DNA from: Candidatus Gottesmanbacteria bacterium RIFCSPLOWO2_01_FULL_43_11b
GTDB lineage: Bacteria > Patescibacteriota > Microgenomatia > UBA10105 > UBA927
Length of the DNA: 64,000 bases
Assembly: GCA_001780985.1 (NCBI GenBank)
Contig: MFJV01000001.1
Location: 158,980 to 222,979 of the forward strand
Direction: 5' to 3'
A program made the position numbers and the translations under genes. The notes below the pieces were generated by a model. That model was not told where the DNA came from. It was given only the letters and a program-made list of their open reading frames with translations, and did not search any database. Shown in pieces: positions 1 to 64,000 of the stretch. Each line of letters begins with the position of its first letter. Positions within the stretch are counted from its first letter, which is position 1.

Positions 1-1276
<1,276 letters not shown>

Positions 1277-1280
<4 letters not shown>

Positions 1281-1540
1281 TGCATGTTTTTTGATATTTC
1301 AGCCAGTTTACCTGCTGCCGCTTTTTGACTCGCTTTAATTGCGTCATTAAACGCTTGTTTGAGTGCTTCGTTTGCTACACCGTCAACCTCAACTGTCTTG
1401 ACGTTTTGATTTCCTGTTATAACTAATCGGACATTGCCTTGGATTACCTCAAATTCTTCCTGTTCCAGTGCAGCCTGAATTTGTGCCGCTTGCTTACGCA
1501 TCTGATTCACATCCCCTAACATCTTAAATGGATTCATCAT
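1277..1540 (-). CDS. ybaB: nucleoid-associated protein YbaB/EbfC family
   Basis: 87-aa ORF directly downstream of dnaX (the classic dnaX-ybaB arrangement). N-terminal MLGDVNQMRKQAAQIQ pattern. Confidence 0.8.
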
Positions 1541-1542
1541 AA

Positions 1543-2832
1543 TTAATTCCTTCCTAAGACAACCTCTACTTTTGTTTTTTCACCAAACAATTTTTTAAAC
1601 GTCGCTACCAACACTTCCTTTGTCTTTGGTTCAGATAACTTATCGAGGTGAAACTTGTAGAATGCCTCAATCGTTACTATACCATTCTTTACCTCTTTTG
1701 GTCTAGAAGATCGTAAGACGCCTGCAACAGAATGATTGTAGGACTTGAGTGAAGCAATCACATCTGTCCAATGCTCCGTGAGTTTTTCAGTTGTGAGTAA
1801 TCCTGTCTGTGAGGGTGTTGCATATGTTTGCTCTCCACAAAATTCAATGACTGCAAGTTCAAGAGGTAATTGAGGAATAGGTGAAATTCGTAGCTCCGCG
1901 TACGCTTGAGTGAAACGCTTTATTGCCTCACGGATCTCTTCGCTTTCTAAATCGTTCAGTAACTGTGTTTCAAGCTTTTGGAGAATGTCAATGAGAAACT
2001 GTTTCATATCGTGTCCGTTCACCACGAGTTGACCGATGATGGAAAGTCCTCTCTTTACATCTTTTTGCATGAGAGCGTCAATAAATTGATTAAGAATTTT
2101 TTCTTCGCTAAGAACAAGTGTCTTTCGCACGGTGTCTTCTGAAATTTTTCCCCTATGGAAACTTAACTGTTCAAGAAGTTTCGTCGCGTCACGAAATGAT
2201 CCGTCGGCAGCCTGCACAAGGAGTCCAAGTGCCTCTTTATCAATAACAATTTTTTCCTTCTTCACAATACGGACAAGCGCACTGGTCAGTTCATCTTTCC
2301 CTGCGGCAGAAAATGTTAGTCTCATACAGCGGGATTTAATTGTCACGGGAACTTTACCTGCATCAGTTGTTGCTAATACAAATACCGCATGGGGGGGAGG
2401 CTCCTCGAGAGTTTTGAGAAGAGCGTTAAATGCTTCCATCGTAAGCATGTGTACCTCATCAATAATGTAGATTTTGTAATCCCCGGAAACAGGGGTGAGT
2501 CCGATTTGCTCCCGAAGTGTTCGTATATCATCAATACCGCGGTTACTTGCAGCGTCGATTTCGAGCATGTCCATGTTGGTTCCTTTGGCAATACTTACAC
2601 ACTGTTCACATTTGCCGCACGGGCCTTCCCGTTTTGATAATTTTGTGCAATTAAATATTTTTGCAACAATTCTTGCTGCCGTGGTTTTTCCTGTTCCTTT
2701 TGGTCCGCTAAAAAGATACGCATGTGGAAGATCAGATTTGTCTTTGTGAAGAAGGGTTAAAAGCTGTTCCCTCACGGAAACATTATCAATTTCACTAATT
2801 ATTTGTGGTCTATAGATACGATAGAAAGACAT
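1543..2832 (-). CDS. dnaX: DNA polymerase III subunit gamma/tau
   Basis: YRPQ start, Walker A GPKGTGKTT, zinc module CGKCEQC, DEVHML and SRC motifs. Confidence 0.92.
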   Translation of the reverse strand: MSFYRIYRPQIISEIDNVSVREQLLTLLHKDKSDLPHAYLFSGPKGTGKTTAARIVAKIFNCTKLSKREGPCGKCEQCVSIAKGTNMDMLEIDAASNRGIDDIRTLREQIGLTPVSGDYKIYIIDEVHMLTMEAFNALLKTLEEPPPHAVFVLATTDAGKVPVTIKSRCMRLTFSAAGKDELTSALVRIVKKEKIVIDKEALGLLVQAADGSFRDATKLLEQLSFHRGKISEDTVRKTLVLSEEKILNQFIDALMQKDVKRGLSIIGQLVVNGHDMKQFLIDILQKLETQLLNDLESEEIREAIKRFTQAYAELRISPIPQLPLELAVIEFCGEQTYATPSQTGLLTTEKLTEHWTDVIASLKSYNHSVAGVLRSSRPKEVKNGIVTIEAFYKFHLDKLSEPKTKEVLVATFKKLFGEKTKVEVVLGRN

Positions 2833-2835
2833 AAT

Positions 2836-3231
2836 TTACTCCGGATGGTGCAGCCCGAACAAGTGATCAAGACCATGAAGAGTTAATTCAATTATCTTAT
2901 CATCTACCATTTTATTTTCATCAACAGCTTGGGAAACTGCCTGCGGGTAAGAAACAACGATATCGCCAAATCGCATCACTCCGTCAGGATTATCCACAAA
3001 AGGCATGCCTTTAATTGTTGGATCATTGAGACCGAAAGAAAGAACATCTGTTGTGTCATCCAATTGTCGATAGCGACGGTTGAGTTCACGCATCCTGCGA
3101 TCTCCGACAATGGTTACACTTACCTCCGCATCACTTTTAACTTTTTGGCTGAGTGCTTGCGAAAGAGCAGTTTTTATTTTTTTTCGGTCCACGGGAAAGT
3201 GTGATTCCGTTTGAAAAAGAATGGTAATCAT
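2836..3231 (-). CDS. ybeY: rRNA maturation endoribonuclease YbeY
   Basis: 131 aa with C-terminal HGLDHLFGLHH metal-binding motif. Confidence 0.85.
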   Translation of the reverse strand: MITILFQTESHFPVDRKKIKTALSQALSQKVKSDAEVSVTIVGDRRMRELNRRYRQLDDTTDVLSFGLNDPTIKGMPFVDNPDGVMRFGDIVVSYPQAVSQAVDENKMVDDKIIELTLHGLDHLFGLHHPE

Positions 3232-3674
3232 TTCGTCATCATTTGTTTAATGAGTCCTGATACACGCCCACCGTCCGCTTTTCCGGATACTTGTGCCATT
3301 GCTTGTTTCATGAGAATTCCGAAGTTCGTTTCACCAGAAGATACTATTGGTTCAAGGAGTTTTTTAAGTTCTTCATCACTTATCTGTTTCGGTAAGTACC
3401 CTTCGAGTATACCGAGTTCTACTTTTTCTTTATCCGCCAACTCCGTTCGTCCTGCCTTTTCAAACGCTTCAATAGATTCTTTGTGCGTCTTTACCTGTTT
3501 TTTAATGACATCCAGTACATCCGCTTCCGTCAGTTTCTTATCGGACTGATTACCGTACTTGGCAATTGCTGCGTTATTTATCGCAGAGAGAAGAAACCGG
3601 AGCGTATCACGGCCGGTTGTATTTCCGCTTTTAATTGCGGTGGTTAGTTCGGTTTTGAGCTGATCGAAAAGCAT
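3228..3674 (-). CDS. GatB/YqeY domain protein
   Basis: 148 aa with the typical YqeY N-terminus (LKTELTTAIKSGN..RDTLRFLLSAI). Sits next to rpsU, as in many bacteria. Confidence 0.8.
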   Translation of the reverse strand: MLFDQLKTELTTAIKSGNTTGRDTLRFLLSAINNAAIAKYGNQSDKKLTEADVLDVIKKQVKTHKESIEAFEKAGRTELADKEKVELGILEGYLPKQISDEELKKLLEPIVSSGETNFGILMKQAMAQVSGKADGGRVSGLIKQMMTK

Positions 3675-3679
3675 ATAGG

Positions 3680-3889
3680 TTAGTAATTGCGTCTTCCTGG
3701 ATGCTTCAGTCTTCGTTTGAGTTCTCTCTTTTTTTCTTTTCGGATTTCAGCAGGTTTTTGATAAAATTCTCTTTTTTTTAAATCCTGCAATACTCCTTCA
3801 GCTAAAACTTTGCGGGTAAATTTTCTGATAAGCGAATCGGAAGTATCTCCCGGTTGCGCTTTTACAAACACCATATGATTAAAATACAC
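3680..3889 (-). CDS. rpsU: 30S ribosomal protein S21
   Basis: 69-aa basic ORF with LIRKFTRKV..REFYQKPAEIRKEKKRE, a bS21 pattern. Confidence 0.85.
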   Translation of the reverse strand: MYFNHMVFVKAQPGDTSDSLIRKFTRKVLAEGVLQDLKKREFYQKPAEIRKEKKRELKRRLKHPGRRNY

Positions 3890-3895
3890 ACCTCC

Positions 3896-4216
3896 TTACA
3901 ACTTCCTCATCTTGTCAACGTTTCCGAGTATATGTATATGCATGTGATCGATAACTGCTGCGCCTTTACCGTTGTTGACTAAACGATACCCCATAATGTT
4001 CTGCTCTGCAATAACCTTTTTAATTGTTTTGACGAGATGCATCAAAATGTCCTCGTCAGCATCGGTCAATTGATCAATATGTTTTTTGGGTAAAACCAAA
4101 AAATGTACCGGTGCTTGAGGATGAATATCTGGAATTACCAAACAATTTTCATCCTCATAGATAGGTTTTGACGGAAGTTCTTTTGCAATAACTTTACAAA
4201 AAATGCAGTCGTTCAT
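3896..4216 (-). CDS. HIT-family (histidine triad) nucleotide hydrolase
   Basis: CIFCKV N-terminus and HMHIHILG histidine triad. Confidence 0.85.
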   Translation of the reverse strand: MNDCIFCKVIAKELPSKPIYEDENCLVIPDIHPQAPVHFLVLPKKHIDQLTDADEDILMHLVKTIKKVIAEQNIMGYRLVNNGKGAAVIDHMHIHILGNVDKMRKL

Positions 4217-5040
4217 ATTTTTTCTATCGCCTCAATAATTTCCAGTAATGGTCTTTTACTTGGTCGCATGTCAGGATTTTTACTGCTTCCGTTTAATACC
4301 ATATGGCGACTAGCGTGAAGAAACCAAGTCGCCTCGGGTTCATCTTTTTTTAATGTATCATAAAGGTTGGTGAGATCAATCTCCTCTTTGGGCAATGATT
4401 TAATACGTAAATATCCTTTCTTCGGATCTTTACGAACGACAATGACGTACCCCATTTTTTGTGCAAGGTGCACTGCTTCATCATTGATCGTTTCCAATCC
4501 AAGGCCTTTCCCCCATTTTGTCGTAAATTCCTGACCTTTTTCTTTAATATCTTTCTCAGCCCACACTTTGTTTTGAAATAATTTATAGATTCCGTCAAGC
4601 GCTTTCATTCCAAGTTCTACGATTTGAATAGGATTATCCGCATAGAGAAGTCGCCAACCGTCGATCTGTGATACTAACCCCATGTTCCAAAAGTCAGCGG
4701 TCGGATTTGGGAAAAAAACTTCACGAAAATGGTCTATTTCATTAACCACTGCGCAAAGCCTTTCAAGTGCAGGGTCTGCACCGTGTTCCCGTTTGACCTC
4801 TTGATATATAAGAAGTGCTGCACAGGTATCCGCATCAGTCTGGTGATGGTCAAATTTTCCAAATGCCGTGTCAACGTGCAAAATATTTGGGTCACTGTCA
4901 GGATCTTTATTTTCTAATGATTTCCCTGCAGGAACAAATGCAAGACTCGCTTCCTCCCATCCTGGCAAGAAGGTCTTAACAAGCCAAATCGATGTTATAG
5001 CATCCAAATCCGGCCCAATATGCGCTACGATCGTCTTCAT
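4213..5040 (-). CDS. DHH-superfamily phosphoesterase-like protein
   Basis: HIGPDLDAITS (DHH motif I/II-like) and FDHHQ (DHH motif III). Confidence 0.55.
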   Translation of the reverse strand: MKTIVAHIGPDLDAITSIWLVKTFLPGWEEASLAFVPAGKSLENKDPDSDPNILHVDTAFGKFDHHQTDADTCAALLIYQEVKREHGADPALERLCAVVNEIDHFREVFFPNPTADFWNMGLVSQIDGWRLLYADNPIQIVELGMKALDGIYKLFQNKVWAEKDIKEKGQEFTTKWGKGLGLETINDEAVHLAQKMGYVIVVRKDPKKGYLRIKSLPKEEIDLTNLYDTLKKDEPEATWFLHASRHMVLNGSSKNPDMRPSKRPLLEIIEAIEKI

Positions 5041-5082
5041 CGACTAAGTATACTGTTTTGGAGATTTGAGAACAAGTGGTTT

Positions 5083-5562
5083 CTATAACAGATCTATAGC
5101 CTTTTTAAGACCATTCCTTAAATCTACAAGCATAAGGGTCACCTCATAATTATGGACCCAGTTATTAGACAAATTCCGTACCTGGTTTTGGTACACTCTC
5201 TCAGACTCTGGAGATTCATCCACACGGAGTATTCGTTCTAGGGCATTGACAAAATCTTCCTTTTTCATTTTATGTTTTGGATGAAGTTTAATTCCAAAAG
5301 TCTCTATGTCTTCCCGATTTATTTCTTTTTGAGGGCTCACCGGCGGTTTGGTAAAAAATTCAGCCTCACATTCATTGCCACTTAGTAAATTCGACATTGC
5401 CTGTGCAAAGATCTTTACTGACTCAATACGGCGTAATTTTCCATTACCCATTTCGGGAAAGTATTTAAGTACTGTAACAGGATTTGGTTTTCCCGAAATT
5501 GCCTCCCGTGCTATTTGCCATAAACTACTCAAACCACCTTCGTTTCCTGGTAAGCGTGCCAT
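5083..5562 (-). CDS. hypothetical protein
   Basis: 159-aa ORF in an otherwise empty interval. No motif recognised. Confidence 0.45.
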   Translation of the reverse strand: MARLPGNEGGLSSLWQIAREAISGKPNPVTVLKYFPEMGNGKLRRIESVKIFAQAMSNLLSGNECEAEFFTKPPVSPQKEINREDIETFGIKLHPKHKMKKEDFVNALERILRVDESPESERVYQNQVRNLSNNWVHNYEVTLMLVDLRNGLKKAIDLL

Positions 5563-5684
5563 ATGAGGCGGATTCTAGTACTCCACGTTCTCTCTGTCAA
5601 ATTTAGTACGCTTGAGCAAAAAGGAAATCGGTGAAAAACGCTTCTACCGTAACGAGCTTCGATCTATCGATAAATCGAAGTATT

Positions 5685-6065
5685 TTATTTTCGTAATTTG
5701 CTAATTTTATCAAGTGCTCTATTAACCTTATCCCAAAACACTTCCATCTTTTCCTCATGTATCAACTTTTCTAGAATCCGCTTTACGCCCTCCCCTCCTT
5801 TATCCAACCAATTTCCTACTCTGTTAATCGTTGAAGTGCTCACATGAAGTATAAAGTGTATATCTTCATAGCTGTATTCTTTTTGTATCATAAGAGCAAT
5901 CGCTAATCTTTTTGCCAACATGACTCGTTCTGTTTTCGTAAAAAAATCGTAGAAAAAATCCTTCGCTTCTGATTGAGATCGAATTGCACCTAACACCCAC
6001 AAAAAATCATCTCGAATTGAGTAATAGACATCTTTATGAATCGGATTACGAGAAATTTGTGTCAT
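5685..6065 (-). CDS. TrpR-like DNA-binding protein, YerC/YecD family
   Basis: 126 aa. TERVMLAKRLAIALMIQKEYSYEDI..VSTSTINRV is the YerC/YecD helix-turn-helix pattern. Confidence 0.75.
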   Translation of the reverse strand: MTQISRNPIHKDVYYSIRDDFLWVLGAIRSQSEAKDFFYDFFTKTERVMLAKRLAIALMIQKEYSYEDIHFILHVSTSTINRVGNWLDKGGEGVKRILEKLIHEEKMEVFWDKVNRALDKISKLRK

Positions 6066-6124
6066 TGCGTTCTACTTTCATCTATCGATAGATGAAAGTA
6101 TTTTATAAGGAAAGTCAACGACTA

Positions 6125-7594
6125 TCAATACGCTTGGGCGAAAAGCCAGCGGTGGGTAGCGGGTTTGCCGCAGTGAACACACGTTCCCTTTTCTTCTTTC
6201 GGCACCTGCCTGCCGGCAGGCAGGTCTAAGGGTAAACAACGGTTTGAAGCTTTGGTTTCTGCTTTAATTTTTGTTTCGCACGAGGCATCCTCACACCAAA
6301 ATGCGGAAATAAATCCCCGCTCCCCCGCCATAATCTTTTTAAAATGATCATACGATTCTACCGTATGTGTATGATCCAGAGTAAATTTCTTGTGAGTTTC
6401 CAATAAATTTTGTTGTATCGTCTCTAACATGCCAGAAATTTCATCGATACTAACTTTCTTTTTTTGCATTGTATCGCGAGCAACAGCAGTAACTATTCCT
6501 TCTTCCGCTTCCTTATCACCAATCTCAAGTCGGATCGGCACACCCCGGACCTCCCATTTATTAAATTTAAAGCCTGCACTTTCCCCATCTTTATCATCGC
6601 ATTTGACGCGAATCCCTATTTTTTTCAGCGCCTCTCTTTGTGCTATTGCATATTTTATGGTTTTAGGGCTCGATCCAGGAATAGGAATAAGGATCACCTG
6701 AATAGGTGCGATATTTGGAGGCATAATGAGCCCTTGATCGTCTCCGTGCGCCATGATGAGCCCGCCGATACTTCTTGTGGAGAATCCCCAACTGTTTTGC
6801 CACGGATAGAGCGGCTGTCCTTTTTCATCCTGCACAGTCCAATGAAATGCTTTTGCAAAATTTTGACCTAAATCGTGTGACGTACAACCTTGAAGCGCCT
6901 TACCATCCGGCATCAACATTTCAAAGGTATACGTTTTCTTAGCACCGGCAAATTTTTCCGATTCGCTCTTAACACCTGCAACACCGTAGAGAGCGAGAAG
7001 ATTCTGGTACGTCTCTTTGTACATATCGAGTGCCCAACGAACCTCGGAAACCGACTCTTTGTGAGTATTATGAGCGCAGTGTCCTTCCTGCCACAGAAAT
7101 TCACTCGTTCGTAAAAAGAGATACGTTCGCTTCTCCCATCGAACAATGTTATTCCATTGATTGATGCGGATTGGCAAATCTCTGTAGCTTTGAGTCCAAC
7201 GTTTGTACATTTCATACATAATCGTTTCACTGGTCGGCCGCACCACTAAGCGTTCTTTGAGTTCTTCTCCGCCAGCAAAAGTCACCACAGCCATATGAGG
7301 AGCAAATCCCTCTACGTGTTCTTTTTCAAGATTAAGGAATTTTTCCGGTATAAAGAGAGGAAAATACGCATTCTCCACTTTATGAGCTTTAATAAGTGGA
7401 TCCATGTAGTGTTGAATTCCTTCCCATAGCGCGAATCCATACGGACGAATAACCATACACCCCTTTATCGGCGCGTAATCGGCAAGTTGGGCTTTCAAAA
7501 TAACGTCTGTATACCAATCCGATAGATTGTCGCTTTTTTTCTTGAGCTCTTTCTTTTCAAATTGCTTTTGCATATTAGTAAAGTTTTCCTCCAA
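6125..7594 (-). CDS. proS: proline--tRNA ligase (archaeal/eukaryote-like type, C-terminal zinc module ending in Y)
   Basis: 489 aa with class II aaRS motifs. The C-terminus CVHCGKPATHRWLFAQAY is typical of this ProRS type. Contains the DLPAGRQ palindrome insert. Confidence 0.92.
   Translation of the reverse strand: MEENFTNMQKQFEKKELKKKSDNLSDWYTDVILKAQLADYAPIKGCMVIRPYGFALWEGIQHYMDPLIKAHKVENAYFPLFIPEKFLNLEKEHVEGFAPHMAVVTFAGGEELKERLVVRPTSETIMYEMYKRWTQSYRDLPIRINQWNNIVRWEKRTYLFLRTSEFLWQEGHCAHNTHKESVSEVRWALDMYKETYQNLLALYGVAGVKSESEKFAGAKKTYTFEMLMPDGKALQGCTSHDLGQNFAKAFHWTVQDEKGQPLYPWQNSWGFSTRSIGGLIMAHGDDQGLIMPPNIAPIQVILIPIPGSSPKTIKYAIAQREALKKIGIRVKCDDKDGESAGFKFNKWEVRGVPIRLEIGDKEAEEGIVTAVARDTMQKKKVSIDEISGMLETIQQNLLETHKKFTLDHTHTVESYDHFKKIMAGERGFISAFWCEDASCETKIKAETKASNRCLPLDLPAGRQVPKEEKGTCVHCGKPATHRWLFAQAY
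6204..6225. repeat. 22-bp perfect palindrome acctgcctgccggcaggcaggt (copy 1, inside proS)
   Basis: Read directly from the sequence. It is self-complementary, and the same core occurs at 24939 and 37006. Confidence 0.95.
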
Positions 7595-7910
7595 TCATTG
7601 CATCATCTTTATCGGGAACAATCAAGATGCACTCGCCATCTTCGTCCGGTACACCCAGTGTCAGGCACTCCGAAAGAAACGGTCCGATTTGGCGTGGTGG
7701 GAAATTTACGACGCCCAATACTTTTTTCCCAACTAATTCATCTTTTTTATAATGTTTGACTATTTGGACGCTCGATCGTTTCTGCCCAATCTCCGGGCCA
7801 AAATCAATCGTGAGCTTATACGCAGGCTTACGCGCCTCTGGAAAATCTTCGACTGCAATAATTTTTCCTACCCGAATATCTAATTTTGCAAAATCATCAT
7901 ATGTTGCCAT
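7575..7910 (-). CDS. csaA: tRNA-binding domain protein (CsaA/Trbp111-like)
   Basis: 111 aa. FAKLDIRVGKI..AEDFPEARKPAYKL.IDFG is an EMAP/CsaA OB-fold pattern. Overlaps the proS start by 20 nt. Confidence 0.85.
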   Translation of the reverse strand: MATYDDFAKLDIRVGKIIAVEDFPEARKPAYKLTIDFGPEIGQKRSSVQIVKHYKKDELVGKKVLGVVNFPPRQIGPFLSECLTLGVPDEDGECILIVPDKDDAMIGGKLY

Positions 7911-7930
7911 AATTGTCAGCTCCTTTCCAC

Positions 7931-8080
7931 AAAAAAACCGTTCTCCTTCATAAGGGTGAACGGTTCGTCCACGGTACCACCTTATTTGATTCTTAATTCA
8001 AGCTATCACGGGCATTCCCGTTTCTGTTCTTAGCAGAACCGCTTGTCCCGTTCGGAGCGGGACTCAAACGCGTTTCAATA
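7931..8080 (-). promoter_or_regulatory. T-box riboswitch leader with intrinsic terminator, upstream of csaA-proS
   Basis: The minus strand contains aauaAGGUGGUACCGUGG (T-box sequence, 7969..7983). A terminator hairpin (aaccgttc..gaacggtt plus U7) follows at 7931..7965. A short Stem I hairpin gucccg-CUCCGAA-cgggac (8045..8063) has a loop that could present a CCG(A) proline specifier. Confidence 0.7.
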
Positions 8081-8113
8081 CTCCATGTAGTCTACCTTGA
8101 TCTGTTGTCCTTG

Positions 8114-8842
8114 TCAATTATCATTACCCTGTCCCTGGCCTTGTCCCTGGCCTTGCCCTTGTCCCTGGCCTTGTGATCCCATGCCTTGAGGATTATTATC
8201 ATTGCTATCATTTTCTTCTTCCAAATCCTCATCGTCGGTCTCCGTAATTTTTTCGAGTTCTTCAATTGTTTCTTCAATCGTTTCCTGGGTATCGGAAATT
8301 TCTTCCTGAATCGTGTCTTCTGTTTCGGGCTCTTGAATTATCGATTGCGTGGATGTTGGCGTAGGTGTCGACACAACGATTTGTGGGGTAAAAAAGGGTG
8401 TGGGCGTGGGGATGGGTGTTGGCATTTGTTGGGGTCTACTGGTTATTTCAGTTCTTTGTTGCTCGAGTTCTTGGGCAACTGTCTTGAGTGTTACCAGATA
8501 GGTTTGCGCAAGCTGTTTTTTCGCAGTTCTATTTGGCGCTCTGTCAATAACAGCTTTGGTTACCGCAACTTGCTTCTCTAAGTACGGCAATCCTTCAATG
8601 GATTGTTTATCCGATAGCAATCGTTTAACCTCCCCAAATCGCCGCTCTGTATACTTCACGTTAAGCGCACCGCTTGCCGCATAGGAAGGTTTTGCTAAAA
8701 ATAACAGTGTCGATTCAAGGGCAAGTTTCGTTGGATACAAGACATTCCCTGGAAGAGCATTCCAGGAAGCAACGATAAGAACACTTGGGACGGCAAAGAG
8801 GAGTAAAAATCCCCACGTAAAATAATCCAAGATTTTCCGCAT
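8114..8842 (-). CDS. membrane-anchored hypothetical protein with acidic low-complexity tail and terminal (GQ)n repeat
   Basis: N-terminal TM helix, PTP-rich linker, acidic stretch, and GQGQGQGQ encoded by 12-bp tandem repeats at about 8130..8180. Confidence 0.6.
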   Translation of the reverse strand: MRKILDYFTWGFLLLFAVPSVLIVASWNALPGNVLYPTKLALESTLLFLAKPSYAASGALNVKYTERRFGEVKRLLSDKQSIEGLPYLEKQVAVTKAVIDRAPNRTAKKQLAQTYLVTLKTVAQELEQQRTEITSRPQQMPTPIPTPTPFFTPQIVVSTPTPTSTQSIIQEPETEDTIQEEISDTQETIEETIEELEKITETDDEDLEEENDSNDNNPQGMGSQGQGQGQGQGQGQGQGNDN

Positions 8843-8843
8843 A

Positions 8844-9899
8844 TCAGCCTCGCACTAATCTAAGAATATCATTAATGGAAATCAGGAGAATGAGCGCAAA
8901 CAGAATGACCATGCCGATTTGGTGCGTGGATTTTTCAAACGCGGGTTTAATGCGCCTTCCCAGTATTTTTTCCAAAAACACAAAAGCAAGTCTTCCTCCG
9001 TCAAGGGCAGGAATAGGCAAAACATTGAGAACGGCAAGATTAAGAGAAAGAATGCTCATAAACTCAAGGACAGCTAACAAACCAAATTGGACTGCTTGAC
9101 CTGTTACCTGCGCGATACCAATTGGTCCGGCAACATCTGCTTGCAGTGGCTGCAATGTAATCAGTCTCCAAAATAGAATACCCAGGGAACCAAGCATGTC
9201 CCGACCCCGTAGAAGATTAATTTCTAATGATTTAATAGGTGCAATGGAAATTGGATAAGTCTTTTTTTCGAGGTCTGATATAGCAACCCCCATCGGTCCC
9301 TGACCTTGCGGATATTCTTTTCGAGGGGTCACCGATACTTGAAATTCTCTATTTTCGCGGATAACTGTTAGGGTAACTGCCTGCCCTGCAAGTGACTTTG
9401 TTGCATCAATGAGATCGCTTGGTTTTGTAATTTCTTTATCATCGAGTTTTGCTATCACGTCATTTTCCATAAGTCCCGCAGCCGCTGCCGGTGTTTCCTC
9501 CAACACCCGCTCTATGTGCACTCTTCCCGAAGGCTCCATCACTCCCTGCGTTAAAAGATATGACGTAATTCCAACTGCAAGGAAAAAGTTCATTGCAACA
9601 CCTGCAAGAAGTATCGCTGCCCGCTGTTTTTTGGTCTTTTGCCAAAAAAGAACTTTACCTTTTTGCTGGCCTTTCTCTTCGTCATCTTCTCCCGCAAGTT
9701 TGACAAATCCACCGATCGGAAGCCAGTTAACCGAATACATTGTTCCTCTTACTTTCTTTCCAAAAATCCGCGGCGGGAGTCCCAATCCGAATTCTTCAAC
9801 ATCCACTCCAAAAAAACGTGCAACGAGAAAATGCCCCAGTTCGTGGACAAGGACAAGAATGCTTAAGATGACAAAAAATGTTACGGCAGTGAGGATCAT
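8844..9899 (-). CDS. rseP: RIP metalloprotease RseP (site-2 protease, M50)
   Basis: HELGHF zinc motif in the first TM, a central PDZ-like region, and a C-terminal LPIPALDGG motif. Confidence 0.88.
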   Translation of the reverse strand: MILTAVTFFVILSILVLVHELGHFLVARFFGVDVEEFGLGLPPRIFGKKVRGTMYSVNWLPIGGFVKLAGEDDEEKGQQKGKVLFWQKTKKQRAAILLAGVAMNFFLAVGITSYLLTQGVMEPSGRVHIERVLEETPAAAAGLMENDVIAKLDDKEITKPSDLIDATKSLAGQAVTLTVIRENREFQVSVTPRKEYPQGQGPMGVAISDLEKKTYPISIAPIKSLEINLLRGRDMLGSLGILFWRLITLQPLQADVAGPIGIAQVTGQAVQFGLLAVLEFMSILSLNLAVLNVLPIPALDGGRLAFVFLEKILGRRIKPAFEKSTHQIGMVILFALILLISINDILRLVRG

Positions 9900-9908
9900 A
9901 CTTTTGTA

Positions 9909-9981
9909 TTGTCATCCCGGGCTCGACCCGGGATCCCTCTTTTTCAAATACTGGATTCCGGCTCAGGGGCCGGAATGACAA
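9909..9981. repeat. 73-bp MITE-like intergenic element with ttgtcat..atgacaa termini and two internal hairpins
   Basis: ttgtcatcccgg ... ccggaatgacaa terminal inverted repeat. Internal hairpins are cccggg-ctcga-cccggg and attccggc-tcaggg-gccggaat. A related 35-bp element sits at 51505. Confidence 0.6.
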
Positions 9982-9986
9982 GAATA

Positions 9987-10550
9987 CTAAACCTGTAGTA
10001 ATTCCGCTTCCTTACGTTCCCCAATCGTATCGATTTCTGCAATCATTTCATTAGTGAGTTCCTGAACTACTTTTTCGCCGTGTTTTCGTTCGTCTTCCGA
10101 AATAGTCGCGTCTGATTCTAGTTTTTTAAGGTGTTTCATCGCTTCTGCCCGTACTTGACGCACCATTATGCGTCCTGCTTCAAGTTTTGTACGTGCGAGC
10201 TTAATGTACTCTTGCCGGCGTTCCTCAGATAACGGGGGAAGTGTAATACGAATAATCTCTCCGTCGACGACCGGTGTAAACCCTGCATTTGCTTCCTGTA
10301 ATCCCCGTTCTATTTCAGCAATAATTGAGGGATCAAATGGCGCAATCACAATTGTTTTGGCCTCCATGGTTGTAATTGTCGCTAGTTCCTTAACTTTAAG
10401 TTTTTGCGATCCGCCATAGACGGAAATGATTATATTTTCAACAAGTGCTGATGTAGCACGACCGGAGCGAATTGAGGAAAGATCCGTATGCGTGACCTCG
10501 ATGGCTTTTTTCATCTGGTCACGGGCTTGGTTCGTAACAGGATCGATCAT
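9987..10550 (-). CDS. frr: ribosome recycling factor
   Basis: 187 aa with a conserved RRF pattern (LSSIRSGRA, ..PLSEERR..). Confidence 0.92.
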   Translation of the reverse strand: MIDPVTNQARDQMKKAIEVTHTDLSSIRSGRATSALVENIIISVYGGSQKLKVKELATITTMEAKTIVIAPFDPSIIAEIERGLQEANAGFTPVVDGEIIRITLPPLSEERRQEYIKLARTKLEAGRIMVRQVRAEAMKHLKKLESDATISEDERKHGEKVVQELTNEMIAEIDTIGERKEAELLQV

Positions 10551-11011
10551 TTATCTAATCCTAAAGCAATTCGACTGAATTTAGCAACTGCGATGTTTTC
10601 TCCGACTTTGGCGACGGTTTGTTTGACAAAATCTCCTATTGTCACCTTTGGATCACGGATATATTCTTCTTTGAGAAGTTCCGTGATGTTTTTGGGGTTC
10701 ATGGAGGCAACTTGTAAACAAATCTCGTGAGCAAGATGCTTAAATTCATCAGTTCGTGCAACAAAATCCGTCTCACAACGGAGTTCGACAAGAACACCAA
10801 TTTTACCATTTGCATGAACGTATGACTCAATAATCCCCTGTGATGTTTCTTTCCCTTCTTTCTTAGCAGCTTTCTCAAGCCCTCGTTCTGTGATGAGTTT
10901 CACAGCTTTTTCGAAGTCACCCTTTGCATCCTCAAGTGCCTGCCGGCAGTCAGAAACACCGGCTTGTGTTTTTTCTCTAAGTTTTTTTATATCATCAAGT
11001 TTTACTTGCAT
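10547..11011 (-). CDS. tsf: elongation factor Ts (short form)
   Basis: The UBA-like N-terminus IKKLREKTQAGVSDCRQALE starts at the internal ATG 11011. The longer track ORF (to 11113) adds a K/R-rich extension that overlaps rpsB and is probably not translated. Confidence 0.88.
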   Translation of the reverse strand: MQVKLDDIKKLREKTQAGVSDCRQALEDAKGDFEKAVKLITERGLEKAAKKEGKETSQGIIESYVHANGKIGVLVELRCETDFVARTDEFKHLAHEICLQVASMNPKNITELLKEEYIRDPKVTIGDFVKQTVAKVGENIAVAKFSRIALGLDK

Positions 11012-11774
11012 CTTTTTTCTCCTTTTCCTTCGTCTCTTTCTTTTCTTCTTTCTTACTTTCTTTCTCTGTTTTTTCCCTTCCTTCTTTATATGCATCAGCG
11101 ATATATTTTGCAATGATTCGAATCGATCCTACCGCATCATCGTTTGCCGGGATGACAAAATTAATATCGGCCGGATCGGAATTAGTGTCAACCACACCGA
11201 CAATCGGGATCTCTCTGCGTTTCCCTTCACGGACTGCCGCGTCCTCTTTTCGTATATCGACGATAAAAAGTGCATCCGGAGGAGCATTGAGAGTAAGAAC
11301 CCCGCCATAAAATACGTTGAGTCTGCTTAGGTAGTGTCCAAGTTTCGTCTGTTCGTGCTTGGGAAACTTTTTCCATGCACCTGTTTTTTGCTCTTCTGCA
11401 AGTCTAATTATTTTTTTAATATTTTTGTGTACCTCATCCCAGTTGGTGAGGAATCCACCGATCCATCGTTGAGTCAGATATGGTGCACCGCAACTCTCTG
11501 CTAACTCTTTGACGATGCCACTTGCCTGGCGTTTGGTTGCGACAAAAAGCACAGTCCCGCCTCGTTGGGCAACTTCTTTGACAAATTGTGCTGCTGCCTC
11601 AAGACCTGTTTTTGTTTTGGCAAGGTCAATTATGTGGATGCCGTCTTTTTCGGCGTAAATAAATTCCGTTGCCTTTGGATTCCAGCGTTCGGCTTTATGC
11701 CCAAAATGGCACCCTGCTTCTAATAATTGTTGTAGTGTTATTTCTTCCATAAAAAAAGGCGCAACACGCGCCAA
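10995..11774 (-). CDS. rpsB: 30S ribosomal protein S2
   Basis: LLEAGCHFGH motif and an rpsB-tsf-frr gene order. The start may be the internal ATG at 11750. Confidence 0.92.
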   Translation of the reverse strand: MARVAPFFMEEITLQQLLEAGCHFGHKAERWNPKATEFIYAEKDGIHIIDLAKTKTGLEAAAQFVKEVAQRGGTVLFVATKRQASGIVKELAESCGAPYLTQRWIGGFLTNWDEVHKNIKKIIRLAEEQKTGAWKKFPKHEQTKLGHYLSRLNVFYGGVLTLNAPPDALFIVDIRKEDAAVREGKRREIPIVGVVDTNSDPADINFVIPANDDAVGSIRIIAKYIADAYKEGREKTEKESKKEEKKETKEKEKKDASKT

Positions 11775-11844
11775 AGTAATTGACTACGTGTTCCTTATCT
11801 CCGCCACTCATGACCCTTTTGGGAGGAACACTTATGAGTGTGAG

Positions 11845-13152
11845 TTATGGGACAGGAAACTTCTTAGTTAATATTATAACATTTTTTCTTATTGTCGCAA
11901 GTTTTTTGTTTTTCATTAGCTCTACACGGGTTTTTTTGAGAAATAAACCGCGGTCTACTTTCTTTTCAGGCAGTCGGTAGTGCGAAACTTCAGCGATAAC
12001 TTGGGCAATCCATTTCCCAATTTGGTTCATTTGTTTTTCCTTCATACCGCGAGTGGTAATTGCCGGTGTTCCGAGACGGATGCCTGAGGGATAAAAGGGC
12101 GGATTCGGGTCATGCGGGACACTATTTTTGTTTACGACAATATTGGCTACCTCAAGCGCTTCTGCAACAATATTACCTACGACTTTTTGGGGACGAAGAT
12201 CAACAACCATAAGATGATTATCCGTGCCATCGGTCGTTAATGTTAACCCCTGATCCATCAACGTTTTTGCTAACACTTTTGCATTCATTACAATTTGCTT
12301 AGCATATGCGCGAAATGCCGGTGTTGATGCTTCTTTGAGCGCGATGGCAATTGCGGCAGTTACATTATCATGCGGCCCGCCCTGGAGAGCCGGGAATACT
12401 GCTTTGTCAATTTTGTCTCCCATCATTGGATCTTTTTTTATACCCTGATCAGTTACCATGAGCATGGCACCTCTTGGACCCCGTAAGGTTTTATGTGTCG
12501 TGGTCATAATAATGTCTGCATACGGAACAGGTGTGGGATGAACACCGCCGATTATCAGCCCCGTAATGTGGGAAATATCTGCAAGGAAATATGCACCAAC
12601 ACTGTCGCAAATTTCCTTCCACCGTTTCCAGTCATAAATCCTTGGATACGCTGTTGTTCCGACAACAATTATCTTAGGCTTTGTCATAATCGCAAGATCT
12701 GCTACTTTGTCCATATTAATTCTGCCGTCTTCTTCAACATCGTACTGTGCTGGTCGGAAATATTTTCCTGAGAACGTTACTTGCGGATGGCCGTGTGTCA
12801 GATGTCCGCCGGCAGAAAGCTTGAGCCCCATTATTACGTCTCCTGGGTTAAGGAGCGCAAAATATACCGCAGCATTTGCAGGTGAACCGGAATAGGGTTG
12901 AACATTAACGTGAGGAACTTTAAATAATTTTTTGGCCCGTTCTATTGCGATATCTTCAATTTCGTCGATATACGTATTCCCCTGGTAGTAACGTTTATGA
13001 GGGTACCCTTCAGAATATTTATTCGTAAGAACCGAACCTGTTGCTTCCCGTACAGCCTTCGAGGTGTAGTTTTCGCTGGGAATCATTTCCAAAACTTCCG
13101 ATTGACGCTTTTCTTCAAGTGCTATTAATGATGATATTTCTGCGTCTGCCAT
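11845..13152 (-). CDS. glyA: serine hydroxymethyltransferase
   Basis: 435 aa with SENYTS, YSEGYP and TTTHKTLRGPRG (PLP lysine) motifs. Confidence 0.93.
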   Translation of the reverse strand: MADAEISSLIALEEKRQSEVLEMIPSENYTSKAVREATGSVLTNKYSEGYPHKRYYQGNTYIDEIEDIAIERAKKLFKVPHVNVQPYSGSPANAAVYFALLNPGDVIMGLKLSAGGHLTHGHPQVTFSGKYFRPAQYDVEEDGRINMDKVADLAIMTKPKIIVVGTTAYPRIYDWKRWKEICDSVGAYFLADISHITGLIIGGVHPTPVPYADIIMTTTHKTLRGPRGAMLMVTDQGIKKDPMMGDKIDKAVFPALQGGPHDNVTAAIAIALKEASTPAFRAYAKQIVMNAKVLAKTLMDQGLTLTTDGTDNHLMVVDLRPQKVVGNIVAEALEVANIVVNKNSVPHDPNPPFYPSGIRLGTPAITTRGMKEKQMNQIGKWIAQVIAEVSHYRLPEKKVDRGLFLKKTRVELMKNKKLATIRKNVIILTKKFPVP

Positions 13153-13190
13153 GTCTCACATCATACGTAATTTCTTGGTACAATACAAAT

Positions 13191-13736
13191 ATGAAATATA
13201 TGGTCATTCTCATATGCGGTGGGTCCTGTTCCGGAAAATCTGTGTTTGCATCACTATTTCAAAACGCAGTGATTTTGCCTCAAGATCACTTTTATTATTC
13301 TAAATCGCAAATGAAATCTGACAACTACGACGTACCTGAGTCAATTGACATTGCTGAGTGCGCGGAAGCTGCGAAAATACTTAGTGAAGGAAAATCCGTA
13401 ACAATTCCTGTGTATGATATGAAAATTTCAGATCGGGTGGGAACGCAGACAATCACACCAAAACCCGATACGAAATTTGTTGTCGTTGAAGGAATTTTTA
13501 CCTTCCATGAGCCGCTCCGTGAACTTGGCGACCTTAAGATTTTCATTGACACACCGACGGAAATTCGAGTGGCTCGGCGAATGCTTCGGGATGAGGAAAA
13601 AGGAAGAAGTGAAATCGATACGCTTTCGTGGTCAATAACAGTAGAAAAATATCATCGCCAACATGTAGAACCCATGAAGAAATTCGCAGATCTTATTATC
13701 CCCTTTTCATATAATCCGGTGCGGTTTGGAGATTGA
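13191..13736 (+). CDS. udk: uridine kinase / PRK-family P-loop kinase
   Basis: The likely start is ATG 13191 (MKYMVILICGGSCSGKS P-loop). A QDHFY motif is present. The track ORF's upstream extension overlaps glyA. Confidence 0.72.
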   Translation: MKYMVILICGGSCSGKSVFASLFQNAVILPQDHFYYSKSQMKSDNYDVPESIDIAECAEAAKILSEGKSVTIPVYDMKISDRVGTQTITPKPDTKFVVVEGIFTFHEPLRELGDLKIFIDTPTEIRVARRMLRDEEKGRSEIDTLSWSITVEKYHRQHVEPMKKFADLIIPFSYNPVRFGD

Positions 13737-13955
13737 TTAATACTGAACTTCTCGTTTTCCTCCTTTTCCTAATCGTTCCATAAATTGACGGTTATAATCC
13801 TCCGCGATTTTTGGATCGATATATAGAATATCATATCCCGAACCGTCGTCTTTTTGAATAAGATAGGCAACGCCGTTTCCATATCCTAAATCTTGAGGCC
13901 TAGGAAAAATTGTCTGTCCTCCATCCCCTTGTTGCCCTCCAACTTGTCGAGTCAT
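13737..13955 (-). CDS. hypothetical small protein
   Basis: 72-aa ORF filling the gap between udk and tdk. No motif recognised. Confidence 0.35.
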   Translation of the reverse strand: MTRQVGGQQGDGGQTIFPRPQDLGYGNGVAYLIQKDDGSGYDILYIDPKIAEDYNRQFMERLGKGGKREVQY

Positions 13956-13970
13956 ACTTCTTCCTCCTTT

Positions 13971-14552
13971 CTATCGATAAATTTTGTGATCGGATTCACA
14001 GACAGCGATATATTTATCAGCCGCTCCTACAACCACTTGCCCTTTTCCGCCTTTGAGTCTTTCCGTATGTCTTGCAAGCGATCCGCAGCGCTGGCAAATT
14101 GCAAATAGTTCAAGTCGCTCGTCGGCAAGTCCTAATAGATCCGGTGTTGCACCGAAAGGTTTTCTTTGGTAATCATATAAAAGCCCCGCCGCAATCACAT
14201 GAATACCGGCAGCTTTGAGTTTGAGGGCAACATCAATTATTTTTCTTTTATCAAAAAACTGCACTTCGTCTAATATTACTTTGTTCGCTCCGGAAGAAAG
14301 TATGCTTTCTACAATGGTTGCGGGTTTTTGCCCATCGACGATGATTGCTTTGCTTCTTTTGTTATCATGGCTGTGAATTTCTGACTTTGCTCCATATCGA
14401 TTATCAATGGAGGGTTTGACTGTGAGGACTTTATATCCCATCCGTGTAAATACCTCGACCATCGCAACAAGTTTTCCTGTTTTACCCGAGAACATCGGTC
14501 CGGCAATAACAGTGAGCTTGCCCTTTTTTTTACTTCGCTTCATGTCATTCAC
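13971..14552 (-). CDS. tdk: thymidine kinase
   Basis: P-loop GPMFSGKT, DEVQFF, and zinc ribbon CQRCG..AVCESDH. Confidence 0.9.
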   Translation of the reverse strand: MNDMKRSKKKGKLTVIAGPMFSGKTGKLVAMVEVFTRMGYKVLTVKPSIDNRYGAKSEIHSHDNKRSKAIIVDGQKPATIVESILSSGANKVILDEVQFFDKRKIIDVALKLKAAGIHVIAAGLLYDYQRKPFGATPDLLGLADERLELFAICQRCGSLARHTERLKGGKGQVVVGAADKYIAVCESDHKIYR

Positions 14553-15205
14553 AATATCCCGTTTTGGGCAAAAACGTCAAGTACCTCTTTATGAATTTCT
14601 TCACGCGGCCTGATTTGACTATCTTTGGTACATTGAATCATTTTCCAGTGTGGATATCTTGCTACCAATGAAAGGTACAGTGTCTCAACTGTTTTGAGAA
14701 GTTCCGTATCTTTTTCATACGTATCTTTCGTATTTCCCCGTTTATCTATAAGCGACTGAGCTGACTCTACCGGCATGTGAAAATACAAAACAAGATTTTC
14801 TTTGGGAAGTCCGATAATTTCCTGCTCGAGTTTATACACCCACTCAATAAAGCTTTGTTGTTCACTTTGAGGGAGTTTTGCCGCGTGATAGACAGCACTG
14901 CTTGCAGTGTAACGGTTACTTAATACAATCTTCCCTCCTTCAAGCCACGAAATCACGTCATTTTTAATTTGCCACCTATCGCAGGCAAAAGGTAAAACAG
15001 CAAGTTTTGGAGGTATGTTTTCTCCTAATTTTCCAAGGAGAAGGTCTTCGGCAATGCTTCCGAAAAATGATTCTTTATACCTTGGGAAGTCAATTGTCGC
15101 ATGGGAAATATTGTGGTTGGTTAAGTAGCGAACCAAAAATTCCGCTTGAGTTTTCTTCCCCGATCCATCCGTTCCCTCAAAAACAATTAATTTCCCTTGC
15201 GTCAT
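14549..15205 (-). CDS. tmk: thymidylate kinase
   Basis: LIVFEGTDGSGKKTQ P-loop and a DRY-like region. Overlaps tdk by 4 nt. Confidence 0.88.
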   Translation of the reverse strand: MTQGKLIVFEGTDGSGKKTQAEFLVRYLTNHNISHATIDFPRYKESFFGSIAEDLLLGKLGENIPPKLAVLPFACDRWQIKNDVISWLEGGKIVLSNRYTASSAVYHAAKLPQSEQQSFIEWVYKLEQEIIGLPKENLVLYFHMPVESAQSLIDKRGNTKDTYEKDTELLKTVETLYLSLVARYPHWKMIQCTKDSQIRPREEIHKEVLDVFAQNGIL

Positions 15206-15249
15206 AAGGTTATCTTATCATAGATCAATTTAGTGTATAATGGGGCGCC

Positions 15250-16224
15250 ATGACAAACCGTGAGACAATGACGTCGCAAGATGCCGTCGAAAGAGATGCA
15301 AGACTCGACAGCTGGCTTACAGAATTTCATAAAATCGTAGACCCAGAACTAGGAGTTTTGCGCTTCAACTTGAGAAAGTCCTGGGAACGATATGTTGAAG
15401 ACCATATTCACAGTCTTCTGCGCGACTTGCGTGATCCTGAAAATCGAATCAAACCAAAAACAGAAGATAATATAAAAATGATTCGCATACTCACGAGGGC
15501 TGACAGAAAATGGAAGATACTCTCGCAGCTCATTCGTCAGGGAGGGTTTATTGCTATATGGGATAATTCTCCTTTTGATGAAGAAGCTGAACACCGTTGG
15601 TTGAGAACCCGGGACGATTTTCCCAATCATTATTCTTTGAGAGTTGCTCATTCCAAACAATTGTTTGATTTATTGCAAACCCCGGTCTTCACATTGGACA
15701 CGGTCACCTTAGTCGATGGTCTACCGATAGAAAAACCAAAAACCATTGAAGACGCACAGGACAGAATCACACAGATGAGTGACAAGCAAATTTCCACTGA
15801 AACGGGTTGGGTTTTTGGGACCCAAGTAAAGTCCGGCGCATCCGTAACCCTCCTCAACAAAACTGGGATCACCTACCATGTTAAACCTGTTCTTCTATCA
15901 AACATCAATCGTTATCTTCAAACCGCATCATCGATTTTTGATGTGTCTGGAGGAATAGATTTAAGCTCTGTGCAGGCACGGACAGAATTTATTGATATGA
16001 ATGAGCCGGTAATGGTTTATAGTCACAATAATTACGCCGACACGGGGCAATTAACTCTGCGCGGTGAAGATATGAAAAGTCCTCTATTTGACCCTTTTTT
16101 TGCAGGTGTTCCAGTCCATGCTGTCAAAGCACTTCTTCCGCTGATTCCTGCAATTTATTTATTTGGAGACCCGTTTTACATGGAATCATCTTACATGGAA
16201 GCTAAAACCTCAAAAACGTCGTAA
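15250..16224 (+). CDS. hypothetical protein embedded in the nucleotide-salvage cluster
   Basis: 324-aa ORF with no motif recognised. Confidence 0.55.
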   Translation: MTNRETMTSQDAVERDARLDSWLTEFHKIVDPELGVLRFNLRKSWERYVEDHIHSLLRDLRDPENRIKPKTEDNIKMIRILTRADRKWKILSQLIRQGGFIAIWDNSPFDEEAEHRWLRTRDDFPNHYSLRVAHSKQLFDLLQTPVFTLDTVTLVDGLPIEKPKTIEDAQDRITQMSDKQISTETGWVFGTQVKSGASVTLLNKTGITYHVKPVLLSNINRYLQTASSIFDVSGGIDLSSVQARTEFIDMNEPVMVYSHNNYADTGQLTLRGEDMKSPLFDPFFAGVPVHAVKALLPLIPAIYLFGDPFYMESSYMEAKTSKTS

Positions 16225-16847
16225 ACAGTGGGGATCGAAACATCGGCCGCTGGATGTTTTTCAGTCGACCACACGAGACATGTTTTCATACCGAGTTTTT
16301 TAGCAGGAATCAGATCGACGTCAATCCGGTCGCCTATCATCAGATGTGTTTCAACCGGCTGTTGGGTCTTATCCAAAATATATTGGAATCCTTTCAGGCT
16401 TGGCTTTGTATCTCCAACTAGTTCCGCCGTAACAATCTCTGCAAAAAGTTCTTCCGGGACTCCAAGTGCATGCAAAGCCGGGATAATTTTCTTCTTTATT
16501 CCGTTGACGAATAGGAAATGAGTGTATGACGAAAGATTCATGAGCATTTGAATAAGCCGTTCATCACGTTTGAGATATTTCGTCCGATCATAATATGCTT
16601 CCATTTCAATTGCCGACTGCACTACAGAAAGATGAGATAATTTTGCGACAACCTGGGTAGCGCTCTTAAATTGTTTTTTATAGATCTCGTTGAACTTTTC
16701 GACTACTTTCTCCTTTGACCATCCAGCGTGATCAACAATGACACGGTACTCTGCTTCCCGAACATCGTTTTTGAGAGCTGGTATAAGTTTGTAAAATGTC
16801 CCATCAAAATCCCAAATGATTACTTTTATAGAAAAAAGTTTGGTCAT
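16191..16847 (-). CDS. HAD-superfamily hydrolase
   Basis: DFDGT motif I and GDRIDVD motif IV. Confidence 0.8.
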   Translation of the reverse strand: MTKLFSIKVIIWDFDGTFYKLIPALKNDVREAEYRVIVDHAGWSKEKVVEKFNEIYKKQFKSATQVVAKLSHLSVVQSAIEMEAYYDRTKYLKRDERLIQMLMNLSSYTHFLFVNGIKKKIIPALHALGVPEELFAEIVTAELVGDTKPSLKGFQYILDKTQQPVETHLMIGDRIDVDLIPAKKLGMKTCLVWSTEKHPAADVSIPTVYDVFEVLASM

Positions 16848-16851
16848 ACTT

Positions 16852-17532
16852 TTATGCTTCTAATTGTCCAAGGTGGAGTATTTGGCGAGAACTTCCCATA
16901 ATAGGCTTTCCGGCAAGTGCTTTTTTTACAGTTGACACAAGTTTTTCTCTCGCCTTTTTGTAATGCACGATATCTAAATGATTTGTTTTCACAATTAATA
17001 CCCGGATGGATTTATTTTCCCGTAACCATTTGTGATTGAGCATATCGAGGAGCTCTAAATAACTTGTAGAAATCTGCTGTTCGTAGGTCCTCCCGCGTTT
17101 TTTAATGCGAGTTTGTAAAACTTCTGTAGACGTTTCCAAAAAAACAATAAGGTCTGGCGCCCGCATAAATGGCTCGAATGCTTTATACACTTTAAGGTAA
17201 AGCCACCACTCTGCTTCATCCATATTTCCCAACACGTATTGGGCTTTTCCGTACGAGAGTGCATCCTGTTGGATCGGCGTATCCTGGACTATTGAATATT
17301 TCTCTAGAATTTTTATCGTCTCGAGCATTTGTTTTATTTTTTCCATGAGAAAAAACATTTGCGAATGAAACGCCCATCGCTTCATGTCTTTATAAAAACG
17401 GGGCAAAAAAGCATTTTCACCAAAATGTTCTTCTAACAATTTGAATTTCAACTCGTGCGCCAGCAATTTAGCTACTGTGGTTTTCCCGGCGCCAATAGTA
17501 CCCATGATTGAAATGTATATTCTCTTTTTCAT
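16852..17532 (-). CDS. deoxynucleoside kinase
   Basis: GTIGAGKTT P-loop plus a FLPRFY..W.F.SQ.FFL dNK family pattern. Confidence 0.82.
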   Translation of the reverse strand: MKKRIYISIMGTIGAGKTTVAKLLAHELKFKLLEEHFGENAFLPRFYKDMKRWAFHSQMFFLMEKIKQMLETIKILEKYSIVQDTPIQQDALSYGKAQYVLGNMDEAEWWLYLKVYKAFEPFMRAPDLIVFLETSTEVLQTRIKKRGRTYEQQISTSYLELLDMLNHKWLRENKSIRVLIVKTNHLDIVHYKKAREKLVSTVKKALAGKPIMGSSRQILHLGQLEA

Positions 17533-17539
17533 GTAAAAC

Positions 17540-17568
17540 TTGACAATATTCTAGCATATCTTTAGTAT
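17540..17568 (+). promoter_or_regulatory. candidate sigma70-type promoter for the glmS leader
   Basis: TTGACA (17540..17545), a 17-nt spacer, then TAGTAT (17563..17568). Located about 45 nt upstream of the ribozyme cleavage site. Confidence 0.45.
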
Positions 17569-17611
17569 GAAGAGGTTAGGTTCTTTAAAAGAGGGCGGAA
17601 ATTGGAAAATT

Positions 17612-17755
17612 TAAAGCGTGTGGACCAGCCCCTCGCGAGGAGCTGGTATACGAGGAAGGGGAAAATCGAATAGCCCGCCAGTCGGCGGATAAATCTGCGG
17701 ATACCCCTTGGTAGCGCTCTCTACCACAACAATAGACAGAAATGACTATTGAGGA
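17612..17755 (+). promoter_or_regulatory. glmS ribozyme/riboswitch
   Basis: aA|GCG cleavage-site context at 17615/17616. P1 hairpin gaccagc..gctggt. Conserved core strings ACGAGGA and AUCGAA..UCGGCGGAU. Sits directly upstream of glmS. Confidence 0.75.
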
Positions 17756-17778
17756 GCCCGTCTCTCTTTCTAAACTTC

Positions 17779-19551
17779 ATGTGTGGAATATTTGGCTACG
17801 TTGGTCCTAGCCCTCATGGTGCAAAGATAGTTCTTGAAGGTCTCAAACGACTTGAATATCGCGGTTACGATAGTTGGGGAGTTGCTGTTGTACCTGCTTC
17901 AAAGGGTAAAATTGTCGTAAAGAAAAAAGCCGGAAGAATAGGCAAAGCTAGTGTTTCTGATATGCCAAAAGGGTCTGTTGCGTTCGGGCATACCCGCTGG
18001 GCAACCCATGGAGGAGTTACCGATGTTAATGCACACCCTCACCTTGACTGCACAGGAAATCTTGCTGTCATTCACAATGGTATTTTTGAAAACTATGAGA
18101 GTATAAAGCAGGATCTTATTAAAAAAGGGCACCGTTTTATCTCCCAAACAGATACCGAAGTTATCGCCCACCTCATTGAAGAATATGCAAAGACCATGAT
18201 GTTAAGTAAGGCAGTGCAACGGGCGTATAACGAAATGGAAGGTCTTAACGCATTCATAGTTATCCAGACAAAAGAACACCTCCTCCTTGGGGTAAGAAAT
18301 GGGTCACCCTTAGTCGTCGGATTCGGAGATCCGGAAAATTATTTGGCAAGTGATGCTGCAGCGCTCATTCCCCATACCCGGCAGGTTCATTTTCTTGAAG
18401 ATGATCAAATGGTAATTGTTGGAACTGATCAGGTAAACATATTTAACGCAAGAACCGGTGAACGCATTCGTCCGCTTAAACAGAAACTTACCTGGTCAGC
18501 AGAGCAGGCAGAAAAAGGAAAATTCCCTTATTTCATGCTGAAAGAAATTTATGAACAGCCCGGGCTTATTTCAGAAATTGCCGGAGAATCAACGATCCAA
18601 GCCAAAAAAATTGCGGAGGTTCTTAAAAACGCACATGGCGCCTATATCGTTGGCTGCGGAACTGCCGGATATGCTGCTCTTGCTGCTCAATATCTCTTTT
18701 CAGCCATATCAAACAGACACGTTAACTCTGTTATTGGCAGCGAATTTGGCTACCTCCAAAATTTTCTCGTGAAAAGAAGTGCCGTACTTGCCCTTTCACA
18801 ATCCGGCGAAACCATGGATATTCTTGAGGGAGTCAAGAAAGCCAAAGACAAAGGTGCAAAAATTGTTTCTTTGGTTAATGTCGTCGGATCCTCGCTTTGG
18901 CGGTTATCAGATGTAAGACTCCCAATTGGTGTAGGGCCGGAGAAAGGGGTCGCATCTACCAAAGCATTCATCGGGAAACTTACCCATCTCATACTTCTCT
19001 CTTACGCAATGATAGGCAAAATTACCAAGGGTCAGCGGATACTCACGCGGGCTGCAAAAGCAGCAACCGAGGTTCTCAAAGAGCAGCGGGTGAGTAAAAT
19101 AATGAAACTTGCAAAAAAACTCAAAAATACGGAACATATTTTTGTTATCGGGAGAGGGCTTTCATATCCTGCGGCGCTTGAAACAGCGCTAAAAATTAAG
19201 GAAATTTCCTATATCCATGCCGAGGGCTTGGCCGCAGGGGAACTCAAACACGGCCCACTTGCGCTTGTGACGAAAGGCATTCCCTGCATCGTATTTGCAC
19301 CCAACGATGAAACACAGGGAGCAAATCTTGCGGGAGCCATGGAAATGAAAGCACGAGGTGCGTATATTATCGGGATCTCACCCAAAAAGCATGAGGTTTT
19401 TGATTATTATCTGCCGGTTAAAGACGTGGGAGAGGCAACAATTATTCCCAATGTCATCGTTGCCCAGCTTCTGGCGTACTATTTAGCAATAGAGCGCGGC
19501 TTCGACCCCGATATGCCGAGGAATCTAGCAAAAAGTGTAACAGTAAAATGA
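17779..19551 (+). CDS. glmS: glutamine--fructose-6-phosphate aminotransferase
   Basis: Starts MCGIFGY (Ntn Cys) at ATG 17779, contains two SIS domains, and ends ..AKSVTVK. Confidence 0.93.
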   Translation: MCGIFGYVGPSPHGAKIVLEGLKRLEYRGYDSWGVAVVPASKGKIVVKKKAGRIGKASVSDMPKGSVAFGHTRWATHGGVTDVNAHPHLDCTGNLAVIHNGIFENYESIKQDLIKKGHRFISQTDTEVIAHLIEEYAKTMMLSKAVQRAYNEMEGLNAFIVIQTKEHLLLGVRNGSPLVVGFGDPENYLASDAAALIPHTRQVHFLEDDQMVIVGTDQVNIFNARTGERIRPLKQKLTWSAEQAEKGKFPYFMLKEIYEQPGLISEIAGESTIQAKKIAEVLKNAHGAYIVGCGTAGYAALAAQYLFSAISNRHVNSVIGSEFGYLQNFLVKRSAVLALSQSGETMDILEGVKKAKDKGAKIVSLVNVVGSSLWRLSDVRLPIGVGPEKGVASTKAFIGKLTHLILLSYAMIGKITKGQRILTRAAKAATEVLKEQRVSKIMKLAKKLKNTEHIFVIGRGLSYPAALETALKIKEISYIHAEGLAAGELKHGPLALVTKGIPCIVFAPNDETQGANLAGAMEMKARGAYIIGISPKKHEVFDYYLPVKDVGEATIIPNVIVAQLLAYYLAIERGFDPDMPRNLAKSVTVK

Positions 19552-19554
19552 TAC

Positions 19555-19860
19555 CTAACGGATTTCAGGAGAACCGACAAGTGTGACGTTTCCATACTCC
19601 GGAACTGAAGCATTCAATCGCCCTCCTTCAGTCATTTGTCCGACGCGTCCACCAAAATAGTTAACATTTCCATTATCTGATACCTGTACTTCTTCTCCCC
19701 AATGGAACGTCGCGGTTTCTCCGTCCACGACAACACGCAATCCATCAGCAATTCTTACGTCTCCAAGTAAAAATTCATGAATTCCCTGTAAAAGCTCTTG
19801 GTCAATAGGGGCAAATCCTTCTCCAGTTTGATAAATAGTTCCGCTTATGGTTGTTTTCAT
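19555..19860 (-). CDS. hypothetical protein
   Basis: 101-aa ORF whose start (19860) overlaps by 4 nt the 3' end (19857) of the upstream ThyA-like gene, consistent with translational coupling. Confidence 0.45.
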   Translation of the reverse strand: MKTTISGTIYQTGEGFAPIDQELLQGIHEFLLGDVRIADGLRVVVDGETATFHWGEEVQVSDNGNVNYFGGRVGQMTEGGRLNASVPEYGNVTLVGSPEIR

Positions 19861-21374
19861 AACTCCTTATTTGCCGCAGGATCCTGATTATATTTTTCCG
19901 CCTTGCCGAGTTTAATATAATATTCTGCACGTTGCAACTCTGTGCCGATGTAGATGAGGTGGCTGGGTAAAACCAAGTAATCGCCAATGTTGATCATTTG
20001 AATGTAGAGTTCCATCGCAGTTTTCCCCCGCCATTCTTTGAGAAGCAATCCTCCCTCTGGCGCGTAGAGCTTCACTACAATTTCATATATTTTTGATTTT
20101 TCGGCATACTTTGTCGGTCTGCCTACTTGATTTGACTGCTCAATTTCTATTGTTATATTTCCACGCCTGTCATCCTCAAACATTTGACGACTCGTATATC
20201 CTAGTTCTTTATCGTAGTTATCTTTGAGTATTTTTTCGACAAGTTCGTAATCGTCGCTATAGATATGGGCTGAATGGGTAATCATGACAAACGGGCCCAT
20301 TGTGTAGTCCGTCTCGTCGCTGACGAGTTTTTGGAGCTTCAAGAGACTAAACACGTTTCGCGGCCACCCGTGCACCATATCCTGACTTCGAAAGTGCGTT
20401 GTACAAAAGAGTTTGCTGTCTTGAATGGAAAATAACACTTGGGTGAGGCAAGGTGTATCACCTTTATTTACCTGATTCCAGTCTTCGCTCACTTTTGCAG
20501 TAAAAGCAACCATTTTTTTGCTAAACGGCCGATTTTTGATAAGTTCAATAATCTTTGCGATCTGATCGACATTGTCATGATTCCGTAATCTCTGACCGTA
20601 TGTATAAGCTATACCGGAAATTTGTTTAGCGGAAAGCACTTGCGGGTAATATTGTAAAAGCTCTGTTTTAGAAAACGGAAAATAGTGCGGTAAATACGGA
20701 TCTTCTGGATTCTCTTTATACACAACTGCCATCACGTTGAGAAGCTCTTTGAGTTCATTTTCCTGGGTATATCGTGTTTGCTTATTTCTCCCGTAACGCA
20801 TAATATTTTGAAGAATTTTAAGCCAGGTTTGGGCCGCTGTATCGCCGTCAATACGAAACCCAATCTGTTCACTGGGGTATGTGAAAGGCTTTGGTCTACT
20901 CGTTGGGAAAACCTTGGGTTTTGTGAAGGGTTGAACACGCTCCTTACTCAATATATCAACCGTCTTTTGGAGCTCACTGACGGGCTTTCCGCGAAGATTG
21001 ATCACTTCTACACTTTTTCGAAACTGGTCAATAGCATCTTTTCCAATCTCTTTTTCTATCTGCCCCTTCTTTTCGTCACCGACGATGAAAAACTCATTGT
21101 CTACCCCATTTTGCATGAGATTTACTAGCGCCTGCCCGCTTCTCGATAAATCAGCACCCCATAGCACTATTTTCCTCACATGCGGGTTTGCATAGATATT
21201 CCGAATCATGGCTGAAATTCCGGCCGACGAGTAGAGATTCCCGATTGCACAGTAATTTGTGGCCTCAAGCATCTTGGCCACTACCTGTCGTTCCGTCCAC
21301 ATAACGGCAACCCCCACGGGATTGTTCGGATCTTTCACTTGGAGCACGTGACGATATAGTATTGGCCAATCCAT
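19857..21374 (-). CDS. thymidylate-synthase (ThyA)-family enzyme with about 250-aa N-terminal MtrA-like/DUF4346-like extension
   Basis: The C-terminal half carries ThyA-fold motifs: TPCLTQVLF (catalytic Cys region), RSQDMVHGWPRNVFS and THSAHIYSDD. The N-terminal AIGNLYSSAGISAMIRNIYANPHVRKIVLWGADLSRSGQALVNLMQNGVD resembles the MtrA-like domain (recalled from memory). Confidence 0.65.
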   Translation of the reverse strand: MDWPILYRHVLQVKDPNNPVGVAVMWTERQVVAKMLEATNYCAIGNLYSSAGISAMIRNIYANPHVRKIVLWGADLSRSGQALVNLMQNGVDNEFFIVGDEKKGQIEKEIGKDAIDQFRKSVEVINLRGKPVSELQKTVDILSKERVQPFTKPKVFPTSRPKPFTYPSEQIGFRIDGDTAAQTWLKILQNIMRYGRNKQTRYTQENELKELLNVMAVVYKENPEDPYLPHYFPFSKTELLQYYPQVLSAKQISGIAYTYGQRLRNHDNVDQIAKIIELIKNRPFSKKMVAFTAKVSEDWNQVNKGDTPCLTQVLFSIQDSKLFCTTHFRSQDMVHGWPRNVFSLLKLQKLVSDETDYTMGPFVMITHSAHIYSDDYELVEKILKDNYDKELGYTSRQMFEDDRRGNITIEIEQSNQVGRPTKYAEKSKIYEIVVKLYAPEGGLLLKEWRGKTAMELYIQMINIGDYLVLPSHLIYIGTELQRAEYYIKLGKAEKYNQDPAANKEL

Positions 21375-21943
21375 TATCTTTCCATTCCTATCTTACTTGG
21401 CAGGGGCTTACGCTGACCGATATATTTTGCGGTCTTACGCTTGTAGTACGGCATTTGTGCTGGGCTTGTAAGTTCTTCAAATACTATTGAGCAAATACGC
21501 ATCCCGGGGTATAACATGACTGGGATTCTGCCCATATTGGCAAGTTCCAGTGTGATATGCCCCCGAAATCCAGCGTCTATATTTGCTGCTGTTGAGTGCA
21601 CGACTACCCCCATCCGTCCGATTGAAGACCTACCCTCAAGCTCACCGGTCAAATCTGCCGGCATTTCTATGTATTCGCGAGTTACCGCAAGAATAAATTC
21701 GCCGGAGTGGATGGTAAACGCTTCCCCGTTTTTCACTCTCACTTCGTGAGTGAGATCTATAAGTGTTGACGGGTCTTTGGGATCGATATATGGGGTTTTG
21801 CTGTGATTAAATACCCTATACACATTGCCTAACCGTAAATCCAGTTTACAGCTTCCGAGCTGCTCTTCGAAATTTGGCTTCGGCACTATCTTTACTTTTC
21901 CGCTTCTTATTGCCTTTTTAATATCACGGTCGGAGAGAATCAT
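21374..21943 (-). CDS. dcd: dCTP deaminase
   Basis: MILSDRDIKKAI start at 21943, with LDLRLG and GRSSIGRMG..D.GF.G..TLE motifs. Confidence 0.88.
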   Translation of the reverse strand: MILSDRDIKKAIRSGKVKIVPKPNFEEQLGSCKLDLRLGNVYRVFNHSKTPYIDPKDPSTLIDLTHEVRVKNGEAFTIHSGEFILAVTREYIEMPADLTGELEGRSSIGRMGVVVHSTAANIDAGFRGHITLELANMGRIPVMLYPGMRICSIVFEELTSPAQMPYYKRKTAKYIGQRKPLPSKIGMER

Positions 21944-22061
21944 GGAGAAAGTATAGGGAAATTTATTCACCAATACAAGCTACAATCCAAAAACTAATAG
22001 AAAACGTCTCACCTCAACGATCTCTTGACCCACACATACGCTATGATGTATTATCCCAAAC

Positions 22062-22397
22062 ATGAAAATAGAAACACTAGAACAATTAGCTGAAGACGGT
22101 GCTGCATCTCGAATTGTTCCAGTTGAGCCACTTGAGCTTAAACATTGGAGGGGAATCCTACGACAGCTCGCTTCCAAATTTAAACCGTCGAAGTTTATAG
22201 GAATTCCAAGGTATCACAATGGCAAATTCACAAGGGAAGTGAGACCTTCTATTACCGTCAGGCGGGATCACCATTCACGAGCTGATGGTCACAGAGACGA
22301 TTGGGATAAAGAAAAACAAGCAAGAACAGCTCGTTTCAAAAATACACGAAAAGCTGAACCGGTTGAACCTGAAGATCTTGTATCTGATGGGGATTAA
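22062..22397 (+). CDS. hypothetical charged protein
   Basis: 111-aa ORF with no motif recognised. Confidence 0.4.
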   Translation: MKIETLEQLAEDGAASRIVPVEPLELKHWRGILRQLASKFKPSKFIGIPRYHNGKFTREVRPSITVRRDHHSRADGHRDDWDKEKQARTARFKNTRKAEPVEPEDLVSDGD

Positions 22398-23068
22398 TTC
22401 TTCTTGAGGTATTTCCTTCTCTTTTCCTCACTCATTTTCTCAATTGCATAGCGGAGCATTGTGCGGGGCATGGATTTGTAATGTTTCTTCAAAAATCTTT
22501 CCTCTGCTTTTTGATCAATCTTCCCCACTTCCCGAAGCGCCCATCCCACGGCTTTATGCATAAGATCATGGGAGTCGTGCAAAAGTATTTCGGTAAGTTT
22601 GAGGGAATCGGAAATATCTTTCTCACGTAAAAATGCGAATGTAGAAATGACTGCGATTCTTCGTTCCCAGATATTTTTAGATTTTGCCAGTTTGTATAAC
22701 AACGTTCGCGGCTTATCCAAAAGAAAGGTGCCAAGTATTTTATGTGACGATAAATCTACAAGATCCCAGTTGTTTATATATTTTGTGTTACGAAGATAGA
22801 GATCAACAATTTCTTTCGTATTGCCTTTTCCGGTAAGAATAATAAGCGCGGTCAGGCGATACTCATGAATCGGGCTATGGAGTAATTTTTCAATGTCTGA
22901 TAGTGGAAGGTTCGCATACTTCCATGCGATTTTCCTCAATTGCGGTACGGTGAGCCCGATAAACACATCCCCCTCTCCGTACTCCCCCTTCCCCGTCTTA
23001 AAATATTTTGCCAGCAGTTTCGCTTTTTCCGGGTTCTTTTGACTTTGTAAATCTGATTGTATATTCAT
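22394..23068 (-). CDS. DNA alkylation repair protein (AlkC/AlkD-like HEAT repeat)
   Basis: NPEKAKLLAKYFKTGKGEYGEGDVFIGLTVPQLRKIA is typical of the family. Start chosen at ATG 23068 so it does not overlap the divergent gene. Confidence 0.78.
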   Translation of the reverse strand: MNIQSDLQSQKNPEKAKLLAKYFKTGKGEYGEGDVFIGLTVPQLRKIAWKYANLPLSDIEKLLHSPIHEYRLTALIILTGKGNTKEIVDLYLRNTKYINNWDLVDLSSHKILGTFLLDKPRTLLYKLAKSKNIWERRIAVISTFAFLREKDISDSLKLTEILLHDSHDLMHKAVGWALREVGKIDQKAEERFLKKHYKSMPRTMLRYAIEKMSEEKRRKYLKKN

Positions 23069-23099
23069 AAAAATTCGATTTATTGTATCATTAAATTCT

Positions 23100-23711
23100 G
23101 TGATTGCCGAAATTATCTTTGATCTTGAGACGCAAAAATTGTTTAGTGAAATCGGAAGTTTTAATCCGAGTAAGTTGGGCGTGTCTATTATGTCCATGTA
23201 TGTGCGGGAAGTTTCTGAAAATCAGGAGGAGCTTAACGGCAAATTGTTAAGCTTTTGGGAAAATGAGCTTGAAAAATCGTGGGAAATATTTAAGAAGGCA
23301 AGGAGAATCATCGGTTTTAATTCAATTAAATTTGACAGTGAAGTCCTCAAACCGTATGCGCCGGTTACGTTTTCTCGTCTCCCCCACTTTGACATACTCG
23401 CGTATTTGCGGGAGAAACTTGGTCATGGTGTAAGTTTAGATGCACTTGCCACGGCAACATTAGGCCGGGAAAAAACTGAGGTAGGAACAAAAGCTGTTGC
23501 GTATTGGCAGAGTGGCAAGCCCGAAGACCTCAAGAAACTCCAAGCGTACTGCGAAGCTGATGTGCTGTTAACTCGTGATGTTTATGACTACGCAATTAAA
23601 AACAAAATGCTCAAATACAGAGACAAATGGAATACACTCCGATCTGTTACGGTAGATTTTTCGTATCCGCAAGAGGTACTGGATGCATCGCGGCAGATCG
23701 GGCTGTTTTAG
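23100..23711 (+). CDS. RNase H-fold DEDD 3'-5' exonuclease-like protein
   Basis: GTG start. Motifs are ExoI IIFDLET, ExoII GFNSIKFD and ExoIII YCEADVLLT. Confidence 0.68.
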   Translation: MIAEIIFDLETQKLFSEIGSFNPSKLGVSIMSMYVREVSENQEELNGKLLSFWENELEKSWEIFKKARRIIGFNSIKFDSEVLKPYAPVTFSRLPHFDILAYLREKLGHGVSLDALATATLGREKTEVGTKAVAYWQSGKPEDLKKLQAYCEADVLLTRDVYDYAIKNKMLKYRDKWNTLRSVTVDFSYPQEVLDASRQIGLF

Positions 23712-24885
23712 TCGATCTATGGAGGAGTACTCCGATAAGTATTGGTATAATGGGAAGCACTCGAAGCCATAACCGCGTCACAGCAATTTCGTCTCCAAAC
23801 TGCAGGAAAATGTAAAGCAAAATAAATCCTGCAACTCGAAATACGCTTATCACAACCGACTGTTCAAGTAATAAATGATATTTATTCTTCCATCCTCCGG
23901 GAGATGCATCAAGCACACGATAAACCTCAAGTGTCAGAGCATTCACATAAAAGGCCGCTGTCATTCCTAAAACAAGTATATACACCCATCCGCCAAAAAT
24001 AGTATCGAATGATCCCAATGAATACACTGCGATAACGGTGCCTATTACTCCTATCCAAAACCCATACCGATACCGTTTGAGAAATGCAATCGAGACAATG
24101 CTGCCGATTGCTCCCAAAGCGGAGGCGACTGTTAATGCAAGTCCAAGTGCCGCTTCCCCTCTCAAAAGTATGTACAGCAAGATTCCGGATACTGTTGACA
24201 ATGCAACGTCGAAAAATCCCATAAGCCCTTGCTGCCACAGCACAAGACCCCATCGTGTACTTCGACGGTGGTGTATTACGTGTCTATACGAAAATTGCGG
24301 TGGATCATGAGAAGGAAGTTTCTCTATAAGAATGACCGCTGCAGTCAAAATGGTAAACACGATGAGAAACAAAATCGCGTAACCTGTTGAAATCGATCCT
24401 GATAACTGTCCGATGCCGGCAATTATCCAGCCGCCCAAAACCGGCCCCAATGCGCTGGCAAAATTTATGAGCGCAAGATTCCAACCGATATACTCCGCAC
24501 GTCTTCCGGAATGGGTAAGTATATACTGATTGAGGTTAAACGCGGACCAGTAGTTACCGCCGGAAAATCCGCCTAAGATACCTAATGGCACTAAATACGC
24601 AATGCTCCTTTCCTTGAAGAAAAACAGTAGGAAATAATACAGGGCGCTTGCCAGAAAACTTATTTTCATCATAAGCCCTGATGAAATTTTCCGTAGCGTT
24701 ATTCCTGAAAGTCCGTAGAAAAATGCGAATGATGTAAATGAAACGATGTTATAAAAAATTGTGGTTTTAAGGTCGCTATGGGCAAAGAAAAACACGCTGA
24801 CAAACACCCCTGCAAGGGCGTAGGAGAGAAAGTTTAAAAATTGGATGATTATGAGCTTACGCTCTTCGTTAGATAAATTCCGCAT
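23647..24885 (-). CDS. MFS transporter
   Basis: About 12 predicted hydrophobic helices. The track ORF begins at a TTG (24906), so ATG 24885 is more likely. Confidence 0.78.
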   Translation of the reverse strand: MRNLSNEERKLIIIQFLNFLSYALAGVFVSVFFFAHSDLKTTIFYNIVSFTSFAFFYGLSGITLRKISSGLMMKISFLASALYYFLLFFFKERSIAYLVPLGILGGFSGGNYWSAFNLNQYILTHSGRRAEYIGWNLALINFASALGPVLGGWIIAGIGQLSGSISTGYAILFLIVFTILTAAVILIEKLPSHDPPQFSYRHVIHHRRSTRWGLVLWQQGLMGFFDVALSTVSGILLYILLRGEAALGLALTVASALGAIGSIVSIAFLKRYRYGFWIGVIGTVIAVYSLGSFDTIFGGWVYILVLGMTAAFYVNALTLEVYRVLDASPGGWKNKYHLLLEQSVVISVFRVAGFILLYIFLQFGDEIAVTRLWLRVLPIIPILIGVLLHRSTKTARSAAMHPVPLADTKNLP

Positions 24886-24938
24886 ATTTAGCCCATTGTA
24901 ACGCAAAAAACATTTTTCTCAAAGGTACCGAGCCGCCG

Positions 24939-24958
24939 CCTGCCTGCCGGCAGGCAGG
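24939..24958. repeat. 20-bp perfect palindrome cctgcctgccggcaggcagg (copy 2, disrupting the msrB 5' region)
   Basis: Read directly from the sequence. Removing exactly these 20 nt joins KGTEPP to [17 protein letters not shown] in one frame. Confidence 0.95.
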
Positions 24959-24994
24959 TTTAGTGGAAAATACTACAACAACCACGATCCCGGA

Positions 24995-25258
24995 ATGTAT
25001 GTTTGTGTTTCGTGTGGGAATAAATTATTCAGTAGCGACACCAAATACGATAGCGGCACCGGCTGGCCGAGTTTTTGGAAAACTTCGGGAAAAGTAAAAA
25101 CGAGTGAGGATCATTCTATGGGAATGATTCGCACCGAGGTTATGTGCGGAAACTGTAGCGCACACCTCGGACATGTCTTTAATGACGGCCCTCGAGACAA
25201 AACCGGTCTACGCTACTGCATTAATTCCCTCGCCCTCGATTTTCGACCGAAGGAGTGA
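24995..25258 (+). CDS. msrB: peptide-methionine (R)-S-oxide reductase MsrB, 5'-disrupted (possibly a pseudogene or truncated form)
   Basis: CVSCG..CGNC zinc site, GWPSF, and the RYCINS catalytic Cys region. The conserved upstream KGTEPP segment lies in another frame and has no start codon. Confidence 0.75.
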
Positions 25259-25266
25259 TATGCACT

Positions 25267-26853
25267 CTAAAGGTAACCACCGTCTCTCAGGTGTGTTTCT
25301 ATATCTTTCTCAGAAAACCCTATTTTTTGGGCTATTTTATCCGCATGACTGGAAGTCGAAATACCAGGAACCAATTTAAAGGTTGGGTGATCACCATCAA
25401 ACTCCACTTGTAGGAACTGTCCTTTCTCTTCTTCTTTGAAATCATAAACCAATTCATGGTTATGGGTAACCAAAACAGTAGTGCCACCTTTTTTCTCGAA
25501 ACCATTCAAAACTGCCTGTGAGACCTGCATTTTCTCCTCTCTTGTTGTTCCTTCTGCCAACTCGTCCAGAACAACTAAACTTTTTGACCCGATAGAAAAA
25601 AAGATGTCGCGGGTTCTTGAAAGTTCGGTCCCAAACCGTCCTTCAGAATCTTCCAGAGCATCAAATTTCGGAGCTTGGTAAGCAATCTTTGTAGCCACAT
25701 TAATGACAGCGTTTTTTGCCAAAATGTCGCATCCTATTTGAGCCATAAGCTGACTCTGCACCACAGTTTTGCAGATTGTGGTTTTACCGCCACTATTTGG
25801 GCCTGTCACAAAGATAAGACCACGTAAGTCTACGGCATTTGGAACAAAATTTTCATCCTCCTTACCTAAAACAGGATTTCTTAGATCTTCAGCCTTAAAA
25901 GAATGACTGTTGTTATCTGTAATTTTGGGCGTAACCGTTGAGCTGGCCGCGGTTTTTGAGAACTCGAGGAAAGAGTTTAATTCATCTACTTTGCCGACTA
26001 CATCAACAGCCTGCAAAAATATTTGATTTTTTTGAGCAAGTTCATTTAAAGGCTGAATAAACGTTCGAAGATCAATTGTTGGTTTGACCCGATTTGCCAT
26101 CATTCCAAACATTGGCAGATATAAATTAATGATAAGGTAAAGGTCCATTTTATCGTCAAAAATGCTTAGTACTTCCTTTTGTTTAAATCCGGTAAACGCT
26201 GAGATTGCAAAAAATCCAAATGGGATCATCGGAATGATTGTTGAAGGACCGAAGCTCGTTGGCCAAAATCTTCTTTTTAGAGTCCAAAATCGAACCTCCT
26301 CTTTTGATTTTAATCCCTGTCTTGTTTTATAGATTGGACCTCTCATGAGCTGATAGACCGAAGACTTTTCGTAACTCTTAATAACGTCGGCTAAATTTTT
26401 AAGATACGCAGATTCAGGTTTTGGGATAACTCTGGATATTTCTTTTAAGTCTGAGGCTGCTTTTGTCGCCAGTTTAAAATCTTTATACGGGAACATCGTA
26501 TCCAAATCGTCATTGATAAATTTAAGAAAAGAATCTTCGAGAGCCTTAAAATTTTCAAGATAATCAATAATTGGTTTTCTGATCCGGTCGTTATTTCTAA
26601 GCTCTGCAACTGCTTCCTGCTTTGCCTGCACCACATTAATATCCTGGGGTGGGTGGGTTAAAGACCGATACAGAGTCAATGAACCCAAAGAAGTTATCGT
26701 GTGGTTCAGAGACTCATGCAAGTCATCTACCTGAATGAGTCGAAGTGATTCGCGGTCAGTGACCCCATCTTCGAGTTCATCAAGTAAGTCGTTGTGAATT
26801 ATTTGTAAAAGAGGTTTCTCACCTCTTGCGGTAAATCTGAGATGCTCAACCAT
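25267..26853 (-). CDS. MutS-related ATPase (domain V only) with central hydrophobic helices
   Basis: Walker A GPNSGGKTT, and LVVLDELAEGTT followed by TH (MutS domain V). No mismatch-binding domain. There are two hydrophobic segments near residues 220-290. Start chosen at ATG 26853. Confidence 0.75.
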   Translation of the reverse strand: MVEHLRFTARGEKPLLQIIHNDLLDELEDGVTDRESLRLIQVDDLHESLNHTITSLGSLTLYRSLTHPPQDINVVQAKQEAVAELRNNDRIRKPIIDYLENFKALEDSFLKFINDDLDTMFPYKDFKLATKAASDLKEISRVIPKPESAYLKNLADVIKSYEKSSVYQLMRGPIYKTRQGLKSKEEVRFWTLKRRFWPTSFGPSTIIPMIPFGFFAISAFTGFKQKEVLSIFDDKMDLYLIINLYLPMFGMMANRVKPTIDLRTFIQPLNELAQKNQIFLQAVDVVGKVDELNSFLEFSKTAASSTVTPKITDNNSHSFKAEDLRNPVLGKEDENFVPNAVDLRGLIFVTGPNSGGKTTICKTVVQSQLMAQIGCDILAKNAVINVATKIAYQAPKFDALEDSEGRFGTELSRTRDIFFSIGSKSLVVLDELAEGTTREEKMQVSQAVLNGFEKKGGTTVLVTHNHELVYDFKEEEKGQFLQVEFDGDHPTFKLVPGISTSSHADKIAQKIGFSEKDIETHLRDGGYL

Positions 26854-27053
26854 AGCGACTGGGGCATTATAGCAGGTCTTTTGCCTTTTGCAAAAAATCG
26901 GTCGGGGCGCCGAATTGGTAGCGGATTGCGATCCACGCCACCCCCGCAATAAGAGCAATGAGCAGGATTACCAAAAGTGTGAGAGGAAATTTCATCTACT
27001 CGTACAATAGCGGGAAGTAATGACACGTGCAGTTCGATGGAGCACAAAGTGTG

Positions 27054-27252
27054 TGGGTGATCCAGGGATCGAACCTGGGACCTCGTTCTTATATCACCCG
27101 AGTGATATTTCACGCAAAATGATAATGTGGGTGCGCATGGAATCGAACCATGTGCCTCTTTCTTATCAGGAAAGCGTTCTACCAGTGAACTACGCACCCT
27201 TCTTCATTTTGCGTGAACGCAGGAACGCGCTCTACCACTGAGCCAATCACCC
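27054..27252 (-). tRNA. interrupted tRNA gene with a 127-nt insert in the anticodon loop (anticodon GCG/Arg if joined at 36/37; identity uncertain)
   Basis: Exon 1 (27252..27218) is gggtgat tg gctc agtggta gagc g cgttc ctgcg. Exon 2 (27090..27054) is aa gaacg aggtc ccagg ttcgatc cctgg atcaccc a. The acceptor, anticodon and T stems are all perfect once the insert is removed. Confidence 0.6.
27128..27199 (-). tRNA. tRNA-Ile (anticodon GAU), nested inside the interrupted tRNA
   Basis: Hand-folded 72-nt cloverleaf: gggtgcg ta gttc actggta gaac g ctttc cuGAUaa gaaag aggca catgg ttcgatt ccatg cgcaccc a. Confidence 0.85.
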
Positions 27253-27267
27253 TTTAAAACAAATTTG

Positions 27268-27339
27268 AGGTGCGGAGGGGAATCGAACCCCTGTGTTGCG
27301 GTTTTGCAGACCGCCGCGTTACCTCTTCGCCACCGCACC
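27268..27339 (-). tRNA. tRNA-Cys (anticodon GCA)
   Basis: ggtgcgg..gcggt cuGCAaa accgc..agggg ttcgatt cccct ccgcacc u. The U73 discriminator is typical of Cys. Confidence 0.85.
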
Positions 27340-27390
27340 AATATGACCAATTGTACCAGATACAAAAAATCCCCTCAACGAGGGGTATTG

Positions 27391-27702
27391 CTAGGATTGA
27401 TTGAAGACTTCTTGAGGAATTTTCTCTATTTCAAAAACAATTGCACCTTTAGGTAGAATGCATTTTGGTGTAACTCCTGCTTCTTTCGTCAGTTCATTAT
27501 TTTCTGCCACTAATCCAGCGGGACCACCGACTGTAACCGCCGAAAGAATTCCCTCTTTATATTTCAACGCTCTCAAAGCACGCATCGTATCAGCGGTTTG
27601 ATCGACAATATAAGAAAGGCTGACGTCGGTACCTCGATGAGATACCCAAACATGACCTTCAATTTCAATATTCCCTCCGCTTGTTAAATGCGCGCGTGGC
27701 AT
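27391..27702 (-). CDS. hypothetical protein between the 16S rRNA and the tRNA genes
   Basis: 103-aa ORF with no motif recognised. Confidence 0.45.
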   Translation of the reverse strand: MPRAHLTSGGNIEIEGHVWVSHRGTDVSLSYIVDQTADTMRALRALKYKEGILSAVTVGGPAGLVAENNELTKEAGVTPKCILPKGAIVFEIEKIPQEVFNQS

Positions 27703-27966
27703 AGAGGTGTTAGTGTAGCAGGATTTCTTTTCTTTGACAATCGAATGGTGACAGGAAGAAATTGAGAGTTGTCACTCAACCATCTTTTATACACTAAAAG
27801 ACGATTTGCTCGAGAGTGACTTTGTCCCGCTCTCAGCGGGACGGATAATCAATCTCATCTTGAATTCCTCGCTCCGATTAGATCGGAGTGTAAATTCTCA
27901 ATGACACTGATTTTATAAATAGAAAGGAGGTGATCCATCCCCAGCTTCGGCTAGGGATACCTTGTT

Positions 27967-28663
27967 CATGTTTATTCCCGGTTTTCACCGGGGCATGGAC
28001 TATATCTTCATCCGCAAAAATTGACGTTTTTCTGGATGAACCGAACCAATTATTTTTGCAAAATCGTTGTAAGACCTTGCCGAAATATAAAATCTCCAAT
28101 AATTCGGATCAACCGTTTTACTAGGATTATGAATTACTCCACAATGAATACTTAATTCTTCTAAATAGTGTTTTACTTGTAAAAGATCTTGCTTGTCCTT
28201 TTGACAAAAATACAAGTAATACCTCACCGAAGAATTTTTAGCAATACCACCTTCTGCATCGAAATAACCTCGGATATATTCGATTTTGTCGTTCTTAGAA
28301 CGTATTTCAATATCTCGTAAAATCTTTTTCGGAAATTCTACTATCCAAAGATTACGAGACTTTCCTTCTTTATATATCCAAGCTCCAACATGTAATTTAC
28401 GAATTCCTATTTTTAGAAACTGCGCAAATTCTCTACTGTTAGTTGCTATTCGATAGGTAGATTGCCGACTGGTACCATCGTGAGCCATTCCCAATAAATA
28501 TGGTTTCGTCATATGCGGCGCCAACGTGTAGTCTCTACGGAGTCCCCGATATAATCAGGGTTCCCTCGGTATTCCCATATGTTGATTATAAACCAAGCAT
28601 GAAGGGTTCACCGATACAGTTGGATTTTCCCATACCCTTACGGATATGGGTCGCAACAAACTT
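27967..28663 (-). mobile_element. group I intron (697 nt) in the 16S 3' region (inside the 1492R primer site), carrying a homing endonuclease ORF
   Basis: It splits AAGTCGT|AACAAGG. The 5' exon ends in U and the intron ends in G. Core strings AGAGACUACACG (28525..28536) and GAUAUAGUCC (27997..28006) flank the ORF. Confidence 0.8.
28000..28524 (-). CDS. LAGLIDADG homing endonuclease (intron-encoded)
   Basis: 174 aa with two LAGLIDADG-like motifs (YLLGMAHDGT and YIRGYFDAEGG). The TAG stop lies inside the intron core element GAUAUAGUCC. Confidence 0.82.
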   Translation of the reverse strand: MAPHMTKPYLLGMAHDGTSRQSTYRIATNSREFAQFLKIGIRKLHVGAWIYKEGKSRNLWIVEFPKKILRDIEIRSKNDKIEYIRGYFDAEGGIAKNSSVRYYLYFCQKDKQDLLQVKHYLEELSIHCGVIHNPSKTVDPNYWRFYISARSYNDFAKIIGSVHPEKRQFLRMKI

Positions 28664-29056
28664 ACGACTTAGTCCCCATCGCTGAGTTCGGCTTCGACCG
28701 TAAAAACGGCCTTCAGCCGCCCCCAACTTTGTTGGCTTGACGGGCGGTGTGTACAAGACCCGAGAACGTATTCACCGCAGCCTTCTGATCTGCGATTACT
28801 ACCGATTCCGACTTCATGAGGGCGGGTTGCAGCCCTCAATCTGAACTGAGGCGAAATTTCAGGGATTTGCTTGCCATTACTAGTTTGCATCCCATTGTTT
28901 TTCGCCATTGTAGGGTGTGTGTTACCCAGGGTATAAGCGCCGTGCTGACTTGACGTCGTCCGTTCCTTCCTCCCCGATACATATCGGGGCAGTCTCCGAT
29001 GACACTTATAACATCGGATACGGGTTGCGCTCGTTCTCCTACTTAAAGGAACACCC

Positions 29057-29087
<31 letters not shown>

Positions 29088-29202
29088 GCTGTGATACCAT
29101 CCTTGCGGATAGCCTACTATTTCTAGCGGGTTAAAACGGTACCATGTCAAACCCTGGTAAGGTTTTTCGCTTTGTCTCGAATTGAACCACACGCTCCACC
29201 GG

Positions 29203-29234
<32 letters not shown>

Positions 29235-29625
29235 TAATCTTGCGATCGTACTCCCCAGGCGGTCTGCTTAACGCGTTAGCTTACGTCAGTCCCCCTTGCG
29301 GCGGACCAACTAGCAGACATGCGTTTAGGGCTAGGACTACGCAGGTCTCTAATCTGCTTCGCTCCCCTAGCTTTCGTGTCTCAGCGTTAGGTGTGGGCCA
29401 GAAAGGTGCCTTCGCCTTTGGTGTTCCTCATGATATCAACGCATTTCACTGCTTCACCATGAGTTCCCCTTTCCTCTCCCATCCTCAAAGACTCCCCATC
29501 TCGAACCCAACGCCGAGGTTAAGCCTCGGGCTTTCAGGTTCGATGCGGAAATCCGCCTACACGACACTTTACGCCCAGTGAATCCGGATAACGCTTGCAC
29601 CCTACGTATTACCGCGACTGCTGGC

Positions 29626-29880
29626 CCGCCACAATTTTTTGTAGCGAACTTTGGACTATATCATCACCCCACAGATTGGGGGTCTCGCGTGTAGTCTCTG
29701 AGGACTCTCCCCGCCATCCTTTCATTATAAATGAAGGCGGAGGTTGCCTGCTGATTGTCTTGATACATGCTTGCTTTCGCAAAACTATTTCGCGGACATA
29801 TCAAGGTGTTCCAGCATATAGCGAGATTTTCTTTTACCGTATTACTACAGTAACTACGCACCATCCGATTACATCGAATC
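29626..29880 (-). mobile_element. ORF-less group I intron (255 nt) in the 16S 515-region
   Basis: It splits AACTACGT|GCCAGCAG. It has the same AGAGACUACACG (29688..29699) and GAUAUAGUCC (29653..29662) core strings as the other intron, with a short P8-like hairpin between them. It starts after U and ends in G. Confidence 0.75.
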
Positions 29881-30286
29881 ACGTAGTTTGTAGGTGCTTA
29901 TTCGCCAAACCTCGATGATCTGGCAAAAGAGGTTTACATACCGAAATACTTCATCCCTCACGCGGCGTCGCTCGGTCAGGCTTTCGCCCATTGCCGAATA
30001 TTCCTAGTTGCTGCCATCCGTAGATGTATAGCCCGTGTCTCAGTGCTATTGTGGGGGGTCGCGCTCTCACGCCCCCTACCCGTCATCGCCTTGGTAGGCC
30101 ATTACCCCACCAACAAGCTGATAGGAGCAAGGCCGCTCTTCCTCCGTGCCGTTACGCACTTTGATCTTACGACCTCATGGAATATTACCCCGTCTTTCGA
30201 CGAGCTATGTTCCAGAAAAAGGTACGTTCCTTGCTTATACTCACCCGTCCGCCACTAATCTTTCGACCGTTCAACTTGCATGCCTA

Positions 30287-30329
<43 letters not shown>

Positions 30330-30470
30330 AAAAAAAATTAACGTCCCGGATATCATGATTCGCTTACGCTCATCACCATCCGGGTCCGGCTGATGTCGCA
30401 ACGCGACATAATAGCCGGATTCCTATCACCATTCGTTTGTCAAATGTTAATGTGCGACTCTCAATGAGCG

Positions 30471-30497
30471 AAAAAAAGCCCCGCCATGCGGGGTTTT
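30471..30497 (-). terminator. intrinsic terminator-like hairpin downstream of the GH-like gene and upstream of the 16S leader
   Basis: The minus strand reads ccccgc-aug-gcgggg followed by cuuuuuuu. Confidence 0.55.
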
Positions 30498-30574
30498 GTT
30501 ACGAACCACACCTTTGGCGTTTGCGCTTCATTCACTCATTGCTTTTGTATTATATGAGGCTCAACTAGGTTACG

Positions 30575-31828
30575 TCAAGAGCCTTGAGGATTTAGCCTTG
30601 TGCTATTTAAATAAGGAAGTCGTTTTGCGGCATCCGTTAAATCCCAATCTTTCGTTTCTTTGTTAAAATGAAGCAGTGTCCACGGAAGAAAATCGATTTT
30701 CCCAGGCGCGTATGTTTGCACTGCAGCGTGGTCCCCTCCACAAAAAAGACCTACATGCGATATAAAATCTTCTGCTTTTCCACCCTGTCGTTCCCATTGA
30801 AGCATGACATGGTCTATCGCACGGTAGTAAAGATCATATCCGATTTGCGCAAACCAATCGTTATAAACTGGAAAATCTGATTTTTGGAATACCGGCATTC
30901 CCATTTCCGCAATAAGTACTTCTTTATCACGGAGAAATCCCGTACTTTTTTGTTCTAACAACCATTCAAATACTTCTTTCTTATCCTTGTATAAATCAAA
31001 CACTGATTGCGGCATAAGCGGTTCAAGAGGATGATCATAGGCAAAGTAATAATCAAAACCGACGGCTTCTAACGCATCCCCCGCTCGTTTAACGAGCGTT
31101 TCAACATCTTTACGCCATTTCGAGCGGTCTGCAAATGCGGTATTAGTAATTATCGTCGTCATTATTTTAGGCTTATCTGTTCGTAAAGAATATGCTTGGT
31201 GCGTTACATCAATCATCTTGACAATTGTGGACTGCTCAAAATTTTTAAAGAATGAATTGTTGACCTCATTCATAACTTGCACAAATGTTGGTTGCAAGCC
31301 TGCTTGGTCACAGATCATTTGCGCTTTTTCAATAAATGATTGATAGACTAAAAGAAAAGCAGTTTCATCGTGTTGGGCAAGATCAACCATCCATTCTGCC
31401 GGAGAAAATAAAACGAGAGCTGATAAAGAAAGTCCTGCTTCTTTCATTGCTTTGAGGCTTTCTCGATACGACTTTTCGATATTCAAGTCAAACGACCCAT
31501 CGTCTCGCATGAGTTTTCCAAGTCGAAACTCAGTCCGCACCCCAGCTACTCCGAGTTCTTTCAGTTTCGTATAAAAACTCAACCTTTGGTCAAGGGTATA
31601 TTCCAACTCATCGGGTAGATAATCAGAAACAAACGGCACAACGCGACGCTTCGCCCGAAACTCAGCTGCGTCAGTCCTCATATACATCGGCGCTTCTTTA
31701 CTACCCCCGGTAGTCTCACTTCCACGTAAATTAAACATAATAGAAGACGCTACTGCTAGTTTTGCCCCTTTTCCCAGTAATCGCAAAAAGTCTCTTCTAG
31801 AAAAACGAGGCTGTTCAGGAACGCCCAT
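30575..31828 (-). CDS. Tat-signal secreted TIM-barrel glycoside-hydrolase-like protein
   Basis: N-terminal FSRRDFLRLLG twin-arginine motif. VMNEVN and AEMG segments resemble the clan GH-A acid/base and nucleophile positions. Confidence 0.5.
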   Translation of the reverse strand: MGVPEQPRFSRRDFLRLLGKGAKLAVASSIMFNLRGSETTGGSKEAPMYMRTDAAEFRAKRRVVPFVSDYLPDELEYTLDQRLSFYTKLKELGVAGVRTEFRLGKLMRDDGSFDLNIEKSYRESLKAMKEAGLSLSALVLFSPAEWMVDLAQHDETAFLLVYQSFIEKAQMICDQAGLQPTFVQVMNEVNNSFFKNFEQSTIVKMIDVTHQAYSLRTDKPKIMTTIITNTAFADRSKWRKDVETLVKRAGDALEAVGFDYYFAYDHPLEPLMPQSVFDLYKDKKEVFEWLLEQKSTGFLRDKEVLIAEMGMPVFQKSDFPVYNDWFAQIGYDLYYRAIDHVMLQWERQGGKAEDFISHVGLFCGGDHAAVQTYAPGKIDFLPWTLLHFNKETKDWDLTDAAKRLPYLNSTRLNPQGS

Positions 31829-31842
31829 TAGAGCCCATTATA

Positions 31843-32433
31843 CTATAGGGTGATAAAAAATGCTGTCCCAGCGCCCAACAACCATCCTCCAACTACATCC
31901 GAGAACCAGTGGTGGCCGAGGTAGATACGGCTAAACGATATAAGTCCAATATATGCTGCCAACCCAAATCCTATCCACGATTTCTTTTTTATAAATGGAT
32001 AAGCAAGTAGTGCTAGAAACATTGCCCTTGCTGCGTGGCCGGAGGGGTAGGAAAATTCCTGCCAAACATGATATGTCGGGAATATTGTTGTCGGATTTTT
32101 GAGCATGAAAAATGGCGGCGCCGGATGACCGACGATAGTTTTTCCATACATTTCAGCAAGAGTTAAAAGAGCAAAAAGAACGGGGATGAGCAAAGATTTT
32201 CGTTTTGTTGCGAAGACAATAATTGCGGCTATAGAAAATAACGGGCTTGCGAAAAATCCTATATCTTCAAACAGTCCATCGCACCTCGTTGTACAGAATT
32301 TCCCAATAAAATCCTGTACCTTCACTGTTACAGTAAAATCCAGATTTCGGATTATCGCACGATCTTCATATTTTGAAAGAAGTGCAAAAGCAAAAAGAAA
32401 AAAGATAGAGAGAAACAAAAAGACACGCTTCAT
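31843..32433 (-). CDS. PAP2-family phosphatase
   Basis: PSGH and SRIYLGHHWFSDV motifs with multiple TM helices. Confidence 0.82.
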   Translation of the reverse strand: MKRVFLFLSIFFLFAFALLSKYEDRAIIRNLDFTVTVKVQDFIGKFCTTRCDGLFEDIGFFASPLFSIAAIIVFATKRKSLLIPVLFALLTLAEMYGKTIVGHPAPPFFMLKNPTTIFPTYHVWQEFSYPSGHAARAMFLALLAYPFIKKKSWIGFGLAAYIGLISFSRIYLGHHWFSDVVGGWLLGAGTAFFITL

Positions 32434-32463
32434 ATTAACGTATTACCATGTTGATATAAGAAT

Positions 32464-32652
32464 TTATACTGTAAGTAAATTGATACCAAAGAGGACAAAG
32501 AAAACACGAATTATGATTGCAATAACGATCAGAACAAAAATAGCAATAAGAAGAATCGGAAATGAAACAAATGGCGATGAGTATTGTTTCTGTTGTTCCC
32601 GTTCTCGCCACTTTTGATATTCGCTTCCAAGCCAAAAATGAAAAAGGCTCAT
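32464..32652 (-). CDS. small hydrophobic membrane protein (62 aa), translationally coupled to the GT39 gene
   Basis: ATG 32652 overlaps the GT39 stop as ATGA. MSLFHFWLGSEYQKWREREQQ is followed by a strong TM helix. Confidence 0.45.
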   Translation of the reverse strand: MSLFHFWLGSEYQKWREREQQKQYSSPFVSFPILLIAIFVLIVIAIIIRVFFVLFGINLLTV

Positions 32653-34235
32653 TGTGCTCCCTTCGGGTAATACACATTCCAAATTGTGTTTTTATAAAAA
32701 TCGCGGATGACGTGGTCCGGTTCTTCCTGGTCAAAACAATTCGGTCTCCCGAACACAATACTATACACTTTCGTGTCTAATACATCTGCCATAAGATGCG
32801 TGTCATTACAGTTTCCCCCAAACACAACGTTTTCCAACTCTAACTTTTGTGATGGATTTACTTGAGCATTTTTCCAAACTTCCTGCACGGTAGTCGGAGA
32901 AACGTGCGCATAAAACGCATACTGAAGCAGATCCGCAAGCGTTGTGCCCGTAAGTAGTGCTTTTTTAGTAGGAGTTGGCTGAGTTGCAATATCATGTTGT
33001 ACTTGCTTCATGTCAGAAACCCACACATCGGCTCGCTGATACGCGTACCTCAGGTAATAATCAAAAAGAAAATGGGTAAAACTAAAGAGGTATATTCCAA
33101 ATAAACCAATCGCAATCAACTTTCCGTAATTCCGTATATGGATCAAGCCATCTATACCCGTGGCTATAAGAAGTGCGAACGGAATCGTCATCGGAAGCGT
33201 CCGTGTTGCATATGGTTCGCCAACAATCGCTCCGGGAATTCCGGAAACTGCAAGCAGTCCGAAGACGAAAATGACCGCGCCCTTTTCTTGTTTTTTTCGA
33301 ATAAGAAAAAATGCACCTGCCAGAAGTAACAATAAATCAACAAGGTATAATTTCCCCCGCATGTACATAGTGTAAATTTGGCTTGCCTCTCCGTGAAGAA
33401 ACAGATGTCCGACTGAATACGAATAGAGATAATTCGACGTCCATCGACCCAATACGCTCATTGGTTTATTTATGAACGCCTGTTTGAGTTTTTCGGGCCC
33501 CATTGTGTCACGGCGCATGAGTTCAATTTCCCAAGCAACCTTACCCACATCAATTTTTGTTTCAGCGAGAAATCCCCGATTCTTATTTGCAAAAGAAACA
33601 GCGGCAAACAGGACAATAACAACCAAAAAGCCAACCATTATCCGCACCGGAGTTTTTTTATAGATAAGGAGCAGTGCCATTAATGGAATTGATATTGGAG
33701 CCATACCACGATAACTAAGCAGTGCGAAGAGAAAACTTAACATGCTCAAAATCGGATATCTAAAAAACGCAACGACAGCAAGGAGATAAAAAAACGCCGC
33801 TGTGCCGATATCATAAGCTGTTCTGCTGAAAAATATATGCCATGGCATAATCGCAAGAGAAAGCGCGGATAAAAGTGCCACAGACTCTTTTTTGAAAATC
33901 TGTTTAGCCAAAAAATAAATAAGTGCAATGCTTATCGTTCCCATGAGCGCGTTGGGGAGCCTGCCGGCAAACGCAGAAAGGGGTAAGAATTTAAATACGA
34001 TCACCGATATATATGTCGTGACAGGCATGAATGGGTAACCAGCCCGAACGAGGTAGTTGAGGAACGGGTATGATTCTCCCAAAACATTTTTCCCGGTTTG
34101 TGCGAGCGAATAAGAATTAAAAATGTACCCTATTTCGTCGTGTGTAATACCATGGGGCACTTCACCTAATTGATATATCCGCAATATAAAACCAAATAAA
34201 ACAATCCCCAAAAGAAAAATGTTCATTTTTTTCAT
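32649..34235 (-). CDS. GT39/ArnT-like glycosyltransferase (dolichyl/undecaprenyl-phosphate sugar dependent)
   Basis: 528 aa, polytopic, with N-terminal RIYQLGEVPHGITHDE (the DE motif of the GT-C fold). Confidence 0.8.
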   Translation of the reverse strand: MKKMNIFLLGIVLFGFILRIYQLGEVPHGITHDEIGYIFNSYSLAQTGKNVLGESYPFLNYLVRAGYPFMPVTTYISVIVFKFLPLSAFAGRLPNALMGTISIALIYFLAKQIFKKESVALLSALSLAIMPWHIFFSRTAYDIGTAAFFYLLAVVAFFRYPILSMLSFLFALLSYRGMAPISIPLMALLLIYKKTPVRIMVGFLVVIVLFAAVSFANKNRGFLAETKIDVGKVAWEIELMRRDTMGPEKLKQAFINKPMSVLGRWTSNYLYSYSVGHLFLHGEASQIYTMYMRGKLYLVDLLLLLAGAFFLIRKKQEKGAVIFVFGLLAVSGIPGAIVGEPYATRTLPMTIPFALLIATGIDGLIHIRNYGKLIAIGLFGIYLFSFTHFLFDYYLRYAYQRADVWVSDMKQVQHDIATQPTPTKKALLTGTTLADLLQYAFYAHVSPTTVQEVWKNAQVNPSQKLELENVVFGGNCNDTHLMADVLDTKVYSIVFGRPNCFDQEEPDHVIRDFYKNTIWNVYYPKGAQ

Positions 34236-34771
34236 ATGTGTTTCATAATCTCATAGAGTACTATTCCCAACGATACCATAACGTTAAGACTTTTATTTAC
34301 TCCCCACATGGGAAGTTCCACAATTGCGTCAGCTATATCGAGGACTTCCTTTGATACTCCATGTGTCTCATGACCGACAACTATTGCTAGGGGGAATTCA
34401 TATGTTACCTTGTAAAACGGTTTACTGCGCTTGTCTTGCTCGACAGCAATGATTTTTACCCCGTCACTATGTAGTTTTTTTACGATATCAATCGTATTTT
34501 TCTGATATTCCCAATTCACCCATCCGGTTGTATTAATTGAAGCTTTTTTAATCCGTGAATTCGGTGGTGTTAATGTCTCACCGCAAAGGATTACTTTCTC
34601 TGCAGCAACTGCATCTGCGAGTCTAAAAATCGACCCAACATTATATGTATCAAGTACATTATCGAGAATTATATATATTGGATTTTTCTTAATGGATTTT
34701 GCCTTCTCTGGATCGACTTCAGTCGTCCGAAGTTCCCGCGCATTGAGCTTCACCATGAAGCTATTATACAC
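34232..34771 (-). CDS. TrmH/SpoU-family RNA 2'-O-methyltransferase
   Basis: NVGSIFRLADA motif and a C-terminal LNVMVSLGIVLYE motif. Confidence 0.82.
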   Translation of the reverse strand: MYNSFMVKLNARELRTTEVDPEKAKSIKKNPIYIILDNVLDTYNVGSIFRLADAVAAEKVILCGETLTPPNSRIKKASINTTGWVNWEYQKNTIDIVKKLHSDGVKIIAVEQDKRSKPFYKVTYEFPLAIVVGHETHGVSKEVLDIADAIVELPMWGVNKSLNVMVSLGIVLYEIMKHI

Positions 34772-34783
34772 GAAGCTCTTTTC

Positions 34784-35089
34784 CTAAGCCTTTGGTTGAA
34801 CCGAGAATTCTGGGGGCGCTAGTGTTATCCCCTTCTCTTCAACGAATTTAAGCGCCTTTTCGAGATCTTCTGGTTTTACTACAGCCGGCAAAGGCAACAT
34901 TGACGTTTCTGTATACATTGTTCCATTTGTATGATCAACCCAAGCTTCCATAGTTAATGGAACTTGAGCACCTTTAATTGTTGCCACTACATCCCAATCT
35001 CCCACTAGATAATACCTAGTACCATCACCAATTGGTTTACCTACCACCGATAATGGCGTTCCGGGAACAGAAAGATTTTCAAACCTCAT
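34784..35089 (-). CDS. hypothetical protein
   Basis: 101-aa ORF with no motif recognised. Confidence 0.45.
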   Translation of the reverse strand: MRFENLSVPGTPLSVVGKPIGDGTRYYLVGDWDVVATIKGAQVPLTMEAWVDHTNGTMYTETSMLPLPAVVKPEDLEKALKFVEEKGITLAPPEFSVQPKA

Positions 35090-35113
35090 AACTTAATCCC
35101 TTCTTTCTTTATT

Positions 35114-35923
35114 ATGGACGGATATTACTCTCCCTCTCTGCCAAAGTCAACTTTTGCTATGATACGGTATATGTCAAGTTTTCAAGCGATTGTTCTTTCT
35201 ATTATTGAGGGAATTACTGAATTTCTTCCCGTCTCATCGACGGGACATCTTATTTTGGCCTCAAAACTTCTGCACATTCAACCTACGGAGTTTACAAAAA
35301 GCTTTGAAATTTTCATTCAGTTAGGTGCAATTATGGCTGTTGCTACACTGTACGGGCGCGTACTTCTGATAAACCGTAAACTTTGGCTTCCTCTTATCTC
35401 TGCTTTTATTCCGACTGCAATTGTCGGATTTACATTCTATCCGTTAATTAAAACCTATTTGTTGGAAAGCACAACAATTACAACGATCAGTTTATTTGTC
35501 GGAGGATTTGTTCTCATTTTTTTTGAACGAATTGGTTTCAAAAAAGATAAAACTCTGACATGGCAAAACGCAATAATTATTGGTTTATGTCAATCCGTAT
35601 CAATTATCCCGGGAGTATCGCGGGCTGCTGCAACTATAGTCGGTGGACTTGCGATCGGACTACCGCGAAAAGAGGCAGTTGAATTCTCATTTCTTTTAGC
35701 TCTCCCCACAATGGCTGCTGCGTCTGGATTGGATCTTATAAAAAGTGCTGGGAATTTTACTCAATCAGAGTTATGGATACTTGTTGTCGGATTTATCGGG
35801 GCTTGGGTTGTTGCCCATGTAACAATCAAAGCGTTCTTACGCTTCATTAAAACAAATACATTCACTTCTTTCGGTGTCTATAGGATTTTACTTGCATTAA
35901 TCTTCTGGCTTCTATACCGATAA
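35114..35923 (+). CDS. uppP: undecaprenyl-diphosphate phosphatase
   Basis: IIEGITEFLPVSSTGHLIL signature. The true start may be an internal ATG near 35156-35171. Confidence 0.88.
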   Translation: MDGYYSPSLPKSTFAMIRYMSSFQAIVLSIIEGITEFLPVSSTGHLILASKLLHIQPTEFTKSFEIFIQLGAIMAVATLYGRVLLINRKLWLPLISAFIPTAIVGFTFYPLIKTYLLESTTITTISLFVGGFVLIFFERIGFKKDKTLTWQNAIIIGLCQSVSIIPGVSRAAATIVGGLAIGLPRKEAVEFSFLLALPTMAAASGLDLIKSAGNFTQSELWILVVGFIGAWVVAHVTIKAFLRFIKTNTFTSFGVYRILLALIFWLLYR

Positions 35924-36350
35924 TCCAACCCAATCCTGCACCGATTATGACATCAGATGGATAATGAACTCCTAAGTAAATTCGTGATATTCCAATAATC
36001 GTTGCCAGAAAATAAAGCGATCTTTTCCATCGCGGTTCAAAACCGGATAACACAGTCGCAAGAGTAAAAGCAACCATAGCGTGCGATGACGGAAATGAAA
36101 ATCCCGCATACACACTTGGCCGTGGGCGAGCAAAAAAGGGTTTGATAATAAATTCAGAAAAAATCCAGCTTACTCCGGCGGTAATCATGAGTGGGAAAAA
36201 AACTTTGTGTTTCCTCAATACATACCAGAGAAACCAACCTGCGCCAACGCCGGTAATAAGCATTGCAAATCCATCAAAAAAATCGTTATGCGGGAGACCA
36301 TTAATGATCGCAAATAGCCGTTGGTCGAGGGCAAGGAGCGTTTCGATCAT
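35862..36350 (-). CDS. PAP2-family phosphatase
   Basis: RPRP, PSSH and SRIYLGVHYPSDV motifs. Confidence 0.82.
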   Translation of the reverse strand: MIETLLALDQRLFAIINGLPHNDFFDGFAMLITGVGAGWFLWYVLRKHKVFFPLMITAGVSWIFSEFIIKPFFARPRPSVYAGFSFPSSHAMVAFTLATVLSGFEPRWKRSLYFLATIIGISRIYLGVHYPSDVIIGAGLGWIIGIEARRLMQVKSYRHRKK

Positions 36351-36514
36351 GGCGTGGGTGTTGGCGTGATAAAAATTATTTTAATTGCATCATCTTCCGG
36401 TACCGGTGAAATCACCCGTCTTGCTGATACAATAACACCGATAATGATAATTGCGAGGATAAGAATCCCAACAAGAACTGTAATGGCAGCAAGCGTCCGT
36501 TTGCGATCATCCAT
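36347..36514 (-). CDS. small single-TM protein (55 aa, below the ORF-track cutoff)
   Basis: Own translation: MDDRKRTLAAITVLVGILILAIIIIGVIVSARRVISPVPEDDAIKIIFITPTPTP. The stop overlaps the next ATG as ATGA. Confidence 0.45.
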   Translation of the reverse strand: MDDRKRTLAAITVLVGILILAIIIIGVIVSARRVISPVPEDDAIKIIFITPTPTP

Positions 36515-36520
36515 ACAGAG

Positions 36521-38524
36521 TTATTTTATATCTTCTTTCTTCCATGCTGCAAATGTGCAGTTGGGGTAGTTTGAACAACCGTAAAATGTTTTGCCGCGGC
36601 GGGTCTTTTTAATCACAATATCTCCCCCATCCCTCGGGCATTTCATATCAATTTTTTCTGCAAATTGGCGCGTATATTTGCACGCTGGAAAGTTACTGCA
36701 GGCGATAAATTTCCCGTATCTTCCCACACGCAAAACGAGCTGATGACCGCAGTCCGGGCACTTTTCATCAAGTAATTCAACCGGCGTTTTTACTTTTTCT
36801 GCCTGATCGAAAGCTGCGTCAAGCTCTTTGGCAAAAGGCGTATAAAAATCTCTTATTACAGGCACCCACTCTACTTGCCCGTCGGCAATAGCGTCTAAGT
36901 TATCCTCCATAGTTGCGGTAAAGGGGATATCAATAATATTCGGAAAATATTTTATTAGGAAATCGTTGACCAAAAAGCCCAATTCAGTTGGTTTCAACTT
37001 TTTTCCCTGCCTGCCGGCAGGCAGGTCTTCCCGCACTATGTACTGGCGTTCCTGAATTGTTGAAATAACCGGCGCATAGGTAGAAGGGCGTCCGATCCCT
37101 TTTTCCTCAAGCGTTTTAATTAGCGAAGCCTCATTGTAGCGAGGGGGTGGATTTGTAAAATGTTGTTCTGGTATGGCTTGGTTAAATCCTATTTCTTGCC
37201 CCTGTGTAACCTCGGGAAGAACAACTTCCCCGTTATCTTTTCCGAGAATTTTCAAAAACCCCTCAAATTTTATAACCGATCCCTGGGCTTCAAAAAGATA
37301 CGTATTGCTACTTGTAATTTTTATCGTTGTGGAATCAAAAATCGCTTCAGCTGCCTGGCTTGCGAGCGCCCGTATCCAAATAAGCTCATAGAGTCTGATA
37401 TGGTCACGGTTAAGTTCTGCGCTGTCGATCGTAAGCTGAGCGCCTTGTACAGTTGCATCTGTGGGTCTAATTGCTTCGTGAGCCTCCTGGGCTGATTTTG
37501 ATTTTGTTTTGTATCGACGCGCCTCTGCCGGTACATACTCTTTGCCGTATTCTTTTTCTATATAATCCCGCGCTTCACTAATAAATTTCTCAGACAGGTT
37601 AAAACTGTCGGTTCTGTGGTAGCTTATCAAACCCTCTTCGTAGAGTTTTTGAGCAAGTTGCATTGTGCGTTTCGCAGAAAAGTATAATCTTCGGCCCGCA
37701 TCCTGCTGGAGTGTGCTTGTCGTATAGGGAGGGGCCGGAAACCGTCTCACTTCTTTTTTGTCTACTGAAGAGACGATATAGGGTGATTTTAAATCTTTGA
37801 TTATGGTATCTGCTGCGTTTTGGTCAGTTATTGTCGAGGAAGCCGTAGTATATTTTCCGTCAAAAAGATCAAATTCAAGATTTTTTTCATACAAAACACC
37901 CTCTTTGGAAACCAGGTGTGCATGAATTTCCCCGAATACCCCTTCAATTGTCCAGAACTCTTCTTTTTGAAATTTTTCTATTTCTCTTTCCCGCTCAACG
38001 ATAAACCGTACGGCGACTGATTGAACCCTTCCTGCTGAAAGCCAACGGCGGGAAAGTTTCTGCCAAAGGAGTGGGGACAATTTGTATCCAACAAGTCGAT
38101 CTAATATCCTTCTAGCCTGCTGCGCGTTTACGAGTTTTTGGTCAATTTCACGCGGATGCGTTAGCGCTTCGGCAATCGCGTGTTCCGTTATCTCATGGAA
38201 TACTATTCGAGTAAACTTCGACTTTTTTAGTGTGTCCGCAACGTGCCAGGCAATTGCCTCTCCCTCCCGATCCGGGTCGGTTGCAAGAATAATCGAATCT
38301 GCCTTCTTTGCTGCGTCTTTGAGTTCTTTGGCGCGCTTTGCTTTCGCACGCGGGGTGACATATCTGGGGGTAAAGTCATGATCGACATCAACCCCGAGTT
38401 CGGATTTCGGCAAATCACGAATATGCCCCATCGATGCTTCAATTCGATAATCTTTACCGAGAAATCTCGACAGAGTTTTAGCTTTTGTTGGTGATTCAAC
38501 AATAATGAGATGATAATTTTTCAT
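36521..38524 (-). CDS. topA: DNA topoisomerase I
   Basis: Toprim start LIIVESPTKAKT, active-site region SYHRTDS, and two C-terminal zinc ribbons. Contains the DLPAGRQ palindrome insert. Confidence 0.93.
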   Translation of the reverse strand: MKNYHLIIVESPTKAKTLSRFLGKDYRIEASMGHIRDLPKSELGVDVDHDFTPRYVTPRAKAKRAKELKDAAKKADSIILATDPDREGEAIAWHVADTLKKSKFTRIVFHEITEHAIAEALTHPREIDQKLVNAQQARRILDRLVGYKLSPLLWQKLSRRWLSAGRVQSVAVRFIVEREREIEKFQKEEFWTIEGVFGEIHAHLVSKEGVLYEKNLEFDLFDGKYTTASSTITDQNAADTIIKDLKSPYIVSSVDKKEVRRFPAPPYTTSTLQQDAGRRLYFSAKRTMQLAQKLYEEGLISYHRTDSFNLSEKFISEARDYIEKEYGKEYVPAEARRYKTKSKSAQEAHEAIRPTDATVQGAQLTIDSAELNRDHIRLYELIWIRALASQAAEAIFDSTTIKITSSNTYLFEAQGSVIKFEGFLKILGKDNGEVVLPEVTQGQEIGFNQAIPEQHFTNPPPRYNEASLIKTLEEKGIGRPSTYAPVISTIQERQYIVREDLPAGRQGKKLKPTELGFLVNDFLIKYFPNIIDIPFTATMEDNLDAIADGQVEWVPVIRDFYTPFAKELDAAFDQAEKVKTPVELLDEKCPDCGHQLVLRVGRYGKFIACSNFPACKYTRQFAEKIDMKCPRDGGDIVIKKTRRGKTFYGCSNYPNCTFAAWKKEDIK
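37006..37025. repeat. 20-bp perfect palindrome cctgcctgccggcaggcagg (copy 3, inside topA)
   Basis: Read directly from the sequence. Translated in-frame as DLPAGRQ, the same frame as in proS. Confidence 0.95.
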
Positions 38525-39144
38525 AATTCCTCAATAATGTCATCCGCGGATTCTACCAGTTTCGCACCGTTTTTCAAAAGTATGTTCGTTGCCTGACTCA
38601 TTTTACTTGTAATCGGACCCGGTACAGCAAACACCTCTCTCCCTTGCTCTGCTGCGTATTTTGCTGTAATGAGTGCTCCGCTATGATCTGATCCTTCAAT
38701 CACAACAACACCCAAAGATAATCCGCTAATAATTCTATTTCTGGTTACGAACTGTTCCTTACTGGTTCTGGTACCGGGCGGTATCTCAGAAACAACAACG
38801 CCATTGCCATTAACAATATTCCAGTACAACCTAGCATTACTTGGTGGAAAGATAATGTCAACCCCGCATCCTAAAACTGCAATTGTTTTTCCTCCTTTAT
38901 CAATTGCGCTTTGGTGAGCAATAGAGTCGACGCCAATAGCCATTCCCGATACAATCGTAAATCCCTTTTTAACTAAATCAGTTACAAGATGCTTTGTAAT
39001 TTTTCTCCCATACGGGGTCATTGTCCGCGTGCCAACAACCGCAATAGTTTTTTCAAGATTTACCGTGGCTAAATCCCCCTTCACGTACAACACATCCGGG
39101 GGATCAGAAATTTCGGCAAGTAACCGCGGGTAGGTAGTAACCAT
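38521..39144 (-). CDS. dprA: DNA-processing protein DprA (Rossmann core only)
   Basis: VGTRTMTPYG and GMAIGVDSIAHQ motifs. At 207 aa it is shorter than typical DprA. Confidence 0.8.
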   Translation of the reverse strand: MVTTYPRLLAEISDPPDVLYVKGDLATVNLEKTIAVVGTRTMTPYGRKITKHLVTDLVKKGFTIVSGMAIGVDSIAHQSAIDKGGKTIAVLGCGVDIIFPPSNARLYWNIVNGNGVVVSEIPPGTRTSKEQFVTRNRIISGLSLGVVVIEGSDHSGALITAKYAAEQGREVFAVPGPITSKMSQATNILLKNGAKLVESADDIIEEL

Positions 39145-39878
39145 TACGTCCCTAGCGTAGCATATTTGAGGTATTCGAGAATCATCTTGTAAAGTCTTTT
39201 TATATGGGGAGTAACATTTCCGGTCTGCTGCTTTGCAACTTCTCTGGTCAAATCAATCGCCTCCTTAATGTATGAAACGGTTCCCTCCTGGAAGGTCTGT
39301 TTTTCATATTTTGTGAGAATTGAGACAAAGGGCATATTCACGTACCGAACATCTCTTTTTTTAAAATAGTTATTGAGAAATAGTTCCACACCGTATCCTA
39401 AATGTTTAATCTCTCCTAAAATCGGAAGAAGGTCATCGCGTTTGATCGCGCGTTCTCCCCCGATTGGCTTTGCGAGATTCGGCCGCTTTTTATTTGTCTG
39501 TCGGACGCCAATTGTCATGACTGCCTGCTTTCGGATAACGGGAGCAATAAGTCGATCGAGATCGCGATGCGTGAGACCAATCAGATCCCCGTCGAGAAAG
39601 AGGACATACCTGGCTTTAGCTATCTTAACGCCTGCGACCATCGCAAACGCTTTCCCTTTATTTTTCTTATACGAAATAACCTGTACCGTTTTTCCGAACT
39701 GCTTTACTGAGGCAACCGTATCGTCCGTTGATCCGTCGTTCACCACAATAATTTCGGCGGCTTTCCCCCAGGTCCTCACAATCTCAACAACTCCCGGCAG
39801 GGTCCGCTCCTCATTGTAAACGGGAATTATTACTGATAGAGTTGGTGTGGTCATTTGGGAAAGTATACCATGATTCAA
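39144..39878 (-). CDS. family 2 glycosyltransferase
   Basis: LSVIIPVYNEE start and a DGD motif (FLDGDL). Confidence 0.8.
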   Translation of the reverse strand: MNHGILSQMTTPTLSVIIPVYNEERTLPGVVEIVRTWGKAAEIIVVNDGSTDDTVASVKQFGKTVQVISYKKNKGKAFAMVAGVKIAKARYVLFLDGDLIGLTHRDLDRLIAPVIRKQAVMTIGVRQTNKKRPNLAKPIGGERAIKRDDLLPILGEIKHLGYGVELFLNNYFKKRDVRYVNMPFVSILTKYEKQTFQEGTVSYIKEAIDLTREVAKQQTGNVTPHIKRLYKMILEYLKYATLGT

Positions 39879-40310
39879 AGAGACATTATTATTTTTGTTG
39901 TCATTCAGCTTGCCATGGCACTATTTGCCTTCGCTGAGGCGTACATGGAGGGTCCGAACGGGTGGAAATGGAATCCAAAGTGGTGGCGCATTAATCTGCC
40001 CGGTGGATTTACCCTCAATAGCTATCACGTCTTTGTTTTCGCAGGTGTGTTTCCTCTTCTCCTTTCTTTACCATTAATAGTCAACGGCTGGAACAACCAT
40101 CTGTTTCTCGTTCTTCTTTTATCCTATGTGGTAGGGTTAATAGTAGAAGATTTTCTCTGGTTTGTCGTTAATCCTGACTATCCATTTCGAAAATGGAATC
40201 CGAAAGAGACGCGCTGGTATCCGTGGGTGATAATCGGAAAATTTGCCATCCCCCTCCCCTACGTTTTTGTCCTATTTGTTTCCGGTCTACTCATCTCGCT
40301 TATTTTGTAA
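39855..40310 (+). CDS. hypothetical integral membrane protein
   Basis: 151 aa with 4 hydrophobic helices. Confidence 0.55.
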   Translation: MGKYTMIQRDIIIFVVIQLAMALFAFAEAYMEGPNGWKWNPKWWRINLPGGFTLNSYHVFVFAGVFPLLLSLPLIVNGWNNHLFLVLLLSYVVGLIVEDFLWFVVNPDYPFRKWNPKETRWYPWVIIGKFAIPLPYVFVLFVSGLLISLIL

Positions 40311-41437
40311 ACATCCATAAGTTGGCTCCAGGATACTTTGCTATCATACTTTTGTCTTGCCTCTTTCTGACCGTTTGATGCGAGAAACAAGCGTTTTTCT
40401 CTATCACTCATAAGTTCCAGGACGCGTTGTGCAAAAACTTTGGGTGAGTGCTTAAAAACAATTCGACCCGTAACTCCATCCTGTAAAAGATCGATGATCG
40501 ACGGGCCTTTGAGAGCAATCACGCATAGCCCTGCTGCCATCGCCTCAACAATCACCCGTCCGTATGTTTCGGTTTGTGACGCATAGACAAACGAATCTGC
40601 AACTGCGTATATGTCCGGAATTGTTTTTATATTCTCATTCGTTGCGAAGAGGACATTGTTTGCAAATTTATGTTTTCTCGCGTATTCTTTCAACTTCGTC
40701 TCTTCCAATCCGTTACCCGCGAGCAAAAGTTTGATCTTCGGTGCTTTCTTATGAATGTAGGAGAATGCTCGTACAAGAAAATAGATATTTTTCTCTCTTG
40801 CAAGCCTGCCAACATAGAGAAGCACCATATCATCTTTATCTATCCCCAATCTCTGTCGGGCAACTCTTCTGTTGCCACTGGCAAATTCAACGGTGTCAAT
40901 TCCGGGAGGAACGACAAAAATAGGCGTACGCACCCCTCCTTGTAAGAGTTCTTGTTTGAGTGTTTCATTGGCAGCAGTTACTGCATCACATTTATTTATA
41001 AAATTAACCATGATTTTTGTCACAAAATGAGAAAGTGCCGTACCTGAAACCCAGGGTAAATATGACCTAAAGTAATCTGAATAGCGTGTGTGGTAAGTAA
41101 AAACAACAGGAATATGAAATTTCTTTTTCATTTTCAATGCAAGTTTTCCGATATAAAAGGGGTGGTGAACATGAAAAAGTGTAATGTGACGTCTTCGAAT
41201 TTCATTTTCAATCGTCGTTTCCGGAAACATGGGTATGGTTATGCCGATTTTTTTATAAAGCGGTATGGCGGGATACTCTACAACATCGGGCTGGTTTGAC
41301 TTTTTCCAATCTGCCTGTGAAGTAAATACGGTCATGTCAACACCACTCTGTTTTGCCTGGCTTTTCCAGTCACCGATGGTAATAACTACCCCGTTAATAA
41401 TCGGATAGTAATAGTATGTAAATACGCCAACGTGCAT
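40259..41437 (-). CDS. GT4-family (group 1) glycosyltransferase
   Basis: GT-B C-terminal pattern: VGRLAREKN..., E..G....EAMAAG. Confidence 0.82.
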   Translation of the reverse strand: MHVGVFTYYYYPIINGVVITIGDWKSQAKQSGVDMTVFTSQADWKKSNQPDVVEYPAIPLYKKIGITIPMFPETTIENEIRRRHITLFHVHHPFYIGKLALKMKKKFHIPVVFTYHTRYSDYFRSYLPWVSGTALSHFVTKIMVNFINKCDAVTAANETLKQELLQGGVRTPIFVVPPGIDTVEFASGNRRVARQRLGIDKDDMVLLYVGRLAREKNIYFLVRAFSYIHKKAPKIKLLLAGNGLEETKLKEYARKHKFANNVLFATNENIKTIPDIYAVADSFVYASQTETYGRVIVEAMAAGLCVIALKGPSIIDLLQDGVTGRIVFKHSPKVFAQRVLELMSDREKRLFLASNGQKEARQKYDSKVSWSQLMDVYKISEMSRPETNRTKT

Positions 41438-41440
41438 TTT

Positions 41441-41500
41441 TTACCTCCCAAACCACGTTTCCAAAATTTTCTTCGCGATGGGAGCTGCGACATTAATTGT
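41441..41500 (-). repeat. diverged duplicate of the mrdA 3' end (encodes NVAAPIAKKILETWFGR*)
   Basis: About 80% nucleotide identity by hand alignment to 42236..42295. Most differences are synonymous. Its GGGAGG provides the Shine-Dalgarno sequence for the GT4 gene. Confidence 0.85.
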
Positions 41501-41514
41501 TTTTTTGCAGCACT

Positions 41515-41916
41515 TCAATCGCTTCTTTGGGTATCATTAATTTCCTTTGGTTTAAGGAATTTTTTTACTTTTTCCGTCATAAAATGCTTGCGGTCAAGAG
41601 TGACGAGAGCGTCACATGAGGCTTTTTTAGCTTCAGCAAGAATAATCGCGTCTTTTTCTACAATAATCCTTCTTGCCTTACTCATTGCCGTATGGTCGGG
41701 TTTTTGGTCAATAATGGAAAGTTTTTCTGCCAGAAGAAAAAATCGCTCGAGGTGATACGTTTGCAGTTTTTTTCGGACATTTCGTTCAACCTCTGTGAGC
41801 ACGACCTTGGAAGTGACAAGTTCTACGCCATGAAGAGTAAACAGTTTTGCCGACCCGCCTGTCGGAGAGTTCACTGCAGTAAAAAAGACGCTTGAGTCCA
41901 AAAACAGGCGTTTCAT
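41515..41916 (-). CDS. vapC: PIN-domain toxin (VapC-like)
   Basis: 133 aa. FLDSSVF N-terminal acidic motif and TLDRKHF C-terminal motif. Immediately follows the antitoxin gene. Confidence 0.75.
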   Translation of the reverse strand: MKRLFLDSSVFFTAVNSPTGGSAKLFTLHGVELVTSKVVLTEVERNVRKKLQTYHLERFFLLAEKLSIIDQKPDHTAMSKARRIIVEKDAIILAEAKKASCDALVTLDRKHFMTEKVKKFLKPKEINDTQRSD

Positions 41917-42174
41917 TTAGAGGACGTCGTTTTTCTCCCACTCGGCAATCTCTCGATCACTAAATATTCGCGTGAACGGAAGAAGTACGGGATCGATAAA
42001 CGTTTTTTTGTAGAGTTTGCTCAGGTCTTTTTGGAGTTTGGCAAGGTAAGCAACATCAACGAGCGCTGCTTTTGGCATGCCGCCCTTGGTGAGAATAATA
42101 TAATCATCACCCTGCACTTTATCAACAAGATCACCCAGTTTCCCTCGTGCTTTCGTGATAGGAAGAATATTCAT
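41917..42174 (-). CDS. Phd/YefM-family antitoxin
   Basis: 85 aa with ITKARGKLGDLVDKV..YIILTKGGMPKAALV, a Phd/YefM pattern. Confidence 0.75.
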   Translation of the reverse strand: MNILPITKARGKLGDLVDKVQGDDYIILTKGGMPKAALVDVAYLAKLQKDLSKLYKKTFIDPVLLPFTRIFSDREIAEWEKNDVL

Positions 42175-42235
42175 AGAAACAAAGCATACTATACGTTACA
42201 TATTTTGTCAAGTATTATGTAACAAATAATGTACA

Positions 42236-43942
42236 TTACCTCCCAAACCACGCTTCTAAAATCTTTTTTGCAATGGGGGCAGCAACATTACTTCCCTCGC
42301 CCGCACCCTCTACTAATACTGTAACAGAAATTTCGGGATCTTCTGCCGGAGCAAACGTTGTAAACCAGGCATGGGTTCGATTATTAGGATCACCGAATTC
42401 AGCTGTTCCGGTTTTACAGGCAACGGAAATTTGAAAATCAAATAATGGCCAACCGGTCCCGCCCGAAGTACATGCTTCCTTCATCCCTTGCGTAATAAGA
42501 TCGATCGTTTCTTTTTGAATATTTAAACCCTTACACTCACTTTTGAGCTTCCGTATCGTTGGCTTACACACAATACCTCCATTGGCAACAATATTTGTCC
42601 ATGTATTTACCTGTAGGGGGGTTGTAAGTAAATATCCTTGTCCGATTGCGACATGATACGTATCTCCCAGGTACCATTCGTTATTTCGTAACTCCCGATC
42701 TACTTCCGTATTAAATTGGAGATTCTTCCAGGAAGGATCCGGCATGAGACCGGCAGCTTCTCCGCTTATTTCTATTCCCAATGGTTTTCCTATACCGATG
42801 TTTCGTGCCCATGCAGCAAGTTTGGTTATCCCTAACCATTCTCCTGTTTTATAAAAGAAAATGTCATTACTCCGTTGAATTGCCTTGACAATATCTACCA
42901 TTCCCTCAGTTTTCCCGTACTCCCGAAAGTACCAATTGGGAAATGTGAACGGCGGGATGCGTATAACACCCGTATCTTCTACTTTTGTATCTTTATCTAT
43001 CGCCCCCTCTTCAAGAGCAGCGATTGCCGTGACTATCTTAAATGTAGACCCGGGAGGATACACACCGCCTATTGCACGGTTAAAAAGCGGCTCATCAGGA
43101 CTATTTAAAACTGTTTCTACGTGTTCGGGAACAAATGATGGGCTTGAGAAAAGAACAAGTATTTCGCCGGTCGATGGTTTGCTGACAACCACCGCGCCTT
43201 TTGAGCCTAAGGGAAATTCTTTGGCAACAATTTGCGCAAGTCCTGCGTCGACAGAGAGCGTGACATCTTCGCCCGGACTTGCCTCTTCTCCTCCCAAACT
43301 TCGTACTATATCACCGTTTGCTTCTATTTCTACTAATTCCCTCCCGTCACGACCGCGCAGCCGCTCTTCAAACGCTGATTCGGCACCCATTCTGCCGATA
43401 AATGAACCGGGAAGGTAGTTTCTGAGCACGTAGTAATCATCTGCGAATTCTTTTGGACTGAGTTCCCCCATGTAACCAAGGACGTGTGCGAGTGCTTCTC
43501 CATATGGATACTGGCGGATATATTCACTTTCCAAAAACCAACCCTTTGGGAGTCCTTCGTTGGAAAGCTGATCTCCTTCTTCCTGACTTATTCTCTCTGT
43601 ACATACCTCTCCTTCTCTACATAGTTTTGTGAGTATGTACCGGGGAATATTAACGGTCAGAGCTTTCCCCGTGCGATCAAGTAAGACCCCTCGTGCAGCA
43701 TGTCTGATAAGATCGCGTGTTCTATTGGTATCGGCAAGCAACCTGTATCTGTGTCCTTGTACGAGGGTCAGTTCAAATAATCGCCAAACGAGAATAAAAA
43801 AGGCAACAAGAAAAACTGTCGTAAAAAAGAGAGCACGGCCTTTTCCGAACCACCAGCTTACCTCTTCTTCTTTCACCACACGCCGTTTCACTTTTTCTTC
43901 AAGGATTAGGTTATCGGAAAAAGCTTTTCCAAGTTTCAACAT
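42236..43942 (-). CDS. mrdA: penicillin-binding protein 2 (class B transpeptidase)
   Basis: N-terminal TM, then STFK, SND and KTGT motifs. The neighbourhood includes mreB. Confidence 0.88.
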   Translation of the reverse strand: MLKLGKAFSDNLILEEKVKRRVVKEEEVSWWFGKGRALFFTTVFLVAFFILVWRLFELTLVQGHRYRLLADTNRTRDLIRHAARGVLLDRTGKALTVNIPRYILTKLCREGEVCTERISQEEGDQLSNEGLPKGWFLESEYIRQYPYGEALAHVLGYMGELSPKEFADDYYVLRNYLPGSFIGRMGAESAFEERLRGRDGRELVEIEANGDIVRSLGGEEASPGEDVTLSVDAGLAQIVAKEFPLGSKGAVVVSKPSTGEILVLFSSPSFVPEHVETVLNSPDEPLFNRAIGGVYPPGSTFKIVTAIAALEEGAIDKDTKVEDTGVIRIPPFTFPNWYFREYGKTEGMVDIVKAIQRSNDIFFYKTGEWLGITKLAAWARNIGIGKPLGIEISGEAAGLMPDPSWKNLQFNTEVDRELRNNEWYLGDTYHVAIGQGYLLTTPLQVNTWTNIVANGGIVCKPTIRKLKSECKGLNIQKETIDLITQGMKEACTSGGTGWPLFDFQISVACKTGTAEFGDPNNRTHAWFTTFAPAEDPEISVTVLVEGAGEGSNVAAPIAKKILEAWFGR

Positions 43943-43981
43943 TGTTCTCTTGATTAAAATAGCCTATAATAATAGAAAACT

Positions 43982-45121
43982 ATGAATCATGAATGCAGTC
44001 CGATGCACGAACAACCGGCCGAGTGGCTGGTCACCAGTCTCCCTAAAATAAGAAAAGTAAATTCGCTATTACCGAAAAACCTTCATTCTAATAATCTGCG
44101 TTCTTTCGAGCATGCTCGTCTTACCACGCTCGAAGAAAGTTGGCTTGACACGACTGGTATCCGGCCACAGGAAACCCATTGTACTATTATCATACCAGTC
44201 CACAATGAGCACCGTAGTCTCCCCTCGTTTTTACGTGCATTAATGGCTTCCCAAATTCCCTCGAGTGCGGATTTACACTTTGTATTTGTCGTAAATGGAT
44301 CTAATGATGATAGCGCTGCTATTATATACGACCGGTTATCTGACTTTCATTCTTTTGGTGACATCCGCTATACCGTTATGGAAACCGTAATCGCTGGCAA
44401 AGCAAATGCATTAAACATTGGAAACGACATCGCTCTAAAAAACCACCACACGATCGCAATGAACATTGATGCGAACAACTGGGTTGAACCCGATACAATA
44501 CCGTTGTTGTTTAAAAGAGCGCATCAAGAATTCAGCGATAATCCCGGTGATGTTGTTTTAGTAGATGCAAAGGCGATCTACGCGATCAAAAATAATACGC
44601 AGAGCCCCATTGATCGTTTCTGGTTTCGAGTAAAAGGTAATAACGTTCATACCCCACTTCTGACAGGATGGATGTATGCTTGGAATCCTGAGTGGATAAA
44701 TGAGGTGGGAGGATTCCCTTCCACGGTAACCGAAGACAGCGCTATAGCGATAGAAGCTCTCGCTCGAGGCCGACGTATTGTACATTCGTCGGCTCGAATC
44801 TGGGGATATATTTCTTCGACACTTGTTGATCGACAAAAAGAATTTACCAGGTATCTTCTCGGTGCAGTACAGCTTCTTCGCCACTTTGGTCGAACTTCGC
44901 TTCTACAAAACGCCATCAGTCCCGAGTATCCTCTTGATAAATCTATGTGGGAAACACTGCAATATTTTTTTGATGATTCTACACGTGGCAAAAACATCGC
45001 GCACTTTCCCTTGAGTCTCATAAAATGGATACGATATGAATATAGCCTTCTTATCGCTACATTGATACTTCGAAAAAAACCGGATATTCAAACGTGGGCT
45101 CCCATTAAATCGACGAAGTGA
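43982..45121 (+). CDS. family 2 glycosyltransferase-like protein
   Basis: TIIIPVHNEHRSLPSFL and a DAN/DxD-like region. Confidence 0.65.
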   Translation: MNHECSPMHEQPAEWLVTSLPKIRKVNSLLPKNLHSNNLRSFEHARLTTLEESWLDTTGIRPQETHCTIIIPVHNEHRSLPSFLRALMASQIPSSADLHFVFVVNGSNDDSAAIIYDRLSDFHSFGDIRYTVMETVIAGKANALNIGNDIALKNHHTIAMNIDANNWVEPDTIPLLFKRAHQEFSDNPGDVVLVDAKAIYAIKNNTQSPIDRFWFRVKGNNVHTPLLTGWMYAWNPEWINEVGGFPSTVTEDSAIAIEALARGRRIVHSSARIWGYISSTLVDRQKEFTRYLLGAVQLLRHFGRTSLLQNAISPEYPLDKSMWETLQYFFDDSTRGKNIAHFPLSLIKWIRYEYSLLIATLILRKKPDIQTWAPIKSTK

Positions 45122-45659
45122 ACATAACGAGCATCCACGAGTAGATTGCTCCCAAAATAACCTGCAATACCGTATGATTTTTCGTTTCCACCCTCGCCCA
45201 AGCAATTAATGGAATCATCAAAAATACCTGCCACCACCCAAACCACTGGGTTACAACTCCTGCTGCTAACGTCGCAATCCCCACGTGTCCTGAAATTTTA
45301 TACTTCAATGTGATGAGGAAAAATCCCAAGAACCAGATGAAAAAAAGTATAAAAAGATTGATGAGTATTTCATTATTCCATGTTCGGATAAGGAAGAAAT
45401 TTCCTATAGTAACAGCGAGAAGTACAAGAAGCGGGAGGATTCTTTTCTTCCGCTCACGAATGTCCCAATCGGTTTTTAGTCGGAGCATTATAAAGAATTT
45501 AAAAATGAAAATAGCGCCAAAAAAAATCGAAATATACAAAATATAGAAGGATAATTGTGAAGCAATGAGATTGCTCCGAAACCCCCCGATGATAGAAAGT
45601 GCATAAAGCACTAACATCGGCTCGAAAAGGCGGGAAATAAAAGACGCAAGAAAAACCAT
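45105..45659 (-). CDS. hypothetical integral membrane protein
   Basis: 184 aa with 5-6 hydrophobic helices. Lies immediately downstream of mreB. Confidence 0.55.
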   Translation of the reverse strand: MVFLASFISRLFEPMLVLYALSIIGGFRSNLIASQLSFYILYISIFFGAIFIFKFFIMLRLKTDWDIRERKKRILPLLVLLAVTIGNFFLIRTWNNEILINLFILFFIWFLGFFLITLKYKISGHVGIATLAAGVVTQWFGWWQVFLMIPLIAWARVETKNHTVLQVILGAIYSWMLVMFTSSI

Positions 45660-45667
45660 TGATTCTA

Positions 45668-46723
45668 TTATACCCTGCGGGACGCAATTTTGACTTTATT
45701 CAAAAGCGCGTCGTCGTCGAGGAGTTTTCCTGCGCCGCGAACAACTGCTGTCTGAGGATCATCGGTGACCCAGACCGGCATCCGGAGTTCCGAGGCAATC
45801 AGCTTATCAATTCCCCGGAGTTTTGATCCGCCTCCGGCAAGCATAATTCCGTGTTCAACAATATCGGCAATTAACTCCGGAGGTGTCTCTTCAATTGTTT
45901 CAGCCAGAGCCTCGATAATTTCATGGACAATTGGAGATACTGCTTCCCGTACCTCTGATTCACTCACCCGAATTGACTTGGGTAGTCCAGTTTCTAAATC
46001 ACGACCTCGTACCACAGCTTGTTTCTCGGTTTTGTCAACAGGATAAGCACTTCCGACAGAAATTTTAAGGTTCTCAGCTGTTTGTTCGCCTATAAGAACC
46101 GAGTGTTTGAGCCGGACAAAGGATACGATAGCCTCATCCATTTCGTCACCGGCAATACGGATACTCCGATTAACGACAATTCCGCCTAAAGAAAGCACTG
46201 CAATTTCAGCAGTCCCCCCGCCGATATCGCAAATAAATGATCCCTGGCTCTCTTCAATGGGAAGTCCGGCTCCTATTGCTGCTGCCATTGGCTCTTCAAT
46301 GAGCCAGGCAGCCCGTGCACCAGCCAGAATCGCTGCTTCCTGGACGGCGCGCCTTTCAACTTCGGTCACCCCACTTGGAATTCCGATAACGACTTTTGGC
46401 CGGGGAATACTCGGAAGTCCTCTCCTTTTGGGACTTTCGTGGACAAGTTTTATGTAATGGGTGAGCATTGCTGCGGCTGCGTCAAAGTCTGCAATCACCC
46501 CGTCTTTTAATGGTCTAATCGCCTCAATAGTTGCCGGAGTTTTCCCTAGCATCTGTTTGGCTTCCCGGCCAATAGCCACAATCTGTTTTGACTTTTTGTG
46601 CCGTGCAACAACTGATGGCTCGCGGATAATTATTCCCTTATTCCGTACCCATACCAACGTATTTGCCGTCCCCAAATCAATTCCTAAATCATGGGAGAGT
46701 AATCCAAACAAAAAGTCAAACAT
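45668..46723 (-). CDS. mreB: rod shape-determining protein MreB
   Basis: DLGIDLGTANT start and actin-fold phosphate motifs. Confidence 0.93.
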   Translation of the reverse strand: MFDFLFGLLSHDLGIDLGTANTLVWVRNKGIIIREPSVVARHKKSKQIVAIGREAKQMLGKTPATIEAIRPLKDGVIADFDAAAAMLTHYIKLVHESPKRRGLPSIPRPKVVIGIPSGVTEVERRAVQEAAILAGARAAWLIEEPMAAAIGAGLPIEESQGSFICDIGGGTAEIAVLSLGGIVVNRSIRIAGDEMDEAIVSFVRLKHSVLIGEQTAENLKISVGSAYPVDKTEKQAVVRGRDLETGLPKSIRVSESEVREAVSPIVHEIIEALAETIEETPPELIADIVEHGIMLAGGGSKLRGIDKLIASELRMPVWVTDDPQTAVVRGAGKLLDDDALLNKVKIASRRV

Positions 46724-46773
46724 TGCTCGACCATTCTATCACAGCAGTGGATCGAACGTGATAAAATAGTGGT

Positions 46774-47292
46774 ATGAGAATTTTAAGTTTTGCAAAGAGA
46801 AAAGAAGGATCAATACGTGTGCAAGCTCAGGTCGTCGGACATACTCGTTGGCTCCAGGTTGGACGCGGGAGACAAGGACCAATTGAGGTAACATTTCATC
46901 AACCCCAACGAACCGATAAAACGCTTGCGCTTGATGAAACTGCCGGAGAAACGATCTTTGTTAGATCACAACAGGCAGAAAAAAAGAGTGGAAATTTCCA
47001 TGCTGTTGATTTTCCTAAACTATCACCCGGGGAAGTTCGAAAAAAAATTGACGTTGCCAATGTTTCTGGAGGTCAAGTACAGAATATTCGAGGGTCCAGC
47101 AGAGAAAATTGGCCGATAGGAGAAAAGCGGGATCCTGAATTTACACTCAAAAAATTGGCTCTTGGAGGATTTAAAACCAATCTCGGTGACCGTTATCAAC
47201 GCAGGTTGAAAGCATTGGATAGACTGAAAAAGAAAAGAGAAGAAGCAAAAAAAAGAAGTAAACAAGAAAGTAATGATGGCATCCCTTTCTAA
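46774..47292 (+). CDS. hypothetical basic protein
   Basis: 172-aa ORF with no motif recognised. Confidence 0.4.
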   Translation: MRILSFAKRKEGSIRVQAQVVGHTRWLQVGRGRQGPIEVTFHQPQRTDKTLALDETAGETIFVRSQQAEKKSGNFHAVDFPKLSPGEVRKKIDVANVSGGQVQNIRGSSRENWPIGEKRDPEFTLKKLALGGFKTNLGDRYQRRLKALDRLKKKREEAKKRSKQESNDGIPF

Positions 47293-47346
47293 GACGAACC
47301 TGCCTATAAACGTCAAGAGCGTAAAAAAGATGTTGGAGAAGTTTAA

Positions 47347-47835
47347 TTAAGTAGCTCGTCTACCAAGAAGAAACTCACATAATTGAGTAAGGGACTCTCC
47401 TATTAGAAAATTTTTAACATTTTTACCTGCATCAGGGCCGAAGCACGCGATAACATAGCGTTGTAACTCCTGGGGTTGTTCCTTTGCCATATGGGCAAGT
47501 TGGACGGCTTTCCTGTAGAGGTCTCCATCAAATTTTCCATTGTCGATTCCTCTCCACTGTTTTGGCAGGTTTATACCGTTTATAACATCCGGCAATCGAT
47601 TGACTGTGTCTGTTTCATCAGTGTTGGAACTCTTTAACTTCTCTTTTTTGGCGTTATCGAGCGATCGCAGATAGCCGAGTACACTCTTTTCCGGTGGTGT
47701 ATCATCCGGAAATATATGCAAATTTGCCTTTTGCCTCAATGACAAAGGATTACCAGGAATTCTTTTCTTATTCTCGTCATTTAGCCTCGGCAATCTGCCA
47801 TAATTTCTCAATCTTTCATATATTTTTATTGACAT
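47347..47835 (-). CDS. hypothetical protein
   Basis: 162-aa ORF with no motif recognised. Confidence 0.45.
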   Translation of the reverse strand: MSIKIYERLRNYGRLPRLNDENKKRIPGNPLSLRQKANLHIFPDDTPPEKSVLGYLRSLDNAKKEKLKSSNTDETDTVNRLPDVINGINLPKQWRGIDNGKFDGDLYRKAVQLAHMAKEQPQELQRYVIACFGPDAGKNVKNFLIGESLTQLCEFLLGRRAT

Positions 47836-47893
47836 ATAAACTATCCTATAATATTTAGCTCATAAAATCAAGTTCTTATGCTATACTAACTCC

Positions 47894-49864
47894 ATGTCAA
47901 CTGAACTTATTATCCGTATGTGTAATCGGGTAATACACGTAGGATTCTTTCTACTCTTTGCTCTTGTTCCTTTACTTTTAACCCCCTGGAATTACGAACT
48001 GTTTGAATACAACAAGATGATGGCTGTTTATTTTGTAACAGCGTTTGTCGTAACTTCGTGGATTATAAAATCCCTTGCTCAAAAAGAATTTCGAATTACA
48101 AGAACACCTCTTGATATCCCCATTGTTCTATTTGTTATTTCACAATTAATAAGTTCCATTTTCTCCATGGATCCGCACGTATCCTGGTTTGGGTACTACT
48201 CACGCTTTAACGGCGGCATGTGGTCAATTGTCTCATACGCACTTCTCTACTATGCGTTCGTATCAAATATTGAAAATATTACCCTTTTTATTAAAGCTTC
48301 CCTTTCAACTGCAATTGTTATTTCTCTCTACGGAGTTGCTGAAAGGTTAGGGATTGACAAACACCTGTGGGTGCAGGATGTGCAAAATCGCGTGTTCTCA
48401 ACCCTTGGACAACCGAATTGGCTTGCTGCCTACCTTGTTGCATTATCTCCAATTGCACTTACCTTGCGTTCTCCGTTTAGTTATATTCTTTCGTTTCTCT
48501 TATTTGCTGTCCTTCTTTTTACCCGTTCCCGCTCAGGCCTTTTGGGGTTTGCGGTTGCCGATGGTATATATTGGGTAATTTTGTATTTGAAAACCAAAAA
48601 AAAATTATCTCTCCGTCTTCCATTTATCATTTATCATTTATCATTTATCATTCTTTTCGCTCTCTTTAGCCCGAATTTCATTCTAAAACAGGTAGCCCCG
48701 ACTACCCCGTCTCCCACATATACTGCTCCACTTCTCGAATCCGGAGGGACGGAATCCGGAACAATTCGCAAATATGTCTGGGAAGGAGCAGTGAATGTTT
48801 GGAAAAGCTCAACAAAAACAATGCTCATCGGAACCGGAACCGAAACATTTGCGTTTGCGTTCTACCAATTCCGCCCCGCAGGGCACAATATGACGAGCGA
48901 ATGGGATTTTTTATACAACAAAGCACACAATGAATATCTCAATTCCCTTGCAACAACAGGACTGCTTGGATTAGGAAGTTATGTCTTTTTCCTTGGATTA
49001 TTTATTTGGTGGTTTATACACCAAAAGAAACAGTCAACGCTCGACTATGCGCTATTTACCGGGTGGCTTTCAATCCTCGTCACGAACTTTTTTGGTTTCT
49101 CCGTCGTCGTCACACAACTATTTCTCTTTCTCTTTCCTGCGATGATTTTTGTTCAACAATTAAACAATGCAACAATAAAACAATTGAGATTGCCATCATG
49201 GACTATCTGGATTCTCATTATTGGAGGTGCTTATGTATTGATCAAGATTGGCAGTTTTTGGTACGCAGATACACTTTTTGCCGCAGGGTATAGGTTTAAT
49301 CGAGCTGGTTCCTATGAGAAATCCCGCATATATCTCACTCAAGCAACCAAGGTAAATCCCAATGAACCGTTTTACCATGATGAGTTAGGAAGTGCGCTTT
49401 CAGGATTAGCTGTTCTTGCTATTGAGTCTCAGGATGCAACAGGAGCCTCAAAACTTGCCCAAGAAAGCATTAAAGAAAATGATAGAGCCCTTACTATTAG
49501 TCCGAATAATGTTAATTTTTGGAAATCGAGGACGAAGATATTTTACTCTTTTGCCACATTTGATCCTCAGTTTAATAGAGCGGCAATTGGAGCTTTAGAA
49601 AAGGCACTCTCGCTATCTCCCAACGACCCTAAAATCATGTATAATCTCGCAATTCTTTTCGGTCGTGAGGGAAATAATGAAAAAGCTATCGAGCTTTTGC
49701 AGCAGTCAGTTGAACTCAAACGCAATTATCGCGATGCGTACTACGCGTTGTTTATCTTTTACAATGAAACCAAACAGCCTGATGCTGCCCGGGCAATCCT
49801 CCAGTCGTACCTAGATAATGTCGACCCATCAGATAGCGACTTCCAAGAAAGAATAAAGCAATGA
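47894..49864 (+). CDS. O-antigen ligase (Wzy_C)-like polytopic membrane protein with C-terminal TPR repeats
   Basis: About 12 TM helices, an AHNEYL motif typical of the O-antigen ligase domain, and a TPR-like C-terminal 200 aa. Contains a 7-bp tandem repeat. Confidence 0.72.
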   Translation: MSTELIIRMCNRVIHVGFFLLFALVPLLLTPWNYELFEYNKMMAVYFVTAFVVTSWIIKSLAQKEFRITRTPLDIPIVLFVISQLISSIFSMDPHVSWFGYYSRFNGGMWSIVSYALLYYAFVSNIENITLFIKASLSTAIVISLYGVAERLGIDKHLWVQDVQNRVFSTLGQPNWLAAYLVALSPIALTLRSPFSYILSFLLFAVLLFTRSRSGLLGFAVADGIYWVILYLKTKKKLSLRLPFIIYHLSFIILFALFSPNFILKQVAPTTPSPTYTAPLLESGGTESGTIRKYVWEGAVNVWKSSTKTMLIGTGTETFAFAFYQFRPAGHNMTSEWDFLYNKAHNEYLNSLATTGLLGLGSYVFFLGLFIWWFIHQKKQSTLDYALFTGWLSILVTNFFGFSVVVTQLFLFLFPAMIFVQQLNNATIKQLRLPSWTIWILIIGGAYVLIKIGSFWYADTLFAAGYRFNRAGSYEKSRIYLTQATKVNPNEPFYHDELGSALSGLAVLAIESQDATGASKLAQESIKENDRALTISPNNVNFWKSRTKIFYSFATFDPQFNRAAIGALEKALSLSPNDPKIMYNLAILFGREGNNEKAIELLQQSVELKRNYRDAYYALFIFYNETKQPDAARAILQSYLDNVDPSDSDFQERIKQ

Positions 49865-50403
49865 AACCGATCGTTCATGTCCCCAATGCTGTTCTCACCA
49901 CCCCAAGTAAAACTGTAACATCATTTGATAAACGGCTCGCACAACTTATTTCTGATATGAAAAAAATTCTTCTTGGTGCGAGTAATCCTAAGGGAGTCGG
50001 GCTTGCCGCACCACAAATCGGAGAAAATTGGCGCATATTTATTACAAAACCATGGGAAAGGTCCAGAATCCGGGTGTTTATTAATCCGGAAATTATTAAA
50101 AGTTCAATAGAACGTACAGACGGCGTTCCGGGAAGAGATAACAAATTTGAAGGGTGCCTTTCCATTCTAAAAATTTGGGGGAAAGTGAAACGGATTGCAA
50201 CTATTTCGCTCCGTTATTACGACCAAAAAGGCCAGAAGCACGAAGAAGAATTCAAAGGATTTCTCGCAACCATTATCCAGCACGAAACTGATCACACCAA
50301 TGGCATTCTTTTTACCCAACGCGTTCTTGAACAGAAGGGAAAGCTCTATCAAACCGACAAAGATAAAGAAGGAAAAGAAATTCTCGAAGAAATTTCAATT
50401 TAA
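49861..50403 (+). CDS. def: peptide deformylase
   Basis: GVGLAAPQIG, EGCLS and HETDH motifs. Confidence 0.92.
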   Translation: MKPIVHVPNAVLTTPSKTVTSFDKRLAQLISDMKKILLGASNPKGVGLAAPQIGENWRIFITKPWERSRIRVFINPEIIKSSIERTDGVPGRDNKFEGCLSILKIWGKVKRIATISLRYYDQKGQKHEEEFKGFLATIIQHETDHTNGILFTQRVLEQKGKLYQTDKDKEGKEILEEISI

Positions 50404-51237
50404 ATGACCATTATTTTTTTCGGCTCATTTCAAAAGTACTCGGTTCAGGTTTTAGAAAAACTTACCAATAATTTTTCCGTTACTGCTGTTATTACTACAC
50501 CCCCAAAACCTGCTGGGCGACACATGGAACTTAAACCAACTGAGGTTGCTCTGTATGCGCGGTCCAACAAACTTCCACTTTATGAACTTTATGAACTTTC
50601 TACTATTCCCGACATTCCTCGTCCTGATTTTATCGTTGTTGCTGGTTACGGCAGGCTTATTCCTCCGCTTTGGCTCGAATTTCCCAAAATTATGGCAGTC
50701 AATATGCACCCGTCGCTCTTGCCGCAATACCGCGGCGCATTCCCTGCTGAATGGGCAATACTCAATATGGAAAAAGAAACAGGGGTAACTCTCGTTAAAA
50801 TGTCTGCGGAATTTGATAAAGGGGACATCATTGCTCAAAAAAAATTTGTAATTGAACCGAGCGATACCCGCGAAACGCTCTATAAAAAACTTTATGATAT
50901 GGGAGCAAAGCTTTTGGTCGATACGTTACCTGCCAAAATTACTCCCCGTCCTCAAGCAAGCGGTGATTTTTTCTACGCGCGAAGGCTCACAAGAGACGAC
51001 GGCTTTGTGCCGTGGGAAGAATTTACGAAGGATATCTCTAAACTTGAAAGGAAACTGCGCGCGCTAACCCCATGGCCCGGCGTTTGGACCCGCCTGCCAG
51101 CGCCTGAGCGCAGCGATGGCGGGCAGGCCAAAACCCCACAGGGAAAAAGGCTAAAACTCCTCTCTCTTAATCCTCCAACTGTTCAGCTTGAAGGCAAAAA
51201 GCCTTCCCTCTTGACAGACCTATCACACTTATCCTAG
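50404..51237 (+). CDS. fmt: methionyl-tRNA formyltransferase
   Basis: def-fmt gene order. N-terminal formyltransferase domain with NMHPSLLPQYRG. Confidence 0.88.
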   Translation: MTIIFFGSFQKYSVQVLEKLTNNFSVTAVITTPPKPAGRHMELKPTEVALYARSNKLPLYELYELSTIPDIPRPDFIVVAGYGRLIPPLWLEFPKIMAVNMHPSLLPQYRGAFPAEWAILNMEKETGVTLVKMSAEFDKGDIIAQKKFVIEPSDTRETLYKKLYDMGAKLLVDTLPAKITPRPQASGDFFYARRLTRDDGFVPWEEFTKDISKLERKLRALTPWPGVWTRLPAPERSDGGQAKTPQGKRLKLLSLNPPTVQLEGKKPSLLTDLSHLS

Positions 51238-51246
51238 TCTGAATAT

Positions 51247-51504
51247 ATGGCCCGCCGAAGACCTGCATTATTGCGACAAAAAGACATTGCTTCATGGAAT
51301 TTCATCATATTCCTCACTCTTGCTTTTATTCTTCTGGTTATCGTTTTGACTGCAAGTAACCGTATCGCTCTCGATGTTCGTAGTCGTGCAGCCGGAGCCT
51401 GTCCGTCTGTGACACTGCCGCGAGCAGAAGATTGTCCTGACGGATGGACGTTTAAGCGTGATACAACGGGTTGTGTGGCTTTTTTCTGCGAAGCTAAGCC
51501 TTAA
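51247..51504 (+). CDS. small membrane-anchored Cys-rich protein
   Basis: A TM helix followed by a DVRSRAA motif and a 4-Cys module. Confidence 0.5.
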   Translation: MARRRPALLRQKDIASWNFIIFLTLAFILLVIVLTASNRIALDVRSRAAGACPSVTLPRAEDCPDGWTFKRDTTGCVAFFCEAKP

Positions 51505-51539
51505 TTGTCATGGATCCTGAATCAAGTTCAGGATGACAA
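51505..51539. repeat. 35-bp palindromic element with ttgtcat..atgacaa termini
   Basis: ttgtcatggatcctgaa tca agttcaggatgacaa, located between convergent genes. Its termini are shared with the element at 9909. Confidence 0.6.
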
Positions 51540-51758
51540 ACTGCGGTCAAATCTCACCCTCTTAATACACCGTGTGCATAGATGCATTCTTTGAAGAGTT
51601 CCGTCAATAGGTAACGACACCCAGTGGAGGTTCGGAGCAAAGCGTCGGGAAGTAACCTGTGCCCGCTTTTTCCACTGACCTCCCGCAACTCCCGCATGGT
51701 GCGTGTGTTGCCGACCAGCAGATGAGTGTTTTTCGCAGATATCGCAAATCACCGCCAT
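51528..51758 (-). CDS. rpmB: 50S ribosomal protein L28 (zinc-ribbon type)
   Basis: MAVICDICEK...SRRFAPNLH..LCTRCIK is a bL28 pattern. Start chosen at the internal ATG 51758. Confidence 0.65.
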   Translation of the reverse strand: MAVICDICEKHSSAGRQHTHHAGVAGGQWKKRAQVTSRRFAPNLHWVSLPIDGTLQRMHLCTRCIKRVRFDRSLSS

Positions 51759-51777
51759 AGATTGTATACTATACCAC

Positions 51778-52446
51778 ATGATCGACACGCTCTTCAATAA
51801 TCCGTTAGGTTTTCTCTTCTGGCTTGTCGCCTTAGCAGTTGCGATTACAATTCACGAGTTTTCCCATGCGTACTGGGCTGACAGGCTTGGAGATCCCACC
51901 CCACGGCTCCAGGGAAGATTGACGCTTAATCCTCTCGCTCATCTGGATCCTCTTGGCACCCTGATGCTTCTTATTGTCCGTTTTGGTTGGGGAAAGCCGG
52001 TTGTTTTTGACCCGTTTAATCTTCGTCATCCCCGACGCGATGCCGCAATTATTTCCCTTGCCGGACCTGTATCAAACCTTATTCTGGCATTTGTATGCGC
52101 GGTTCTTTTGCGCATCTTATTTTCGTATCGGCTTACCGCACTATCGTCCGCAAGTACACTCGTCTATATGGCTATTGGCCTGTTACAACCCGTGATTATT
52201 TTAAACGTTGTTCTTGCCGTATTTAACCTTATTCCCATCCATCCTCTTGATGGATTTAAAATCGTCGGAGGCATTCTTCCGGCAGACAAAGCGAGAGAAT
52301 GGTATCAGCTTGAGTCCTACGGCATGATTTTTCTTATTTTCCTTATCTTCCCCTTCTTCGGCGGTGTCTCCCCAATCAGCCAACTCATCTCTCCTGTTAT
52401 CAACTTCCTCCTCAGTTTTCTCTTACCATCTCCCGCGATTATTTAA
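51778..52446 (+). CDS. M50-family (site-2 protease-like) zinc metalloprotease
   Basis: HEFSHA zinc motif in a TM helix, plus NLIPIHPLDGFK. Start chosen at ATG 51778. Confidence 0.8.
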   Translation: MIDTLFNNPLGFLFWLVALAVAITIHEFSHAYWADRLGDPTPRLQGRLTLNPLAHLDPLGTLMLLIVRFGWGKPVVFDPFNLRHPRRDAAIISLAGPVSNLILAFVCAVLLRILFSYRLTALSSASTLVYMAIGLLQPVIILNVVLAVFNLIPIHPLDGFKIVGGILPADKAREWYQLESYGMIFLIFLIFPFFGGVSPISQLISPVINFLLSFLLPSPAII

Positions 52447-52494
52447 CCCCGCGAGCACTTGACAGACACTATTCTCTTGTTCTACCATCATAAA

Positions 52495-52668
52495 TGCCCG
52501 TGTGGATTGGAGAATATTTTCCTCCACAAGTTCAAACCAAATGAGGTATCCCGCACCATACGGTGCAGGAAACAGGGTCAGGTGTCTCTCTACTGTTGTA
52601 TTGAGGCCAGCCCTTCCGATTTAAACAGTCGGGGAAAATACTTCACCACCGGGCGGAATTATTTTTCT
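52495..52668 (+). ncRNA. candidate structured small RNA (possible SRP-RNA-like; identity unresolved)
   Basis: A TTGACA-N18-TACCAT promoter lies at 52459..52488. The 5' gcccgtgtgg can pair with the 3' ccaccgggc. There are internal hairpins and GGGUCAGGUG...CCAGCCC strings reminiscent of SRP helix 8. It ends in a U-run. Confidence 0.35.
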
Positions 52669-52725
52669 TCTTGACACCTCCAACGGTTTCGCATTCTCTC
52701 ACACTTTTGATACAATAGTTTTCGT

Positions 52726-52797
52726 GCCGGAGTAACTCAGTGGTAGAGTAACTGTTTTGTAAACAGTAAGTCGCGGGTTCGAATCCCGCCTCCGGCT
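52726..52797 (+). tRNA. tRNA-Thr (anticodon UGU)
   Basis: gccggag ta actc agtggta gagt a actgt uuUGUaa acagt aagtc gcggg ttcgaat cccgc ctccggc t. An extended -10 element TGATACAAT lies 10 nt upstream. Confidence 0.88.
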
Positions 52798-53120
52798 CAC
52801 TTGGAATATTTTGACAGCACCTGTCGGTCAAAAGGTGTGTCTGAAAGAAAACGGTTAAACTCGAAAAACGCTTTGTCGTTTAAACGGTAGGTGACATTCC
52901 TCCCCTCTCTTGTTTTGAGAACCCATCCGGATAGATACATTTGTTTGAGGTGATGTGCGATTAAATTTTCGGGGAGATTGAGGTGATCAACAATATCTCT
53001 CACCCACATGGGATCATTAGCCAGAAGGTAGATAATTGCTAACCGGTGGGGATGCGCAATCCCGCGGTATTTTTTTGCAAACAATTTTGCTTTTTCTTTG
53101 AGTCTACCTCCCGTCACCAT
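52797..53120 (-). CDS. ArsR/SmtB-family transcriptional regulator
   Basis: HPHRLAIIYLLANDPMWVRDIVDHLNLPENLIAHHLKQM winged-helix pattern. Start chosen at ATG 53120 because the longer track ORF runs antisense through tRNA-Tyr. Confidence 0.78.
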   Translation of the reverse strand: MVTGGRLKEKAKLFAKKYRGIAHPHRLAIIYLLANDPMWVRDIVDHLNLPENLIAHHLKQMYLSGWVLKTREGRNVTYRLNDKAFFEFNRFLSDTPFDRQVLSKYSK

Positions 53121-53163
53121 GGTAAAGTCACTATAGCAAAAATGAGGTATAATACAACAACAA

Positions 53164-53248
53164 GCCAGGATGGCGGAGTGGCCAATCGCAACAGACTGTA
53201 AATCTGTCGCCCGTTCGGGCTGCCTAGGTTCGAATCCTAGTCCTGGCA
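53164..53248 (+). tRNA. tRNA-Tyr (anticodon GUA, long variable arm)
   Basis: gccagga..acaga cuGUAaa tctgt, a variable arm cgcccgttcgggctgc, then ctagg ttcgaat cctag tcctggc a. Confidence 0.88.
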
Positions 53249-53491
53249 CAGGCTATGAAAATGACAAAAGAAACAAACGCCATACTTTTATTAACAACGT
53301 TATCTGCATTCGCAAATCGTGACATCACCGGAATTCCAACCCCTCAATCAATAGAGCCTCTTCCATTTCATCCAAAAGGACCGATTATCAAACTTCCGGA
53401 AAAACCTAAACTATACGTTCGGACAAAAAATAAAGGACCACACAAACGCGGTACTTGACAGGATTGTACGTATCTTCTACTATTTCTCTCA

Positions 53492-53875
53492 ATGGACGGA
53501 GAACCGACGTCTGCCCCAATTTCTTCTGCCCCATCAATATCTCCAAAAGGCAAAAAGGCCGGATGGAAGCTGATTCTCTTAGGTGTCCTTCTTTTGGCTG
53601 CACTTAGTCTTGGAGGAACAGCCGTCTACCAGGCAATTCGTGGCGCACAACCTACCCCGACCCCAACACCGGCTCCCACGCCAACTCCTGAGCCGACTCC
53701 AACACCGCAGCCCTCACCGACAAAGAAACCAACGCCGACGCCAACCAAAAAACCAACGCCGACAGCAACACCAACATCAGCGCCAACCGGAACACCAACT
53801 CCCACACCAACTGAAGGCCCTACGCCAACACCGACACCGACCGGCACGCCTGCGCCCACTCCGACTGGCACATAA
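53492..53875 (+). CDS. membrane-anchored Pro/Thr-rich linker protein
   Basis: A TM helix followed by about 80 aa of PTPTP low-complexity sequence. Confidence 0.55.
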
Positions 53876-53924
53876 ATTTTTCTCCCCTCTTGATTTTTTC
53901 ACACTATGATGTTTAACTTATTCT

Positions 53925-54440
53925 ATGGAAGAAAAGACAAAAGCAGGTGAAGGAGAAAATTCAGCACTGTATTACGGCATTGGAGCTGCAGTTTTGGTTA
54001 TCTTGGTTGCCGGAATTTATATTTTCCGTCCGAAAACATCTCCCACCACATCTCCTGTTTCTCCTGGTGCACAAGTAACTGATATCCCCCTTGTACGGCC
54101 AACCGGCCCAATCACTGGCTTAGCCTGTGAACTCCAATATTACAACCCGGTTGTGGGAAAGAAAGAATTCTACGTGAGTGTTGAGGGAGCGGCGCTACCT
54201 GATGCTAAATCAGTCGACTGCAACTTTACTTTTAGCGTTGCAGGAAGCGTTGTGAAGACAGACAGTATTACTGATGCAAAACTTGTTGAAGAAAAATCCC
54301 GAAACGGAAAACTATTCACCTGCACGACAGTGCCGCTTGAACTGGAACCTAGTGTACCTACAACAGTTGACTTTGCCCTCTCTGATGATCTGAAAAATAC
54401 AGCCACCTGTTCCTCCACCTTCCTCTTCCCCGCCCCCTAA
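53925..54440 (+). CDS. membrane-anchored hypothetical extracellular protein
   Basis: N-terminal TM plus a beta-rich domain of about 110 aa. Confidence 0.55.
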   Translation: MEEKTKAGEGENSALYYGIGAAVLVILVAGIYIFRPKTSPTTSPVSPGAQVTDIPLVRPTGPITGLACELQYYNPVVGKKEFYVSVEGAALPDAKSVDCNFTFSVAGSVVKTDSITDAKLVEEKSRNGKLFTCTTVPLELEPSVPTTVDFALSDDLKNTATCSSTFLFPAP

Positions 54441-54518
54441 AGCAGTCCGTATCCTATATTACACTCCTTTTCTACGGAACTCATATAATGGATATGCGTC
54501 TATGATTGGGCAATAAAA

Positions 54519-55733
54519 ATGAAAAAGTATGGGCTTGTAGTTCTCATATTTTTACCGTTAGTCTTCCTTTTTCCTACCAGGGCGTTTGCCGAAGATTCCT
54601 CTTACTCCTGCTCCGTCACTCATCAGACAGTTTCCACAATTCCAAGGAGCTTCTTTGGCATGTTCACTCCCATCAACCGCATACCCGTGTCCGGGGATCA
54701 ACAACTGAAACTTTTTCAACGAATCAAGGATTCGGGTATTTATTCCGTCCGGGTGCAAATACAATGGCACAGAATTGAAAGGGTTGAGAATGAATATCAA
54801 TGGGAAAATTACGATTCCATCCTCCAAACTATCGAGAGTGTTGGCCTTAGAGCCTTGCCGGTACTTATTGGTGTACCTTCATGGGCCCGCCCATCAACGG
54901 GTCCAATGGCCAGAAAAATCGTCATAGATCCCGAACGCTATGAAGATTGGCAAGATTTCGTTGCTGAAGCAACCAGACGATACGGTGTAAACGGCGGCAC
55001 GGTTGCAAACGTTGCGTCTGACTGGGAAATCTGGAATGAGCCGAATGGGGAAAATTTCTTTCAAGGAACCCCGCAGGACATGGTCACAACCCTCAACCTG
55101 GCCTATCAGACAATCAAAAGCATCGATCCGCAATCAAAAGTCTGGTCGCAGGCTGCTTCCACCACAGGCTTAACCGGCACGAGAGATTTTTTTGAAGCGA
55201 TAGTCAAAGACGGATATTTCGATGTTCTTACCATCCATCTTTATGCAACCACCGAAAAAGCAATCGAACTTGCAACTTCAGCCCAACAATACCTTCGAGA
55301 AAACGGCAACAGCGTCAACAAAGAGGCAAAACTGTCAATTACCGAAACCAATCCCCTGCCTGTCGGGCACCAATGCGAATCCGTCAACAGTCTTAGTGAA
55401 CAGGAAATGGCCGATATAATAACTAATCACTATGCTTGTCTTTCCCAGGCGGGTGCCGATTCTGTCTACTATTTCATGGCGCTGGATTTACCTGATCCGT
55501 CATGTTCAGGAGGTACGGTTAAAGTAGGTATCCTAAACCCGGATCTGACCCCGCGCGCTTTATACAGTGCAATCAAAGAAATGATAACAATCGTCAGTCC
55601 GCAAACCCCTTTAGGCGACCTCAATTCTGACGGGAAAGTAGACATTTTCGACTACAACATCCTCGTTGAGAATTTCGGCAATCCGTACACAATTTTCGAC
55701 TATAATACACTTGTAGAGCGTTTTGGTACGTAA
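54519..55733 (+). CDS. secreted clan GH-A glycoside hydrolase with C-terminal dockerin-like module
   Basis: Signal peptide ..PTRAFA|ED. WEIWNEPN (acid/base) and SITETN (candidate nucleophile). The C-terminus is GDLNSDGKVDIFDYNILVENFG plus a second half-repeat. Confidence 0.72.
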   Translation: MKKYGLVVLIFLPLVFLFPTRAFAEDSSYSCSVTHQTVSTIPRSFFGMFTPINRIPVSGDQQLKLFQRIKDSGIYSVRVQIQWHRIERVENEYQWENYDSILQTIESVGLRALPVLIGVPSWARPSTGPMARKIVIDPERYEDWQDFVAEATRRYGVNGGTVANVASDWEIWNEPNGENFFQGTPQDMVTTLNLAYQTIKSIDPQSKVWSQAASTTGLTGTRDFFEAIVKDGYFDVLTIHLYATTEKAIELATSAQQYLRENGNSVNKEAKLSITETNPLPVGHQCESVNSLSEQEMADIITNHYACLSQAGADSVYYFMALDLPDPSCSGGTVKVGILNPDLTPRALYSAIKEMITIVSPQTPLGDLNSDGKVDIFDYNILVENFGNPYTIFDYNTLVERFGT

Positions 55734-55743
55734 AGGAAAATTT

Positions 55744-56316
55744 ATGATGCCACCTTCACCAAGTTCTGAAGACCTCACGGAGATTACTGAGGTACAAAAG
55801 CCAAAACGGAGATGGTGGGTTGTCGTGGCGATTCCTCTGGGAATATTCGTTCTGCTGGGAATTGGTTTTTACCCGTTGATACAAACTACTGCTCCAACTC
55901 CAACACCCAAACCCACACCGATACTGCAAGAGTCCAATGCGTCAACTGTCCTTTCGGTAGATAGCGACAACGCAACAAGCACTCCTCTACTAGTTTCCGT
56001 CCCAATTACTATTAATACAGGAAAAAATACAGTGTCTGCTGTCGAACTTCATCTCTCTTTCGACCCCCAAAAGTCAAAGAATGCGAGCGTCTCCGCAGGG
56101 GCATTTTTTACCGACCCGACAATTTTAAAAAATGAAGTTGACCAAACAAACGGAAAAATCACCTTCATCCTTGGCTCTCTCACCCCCAAGCAAGGAACCG
56201 GTGTCGTCGCCATTCTCTCTCTCGAGCCCGTCGGAACGATCACTCTAGCTATAGATCCTGAGACGAAAGTTGCGGCTATCGGAGAAAAAGAAAATGTTCT
56301 CAAAAGCTACAAATGA
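55744..56316 (+). CDS. membrane-anchored cohesin-like domain protein
   Basis: TM, a PTP linker, then a beta domain of about 130 aa (ITINTGKNTVSAVELHLSFDP...GTGVVAILSLEPVG) resembling type I cohesins. ATG 55744 is preceded by AAGGA. Confidence 0.55.
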   Translation: MMPPSPSSEDLTEITEVQKPKRRWWVVVAIPLGIFVLLGIGFYPLIQTTAPTPTPKPTPILQESNASTVLSVDSDNATSTPLLVSVPITINTGKNTVSAVELHLSFDPQKSKNASVSAGAFFTDPTILKNEVDQTNGKITFILGSLTPKQGTGVVAILSLEPVGTITLAIDPETKVAAIGEKENVLKSYK

Positions 56317-57284
56317 AACGATTCGCGCTCTTGCTTCCGTTACTTTTGCTTATCATAGCCATTCCGATCGGAGTCTACTATATTGGGCAAAGACAAGATA
56401 TTCGAGATCGGGCTGCTCCATCAACAACGCTCTCACTGTCTCCTTCATCCATATCAAAACAACAGGGTAATACTCTTTCCCTCGATGTAACTATCGACAC
56501 GGGAGAAAATACAGTCTCTGCGATTGAACTTGTCGTCAACACCGATCCGGCAAAAGTAAAAATAACAGGTATCGCTGCCGATGATTTTTTTAGCCAATCC
56601 CTCATTGAACCGGCGTTCACCGACAGCCGTGCCACCATGACCCGCGGTACACCACCGACATCTCCGCGTCAAGGAACCGGAACGGTGGCTACAGTCACAT
56701 TAGAAGTCGTCGCGGGAAACGGAACCGCCCAGATTACACTGGCAGGATCTCAAGTTGCTGGCATTGGTGAGCAGGGAAATGTTTTGAGTGGTACGGCGCC
56801 TGCAACGGTCACGATCACCTCTTCGACAAATCCGACTCCGACGCCCACTCCAACATCAGCTCCCGGGAGCACACCCACGCCCACACCCACCCCAACTCCA
56901 ACCCCAACAGAATCAGGGGAAACAGGAGCTGTTTCTCTTACAAGTCCGGTAAGCGGAGCAACGGTAACGACTGATACACCCACGCTTAAGGGAACCGCGC
57001 CTGCCGGCAGCACGGTCACGATTACTATTTACAGTGATCCGATCACGGTCACCGTAACCGCAGATAGTAATGGACGTTGGACCTATACTCCAACCCAATC
57101 ACTTTCCGATGGACAGCATCAGGTCGTCATATCAACAGCGGCAGAAGACGGATCGACGCTGACAGAGTCATCATCCTTTTATGTCCAAACGCAGGATATT
57201 CCGGTAACCGGAAATAACTGGCTTTACATAACCCTGATTGTCGCAGGGTTATTTTTCATTGGTTCTGGTATGCTGATACTGTGA
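56313..57284 (+). CDS. cohesin-like + Ig-like domain surface protein with LPXTG-like (IPVTG) C-terminal anchor
   Basis: N-terminal TM, cohesin-like LSLDVTIDTGENTVSAIELVVNTDP...GTGTVATVTLEVV, a PT linker, a Big-like TPTLKGTAPAGSTVTITI..ADSNGRWTYTP domain, then IPVTG plus a hydrophobic tail. Confidence 0.6.
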   Translation: MKRFALLLPLLLLIIAIPIGVYYIGQRQDIRDRAAPSTTLSLSPSSISKQQGNTLSLDVTIDTGENTVSAIELVVNTDPAKVKITGIAADDFFSQSLIEPAFTDSRATMTRGTPPTSPRQGTGTVATVTLEVVAGNGTAQITLAGSQVAGIGEQGNVLSGTAPATVTITSSTNPTPTPTPTSAPGSTPTPTPTPTPTPTESGETGAVSLTSPVSGATVTTDTPTLKGTAPAGSTVTITIYSDPITVTVTADSNGRWTYTPTQSLSDGQHQVVISTAAEDGSTLTESSSFYVQTQDIPVTGNNWLYITLIVAGLFFIGSGMLIL

Positions 57285-58066
57285 AGAAACTATCGATCAT
57301 TGTCCTTTTTATTTCTCTCTTGTTTCTGGCTGTAGTCGCCCTGACTGTATCTCTCGTCCAGCGAAGGCAGGAGGTGCGCACACGGGCAACCGCCGCTACC
57401 ACACTCTCCATTATCCCAAGCTCCGTCCAGGCACATATTGGCGATACGTTCTCCGTCGACGTGTGGATTAACACCGGAGAAAATACGGTCTCCGCTGCAA
57501 CCGTTGTTGTAACGTTTAACAGCAACGTGCTTACTGGGGTTTCAATTCAGCCGGGAACATTCCTCAGCGTGCCCCTTGAACCAGGCAGTTTCTCCGCAGG
57601 TGTCGCTCGCATAAGCCTCGGAAGTCAACCGACTGCGCCGGTCCAAGGAAGTGGGGCTTTATTTACCCTCACGTTTCAGGCAACCGGTGTTGGCACGACA
57701 ACTATCACATTTGATCCAACCACCGTCGTTGCCGCTCTCGGACACACAACGAGTGTCCTGACGGGAACGACCCCCGGCTCAATCACCGTCTCCCTTGTTC
57801 CCACTCCAACTCCCACACCAACAATCACGCCTACCCCAACCCCATCTCCAACACCCACGCCCACAGCAACACCTACCCCAACACCGCTGCCTCCTCGTCC
57901 TGGAGATCTAGATCTTGATAGAGATGTCGACATTTACGATTACAATCTCCTCGTTACTGATTTTGGAAAAACGGGGACAGCGGGTTTTATTGCGGCTGAC
58001 ATTGACAAAAACGGCAAAGTGGATATTTTTGACTACAATATTCTTGTGGAAGAATTCGGGAAATAA
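57281..58066 (+). CDS. cohesin-like + dockerin protein (adaptor-scaffoldin-like)
   Basis: Cohesin-like FSVDVWINTGENTVSAATVVVTFNSN...GSGALFTLTFQATG, a PT linker, and two dockerin repeats DLDLDRDVDIYDYNLLVTDFG and DIDKNGKVDIFDYNILVEEFG. Confidence 0.65.
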   Translation: MKKLSIIVLFISLLFLAVVALTVSLVQRRQEVRTRATAATTLSIIPSSVQAHIGDTFSVDVWINTGENTVSAATVVVTFNSNVLTGVSIQPGTFLSVPLEPGSFSAGVARISLGSQPTAPVQGSGALFTLTFQATGVGTTTITFDPTTVVAALGHTTSVLTGTTPGSITVSLVPTPTPTPTITPTPTPSPTPTPTATPTPTPLPPRPGDLDLDRDVDIYDYNLLVTDFGKTGTAGFIAADIDKNGKVDIFDYNILVEEFGK

Positions 58067-58072
58067 CCCACA

Positions 58073-59266
58073 CTAAATAACGCCAAGTTCTTTCCCAACT
58101 TTTTCAAAAATCTTCAAACCGAAATCCAAATCCTTCTTTGAGTGCCCAGCCGAAGGCATGACGCGAATCCTTGCTTTACCTAATGGCACCATTGGATACT
58201 TAATTGGGGTAGCAAACACTTTGTGTTCAAATAATTTACTGGAGAAGGTTTTGGCGAGATTTTCGTCTCCGAGCATTACTGGTGTAATTGGTGTTTGCGT
58301 ACTCCCGGTGTTAAATCCGAGTTTTTGAAAACTTTCCCTTAAATATTTTGCATTATCCCAAAGTTTTTTAACCAAAGATTTGGATCGGGACAAAATTTTT
58401 ACTCCTTCAATGACTGCAGCTGTGTCTGCAACAGTCAGTCCTGTCGAAAAAAGGTATGGTCTGCCTTTTTGACGGTAGTATTCAATCAGTTCTTTTTTTC
58501 CGGCAATAACCCCACCTAATACTCCGAATGCTTTTGAAAGTGTTCCAACTTCGATATCAATCTTCCCATGGAGCTTAAAGTGATGCGCTATACCGCGGCC
58601 TTGCCCCAAAACTCCTTCACCGTGGGCATCATCGACCATCGTAATGGCTCCGTATTTTTTTGCCAGGCGCACAATATCGGGCATCGGCGCAATATCGCCA
58701 TCCATGCTAAATACGCCGTCTGTGACGATGAGCATGAGATGATTCCCTTGAATTTTTTTTGCTTCATTCAAAACCCGCTCCAAATCAGTCATATCCAAAT
58801 GCTTATAGATAAATTTGTTTTTAATTTGAGCTAGCCGTATTGCATCGATAATGCTTGCGTGATTAAGTTCATCCGAGATGACAATATCTTCTTTCCCTAA
58901 AATCGTCTGGATGGCAACAATATTGCCGATAAATCCTCCCTGAAGGAGAAATGCCGCCTCAGCTCCCTTAAACTTGGCAAGAGCTGCTTCAGCCTCCATA
59001 TGGAGCTTCAGATTCCCTGAAATCGGCCGTACTGCCCCAGGACCTACCCCGTATTTTTTAACAGCTTTAATCACAGCACTAACGAGGCGTTTATCCTGTG
59101 CAAGCCCTAGGTAGTTATTCGAGCAGAAGTTGAGAACTTTTTTGCCGTCAATCGTAAACCAGGGGCCCTGCGGAGATTCCAAAACGCGAACAGGGGTATA
59201 CAACCCCTTTTGTTTCATTTCGTCAAGCGTTTTGTAATACGGTTCAAGTGGATCGTTCATACTCAA
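58073..59266 (-). CDS. kbl: glycine C-acetyltransferase / 8-amino-7-oxononanoate synthase family PLP enzyme
   Basis: [14 protein letters not shown] and GTLSKAFG (PLP lysine) motifs. Confidence 0.85.
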
Positions 59267-59448
59267 GCTTTTTCCACTGGCGATGGACTATCATTAGGTG
59301 GATTAATTGATTCACTGATTTCAACACGTTTTGGAACCGAAGATTGAACCGACGAAAACTGTATTGCTGCAAGTTCATCACTTGCCCCTCCCTGTTCGGC
59401 AATTCCGGCTAATGTCTCAAGACTAAGCTCTTTTGCTCCTCCTGTCAT
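59263..59448 (-). CDS. hypothetical small protein
   Basis: 61-aa ORF overlapping the kbl start by 4 nt. Confidence 0.3.
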
Positions 59449-59560
59449 ATCACAACCACCTCCTTAAGTAAAAAATGACTATATAGCCTCAGTCGGAAGT
59501 CACCTCAAAATCCTTCACTATATTTTTTAATAAAGCTTAGTCTATAATAGATATTACTGT

Positions 59561-60166
59561 ATGAATAAATCTCATCCCCTTTCAAAGAAAAAACTTCAAC
59601 AATTCTATGGACAGGGAAATTCACTGTCTGAAATTGCGACTCTGTTCGATTGTTCTGTTCATAAAGTGATTTATTGGATGCAACGTTACGCAATTGCACG
59701 TCGTTCTAGAAGTGATGCGGCGTATATAAAATTAAATCCTAACGGCGACCCATTCTTTATTCAAAAAGAAAAATCGTTATTTCTCTACGGTCTTGGATTA
59801 GGAATCTATTGGGGTGAGGGAACAAAAGTAACTGGTCTTGTTCGAGTGACCAATTCTGATCCTGCGATGATCAAGGTTTTTAGAGAATTCTTGATACAAA
59901 TATGCGGAGTGCGAGATGATAAAATTCATTACAGCATTGTTGCGTTCAATGATAGTCATATTCCGACAGTTCAATCATTCTGGGCGACCTATCTGAAGAT
60001 TTCTCCTGACAAATTTGGTAAAATCGTACAGATACCGCCGCAAGGCAAAGGCTCATATAAGCGAAAGTCTCAATTTGGCGTCTGCTCTATTTCAGTAGGT
60101 AATATTAAACTGAAACATTGGATCATGCAGGAGCTGGAAAAAATTAAAGAAGCCCGGATAGTTTAG
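59561..60166 (+). CDS. HTH + LAGLIDADG-like (homing-endonuclease-like) protein, free-standing
   Basis: N-terminal HTH (GNSLSEIATLFDCSVHKVIYWM) and a single LAGLIDADG-like motif LFLYGLGLGIYWGEGTK. The 3' end overlaps tRNA-Thr by 15 nt. Confidence 0.4.
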   Translation: MNKSHPLSKKKLQQFYGQGNSLSEIATLFDCSVHKVIYWMQRYAIARRSRSDAAYIKLNPNGDPFFIQKEKSLFLYGLGLGIYWGEGTKVTGLVRVTNSDPAMIKVFREFLIQICGVRDDKIHYSIVAFNDSHIPTVQSFWATYLKISPDKFGKIVQIPPQGKGSYKRKSQFGVCSISVGNIKLKHWIMQELEKIKEARIV

Positions 60167-60223
60167 TGGCAAAACGTTCCCTTGGTAAGGGAATGAGCGG
60201 GGGTTCGATTCCCCCTCCGGGCT
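60152..60223 (+). tRNA. tRNA-Thr (anticodon GGU)
   Basis: gcccgga ta gttt agtggca aaac g ttccc uuGGUaa gggaa tgagc ggggg ttcgatt ccccc tccgggc t. Confidence 0.88.
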
Positions 60224-60224
60224 C

Positions 60225-60611
60225 ATGTCCAAACTGCCCAAAAAACAAATTCAAAAATCATTCGGTCGGGAGCTCGTGCTCGATCTCTACGATTGCGACC
60301 TCAAGAAAATTTCATCAAAGAGGGAAATCCACAAGTTTGTTATAGAGCTTTGCGATAATGTCATCAAAATGAAGCGGTATGGCAGAGCGCTCATCCCTCA
60401 CTTTGGCCATGCCGATCCCGTAACAAGCGGCTACTCACTCGTCCAACTTATTGAAACAAGCTCCGTGTCCGCCCATTTTTCGGAACTGAAGCGAAGCGTG
60501 TATCTCAACATCTTCTCTTGCGCACCTTTTGATGCCAAAAAAACAACAGCCTTTTGCAAAAAATTCTTTAGGGCAAAGCGCGTGAAATTACATCTTATTA
60601 AAAGAAGCTAA
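60225..60611 (+). CDS. speH: S-adenosylmethionine decarboxylase proenzyme (SpeH-type, pyruvoyl)
   Basis: FGRELVLDLYDC and the self-cleavage region LIETSSVSAHF. The ATG begins 2 nt after the tRNA-Thr 3' end. Confidence 0.75.
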   Translation: MSKLPKKQIQKSFGRELVLDLYDCDLKKISSKREIHKFVIELCDNVIKMKRYGRALIPHFGHADPVTSGYSLVQLIETSSVSAHFSELKRSVYLNIFSCAPFDAKKTTAFCKKFFRAKRVKLHLIKRS

Positions 60612-61471
60612 ACGGATAACTTCAGTGCGGCAAAAAACATGATTGCAGCCCCGGTAAAACGCACTGCATAAACTTTCAACGTATGTTTTTCCAAAAGTTC
60701 TGGTGCAACGCGGGAAAATATAAACGCAATAATCATCGAAAACGGCAGCGATAGTATCGTACTGGTTATGCCTACGTTTTGGGCAAGAGCCCGATTTGCA
60801 GCAATATATCCTAATACAAAAAAGAGTGATGAAAATGCGATCCCACCCATACCGGCAGGTCGTACTTTTTTTAAATCCTTTATAAACAGAGGAACAAGCA
60901 CCAAGAGTGAAATTTGTGCCACTACAGCTGTGAAGAGTGTCACTTCCCAATATCCGTTTGTTTGAAGAGCCTGATGGAGAGCAACGTTCATCACTGCCGA
61001 GATGAATATAGCTAGTAATGCTACCATCACCCCTTTTTGGAAAAACGTTGAGAGCTTCATCCGCTCATCCATGCTCACTAAAAACCCACAAAACGAAATG
61101 AGTGCGATAAGTCCGATTTGCATCGGTGTCAATCTTTCCCCTAAGACAAAAACACCTAAAAGTACGCTAAACGGACCGCGGAAGTTATAAAGCGATCCGA
61201 GCGTAGATACATCAAGCATATAGAGTGACAAAACGTAAACTATGCCAGCAAGAGCGTAAGTCAATCCTGAAAAAATAATTGGTCCCCATTGTTGGGGCCA
61301 AGTTACGCCGTAGACGAGGGCGACTGGAAGAATGAAAAACAAGGAACACGCCTCCCAAAAAAATTCGTACATCCATGGGTTTTTTATTGCGTGTTTTGTG
61401 GTCAGCTTGCCGGCAACGAGCGTTGCACCATAGAATAAAGATGCAATCCAGGCAAAGGAAATAGACGACAT
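60608..61471 (-). CDS. EamA/DMT-family transporter
   Basis: 287 aa with 10 hydrophobic helices in two EamA-like halves. Confidence 0.75.
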   Translation of the reverse strand: MSSISFAWIASLFYGATLVAGKLTTKHAIKNPWMYEFFWEACSLFFILPVALVYGVTWPQQWGPIIFSGLTYALAGIVYVLSLYMLDVSTLGSLYNFRGPFSVLLGVFVLGERLTPMQIGLIALISFCGFLVSMDERMKLSTFFQKGVMVALLAIFISAVMNVALHQALQTNGYWEVTLFTAVVAQISLLVLVPLFIKDLKKVRPAGMGGIAFSSLFFVLGYIAANRALAQNVGITSTILSLPFSMIIAFIFSRVAPELLEKHTLKVYAVRFTGAAIMFFAALKLSV

Positions 61472-61505
61472 AGGCGAAGTATAACAAATCAGGTATGATG
61501 ACTAT

Positions 61506-62354
61506 ATGAGTATTTTTTCGCTGTTTACATTCGCCGTCTTTGCTTTTGAAACTGTGCTTTCGCCGCTACCCGATGATGGTATTGCTATACCGGTGCCTGA
61601 GCCAACTCCTGAGATCTCATTTGGACAACTTCTCAATTACACCCCTCCAGCGGTCTTGGGCGCCGCGACAGAAGAACCGCCAACTCCTTCGCTGACTCCT
61701 CGGCGAAGCCGCAAAGATAACTTTACGATTGCCGTTTTGGGTGATTCTATGGTTGATACGCTGGGTCCGGATATCGGACATCTAAAAGCGGAGCTAAAAG
61801 ATGCCTACACCAGTGTCGCCTTTGCGATCCTAAACTACGGCGTTGGTGGAGAAAATATCGACAGTGGTATATCTCGCCTGACGAATGACTATACGTATCT
61901 GGGCCAATACGTCCCGTCACTTGTCTCTCAACGACCTGACGTTGTTGTGGTGGAATCGTTCGGGTATAACCCATATATTGACCCGACGAACGAACTCGAT
62001 CGTCATTGGTTAGCACTTGCAAAAATAGTCGATACGCTCAAAAAATCATTGCCAGATGTAAAAATCGTGATTGCATCAACGATTGCTCCGAATGCGGCGA
62101 TATTCGGCGACGGAGCGCTTAACTGGGACTCAACGCAAAAGCAAGAAAAAGTTGCTCGTATTAAAAGCTACTTGGAAAGTACTATTAAATTCGCCCAAAG
62201 CCAAAGGATCCCAGTCGCAGATGTCTATACACCTAGTGGCGGAAGAAGCGAATTCATTAATCCCGGCGACCATATACACTACTCTGACGCGGGAAGAGAA
62301 CTCTTCAGCAAAGTTGTTTCTGATACAATTGTAACGGCAAAACTTCTTGAGTAA
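61506..62354 (+). CDS. SGNH/GDSL hydrolase
   Basis: Block I VLGDSMVD, block II GVGGEN, and block V DHIHYS. Confidence 0.8.
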   Translation: MSIFSLFTFAVFAFETVLSPLPDDGIAIPVPEPTPEISFGQLLNYTPPAVLGAATEEPPTPSLTPRRSRKDNFTIAVLGDSMVDTLGPDIGHLKAELKDAYTSVAFAILNYGVGGENIDSGISRLTNDYTYLGQYVPSLVSQRPDVVVVESFGYNPYIDPTNELDRHWLALAKIVDTLKKSLPDVKIVIASTIAPNAAIFGDGALNWDSTQKQEKVARIKSYLESTIKFAQSQRIPVADVYTPSGGRSEFINPGDHIHYSDAGRELFSKVVSDTIVTAKLLE

Positions 62355-62375
62355 GGTATAGATTTACAGTATAAT
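62347..62375 (+). promoter_or_regulatory. candidate promoter for the rpmG leader
   Basis: TTGAGT (62347..62352), a 17-nt spacer, then TATAAT (62370..62375). Confidence 0.5.
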
Positions 62376-62529
62376 CTCCACATTACGCCAGGTAGTAGAA
62401 TTTCGACATGGTTTTTATTCTTTGCCCGATAACACATAAACTATTTGGTTGTAAACATATTTTTATAAAGAAAGGACCGTAAAATTTCGAAAACCATAAA
62501 AGGCAAAGGTCGAAATTTCACTACCTGGT

Positions 62530-62703
62530 ATGGCTCAAAAAGATCAACGGTTACTTGTAGCTTTAATTTGTACGGTGTGTAAAAGCCAAAATTACATTAC
62601 TGACAGGAATAAAATCAACACTCCGGAAAAAATAGTGCTTAAAAAGTACTGCCGTCACTGCCGAAAACACACAGAACACAAGGAAACAAGTAAACTTGAT
62701 TAA
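62530..62703 (+). CDS. rpmG: 50S ribosomal protein L33 (57 aa, below the ORF-track cutoff)
   Basis: Own translation: MAQKDQRLLVALICTVCKSQNYITDRNKINTPEKIVLKKYCRHCRKHTEHKETSKLD. CxxC..CxxC zinc-ribbon bL33 pattern. Confidence 0.85.
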   Translation: MAQKDQRLLVALICTVCKSQNYITDRNKINTPEKIVLKKYCRHCRKHTEHKETSKLD

Positions 62704-62706
62704 GTC

Positions 62707-63210
62707 ATGCGAAATACAATCCTCTTTATTTCAGTTCTTGCGGTTGTCGCAGCGCTTCTTTTAGGATTTAATTTAGGCCGTAATCTAAAACCTACAACCT
62801 ACAACCTACAACCTACCCCAACCCCTCTCGCTTTACCGTCACCTACAATATCTCAATACACAAACACTATCTGCGGTATATCTCTAAACTACCCCGGTTC
62901 ACTGACGAAACTTGAGGCAACAGCTGGTGCTATGTTTATCGATTCGCAAAACGCCTCAAATTCAGTTGCACTTGCTTGCCAAGAAGAGATTCCCCGACCG
63001 CCTCTCACCCTCGAAAATATTGAAGAAGTGACGCTTATTTCAACGAGTGGAGCAAGTATTTCGGGGAGTCTCTATCATGATGCATCAGCAAAAGACGGAG
63101 CACCAGTTGACGAACTCATCTTCACACATCCGACAACTGGCCTGGACGTGTTTCTCGCCGGATTCGGTGCTACCTTCCAACAGATCCTCTCTTCGCTTAA
63201 AGTGTTATAA
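62707..63210 (+). CDS. membrane-anchored/secreted hypothetical protein
   Basis: N-terminal TM or signal, a PT-rich linker containing a 7-bp tandem repeat, and a domain of about 110 aa. Confidence 0.55.
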   Translation: MRNTILFISVLAVVAALLLGFNLGRNLKPTTYNLQPTPTPLALPSPTISQYTNTICGISLNYPGSLTKLEATAGAMFIDSQNASNSVALACQEEIPRPPLTLENIEEVTLISTSGASISGSLYHDASAKDGAPVDELIFTHPTTGLDVFLAGFGATFQQILSSLKVL

Positions 63211-63224
63211 TATATCCCAATTCT

Positions 63225-63295
63225 AGGGACGTAGGTTAATGGTAGACCTGAGCTCTCCAAAAGCTCTAGTGGGGGTTCGATTCCCTCCGTCCCTG
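63225..63295 (+). tRNA. tRNA-Trp (anticodon CCA)
   Basis: agggacg ta ggtt aatggta gacc t gagct cuCCAaa agctc tagt ggggg ttcgatt ccctc cgtccct g. Confidence 0.82.
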
Positions 63296-63305
63296 CTCTC
63301 TTTTT

Positions 63306-63605
63306 ATGATAGAATCCATATCTCCATTCAGTAAATCTCAGACTATCGTTGGCGGAAAACTGGGATCGTGCGACTTATATGTCATGAAGCCTGGTGGAGT
63401 GGAAAACAAACACTTCCACAATGGAATTGAAATTGTCCTCGTTCTTAAAGGCAACTGCCAAACACATAAACAGGGGCATGGATATATGTATAGAAAAGGG
63501 CAAATTCACGAAGTAATCAATGACTCAAAAAATGAACTTATTTTTATTTGTCTGACTATCCCCGCAGAATCACAAAAAAACACACACTATATTTCCTCTA
63601 TTTGA
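63306..63605 (+). CDS. cupin-domain protein
   Basis: G..N.HFH....E....LKG and G.IHEV motifs in a 99-aa protein. Confidence 0.7.
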   Translation: MIESISPFSKSQTIVGGKLGSCDLYVMKPGGVENKHFHNGIEIVLVLKGNCQTHKQGHGYMYRKGQIHEVINDSKNELIFICLTIPAESQKNTHYISSI

Positions 63606-63638
63606 TCTTTTTGTCAGTTCGCGCTAAACTCTACACCT

Positions 63639-63986
63639 ATGTCTCCAGAATACCAACGATGGAATCAGGTGCCGGAAGAGTTAAGAGCTCAACTAAAACA
63701 ATTAGCCGCAGCTTCAATTTCCCGACTTATTAATGAAGGTTTTTCTTTTATTGTGAATGGTCATGGCATTAAGATAGAACACGACTTAACACTGTTATCA
63801 GATACACAACGAGCGGATGCACGTAAACAAAATAGCTCTCGACACGTTATGTTGCCGCTTCGTGGTAGTTCGCCGAAAAAAGTAGAAAATCATCCGATAT
63901 TTAATACAGCGCAAGAAACACCATCGTTTAAAACCGGACACAATGTGAAACCCCGAAATCCTTGGCATCGCAGACGAATTATATAA
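63639..63986 (+). CDS. hypothetical protein
   Basis: 115-aa ORF with no motif recognised. Confidence 0.4.
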   Translation: MSPEYQRWNQVPEELRAQLKQLAAASISRLINEGFSFIVNGHGIKIEHDLTLLSDTQRADARKQNSSRHVMLPLRGSSPKKVENHPIFNTAQETPSFKTGHNVKPRNPWHRRRII

Positions 63987-64000
63987 TCAATCCTCTTGAT

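Follow-up and report, generated by a model that had tools for sequence, protein, structure and literature searches.

Three copies of one exact 20-mer, CCTGCCTGCCGGCAGGCAGG (hereafter P), lie in the window, i.e. the whole 64-kb stretch of DNA analyzed here, at 6205-6224, 24939-24958 and 37006-37025. In this report, we conclude that P very likely represents a genuine and precise family of palindromic insertions that crosses the boundaries of bacterial phyla, and we put it forward as a candidate for a type of mobile DNA that is both very small and as yet undescribed. On balance, we lean toward the view that P is a non-autonomous palindromic mobile element, probably partnered with a GIY-YIG nuclease, whose mode of insertion we infer. 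The relevant features of the window are these:

6125..7594, minus strand: proS, encoding an archaeal/eukaryote-type prolyl-tRNA synthetase (ProRS), the host gene of P copy 1
6200..6203, minus strand: putative compensating +1 nucleotide of proS (GA[P]T GCC G AAA, compared with GAC GCG AAG in an ortholog)
6205..6224, no strand assigned: P copy 1, a 20-bp palindrome within proS, read as DLPAGRQ on the minus strand
24873..25258, plus strand: msrB remnant, frameshifted by P; an intact ORF starts only at 24995
24939..24958, no strand assigned: P copy 2, an exact 20-nt insertion that shifts the frame, with no target duplication
36521..38524, minus strand: topA, encoding DNA topoisomerase I (E = 1e-146 to solved TopA chains), the host gene of P copy 3
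37006..37025, no strand assigned: P copy 3, within topA, read as DLPAGRQ; net insertion of 21 nt

The invariant unit is a perfect palindrome of 20 nt, predicted to form as RNA a hairpin with an 8-bp stem and a CCGG loop (-13.9 kcal/mol). An earlier note on this DNA had reported three identical GC-rich palindromes in the window and had held that they could not be there by chance. Both statements are borne out, given that three copies are present and the expected count is 0.00 (100 dinucleotide-preserving shuffles of the window). Beyond these exact copies, the window holds no further match to P at three or fewer mismatches, and no Rfam match was found at the P sites. An apparent fourth, decayed copy in tsf (10935; 16/20 match) was rejected: the sequence encodes the native EF-Ts motif SDCRQAL, and thus its likeness to P is due to chance. 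The plus-strand base directly after P is T in 3/3 window copies, so the 21-nt “core” of the earlier note is literally correct; in proS, an A at 6204 and a T at 6225 lengthen the copy to a 22-nt perfect palindrome (6204-6225). We considered and rejected a true unit of 21 or 22 nt (A+P, P+T), as the copies in S6 and ScpB have G as the 21st base and the msrB copy is exactly 20 nt long. The P-bearing sequence is 100% identical in independent public assemblies of the window organism from other samples (L156, L157, L165 and L166), and therefore P is not an artifact of one assembly; every copy checked in this organism is present in all of the assemblies examined. The window copies are solo copies, of which two (proS and topA) are rescued and one (msrB) is not.

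That P is an insertion in proS, as the earlier note had proposed, is supported by comparison of the protein with its homologs. When ProRS is aligned with that of T. thermophilus (1H4Q; E = 6e-143), the insert corresponds to a gap of exactly seven residues. LPAGRQ is found in 0 of the 120 closest homologs listed, and LPLDAKEEKG stands at that position. The insertion site is in a loop of the C-terminal zinc-binding domain, directly ahead of the GxCxxCG motif. A loop location for DLPAGRQ, which the note had thought worth modeling, is upheld by the AlphaFold model, in which residues 450-457 are coil with pLDDT values below 50 at 452-455, and by the variable length of this position among orthologs. 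Without P, proS reads tta gat gcc+g aaa gaa gaa aag gga, i.e. L D A, one surplus base and KEEKG; the DNA of an 80%-identical ortholog reads GAC GCG AAG GAA GAA AAG GG. The +1 nucleotide presumably compensates for the 20-nt insertion, to judge from this comparison of sequences. Under a two-step history, the proS allele that preceded the +1 correction would read TTAGATGCGAAAGAAG.

The copy in topA is likewise an insertion, since both E. coli TopA and chain 6OZW show a gap of exactly seven residues at the insert. Its surplus base has no unique placement, being either the C at 37005 or one base of the T run at 36999-37004. Both proS and topA read the element in the same phase (DLPAGRQ, minus strand), in agreement with the earlier note. 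The remaining copy was said to lie in front of msrB; in fact, it is located within the coding sequence, where it splits the conserved MsrB motif GTEPP/FSG between the Pro and Phe codons and shifts the frame. Removal of exactly 20 nt at 24939 yields a contiguous reading that aligns without gaps to solved MsrB structures from KGTEPPF onward. The 87 codons downstream of P stay open. No ATG, GTG or TTG start is present upstream in the remnant, approximately 16 N-terminal residues are unaligned, and public assemblies of identical sequence show no gene call at this site. The msrB remnant is therefore a probable pseudogene.

An insertion of 20 nt shifts the reading frame, and hence a copy in an essential gene would presumably survive only if a further nucleotide is added close by or at the junction itself. 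Surviving coding copies do have one extra nucleotide and are almost always read as LPAGRQ, the sole cysteine-free reading of P; this phase is used by 19/26 ORF-spanning copies among all loci listed. In-frame hosts are proS, topA, ftsK, gatB, rfbB, atpA, rpsF and scpB, the names outside the window being by-eye motif assignments. Judged by eye against family consensus sequences, AtpA, S6 and ScpB presumably fit a seven-residue insertion. In RfbB (L021), two nested copies of P sum to 42 nt, with two surplus A residues in the outer arm. The earlier note had regarded P as inserting in frame under selection for tolerance. The second part of this idea stands, in that the copies remaining in essential genes all preserve the frame and have a reading phase in common. 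The first part does not, because the primary insertion is 20 nt long and breaks the frame, whereas the in-frame condition is secondary and arises via one extra nucleotide. As an alternative to a later +1 event, a minority of the insertions may have been 21 nt long from the outset.

The palindrome, whose absence elsewhere the earlier note had considered fatal to its reading, occurs well beyond the three copies in the window. Exact P is present at at least 120 genome loci, from approximately 120 different species representatives, and at at least 120 metagenome loci. The hosts among the genome loci listed bear approximately 11 phylum labels, cultured Bacteroidota included, with the labels of metagenome-assembled genomes (MAGs) being those of the depositors. 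Judged by contig and record names, P seems to be carried by cultured isolates and complete chromosomes, and by contigs that come from various assemblers and read technologies. Further, exact P is found in 35 viral stretches, whereas neither of two control palindromes of matched composition gave a single viral match. We found no copy among PLSDB plasmids, INPHARED phages or 5,426 E. coli genomes. Carrier loci have approximately one copy per 20-50 kb, and most copies have no spanning ORF (i.e., are intergenic). The flanks of P are unrelated between loci; thus, P did not arrive together with transferred neighbors. Searches of the accessible literature with the 20-mer, shorter cores or the peptides LPAGRQ, PACRQAG and CLPAGR returned no match, and topic searches gave analogs only.

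Wherever the uninterrupted sequence can be reconstructed, the insertion measures exactly 20 bp and is free of a target-site duplication. Such cases are msrB, tRNA D-arms compared with an adjacent intact copy, and the boundaries of tandem-repeat units. P is over-represented at hairpin tips and loop-stem junctions, inside other copies of P, in the D-, anticodon- and T-arms of tRNA genes, and between short tandem repeats. Flanking stems of at least 6 bp surround 9.6% of the copies, compared to 3.2% in controls; the base at -1 is A in 42% and T in 9%. Three nested copies were found, each splitting its host copy 11/9. Among 297 copies, those in tRNA D-arms number at least nine by strict definition and approximately 18 by eye. 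The tRNA copies that bear P are truncated 5' or 3' fragments adjoining an intact copy, and ARAGORN finds no tRNA over the P-deleted junctions. We accordingly rejected the notion that functional tRNA genes are interrupted by P and rely on excision from RNA. Also rejected was the idea that P represents the joined terminal repeats of a larger insertion sequence (IS), as half-sites seldom occur apart from P and in no case enclose an element. Variants of P altered in one arm are divided equally (five on one arm and five on the other), as expected from single mutations of a palindrome, and therefore they are uninformative on whether a 10-nt arm is added separately to each broken end. With regard to filled and empty alleles, two viral sites were found only in the filled state, look-ups of neighboring proteins returned only identical filled sequences, and the proS site had no match whatever in the metagenome collection. 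No site polymorphic for the presence or absence of P was found, and any current mobility is therefore putative.

A protein-coding gene does recur beside P. In a recurrent cassette, a partial tRNA copy with P is followed by a GIY-YIG ORF of 80-90 aa that belongs to the Slx1/UPF0213 branch, and then by the intact tRNA. In P-seeded loci, 11/18 GIY-YIG ORFs are at most 150 nt from P, whereas 2000 permutations gave 2.7 on average and never more than 7. In the reverse test, exact P adjoins 4/6 nuclease homologs chosen by protein similarity alone; of the remaining two, the first is accompanied by variants of P and the second by another palindrome in the same positions. More divergent nucleases are accompanied by different palindromes at these positions (L294, L220). 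All of the 14 sequences compared keep the catalytic residues Y, Y, G, R, H and E, Pfam PF01541 matches these nucleases at E = 1e-14 to 1e-17, and the closest solved structures are those of UPF0213 proteins and SLX1. Nuclease ORFs often end on a stop codon within the downstream tRNA sequence. The 5' parts of the tRNA are duplicated, cassettes may stand in tandem, and one of them lies within a 23S rRNA gene (L093). A search for related loci with a five-sequence subset of the nucleases identified only two viral loci. Approximately 95% of P copies are nowhere near a GIY-YIG gene; such a gene was not seen in most P-bearing viral contigs, and the 64-kb window has none. All-against-all ORF clustering, also when relaxed, showed no other enriched protein beside P, giving only housekeeping and phage head genes. 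We know of no biochemical mechanism by which a GIY-YIG nuclease inserts a defined 20-mer. The role of this nuclease as the mobilizing partner of P is plausible, if a little short of probable. The guess in the earlier note that a nuclease or transposase may recognize P draws indirect support from the association with the GIY-YIG gene. A study of the Patescibacteria predicts that genes for GIY-YIG domains are passed on to other bacteria (PMC12455944).

The following scheme would link these elements. The cassette nuclease would be a structure-selective enzyme that cuts stem-loop DNA. Acting in trans, it might either produce the breaks that receive P or mobilize P directly, a relationship that would resemble that of RAYT transposases with REP sequences. 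Copies in essential genes would then gain one nucleotide and become a tolerated seven-residue loop, nearly always LPAGRQ. In its fullest form, the proposal is that P and an Slx1/UPF0213-type GIY-YIG gene constitute a new class of selfish DNA, in which a cassette resident in tRNA genes disperses a palindrome of 20 bp, smaller than any other transposable unit known. The insertion would be precise and free of duplications, would occur at DNA stem-loops throughout the genome (essential genes included), and would spread horizontally among at least 10 bacterial phyla and their phages; other nuclease lineages would have palindromes of their own. We offer this broad version tentatively, as a possibility that has rather less than an even chance of being correct in all its parts.

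The most serious competitor, which we consider somewhat unlikely, is that P is an independent hairpin-targeting palindrome and that the cassettes serve only as passive havens, supplying dispensable partial tRNA copies, where alone an insertion into a D-arm or T-arm would not be lethal. Insertion might then be the work of the replication or repair machinery of the host, or of another enzyme. The facts that most copies are solo, that P is nested within its own loop as well as at hairpins unrelated to tRNA, that the window lacks a nuclease gene, and that the proteins next to P show no general enrichment of any family all accord with this idea. On the other hand, the cassettes are nearly saturated, with P or a variant in 5/6 independently chosen homologs, and the different palindromes of the divergent nucleases (L294, L220) look like partner co-variation. 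Further, P is enriched approximately 1000-fold in partial tRNAs relative to their genome share, a rough estimate from assumed copy numbers. A selected cis-element (a terminator, an RNA-stabilizing hairpin or a protein binding site) that spreads with horizontally transferred DNA is an improbable explanation. It would account for the intergenic majority, the stable hairpin, the perfectly conserved sequence, and the presence of P 110-430 nt past the same ~330-aa ORF in four phage contigs. However, it leaves unexplained the 20-nt break in msrB, the +1-compensated copies in essential proteins, the nesting, and the copies in tRNA fragments; further, flanks are unrelated, stop codons are not enriched in the outward flanks, and no T-tract is evident by inspection.

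Genic 20-nt copies could in principle be silent if P were removed or bypassed at the RNA level, as a mini-intron or like a “byp” of yeast mitochondria. GC-rich hairpin byps are a precedent for bypassed elements, the msrB copy is exactly 20 nt long and uncompensated with its downstream codons open, and the first step would be harmless to essential genes if the intermediate were silent. We nevertheless judge this to be very improbable. Removal of 20 nt would destroy the frames of proS and topA, so P must be translated there. The msrB gene has neither a start codon nor an alignable N-terminus, no matching take-off and landing codons flank its copy of P, and the P-bearing tRNA copies are truncated fragments rather than interrupted functional genes. 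Finally, a short, GC-rich palindrome with most of its matches in MAGs invites suspicion of an adaptor, an assembly chimera or mere chance. This is hardly credible, given the identical sequence from independent assemblies and samples, the carriers that by record names appear to span isolates, complete chromosomes and several assemblers and read technologies, the frames of essential genes restored by an extra base, and the lack of matches both for the control palindromes and in the window shuffles.

The earlier note likened P to the Rickettsia palindromic elements (RPEs), of which ten families of approximately 150 bp have been described in Rickettsia (PMC10969869). As an analogy this is sound: in both cases, a palindromic repeat stands in frame in unrelated, often essential genes and adds a tolerated peptide. 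P is not an RPE, however. RPEs measure ~100-150 bp, add peptides of 30-50 residues, and are confined to Rickettsia and close relatives, whereas P comprises 20 bp, adds seven residues and only after a +1 correction, and occurs under approximately 11 phylum labels and in viral contigs. REP sequences and REPINs are, like P, short (20-40 bp), GC-rich, non-autonomous palindromic repeats with many, mostly extragenic copies; REPs are occasionally found within genes (PMC3733652). In REP-RAYT systems, too, a single-copy gene of nuclease type is flanked by the repeat, and enzyme lineages have different palindromes. In contrast to REP sequences, P lacks the GTAG/CGTC end tag (adjacent GTAG in 3/336 arms and CGTC in 2/336, no enrichment) and is tied to tRNA genes. 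The partner of REP is an HUH-Y1 (RAYT) transposase, but ORF clustering shows no transposase family beside P, and GIY-YIG instead. REP families are species- or genus-specific and vertically inherited, whereas P is a perfect palindrome that is identical across many phyla and phages. Nor does P fit the MITEs, which combine terminal inverted repeats with a target-site duplication of fixed length and derive from an IS; no target duplication was found at the msrB, tRNA and repeat-unit sites, and no longer element is bounded by two P half-sites.

Mitochondrial GC-rich palindromes and byps are known from Neurospora and Magnusiomyces. The GC clusters, byps and PstI palindromes of fungal mitochondria share with P the character of short, GC-rich hairpin mobile elements in AT-rich genomes, which nest in one another and invade intergenic and coding DNA alike. 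Such GC-rich mobile elements are treated in PMC4478555. They differ from P in being organellar, ~30-60 nt in length, often associated with target duplications and bypassed by the ribosome in coding regions; P is borne by bacteria and phages, measures exactly 20 bp, and is translated. A byp leaves its gene in frame only if it is skipped, which is not so in proS and topA; msrB would fit, but is without a start and N-terminus.

The cassettes have their own relatives. To our knowledge, no dispersed repeat accompanies the Seg enzymes, unlike the cassette proteins with their dispersed palindrome. A report on T4 SegB describes a free-standing GIY-YIG homing endonuclease gene in a tRNA gene cluster (PMC2330249). 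Genes of this type and the P cassettes are both selfish GIY-YIG genes in or between tRNA genes; the GIY-YIG catalytic motif residues of homing endonucleases are conserved in the cassette proteins, and the tandem cassettes and the 23S rRNA gene copy (L093) fit homing behavior. Seg and Tev enzymes have a DNA-binding domain and at least 200 aa, whereas the cassette proteins are a bare catalytic domain of 80-90 aa. The Slx1/YhbQ/YazA (UPF0213) proteins are of the same catalytic domain branch as the cassette proteins, and a preference of the Slx1 type for branched or stem-loop DNA would fit the occurrence of P at loop-stem junctions. Unlike the cassette nucleases, Slx1 acts in repair, possesses a zinc-finger domain and has a partner protein, Slx4. 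We know of no repeat or tRNA-gene link described for this family. The family, including YhbQ of E. coli, is described in PMC7017083; E. coli has YhbQ, yet P is present in 0/5,426 genomes of that species.

If our interpretation is correct, a non-coding 20-bp element has remained letter-perfect across very distant bacteria and phages. P would remodel essential proteins (ProRS, TopA, AtpA, FtsK, GatB and S6) with a fixed seven-residue loop and, as in msrB, could also inactivate genes. A possible function would emerge for the poorly understood, bare-domain GIY-YIG proteins of the UPF0213/Slx1-like type, which are common in CPR bacteria and Bacteroidota, are annotated merely as “GIY-YIG nuclease family protein”, and are now linked to tRNA genes and a dispersed repeat. 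The parallel to REP-RAYT with another nuclease fold would suggest that pairs of a nuclease and a palindrome have had more than one origin. In practical terms, P marks frameshift “pseudogenes” and odd seven-residue inserts in MAG annotation. Laboratory testing is also within reach, as there are cultured carriers, e.g. Winogradskyella echinorum KCTC 22026, Flagellimonas yonaguniensis and Longitalea luteola.

A further observation concerns the phages. In four related but diverged phage contigs, P is 110-430 nt downstream of the same ORF of approximately 330 aa, which has no Pfam match and is part of a head-gene region with portal and capsid genes.

The palindrome P, CCTGCCTGCCGGCAGGCAGG, was found by exact search exactly three times in the window. 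Two of the copies lie inside genes in which they are translated:

6205-6224, copy of P inside proS
6125-7594, minus strand, proS (ProRS), with P read as DLPAGRQ
24939-24958, copy of P in an msrB remnant
37006-37025, copy of P inside topA
36521-38524, minus strand, topA (TopA), with P read as DLPAGRQ

The window has a G+C content of 43%, and P is its only GC-rich perfect palindrome of that size; no further match with up to three mismatches was found there, and shuffled sequence yielded no copy. As RNA or single-stranded DNA, P is predicted to form an 8-bp stem with a CCGG loop (-13.9 kcal/mol for RNA). That P is an artefact is excluded: this reading is contradicted both by the frame corrections described below and by public assemblies made independently from other samples (ENA, Logan and JGI; loci L156, L157, L165 and L166), which match this DNA at 100% identity and contain P. 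At least four further assemblies of the organism (L158-L161) have contigs that all stop at window position 7133 or 7072 in proS; this suggests that strains vary there, or that assembly breaks, at some 900 nt from P.

In a scan of one genome per species, P occurred at no fewer than 120 loci, each in a different record, and a metagenome scan added at least 120 more. Among the listed loci, the labels comprise many CPR classes, Bacteroidota, Omnitrophota, Planctomycetota, Verrucomicrobia/PVC, Elusimicrobia, Thermodesulfovibrionales, Thermodesulfobacteriota/"delta", Bdellovibrionales, Gammaproteobacteria-labelled MAGs and Chloroflexi. Cultured Bacteroidota also carry it (strains of Winogradskyella, Flagellimonas, Flavivirga, Aestuariivivens, Aquiflexum, Longitalea and Agriterribacter). 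IMG/VR holds 35 stretches with P, with up to six copies (in one 29.5-kb contig), and no match to either of two composition-matched control palindromes; exact P is absent from PLSDB plasmids, INPHARED phages and 5,426 E. coli genomes. The flanks of P are unrelated, and thus the 20-mer is the unit. Variants of it exist: single-mismatch forms, with G8A and its mirror image seen five times each; 16-nt forms from which one CCTG unit is missing; and one perfect palindrome carrying a double change. We conclude that P is a genuine family of palindromic insertions, precise at 20 bp and very widely distributed.

The length of P poses a problem for genes, because 20 nt cannot by itself be in frame; the net gain in every protein case with a reference is 21 nt. 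Compared with solved homologues, ProRS and TopA each show a gap of exactly seven residues at P, and for both genes excision of P from the RNA, or its bypass by the ribosome, is excluded. Without P, proS reads tta gat gcc-g-aaa gaa gaa aag gga, which encodes L-D-A, then has a single surplus base and then encodes KEEKG; an 80% identical orthologue has GAC GCG AAG GAA GAA AAG GG at the matching place. In the simplest history, P would have inserted at GA|T, with one base gained 3-4 nt downstream. In RfbB (L021), a nested pair of P copies (9+20+13 = 42 nt) is accompanied by two extra A in the outer right arm, and the reconstructed ancestor (E-D-L) is, we assume, equal in length to E. coli RfbB. TopA, AtpA (L207), S6 (L047) and ScpB (L053) have their extra base beside the terminal GG of P or in a homopolymer run, the reference for the last three being what we take to be the family consensus. 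Exactly 20 bp are inserted in unselected contexts, namely msrB, tRNA fragments beside an intact copy, and the boundaries of tandem-repeat units. Long ORFs span 26 copies in genomes of less than 55% G+C, and 19 of these are read in the phase xLPAGRQx, the sole cysteine-free reading of P, and the exceptions are mostly doubtful ORFs. These results demonstrate that coding-region copies have been filtered for frame restoration. Insertion of 20 nt would have come first and repair of the frame afterwards; a minority of primary events may have been 21 nt from the start.

In ProRS, none of the 120 best homologues (identity up to 84%) contains LPAGRQ; at the position of P they read RCLPLDAKEEKGxC, with a loop of variable length. 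The closest relatives are labelled Gottesmanbacteria or Patescibacteria. An AlphaFold model renders the insert as coil (confidence below 50 at residues 452-455), flanked by confidently modelled strands of the C-terminal zinc-binding domain. The closest homologue, P0001 (84% identity), has an unrelated insertion, DQKGLPGTSAMPG, in this same C-terminal loop, and 4-5 additional residues occur at this place in several more homologues. This loop is a natural hotspot of length variation.

The earlier note placed the third copy in front of msrB. It actually lies within it: removal of exactly 20 nt restores an MsrB reading, a 26-residue stretch that aligns without gaps to MsrB structures. This copy is a precise 20-nt insertion that shifted the frame and left no duplication. 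The remnant lacks a start codon and an alignable N-terminus, no gene is called there in public assemblies, and it is probably a pseudogene. Positions 24873-24994 contain no canonical start codon, and some 16 residues upstream of KGTEPP cannot be aligned to MsrB. Pieces of the expected N-terminal motif are seemingly spread across all three frames, which suggests further small indels.

Most copies of P are intergenic. In 42% of arms the adjoining base is A, against 9% with T, and P has no GTAG or CGTC tag. Copies of P are placed at tips or loop-stem junctions of existing inverted repeats three times more often than are control positions. In three cases P lies within another P, split 11|9 every time, which places the inner copy within the CCGG loop. 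Adjacent direct repeats of 7-14 nt around P, or short tandem repeats on either side, are far commoner than in controls; P may prefer tandem arrays, or its hairpin may induce local duplications. Examples of P lying exactly between tandem-repeat units of 7-30 nt are L101:1815, L171:429, L129:8396, L214:435 and L004:4462. In four related, diverged phage contigs (L121, L139, L144 and L150), P lies 110-430 nt downstream of a common ORF of about 330 aa, which lacks any Pfam match and belongs to a region of head genes that includes portal and capsid genes; the flanks there are differing heptamer repeats (gtgagag, gtgaaag, ttgcgga). The D-arms of tRNAs, typically at GGTAGA|GC, contain at least 9 of 297 copies when a strict motif is applied and about 18 when judged by eye. 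Two related viral contigs (L122:8616 and L145:2284) carry P at an identical position, where the variable loop meets the T-stem of a tRNA-Met-like sequence; in one contig, 13 nt of the T-arm directly beside P have been lost, which points to local instability at the palindrome.

Clustering of ORFs from all loci brought a small GIY-YIG protein to light, and an iterative search yielded 19 such ORFs. With 18 of these kept for a proximity test, 11 lay within 150 nt of P (permuted positions: mean 2.7, maximum 7 in 2000 trials). The anatomy of the cassette is constant across loci. A partial tRNA gene copy, usually positions 1 to ~38, bears P in its D-arm or anticodon stem; an ORF of 80-90 aa starts directly after the anticodon arm; and an intact tRNA follows, its first bases often supplying the last codons and stop of the ORF. 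Tandem cassettes and remnants also occur. In one cassette (L077:3028-3047), a P-like 20-mer, ACTGCCTGACGGCAGGCAGG, takes the place of 20 nt in the partial tRNA copy instead of adding to it. The proteins match Pfam PF01541 and keep all catalytic residues; their closest relatives are the UPF0213 structures 1ZG2 and 1YWL and SLX1, a structure-selective nuclease of a described family (PMC7017083). The association also held in reverse: among six nuclease homologues picked by protein similarity alone, with contexts fetched afterwards, four (L291, L292, L295 and L298) have exact P within a partial tRNA copy next to the gene (for L298, in the T-loop of a 3' fragment), and one (L290) has variants of P. 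The sixth, L294, more divergent and from a GC-rich host, has another palindrome, CCCGCCGCAGGCGGG, at the positions of P, recurring within the locus (437 and 638). Likewise, a divergent relative at L220 is accompanied by TGCACCGTACGGTGCA, which recurs there at 5265 and 7398. These may be sister nuclease-palindrome pairs. The tight association of P with a tRNA-resident, Slx1-like GIY-YIG cassette is established, and the window itself contains no nuclease gene. In a Saccharibacteria MAG, an ORF of this nuclease family lies within a 23S rRNA gene (L093:4758-5042) and looks like an rRNA intervening sequence or homing-type insertion. Transfer to other bacteria is predicted for a set of genes in a study of subsurface Patescibacteria, and GIY-YIG domain genes are part of that set (PMC12455944).

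How might nuclease and palindrome be related? RAYT is thought to place or mobilise REP elements. On this model, the nuclease would cut stem-loop DNA and would place or mobilise P. The chief rival is a passive model, in which P may aim for the hairpins of tRNA arms and survive solely in the partial, dispensable copies to which cassettes give rise. A true partnership is favored by the near saturation of cassettes with P and by the different palindromes that accompany divergent nucleases. Selection of P as a terminator or operator fits poorly, as it leaves the gene-breaking and gene-lengthening insertions unexplained.

If nuclease and palindrome are indeed partners, REP with RAYT is the closest working likeness; Rickettsia palindromic elements (RPEs) and fungal mitochondrial GC clusters resemble P in being tolerated inside genes. 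Yet P departs from each of the three in what defines them, be it size, tags, target duplication, partner enzyme or host range. Homing genes of the GIY-YIG type are also known at tRNA genes as free-standing units, with T4 SegB as an example (PMC2330249), but these are larger than the cassette nuclease, have DNA-binding domains and lack a dispersed repeat. Neither the sequence of P nor its peptides occur in any paper of the library searched. There is a substantial chance that P and its candidate partner nuclease merit a category of their own.

The window has several other features:

5657-5680 and 6073-6100, two AT-rich palindromes with common core ATCTATCGATAGAT, bracketing a Trp-repressor-family gene at 5685-6065
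17604-17761, glmS ribozyme, immediately upstream of the glmS ORF (17749-19551)
28616-30335, minus strand, 16S rRNA gene of about 1.72 kb
29631-29890, group I intron in the 16S rRNA gene (Rfam RF00028, 57 bits)

An intron-interrupted 16S rRNA gene is typical of CPR bacteria. Together with the labels of the closest ProRS relatives, it marks the host as a CPR bacterium of the Microgenomates type. The AT-rich palindromes are likely operators for autoregulation of the Trp-repressor-family gene; directly between this gene and the proS end comes the 28-nt palindrome.

Follow-up and report, generated by a model that had tools for sequence, protein, structure and literature searches.

A strongly reduced leader upstream of csaA-proS in a patescibacterial genome is very probably a proline-specific T-box riboswitch acting on transcription

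The minus-strand segment 8085..7931 of the window, by which we mean the whole 64-kb stretch of DNA analysed here, forms the leader 5′ of csaA-proS. Judging from its sequence and from a family of related leaders, we consider it very probable that this leader is a tRNA-Pro-responsive T-box riboswitch, which would control csaA-proS by transcription attenuation and would do so from a strongly reduced scaffold. Every element that a preliminary description of this DNA had placed in the leader is indeed present, and each part of its reading, namely a T-box, an ultrashort Stem I and a CCG specifier followed by a purine, is supported by comparative data. By analogy with known T-boxes, we infer that the leader binds tRNA and that this binding governs readthrough of its terminator. 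That a very short hairpin presenting a proline specifier in its apical loop is combined with a terminator is unexpected in the light of the literature searched. Measured to the end of the antiterminator, the putative aptamer is ~123 nt long; its elements and the surrounding features are listed in Table 1.

Table 1. Features of the csaA-proS leader and of the genes behind it, in window coordinates
Feature	Position	Strand	Basis
Sigma-70-type promoter (predicted): -35 TTGACA 8117..8112, 17-nt spacer, -10 TAGACT 8094..8089	8089..8117	-	10/12 consensus matches
K-turn-like (GA motif) base around Stem I; C-stem CGC 8072..8070 with GCG 8042..8040	8040..8072	-	family pattern
Ultrashort Stem I, 6 bp: GUCCCG 8063..8058 with CGGGAC 8050..8045; heptaloop CUCCGAA 8057..8051	8045..8063	-	sequence, fold, relatives
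Putative specifier CCG 8055..8053 (proline codon), followed by purine A8052 and preceded by U8056	8052..8055	-	loop conservation
Miniature Stem II, 5 bp: UUCUG with CAGAA; conserved, purine-rich heptaloop CUAAGAA 8033..8027	8022..8038	-	relatives
Stem IIA hairpin ACGGG-AAUG-CCCGU 8021..8008 with F-box-like tail CCCGUGAUAGC 8012..8002	8002..8021	-	aligned to RF00230 Stem IIA/B
Small Stem III, UUGA-AUUAAGAA-UCAA	7986..8001	-	fold
T-box sequence and antiterminator	7950..7985	-	RF00230 alignment, posterior probabilities near 1
Intrinsic terminator, stem AACCGUUC...GAACGGUU 7965..7936, U7 7937..7931	7931..7965	-	fold
Shine-Dalgarno AAGGAG 7925..7920 and csaA 7910..7575	7575..7925	-	sequence, profile matches
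proS, archaeal/eukaryal-type prolyl-tRNA synthetase, 482 aa	6125..7573	-	TIGR00408, PF09180

The predicted transcript start lies near 8082, which leaves ~10 nt between the start of the RNA and the K-turn-like basal helix of the csaA-proS leader. In many relatives, a TATAAT-like box is found 8-12 nt 5′ of the basal helix, a distance too small to accommodate a long Stem I.

In total, we found 28 leaders homologous to that of the window (29 with the latter), all of them in Patescibacteria. Each of them precedes genes with a link to proline, namely archaeal-type proS, the non-orthologous bacterial-type proS, csaA, proC and ocd. The main covariation counts are based on an alignment built with a covariance model that was seeded with five clean rows; whole-leader MAFFT misplaced Stem I of the CCC-type rows and also misaligned L085, L087, L084 and L003, whose loops have 8 nt or which carry long inserts. 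In the model-based alignment, 95.8% of the cells are paired, compared with 71.7% in shuffles (0/500 as high) and 37-43% in slid controls, and changes on both sides are seen at 27 of the 28 pairs. The MAFFT-only alignment yields 83.6% paired cells, compared with 74% in shuffles and ~40% in slid controls. Among the leaders examined, none of the ultrashort type precedes a non-proline gene or carries a non-proline triplet, and in the sole non-Pro T-box, the Tyr-type L098, Stem I is long. As no non-proline triplet occurs in this architecture, proline is the only amino acid for which triplet and regulated gene can be matched here.

The preliminary description had proposed that a single hairpin at 8045..8063 takes the place of a long Stem I, and this holds true: ~90 Stem I positions of the RF00230 model are replaced by 24 nt in the csaA-proS leader. 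Missing are the class I Stem I elements, i.e. the AG bulge and distal loop (double T-loop/IDTM) and the S-turn-bearing internal loop that holds the specifier, and the AGAGA and GGUGNRA motifs are likewise absent from the leader. In the relatives, the hairpin is paired throughout (100%), and each of its six pairs shows compensatory changes. It is flanked by the K-turn-like base, whose 5′ strand reads GUU-UGA (GA at 8065..8064) and whose 3′ strand has AA at 8044..8043, in contrast to the GA of the family consensus. The family pattern can be written as C-stem-N3-(U)GA-[Stem I]-(G)GA-C-stem, and the C-stem itself covaries (GC/GC, CC/GG, UGC/GCA, CGC/GCG; helix 1, 92% paired in the model-based alignment).

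Among the 29 leaders, Stem I occurs with 19 different stem sequences and 15 different loops, and the only dinucleotide common to all 15 loops is CC. The base after it is C, G or U, a purine comes next in 15/15 and a U precedes CCN in 14/15. The comparison of the loop triplet in related leaders that had been suggested thus finds CCN to be universal and always followed by a purine, in agreement with the earlier claim that CCG followed by A fits both the codon-plus-purine rule and the downstream proS. The window loop (C-U-CCG-A-A) is laid out like the anticodon loop of a tRNA (Y32, U33, triplet 34-36, R37, N38). CCG is also the commonest Pro codon in the open reading frames of the window (31%), a weak proxy for tRNA-Pro; no tRNA-Pro gene was found in the 64-kb window or in the 97 related loci searched.

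A T-box with another specifier, be it UCC (Ser) or CGA (Arg) within the loop or a triplet elsewhere, appears extremely unlikely. It is true that UCC is present in 14 of the 15 distinct loops, and that the window loop contains CGA and GAA in addition to CCG. However, UCC is missing from L085 (CCACCGAA) and elsewhere the base after it is G, C or U, while CGA and GAA are missing from the CCC- and CCU-type loops, so that only CCN is shared by all of them. Moreover, all regulated genes relate to proline and none to serine or arginine, and the 123-nt aptamer has no further conserved unpaired triplet.

Downstream of the proposed proline specifier, Stem II is a plain 17-nt hairpin without an internal loop or S-turn, and neither an AGUA nor a GAA S-turn motif was found in the aptamer. 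Its stem covaries (UUCUG, CUCCG, UUCCG, UCCCG, UCUCG), with 5/5 pairs changed on both sides and 97% paired in the model-based alignment; its loop, which has five purines in a row (AAGAA), is conserved. Stem IIA and its F-box-like tail are nearly invariant in the relatives and are also found in the canonical Tyr T-box L098. A possible IIB pairing would be a GC:GC contact of invariant bases and would hence come without a covariation signal. The site of Stem III is occupied by a variable, often longer hairpin in the relatives.

The T-box core, AGGUGGUACCGUGG, is located at 7982..7969 on the minus strand. Allowing two mismatches, a search for this core in the window returned three matches, compared with 3.3 expected by chance; it was substituted by a search for the exact 14-mer AAGGTGGTACCGYG, which has one match in the window and was found in 0/100 shuffles. 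This confirms the close match to the T-box consensus noted previously. The general consensus, AANNNGGGUGGNACCGCG, is present as AAAUAAGGUGGUACCGUG at 7987..7970, again with RF00230 posterior probabilities near 1. The antiterminator comprises helix A1 (7985..7980 with 7955..7950; 95% paired) and helix A2 (7972..7970 with 7958..7956; 99% paired), both covarying in the relatives, and a 7-nt bulge, UGGUACC (7979..7973), which conforms to the class motif UGGNACC. All relatives with an intact core have UGGUA in this bulge.

The Rfam T-box model RF00230, a search with which had been recommended, matches 8077..7949 with a score of 33.4 bits. This match is significant (E = 5.8e-6 locally, E = 1.1e-3 when all families are searched over the whole window), but it remains under the gathering score of 93 bits; an Rfam scan of the window at gathering cut-offs reports no T-box, and the match emerges only with an E-value threshold. 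The score is low because the long Stem I of the model is absent. The relatives of the ultrashort proline type obtain 37-44 bits, and L148 obtains 61.8 bits, whereas the controls, a Tyr-type long-Stem-I leader from a patescibacterial contig (L098) and Firmicutes proS leaders with the specifier GAA-CCU-A (for example L058, L064 and L066), reach 100 and 100-108 bits, respectively. Given that canonical T-boxes reach the gathering score, the low score here reflects the missing Stem I and not a poor T-box, and since the reduced architecture explains it, it does not refute the T-box assignment. The curated Rfam threshold thus misses the ultrashort proline class, which implies that T-box regulons are under-annotated in Patescibacteria.

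The low RF00230 score could also be taken as a sign of decay, i.e. of a non-functional T-box remnant in which the terminator is constitutive or otherwise controlled and the CCG loop is incidental. The absence of the elbow platform and the S-turn, both deemed important in the literature, would fit such a remnant, as would the closest relative, L001, in which Stems I and II are retained and the UGGNACC bulge is lost. We nevertheless regard this explanation as very unlikely, given that compensatory changes keep all helices across divergent lineages. Furthermore, the CCN-purine sequence and, in leaders with an intact core, the UGGUA bulge are conserved even though ProRS identity across the relatives drops to ~50% and two loci encode a different ProRS type.

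The proposed mode of control is indicated by the terminator. Its 5′ strand and the 3′ side of the antiterminator (7985..7950) have 7965..7950 in common, and the two folds are therefore mutually exclusive; the previously described competition, including the U7 tail, is thereby confirmed. In computed folds, the terminator (-14.9 kcal/mol) is more stable than the forced antiterminator (-11.6 kcal/mol). A terminator with a U-run that overlaps the antiterminator is found in 23/29 leaders, i.e. in the window and in 22/28 relatives. The remaining six are missing the U-run and look translational: in three of them, an alternative helix joins the Shine-Dalgarno sequence to the 3′ strand of the antiterminator, and the other three have no obvious sequestering helix. 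In several further relatives, the U-run adjoins the start codon. Together with the association of short Stem I elements with translational control in the literature, these cases raise the possibility that the window leader, too, is a proline T-box whose main effect in the cell is on translation or mRNA stability, as with the actinobacterial ultrashort T-boxes, and that the U-run hairpin has a secondary role. We consider this quite unlikely, however, as the Shine-Dalgarno sequence and start codon of csaA lie downstream of the terminator hairpin and outside it, and as a GC-rich stem of -13.3 kcal/mol directly followed by U7 represents a textbook intrinsic terminator, the form that predominates among the leaders.

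The first gene behind the leader had been described as a free-standing protein of the CsaA type that overlaps proS. The former is correct: csaA encodes a 111-aa free-standing tRNA-binding OB-fold protein, which matches PF01588 (51.5 bits), NF007495 (160.7 bits) and TIGR02222 CsaA (144 bits). The overlap, by contrast, does not exist if proS starts at its ATG at 7573, since the csaA stop codon occupies 7577..7575; it would require a start at the TTG at 7594, further 5′. Gene prediction carried out independently on the source contig arrives at the identical 482-aa ProRS, which matches TIGR00408 proS_fam_I with 544 bits (cut-off 437) and also PF09180 ProRS-C_1.

For a transcriptional T-box of this kind, we propose that the anticodon of uncharged tRNA-Pro (CGG, or UGG by wobble) would pair with the CCG of the Stem I loop, and that the free 3′ ACCA end of the tRNA would pair with the UGGU of the antiterminator bulge. 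Docked tRNA-Pro would stabilise the antiterminator and allow RNA polymerase to read through to csaA-proS. Charged Pro-tRNA would be unable to dock its 3′ end, such that the terminator would form and transcription would halt. More speculatively, the anticodon contact may be strengthened by the anticodon-loop-like heptaloop in a loop-loop kissing interaction, which would involve neither an elbow platform nor an S-turn. The leader would further mark csaA as a gene that is co-regulated with proline charging.

Trbp111 was formerly believed to bind the tRNA elbow. We considered CsaA as a substitute for the elbow platform and rejected this idea, because Trbp111 binds the 3′ CA end only, as seen in a 2024 co-crystal (PMC11286949). 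For the free 3′-terminal CA of tRNAs, CsaA/Trbp-type OB folds have an affinity of ~3 uM, and the T-box discriminator binds the same tRNA end with ~2 uM (PMC11286949). As these affinities are similar, CsaA could compete at the tRNA 3′ end. We therefore name, as a doubtful extension of the mechanism, a protein-RNA feedback in which T-box-induced CsaA may compete with the UGGU bulge and ProRS for tRNA 3′ ends, or pass them on to these, while the heptaloop kisses tRNA-Pro as an anticodon-loop mimic.

The presence of a tRNA-binding protein as the first gene could also point to a protein-mediated attenuator, in which ProRS, CsaA or another RNA-binding protein acts on leader hairpins, for instance on a tRNA mimic. 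Autoregulation of aminoacyl-tRNA synthetases via tRNA-like operators has a precedent in E. coli thrS, and the leader region has a weak match to the PyrR-binding site (16.2 bits, E = 8.4). We give this explanation almost no credence. The PyrR match is at chance level and was dismissed, whereas the T-box discriminator of the leader is complete and contains UGGUACC, a sequence with specificity for a tRNA 3′ end. The CC(G) of the loop is complementary to the tRNA-Pro anticodon and no copy of what ProRS reads, and Trbp/CsaA OB folds need a free 3′-terminal CA (PMC11286949), which is missing in an internal hairpin. A role of the hairpin as a mimic of the tRNA-Pro anticodon arm for ProRS was likewise considered and rejected, because the loop presents the complement (CCG) and not NGG.

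The tRNA-Pro-responsive transcriptional T-box that we favour differs from what has been concluded for known systems. According to a review, a transcriptional T-box needs the IDTM, which binds the tRNA elbow, in order to capture tRNA quickly before the polymerase meets the terminator, and an ultrashort Stem I depends on the S-turn of Stem II (PMC7583486). T-boxes with an ultrashort Stem I are portrayed there as slow, reversible translational switches of Actinobacteria, and these views recur in PMC11297988 (2024) and PMC12990946 (2026). Since both the IDTM and the S-turn are absent here, this argument counts against the transcriptional T-box that we propose. Conversely, a conserved and covarying family with an apical specifier, a 17-nt Stem II and a textbook terminator would be a natural counter-example to the stated elbow-platform rule. 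It raises the question of how tRNA could be recruited fast enough through a contact of three base pairs that is hardly supported by other visible elements or, alternatively, whether slow transcription in slow-growing, small-genome bacteria relaxes the kinetic constraint. With its ~123 nt, the RNA is also smaller than both structurally studied T-box RNAs with which we compared it (167 and 169 nt; PMC12990946), which makes it attractive for structure determination and for engineered tRNA sensors.

With class I T-boxes (RF00230), the leader shares the T-box sequence of 14 nt, an antiterminator composed of A1, bulge and A2 and the competing U-run terminator, as well as the F-box-like CCGU after Stem IIA and a codon followed by a purine that matches the gene; the base of its Stem I is K-turn-like, with AA in place of GA. 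Unlike in these, most of Stem I is gone and a terminal loop now holds the specifier, a difference that is mirrored in the model scores (33 versus 100-108 bits). Like the glyQS T-box of B. subtilis (169 nt), the minimal transcriptional T-box, it is compact and would act on transcription. The two are reduced in opposite ways, however: glyQS has no Stem II and retains a long Stem I with its elbow contact, whereas the leader described here has a miniature Stem II and a Stem IIA, but no elbow platform.

Ultrashort Stem I elements are known from the class II ileS T-boxes of Actinobacteria (Mycobacterium, Nocardia; Sherwood 2015, structures 6UFG and 6UFM, as summarised in PMC7583486 and PMC12990946). 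The resemblance to these T-boxes seen in the preliminary description extends to the apical-loop specifier on a short Stem I, which has a K-turn underneath (K-turn-like here), to the purine after the codon, to the absence of an elbow-binding double T-loop, and to the order of the elements that follow, i.e. Stem II, a Stem IIA/B region (here with a possible IIB pairing) and the UGGN-bulge discriminator. It does not extend to the S-turn Stem II or to translational control. The Stem II of the actinobacterial T-boxes is elongated (~40-70 nt), with an S-turn and a string of five purines, whereas it is a 5-bp hairpin with a purine-rich loop here; likewise, an intrinsic terminator, common to the window and most of its relatives, is found instead of a Shine-Dalgarno sequestrator. 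The specifier stands for proline (CCN) and not for isoleucine, the hosts are Patescibacteria and not Actinobacteria, and the M. tuberculosis ileS T-box RNA used for structure determination measures 167 nt (PMC12990946). Compared with the actinobacterial ultrashort ileS T-boxes, the new features suggested by the sequence of this leader are therefore its proline specificity, its transcriptional mode of action, its Stem II without an S-turn and its small aptamer.

Most probably, to judge from sequence comparisons, the leader upstream of csaA-proS is a proline-specific T-box that carries its specifier in an apical loop and would act by transcription attenuation. The T-box core, the Stem I hairpin and the terminator with its seven U all lie on the minus strand where the preliminary description had placed them, and the Stem I loop reads C-U-CCG-A-A, with the reported CCG followed by A. 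A search for the exact 14-mer AAGGTGGTACCGYG finds a single copy in the window, while 100 shuffles contain no copy. An Infernal search gave a divided answer: no T-box is reported in the window at the Rfam curated threshold, but with permissive filters the Rfam T-box family, RF00230, spans 8077..7949 end to end (33.4 bits; E = 5.8e-6 in the local search, or 1.1e-3 when the whole window is searched with all 4227 families). This alignment has high posterior probability for Stem II, Stem IIA and the antiterminator, while 24 nt stand in for about 90 model positions of Stem I.

Features of the csaA-proS leader and other elements in the window
Feature	Coordinates	Strand	Remarks
Sigma-70-type promoter, TTGACA-17 nt-TAGACT	8117..8089	-	overlaps the upstream gene's stop codon
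Stem I, GUCCCG-CUCCGAA-CGGGAC	8063..8045	-	
T-box core, AGGUGGUACCGUGG	7982..7969	-	
GC-rich hairpin	7965..7936	-	leads into seven U, 7937..7931
Shine-Dalgarno, AAGGAG	7925..7920	-	3' of the hairpin
csaA, 111 aa	start codon at 7910	-	after the Shine-Dalgarno
Trp-repressor-family gene	5685..6065	-	directly 3' of proS, same strand; PF01371, 56.8 bits
glmS ribozyme/riboswitch	17604..17761	+	RF00234, 43.7 bits (gathering score 37)
16S rRNA gene	28616..30335	-	
Group I intron in 16S rRNA gene	29631..29890	-	RF00028, 57.2 bits
Second group-I-like match	27976..28174	-	38.3 bits, below gathering score; between the 16S 3' end and tRNA-Cys and tRNA-Ile genes

Relatives were sought by a ProRS scan of a genome collection and a CsaA-alignment scan of a metagenome collection, and motif searches, together with a covariance model made for this analysis, then yielded 28 more leaders of the window's kind. 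ProRS relatives assign the window to Patescibacteria (Microgenomates, Shapirobacteria-like), in agreement with the intron-bearing 16S rRNA. The architecture common to the family starts 5' with a K-turn-like GA motif (order C-stem, N3, (U)GA, Stem I, (G)GA, C-stem) that forms the base of Stem I, itself 4-7 bp long and capped by an apical loop. Stem II comes next, a short hairpin whose loop is rich in purines, then Stem IIA with the F-box-like tail CCCGUGAUAGC, a Stem III that varies, and an antiterminator whose bulge reads UGGUA(C/A)C. The C-stem covaries across the family (GC/GC, CC/GG, UGC/GCA, CGC/GCG); the window's version is CGC-GUU-UGA...AA-GCG, with a 3' AA in place of (G)GA. The Stem II loop is CUAAGAA in the window's subgroup and GAAA, GAUGA, GAAGA or AAAUAA in other leaders. 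Many relatives have a TATAAT-like box 8-12 nt 5' of the basal helix, a position that puts the RNA start just before the K-turn and thereby excludes a long Stem I hidden upstream.

Some leaders depart from this anatomy. That of the window's closest relative (L001:1469-1620; ProRS 86% identical), which precedes ornithine cyclodeaminase, csaA and proS in this order, shares the window's Stem I loop CUCCGAA, Stem II and the terminator with U7, but has GAGG-CUUAGGUAGAAUCGA-CCUC in place of the T-box core, without the UGGNACC bulge; it is either a decayed T-box or a switch that stopped reading the tRNA 3' end. A further reduced leader (L147:150-290) has about 48 nt from the Stem I hairpin (loop ACUCCCAAC) to the T-box core, with Stem II and Stem IIA not recognisable and a U-run terminator retained. 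Six loci (L001, L003, L004, L084, L098 and L102) have an extra conserved element, GYRC..UGUC-(short hairpin)-GGAG-YRC, 3' of Stem IIA and 5' of the T-box core; they include ultrashort proline leaders as well as the canonical Tyr leader of L098, but the window lacks the element.

In the model-fitted alignment, 95.8% of cells are standard pairs, compared with 71.7% in column shuffles (0/500 match the observed value) and 37-43% when partners are slid by 1-3 columns; changes are two-sided in 27 of 28 pairs, and Stem I is 100% paired, with compensatory changes in 6/6 pairs. As this alignment is biased towards the model, the count was redone for the 5' domain on a MAFFT-only alignment, in which, with three rows visibly misaligned, the paired fraction is 83.6%, compared with 74.1% after shuffling and about 40% after sliding, and nine pairs change on both sides.

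Among the 29 leaders, Stem I comes in 19 distinct stem sequences and 15 distinct loops, and CC is the sole dinucleotide common to all loops. The triplets among the distinct loops are CCG (seven), CCC (six) and CCU (two), preceded directly by U in 14 of 15 and followed directly by a purine in every one, so that the comparison across relatives upholds the codon-plus-purine pattern (CCN + purine, 15/15) first noted in the window. The nearest rival triplet, UCC, is missing in L085 and has G, C or U as its next base, and was rejected. The genes behind the leaders are all proline-related: archaeal-type proS, bacterial-type proS (TIGR00409; L119, L143), pyrroline-5-carboxylate reductase (L102), ornithine cyclodeaminase (L001) and csaA. 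Since one kind of leader precedes two non-orthologous ProRS types, these data argue that the loop triplet follows the amino acid rather than the ancestry of the flanking gene. In L119 (2835-4067) and L143 (2830-4065), a short ProRS of 410 aa and bacterial type takes the place of the archaeal type behind the T-box-csaA unit; the regulatory unit was therefore retained across a synthetase replacement. Controls drawn from these data sets gave the expected results: the L098 leader, which precedes chorismate mutase and DAHP synthase genes in a patescibacterial contig, scores 100 bits, with a full-length Stem I and a UAC specifier region; for Firmicutes proS leaders the scores are 100-108 bits, and GAA-CCU-A stands in an internal loop. 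A tRNA-Pro gene was found neither in the window nor among about 100 related loci; CCG is the commonest proline codon (31%) of the long ORFs in the window, so a tRNA reading it must exist.

As for the expression platform, the window's leader folds to -14.9 kcal/mol as terminator and to only -11.6 kcal/mol when the antiterminator is forced, and both folds use 7965..7950, in line with the competition originally proposed. With the terminator as the stabler fold, and neither the Shine-Dalgarno nor the start codon inside the hairpin, the switch is OFF by default and control falls at transcription termination. In 23/29 leaders, the 3' strand of the antiterminator is overlapped by a strong hairpin with five or more U; the other six lack a U-run, and in three of these an alternative helix pairs the Shine-Dalgarno. 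The coexistence of both kinds indicates that one reduced scaffold carries both modes.

Leader structure and predicted switch are demonstrated at the sequence level. By the established T-box mechanism, the anticodon of uncharged tRNA-Pro would pair with CCG (8055..8053) and its 3' ACCA end with UGGU (7979..7976), which would stabilise the antiterminator and permit readthrough into csaA-proS; charged tRNA would be unable to dock, and the terminator would form. Because the bulge has U at its variable position, A73 is the predicted discriminator base of tRNA-Pro, which is the rule in bacteria and archaea. More speculatively, the heptaloop C-U-CCG-A-A is laid out like an anticodon loop (Y32, U33, triplet, R37, N38), and the tRNA contact may therefore be a loop-loop kissing complex. 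In ileS structures, an S-turn purine string latches the codon-anticodon helix (PMC7583486); by analogy, and equally speculatively, the Stem II loop purines AAGAA may substitute for it.

The first downstream gene encodes, as had been proposed, a CsaA/Trbp-type tRNA-binding protein (PF01588, NF007495, TIGR02222), and the second an archaeal-type ProRS (TIGR00408, 544 bits); the order of proS and the Trp-repressor-family gene recurs on the source contig. While specifier, covariation and gene context support the preliminary interpretation of an ultrashort Stem I proline T-box, its csaA-proS overlap was mistaken: csaA stops at 7577..7575 and the proS ATG is at 7573, in agreement with the genes called independently on the source contig. 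Among 47 patescibacterial proS loci from the ProRS scan (L001-L044, L065, L070, L077), csaA adjoins proS in 9 of 15 with a T-box leader and in 0 of 32 without; in the metagenome set, csaA-proS pairs exist without a T-box core within 420 nt (e.g. L092, L094). L003 (1013-1285), L004 (2514-2858) and L084 (365-655) each have a small ORF of 91-115 aa, without Pfam match, between T-box and csaA/proS. The idea that CsaA stands in for the missing elbow contact was rejected on the evidence of a Trbp111-tRNA co-crystal, in which only the free 3'-terminal CA is captured (PMC11286949). The Trbp111 fold (~3 uM) and the T-box discriminator have similar affinities for this tRNA end, and the authors of the co-crystal study suggest that Trbp prevents the tails of tRNAs from pairing with UGGN (PMC11286949, 2024). 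Speculatively, a T-box-controlled csaA might be a feedback element or a ProRS helper.

Ultrashort Stem I T-boxes are described as mostly actinobacterial and translational, with an essential S-turn-bearing Stem II, and the elbow-binding platform of Stem I (IDTM) as essential in transcriptional T-boxes, where it speeds tRNA capture before polymerase arrives at the terminator (PMC7583486). The TBDB ran its class II model in Actinobacteria only, plus class I matches with truncated Stem I, and papers from 2024 (PMC11297988) and 2026 (PMC12990946) still tie short Stem I to translational ileS T-boxes. A full-text literature search for T-boxes in Patescibacteria, the Candidate Phyla Radiation or Saccharibacteria returned nothing relevant; an earlier mention may exist. 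While the mechanism class is already known, the combination of ultrashort Stem I and terminator runs against the field's stated generalisation, and the leaders define an unannotated family in a little-studied phylum, the window's being a very small natural T-box useful for mechanistic work. Its discriminator, switch and specifier logic make it a T-box, and the absence of the canonical long Stem I, which was tested, places it outside class I. From the class II archetype, the actinobacterial ileS T-box, it differs in amino acid and phylum and, as tested, in a Stem II without S-turn and in a terminator as its expression platform.

Follow-up and report, generated by a model that had tools for sequence, protein, structure and literature searches.

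The msrB gene in the window, the stretch of 64,000 nucleotides of DNA from Candidatus Gottesmanbacteria bacterium RIFCSPLOWO2_01_FULL_43_11b that was analysed as a whole, is very probably a dead remnant, broken by the genuine insertion of a 20-nt palindrome that we call PAL. PAL itself behaves as inserted, mobile-like DNA, and identical copies were found far beyond this genome.

A palindrome divides the conserved N-terminal motif of MsrB

Translation of the window gives ten codons of MsrB in a frame of their own at 24909-24938. These are followed by a perfect 20-nt palindrome at 24939-24958 (CCTGCCTGCCGGCAGGCAGG, with half-sites CCTGCCTGCC and GGCAGGCAGG), after which the body of the gene resumes at 24959, in the frame of the ATG at 24995, and continues until a TGA stop at 25256-25258. 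The features of the locus are as follows.

23647-24885, minus strand: divergent MFS transporter gene (PF07690), the start of which adjoins the msrB remnant
24870-24908, plus strand: region of the 5' truncation breakpoint, between the in-frame TAG at 24870-24872 and the remnant
24895-24922, minus strand: promoter-like site of the MFS gene (TTGAGA, 16-nt spacer, TACAAT), a consensus match only, 10/12
24915-24938, plus strand: upstream msrB remnant FLKGTEPP, a tblastn HSP in a frame different from that of the body; N-I precedes it at 24909-24914
24939-24958, unstranded: PAL in msrB, between the P and F codons of GTEPP/FSGKY; an exact 20-nt gap in the DNA alignment with L121, the contig of the best MsrB homologue
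24959-25258, plus strand: downstream msrB body, FSGKYY...FRPKE and TGA, SelR profile positions 17-116, from frame translation and tblastn
24995-25258, plus strand: 87-aa ORF, the only ORF initiated by ATG, GTG or TTG, starting at an internal conserved Met

When three MsrB homologues were compared with the window by tblastn, exactly two pieces were returned, 24915-24938 in frame +3 and 24959-25255 in frame +2. The first piece, FLKGTEPP, is 100% identical to homologue residues 13-20 and the second is 78-81% identical to the homologues. A sequence-only reading of this DNA had proposed that the palindrome adds a net 20 nt and so breaks the msrB frame, and that deletion of exactly 24939-24958 rejoins the canonical MsrB segment. 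The two tblastn pieces and the 20-nt gap against L121 bear out the first proposal, and the second is supported by profile matches of the PAL-deleted protein, which gives E = 9e-48 with SelR (PF01641) and 156 bits with TIGR00357 (cut-off 113). Over the alignment, this protein is 70-81% identical to 13 Microgenomates-type MsrB proteins. No single continuous msrB ORF with a start codon and a contiguous GTEPPFSGKY was found at the locus, the motif being split over two frames. Because PAL lies in an invariant motif of MsrB, the boundaries of the insert are known to the base, and the expected empty allele is GAGCCGCCG joined directly to TTTAGTGG.

The same reading had taken the palindrome to be an insertion and not ancestral coding sequence, and comparison with relatives agrees. 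The motif GTEPP[F/G]SGKY is contiguous in 120 of the 120 closest MsrB homologues, in which it starts at residue 15-36, and none of the 120 has an insert at the PAL site. All are 120-145 aa long. They are up to 83% identical to the protein of the window, and the few that are named are Gottesmanbacteria or Curtissbacteria MsrB. An empty msrB allele was not recovered from the collections searched, where the closest MsrB is only 83% identical, and a degenerate metagenome scan for a 13-residue stretch of this MsrB gave no match. The best homologue of the MutS-like neighbour protein is 56% identical, and neither its contig nor that of the best MsrB homologue showed synteny with the window. The msrB locus had no Rfam match. 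An AlphaFold model of one MsrB homologue had a pLDDT of 58, too low to use.

Downstream of 24959 the body has both CxxC zinc motifs, GWPSF, HLGHVF and the catalytic RYCINS, and across its 100 codons there is no stop, frameshift or lost invariant residue. The columns that are invariant among the homologues are kept at 61 of 66 positions, and the five losses all fall in the missing N-terminus. Since the body is without any decay, either the gene must have been inactivated very recently or some selection still acts on the remnant.

The 5' end of msrB is missing

About 7-20 N-terminal codons of msrB are gone, start codon included, and the missing residues comprise the invariant L, E, Q, Y and C of K-LTPEQYNIC. 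The KGTEPP frame was checked from the TAG at 24870-24872 to the motif and holds no ATG, GTG or TTG, as had been noted from the sequence; the region 24870-24908 likewise lacks a start codon, and it does not resemble the N-terminus of MsrB. By tblastn, the N-terminal 12-20 residues of MsrB had no match anywhere in the window, and no second msrB was found there. Even after removal of PAL, profile positions 1-10 (Pfam) and 1-21 (TIGR) are missing.

Alignment of the DNA with L121 shows the window to be shorter by 23 nt upstream of the motif. The ATG of L121 aligns to CGC at 24902, directly after a TAA at 24899-24901 that closes the frame of the msrB body, and the KGTEPP codons are identical to those of L121 at 17 of 18 nt. 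The promoter-like site of the MFS gene, identified by its match to a sigma-70-like consensus, covers the FLK codons of msrB and ends 10 nt before the MFS ATG at 24885. With 23 nt lacking and 20 nt inserted, the net change is -3, so the body frame is open from 24902, and the only start-like codon that it contains from there is a CTG inside the hairpin. Compensating indels (-23 + 20 = -3) were considered and rejected as evidence of function, since the open frame destroys GTEPP and has no ATG, GTG or TTG. Two indels will sum to a multiple of 3 with a chance of 1/3, and we treat the sum as a coincidence.

The msrB gene would then be a recently inactivated remnant with at least two lesions. The first would be the exact 20-nt insertion of PAL, splitting GTEPP/FSGKY and shifting the frame, and the second the loss from the 5' end of the start codon, the LTPEQY segment and one Cys codon, after which the remnant would have come to adjoin the promoter region of the divergent MFS gene. 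We infer the order of the two lesions, with PAL entering before the 5' end was eroded by deletion beside the MFS promoter. Judged from its reading frames, the locus could not give rise to a functional MsrB by ordinary decoding.

A functional N-terminally truncated enzyme is unlikely

The sequence-only reading had left two possibilities, a pseudogene or a truncated product made from the ATG at 24995. The pseudogene is clearly favoured, because the 5' defect exceeds a missing start (L, E, Q, Y and C are absent as well) and because the MFS promoter-like site overlaps the remnant. A functional MsrB of 87 aa expressed from this ATG is unlikely, even though the ORF is intact, scores 130 bits against TIGR00357 (cut-off 113) and keeps both CxxC motifs, GWPSF, HLGHVF, the catalytic Cys of RYCINS and every invariant residue within its span. 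It covers only positions 30-116 of the 116 in SelR, lacking 1-29 with the invariant GTEPPFSGKY, and positions 40-126 of the 134 in TIGR00357, lacking 1-39. The Thr of the GTE motif reportedly contributes to catalysis in the MsrB of N. meningitidis, which counts against an enzyme of this length. Short MsrB proteins that naturally begin at the equivalent Met, which would have spoken for a truncated product, were not seen among the 120 closest homologues, none of which is below 120 aa; in them the residue equivalent to the Met of 24995 is internal and conserved, with M in 89 of the 120. The stretch upstream of the ATG, CACGATCCCGGA, has no spaced Shine-Dalgarno-like run, and the 87-aa ORF itself was not found among recorded proteins. 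From its position in the alignment, the ORF appears to be an accident of an internal Met. As a pseudogene, msrB is ordinary.

PAL enters existing sequence as exactly 20 nt

The exact 20-mer was found at more than 240 loci, at least 120 of them in genome contigs and at least 120 in metagenome contigs, and also in 35 viral contigs. The genome records that bear it belong to at least 11 phyla. They include many CPR lineages, Bacteroidota, Omnitrophota, Planctomycetota, Verrucomicrobia and Gammaproteobacteria, together with Bdellovibrionales, 'delta' lineages, Thermodesulfovibrionales, Chloroflexi and Elusimicrobia; Winogradskyella echinorum, Flagellimonas yonaguniensis, Longitalea luteola and Aquiflexum lacus are among the Bacteroidota isolates that carry it. 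Matches in the cultured phage and plasmid collections were partial and imperfect only. Neither the 20-mer nor the peptides LPAGRQ, PACRQAG and CLPAGR had a match in the literature searched.

Paralogous pairs of empty and filled sites show how PAL enters DNA. In 24 of 24 such pairs exactly 20 nt have been added, with no target duplication and no extra base. In a worked pair from the L145 hairpin-repeat family, the loop is CGGTTTTTG when empty and CGGTTTTTG plus PAL when filled. The msrB copy is therefore of canonical size, since all 24 pairs differ by 20 nt. The combination of terminal inverted repeats and a fixed-length target-site duplication that marks a MITE was not found, all 24 pairs being without duplication, and exact 7-nt flanking repeats are present at only 5 of 168 PAL sites. 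No target motif for PAL was found, the flanking base being only A-rich and T-poor. Hairpin stems flank 12% of PAL sites versus 2.5% of controls; the empty msrB site does not form a hairpin. Nor was a linked transposase evident, no large protein family being recurrent in the neighbourhood of PAL.

Loci noted for 7-nt flanking direct repeats are L045:773, L080:187, L082:346, L101:1815, L143:3391, L127:1660 and L133:8396; the flanking-repeat loci also include one of 8 nt and one of 14 nt, often within heptamer tandem arrays. Flanking direct repeats of that kind were absent from 1,680 control positions (10 random positions for each of the 168 PAL sites).

The size of the insert bears on the possibility of an assembly or sequencing indel, by which the true insert would be 21 nt (for example TTTT in place of TTT after the hairpin) and the msrB frame continuous. 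We regard such an error as very unlikely. One additional T after 24958 would indeed give a continuous frame, the remaining coding copies of PAL in the window, those in proS and topA, are +21 nt, and GC-rich hairpins are error-prone in some sequencing chemistries. However, an indel is not needed to account for the locus, because 20 nt is the canonical size of a PAL insertion. Even with a continuous frame, msrB would be without a start codon and the conserved N-terminal residues; coding in the window is normally compact (a crude tiling of ORFs covers 89%), and no series of split genes is obvious.

It is more doubtful still that PAL is immobile, a host signal (a protein-binding site, a terminator or a sequence of the uptake type) that arose independently or was held by functional conservation, with the msrB copy incidental. 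Conservation of the exact sequence across phyla would suit such a signal, as would the fixed position of PAL ∼20 nt upstream of GIY-YIG starts, where an operator or 5'-UTR hairpin would be expected. Paralogous empty sites show, on the other hand, that PAL was added to sequence already present, and it interrupts both invariant protein motifs and tRNA-derived sequence. Nested copies exist, in which one PAL has been inserted at the apex of another. PAL has no T-run after it, and prediction gave no terminator-like site at msrB.

Two viral contigs carry related repeats. In L158 a PAL-like unit of 21 nt, CATGCCTACCGGCAGGCAGGC, is repeated in tandem at least 10 times (3916-4142), up to the contig end. 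L145, with 6 PAL copies, contains at 500-10600 a REP-like hairpin family of the form CCCATCCTTG-loop-CAAGGGTGGG, the loops of which bear different GC-rich palindromes, PAL in one and TCCGCCGCGGCGGA in others.

Copies within coding genes

Three exact copies of PAL lie in the window (at 6205, 24939 and 37006), compared with 0 expected from 100 shuffles. The two besides that of msrB are as follows.

6205-6224, unstranded: PAL in proS (6125-7594, minus strand), read in frame as DLPAGRQ, net +7 aa
37006-37025, unstranded: PAL in topA (36521-38524, minus strand), read in frame as DLPAGRQ, net +7 aa

These two copies had been described from the sequence as in frame, and alignment with solved homologues confirms it: the proS copy is a 7-residue (21-nt) insertion relative to ProRS 1h4q, and the topA copy is a 7-residue (21-nt) insertion relative to topoisomerase I 6ozw and 4rul. 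The 7-residue insertions imply that both copies consist of PAL plus one extra base. The gene for ribosomal protein S6 (rpsF) in a Daviesbacteria genome (L047) also has PAL in frame and reads ...SDGLPAGRQGEIF..., and the reading in coding copies generally is mostly LPAGRQ.

Most PAL copies are intergenic. In low-GC loci ∼10% of copies are inside ORFs; for loci below 45% GC, 14 of 157 PAL sites are in frame in long ORFs, and the out-of-frame relations account for 3 and 3. Reading through in frame in a conserved protein, as in Rickettsia palindromic elements (RPEs), was found for proS, topA and S6 and not for msrB. Among 294 sites, no other conserved gene broken by a 20-nt PAL was found, the candidates being spurious high-GC ORFs or intergenic. 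The in-frame copies are selected exceptions, because one extra base is present in them, and the msrB copy is the canonical form of the insertion.

Other palindromes were seen in the window. An imperfect GC-rich palindrome of 39 nt in fmt (51089-51127), CCCGCCTGCC-19 nt-GGCGGGCAGG, is in frame and reads RLPAPERSDGGQA; each of its arms is one base off a PAL arm, and the palindrome may represent an old copy of PAL in which a further insert is nested. The alignments of fmt with PDB structures end just ahead of it. An intergenic gap at 10935-10954 contains AGTGCCTGCCGGCAGTCAGA, with a 13-nt PAL core, and may hold a decayed copy. A perfect AT-rich palindrome of 28 nt, TACTTTCATCTATCG/CGATAGATGAAAGTA, lies just 3' of proS at 6073-6100 and is unrelated to PAL. 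Beyond the palindromes, the window has a 16S rRNA gene on the minus strand (28616-30335), interrupted at 29631-29890 by a group I intron, a feature typical of candidate-phyla-radiation (CPR) genomes, and a glmS ribozyme at 17604-17761, upstream of the ORF at 17749-19551.

The coding copies also bear on the idea that msrB is rescued by programmed recoding, with the ribosome or RNA processing skipping the hairpin so that the full MsrB body is made. A possible route would be a hop of peptidyl-tRNA-Pro from the CCG at 24936-24938 to that at 24947-24949, which is in the body frame and lies 11 nt further on, at the apex of the hairpin. In favour of recoding, the KGTEPP codons have stayed perfectly conserved within their frame, and both Magnusiomyces mitochondria and T4 gene 60 offer examples of the bypass of GC-rich palindromic inserts. 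Recoding is nonetheless scarcely credible here: the upstream frame has no start codon; the sequence, GAG CCG CCG [PAL] TTT, has no X XXY YYZ slippery site and no stop codon after the take-off site; the codon before TTT is AGG, mismatched to the take-off CCG, and the sole CCG in the right frame is inside the hairpin; PAL is simply translated in proS and topA, where a fixed removal of 20 nt would be lethal; the 294 PAL sites show no excess of otherwise intact genes with 20-nt inserts; and no recoding site is conserved in orthologues, the insert being present in 0 of the 120 closest homologues.

PAL accompanies a family of GIY-YIG genes within tRNA-gene duplications

PAL is a near-constant companion of a small GIY-YIG nuclease family. 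Many PAL copies sit in the D-loop of tRNA 5' fragments. These fragments are displaced 5' halves, each followed by an ORF of ∼80 aa for a GIY-YIG protein (PF01541) and then by an intact tRNA, and comparison of the fragment with the intact copy again gives exact 20-nt PAL insertions. The cassette, [5' tRNA fragment + PAL in D-loop]-GIY-YIG-[intact tRNA], was seen in CPR and Bacteroidota, where the tRNA genes concerned are those for Lys, Asn, Arg, Leu, Gly and Ser, and was located at the following positions.

L037: 2100-2480
L156: 490-900
L232: 630-1145
L280: 2430-2815
L281: 2440-2820
L293: 1400-1900
L295: 1130-1820
L296: 1430-1815

A GIY-YIG gene is present in 21 of 275 PAL loci, and in 13 of those it lies within 150 nt of PAL. 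The association was also approached blind to PAL, from homologues of one GIY-YIG protein. PAL was found 18-40 nt upstream of the start, within the D-loop of a displaced tRNA 5' fragment, at six of seven independent loci (five exact, one with a single mismatch), and the seventh has a degenerate palindrome beside a 3' tRNA fragment. The six loci with PAL belong to Shapirobacteria, Dokdonia, Colwellbacteria, Wolfebacteria, the isolate Croceiramulus getboli and a recurrent metagenomic lineage, and the taxa of this GIY-YIG clade mirror those of PAL. The literature searched held nothing relevant on GIY-YIG together with tRNA and a palindrome. The 64-kb window contains no gene of the linked GIY-YIG family and the cassette was found at none of its three PAL copies, which are therefore orphans.

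Removal of PAL at the RNA level, an idea suggested by the tRNA-like contexts, was considered and rejected, there being no support for splicing. With PAL deleted in silico, ARAGORN finds a junction-spanning tRNA at two sites only, L030 and L149, and the other D-loop cases are 5' tRNA fragments beside intact tRNAs.

In the viral contig L149, a complete tRNA-Met(CAT) at 2239-2330 carries PAL where the variable loop lies and is nevertheless recognised by ARAGORN as a tRNA of 92 nt; the PAL hairpin may thus be tolerated as an extra arm. Two palindrome insertions within one tRNA D-loop fragment were seen at L253:621-670, L258:572-620 and L293:1400-1480, these being PAL twice or PAL and a variant such as CCTGACTACCGTCAGGTAG. 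The 124-aa 'GIY-YIG' protein P0247, called at 2501-2875 in L283-L292, is extended at its N-terminus by translation of the tRNA fragment and a PAL copy; this extension is an annotation artefact caused by PAL.

A possible mode of spread

PAL may be mobilised through the GIY-YIG family, a reading that we hold tentatively. The nuclease, or repair of its cuts, could spread PAL in trans, in a manner resembling REP/RAYT. Because each insertion adds exactly 20 nt, duplicates no target site and is not directed to a specific sequence, PAL frameshifts any gene that it hits. Canonical insertions would be purged from essential genes and tolerated in msrB; only rare 21-nt versions would survive in the essential genes proS, topA and rpsF, and the canonical 20-nt copy would persist only in a dispensable gene such as msrB. 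As for its role in the cassette, PAL might inactivate the tRNA half that has been displaced, abolish the target of the nuclease, or serve as an operator or 5'-UTR hairpin.

Taken together, PAL could be the smallest mobile element yet seen in bacteria, a proposal that we make with reserve and judge to fall somewhat short of probable. It would be a perfectly palindromic 20-nt unit that is inserted exactly, makes no duplication, is spread both within genomes and over at least 11 phyla, and serves as the cis element cognate to small GIY-YIG nucleases associated with tRNA genes; the pairing would be like that of REP and RAYT, with a different enzyme. On this proposal, msrB would show the mutagenic default (+20, frameshift), and proS, topA and rpsF would be rare +21 survivors to which a 7-residue LPAGRQ loop has been added.

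The broken msrB is in effect a natural experiment on PAL, which shows that the palindrome is added DNA, that its native size is 20 nt and that it is mutagenic. Together with the in-frame copies, it points to selection filtering a frameshifting micro-insertion in a reduced CPR genome. Two results are without a match in the literature searched, namely the identical 20-mer in many phyla and viral contigs, and the tight link, tested blind, to small GIY-YIG genes within tRNA-gene duplications. If the nuclease mobilises PAL, the two would form a new type of repeat/enzyme pair, through which core proteins could gain insertions of 7 residues. The pair would in that case be a practical hazard to annotation too, giving rise to split genes, false tRNA fragments and GIY-YIG ORFs with spurious N-terminal extensions.

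Comparison with known systems

PAL resembles RPE and REP/RAYT in kind, and appears to be undescribed in the literature searched. The RPEs, which Ogata et al. are said to have described in 2000, are reportedly selfish palindromic repeats that insert into protein-coding genes and are tolerated there in frame; they are said to be about 100-150 bp long, to be confined to Rickettsia, and to occur also in intergenic and RNA-gene-derived sequence. PAL is likewise translated in frame (proS, topA, rpsF) and is also found at intergenic and RNA-gene-derived sites. It differs in being 20 nt, a length that is not a multiple of 3, in being identical across at least 11 phyla, and in its link to GIY-YIG genes.

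The GC clusters, or byps, of Magnusiomyces mitochondria and the insert of T4 gene 60 are frame-breaking hairpin inserts that are decoded by hopping between matched codons. PAL too is a short GC-rich hairpin-forming insert that breaks a frame; however, the flanking codons in msrB are unmatched and there is no start codon, and other PAL copies are translated. The fate of msrB recalls pseudogenes made by insertion sequences or MITEs, in which a dispensable gene is inactivated by an inserted repeat and then eroded by deletion, although PAL is only 20 nt, has no signature of inverted repeats with duplication and encodes nothing.

T4 SegB is a free-standing GIY-YIG homing endonuclease in a tRNA gene cluster (PMC2330249). 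In both SegB and the PAL cassette a small GIY-YIG gene is placed between tRNA genes or inside one, and cleavage of tRNA-gene DNA is its presumed means of spread, whereas SegB has neither a 20-nt palindrome nor a displaced tRNA 5' half. No description of the bacterial cassette of a 5' tRNA fragment with PAL, a GIY-YIG gene and an intact tRNA was found in the literature searched.

REP sequences are short GC-rich palindromes (20-40 nt) present in many copies, without target duplication and paired with RAYT transposases; they have a GTAG or CGTC tag, are extragenic and lineage-specific, and their partner is an HUH Y1 transposase (PMC3733652). PAL copies similarly lie beside the gene of a small nuclease, the presumed mobiliser. 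Unlike a REP, PAL is a perfect palindrome that starts with CCTG, carries no tag, is found inside ORFs as well and has the same sequence across phyla, and its recurrent neighbour is a GIY-YIG gene (PF01541) inside tRNA-gene duplications.
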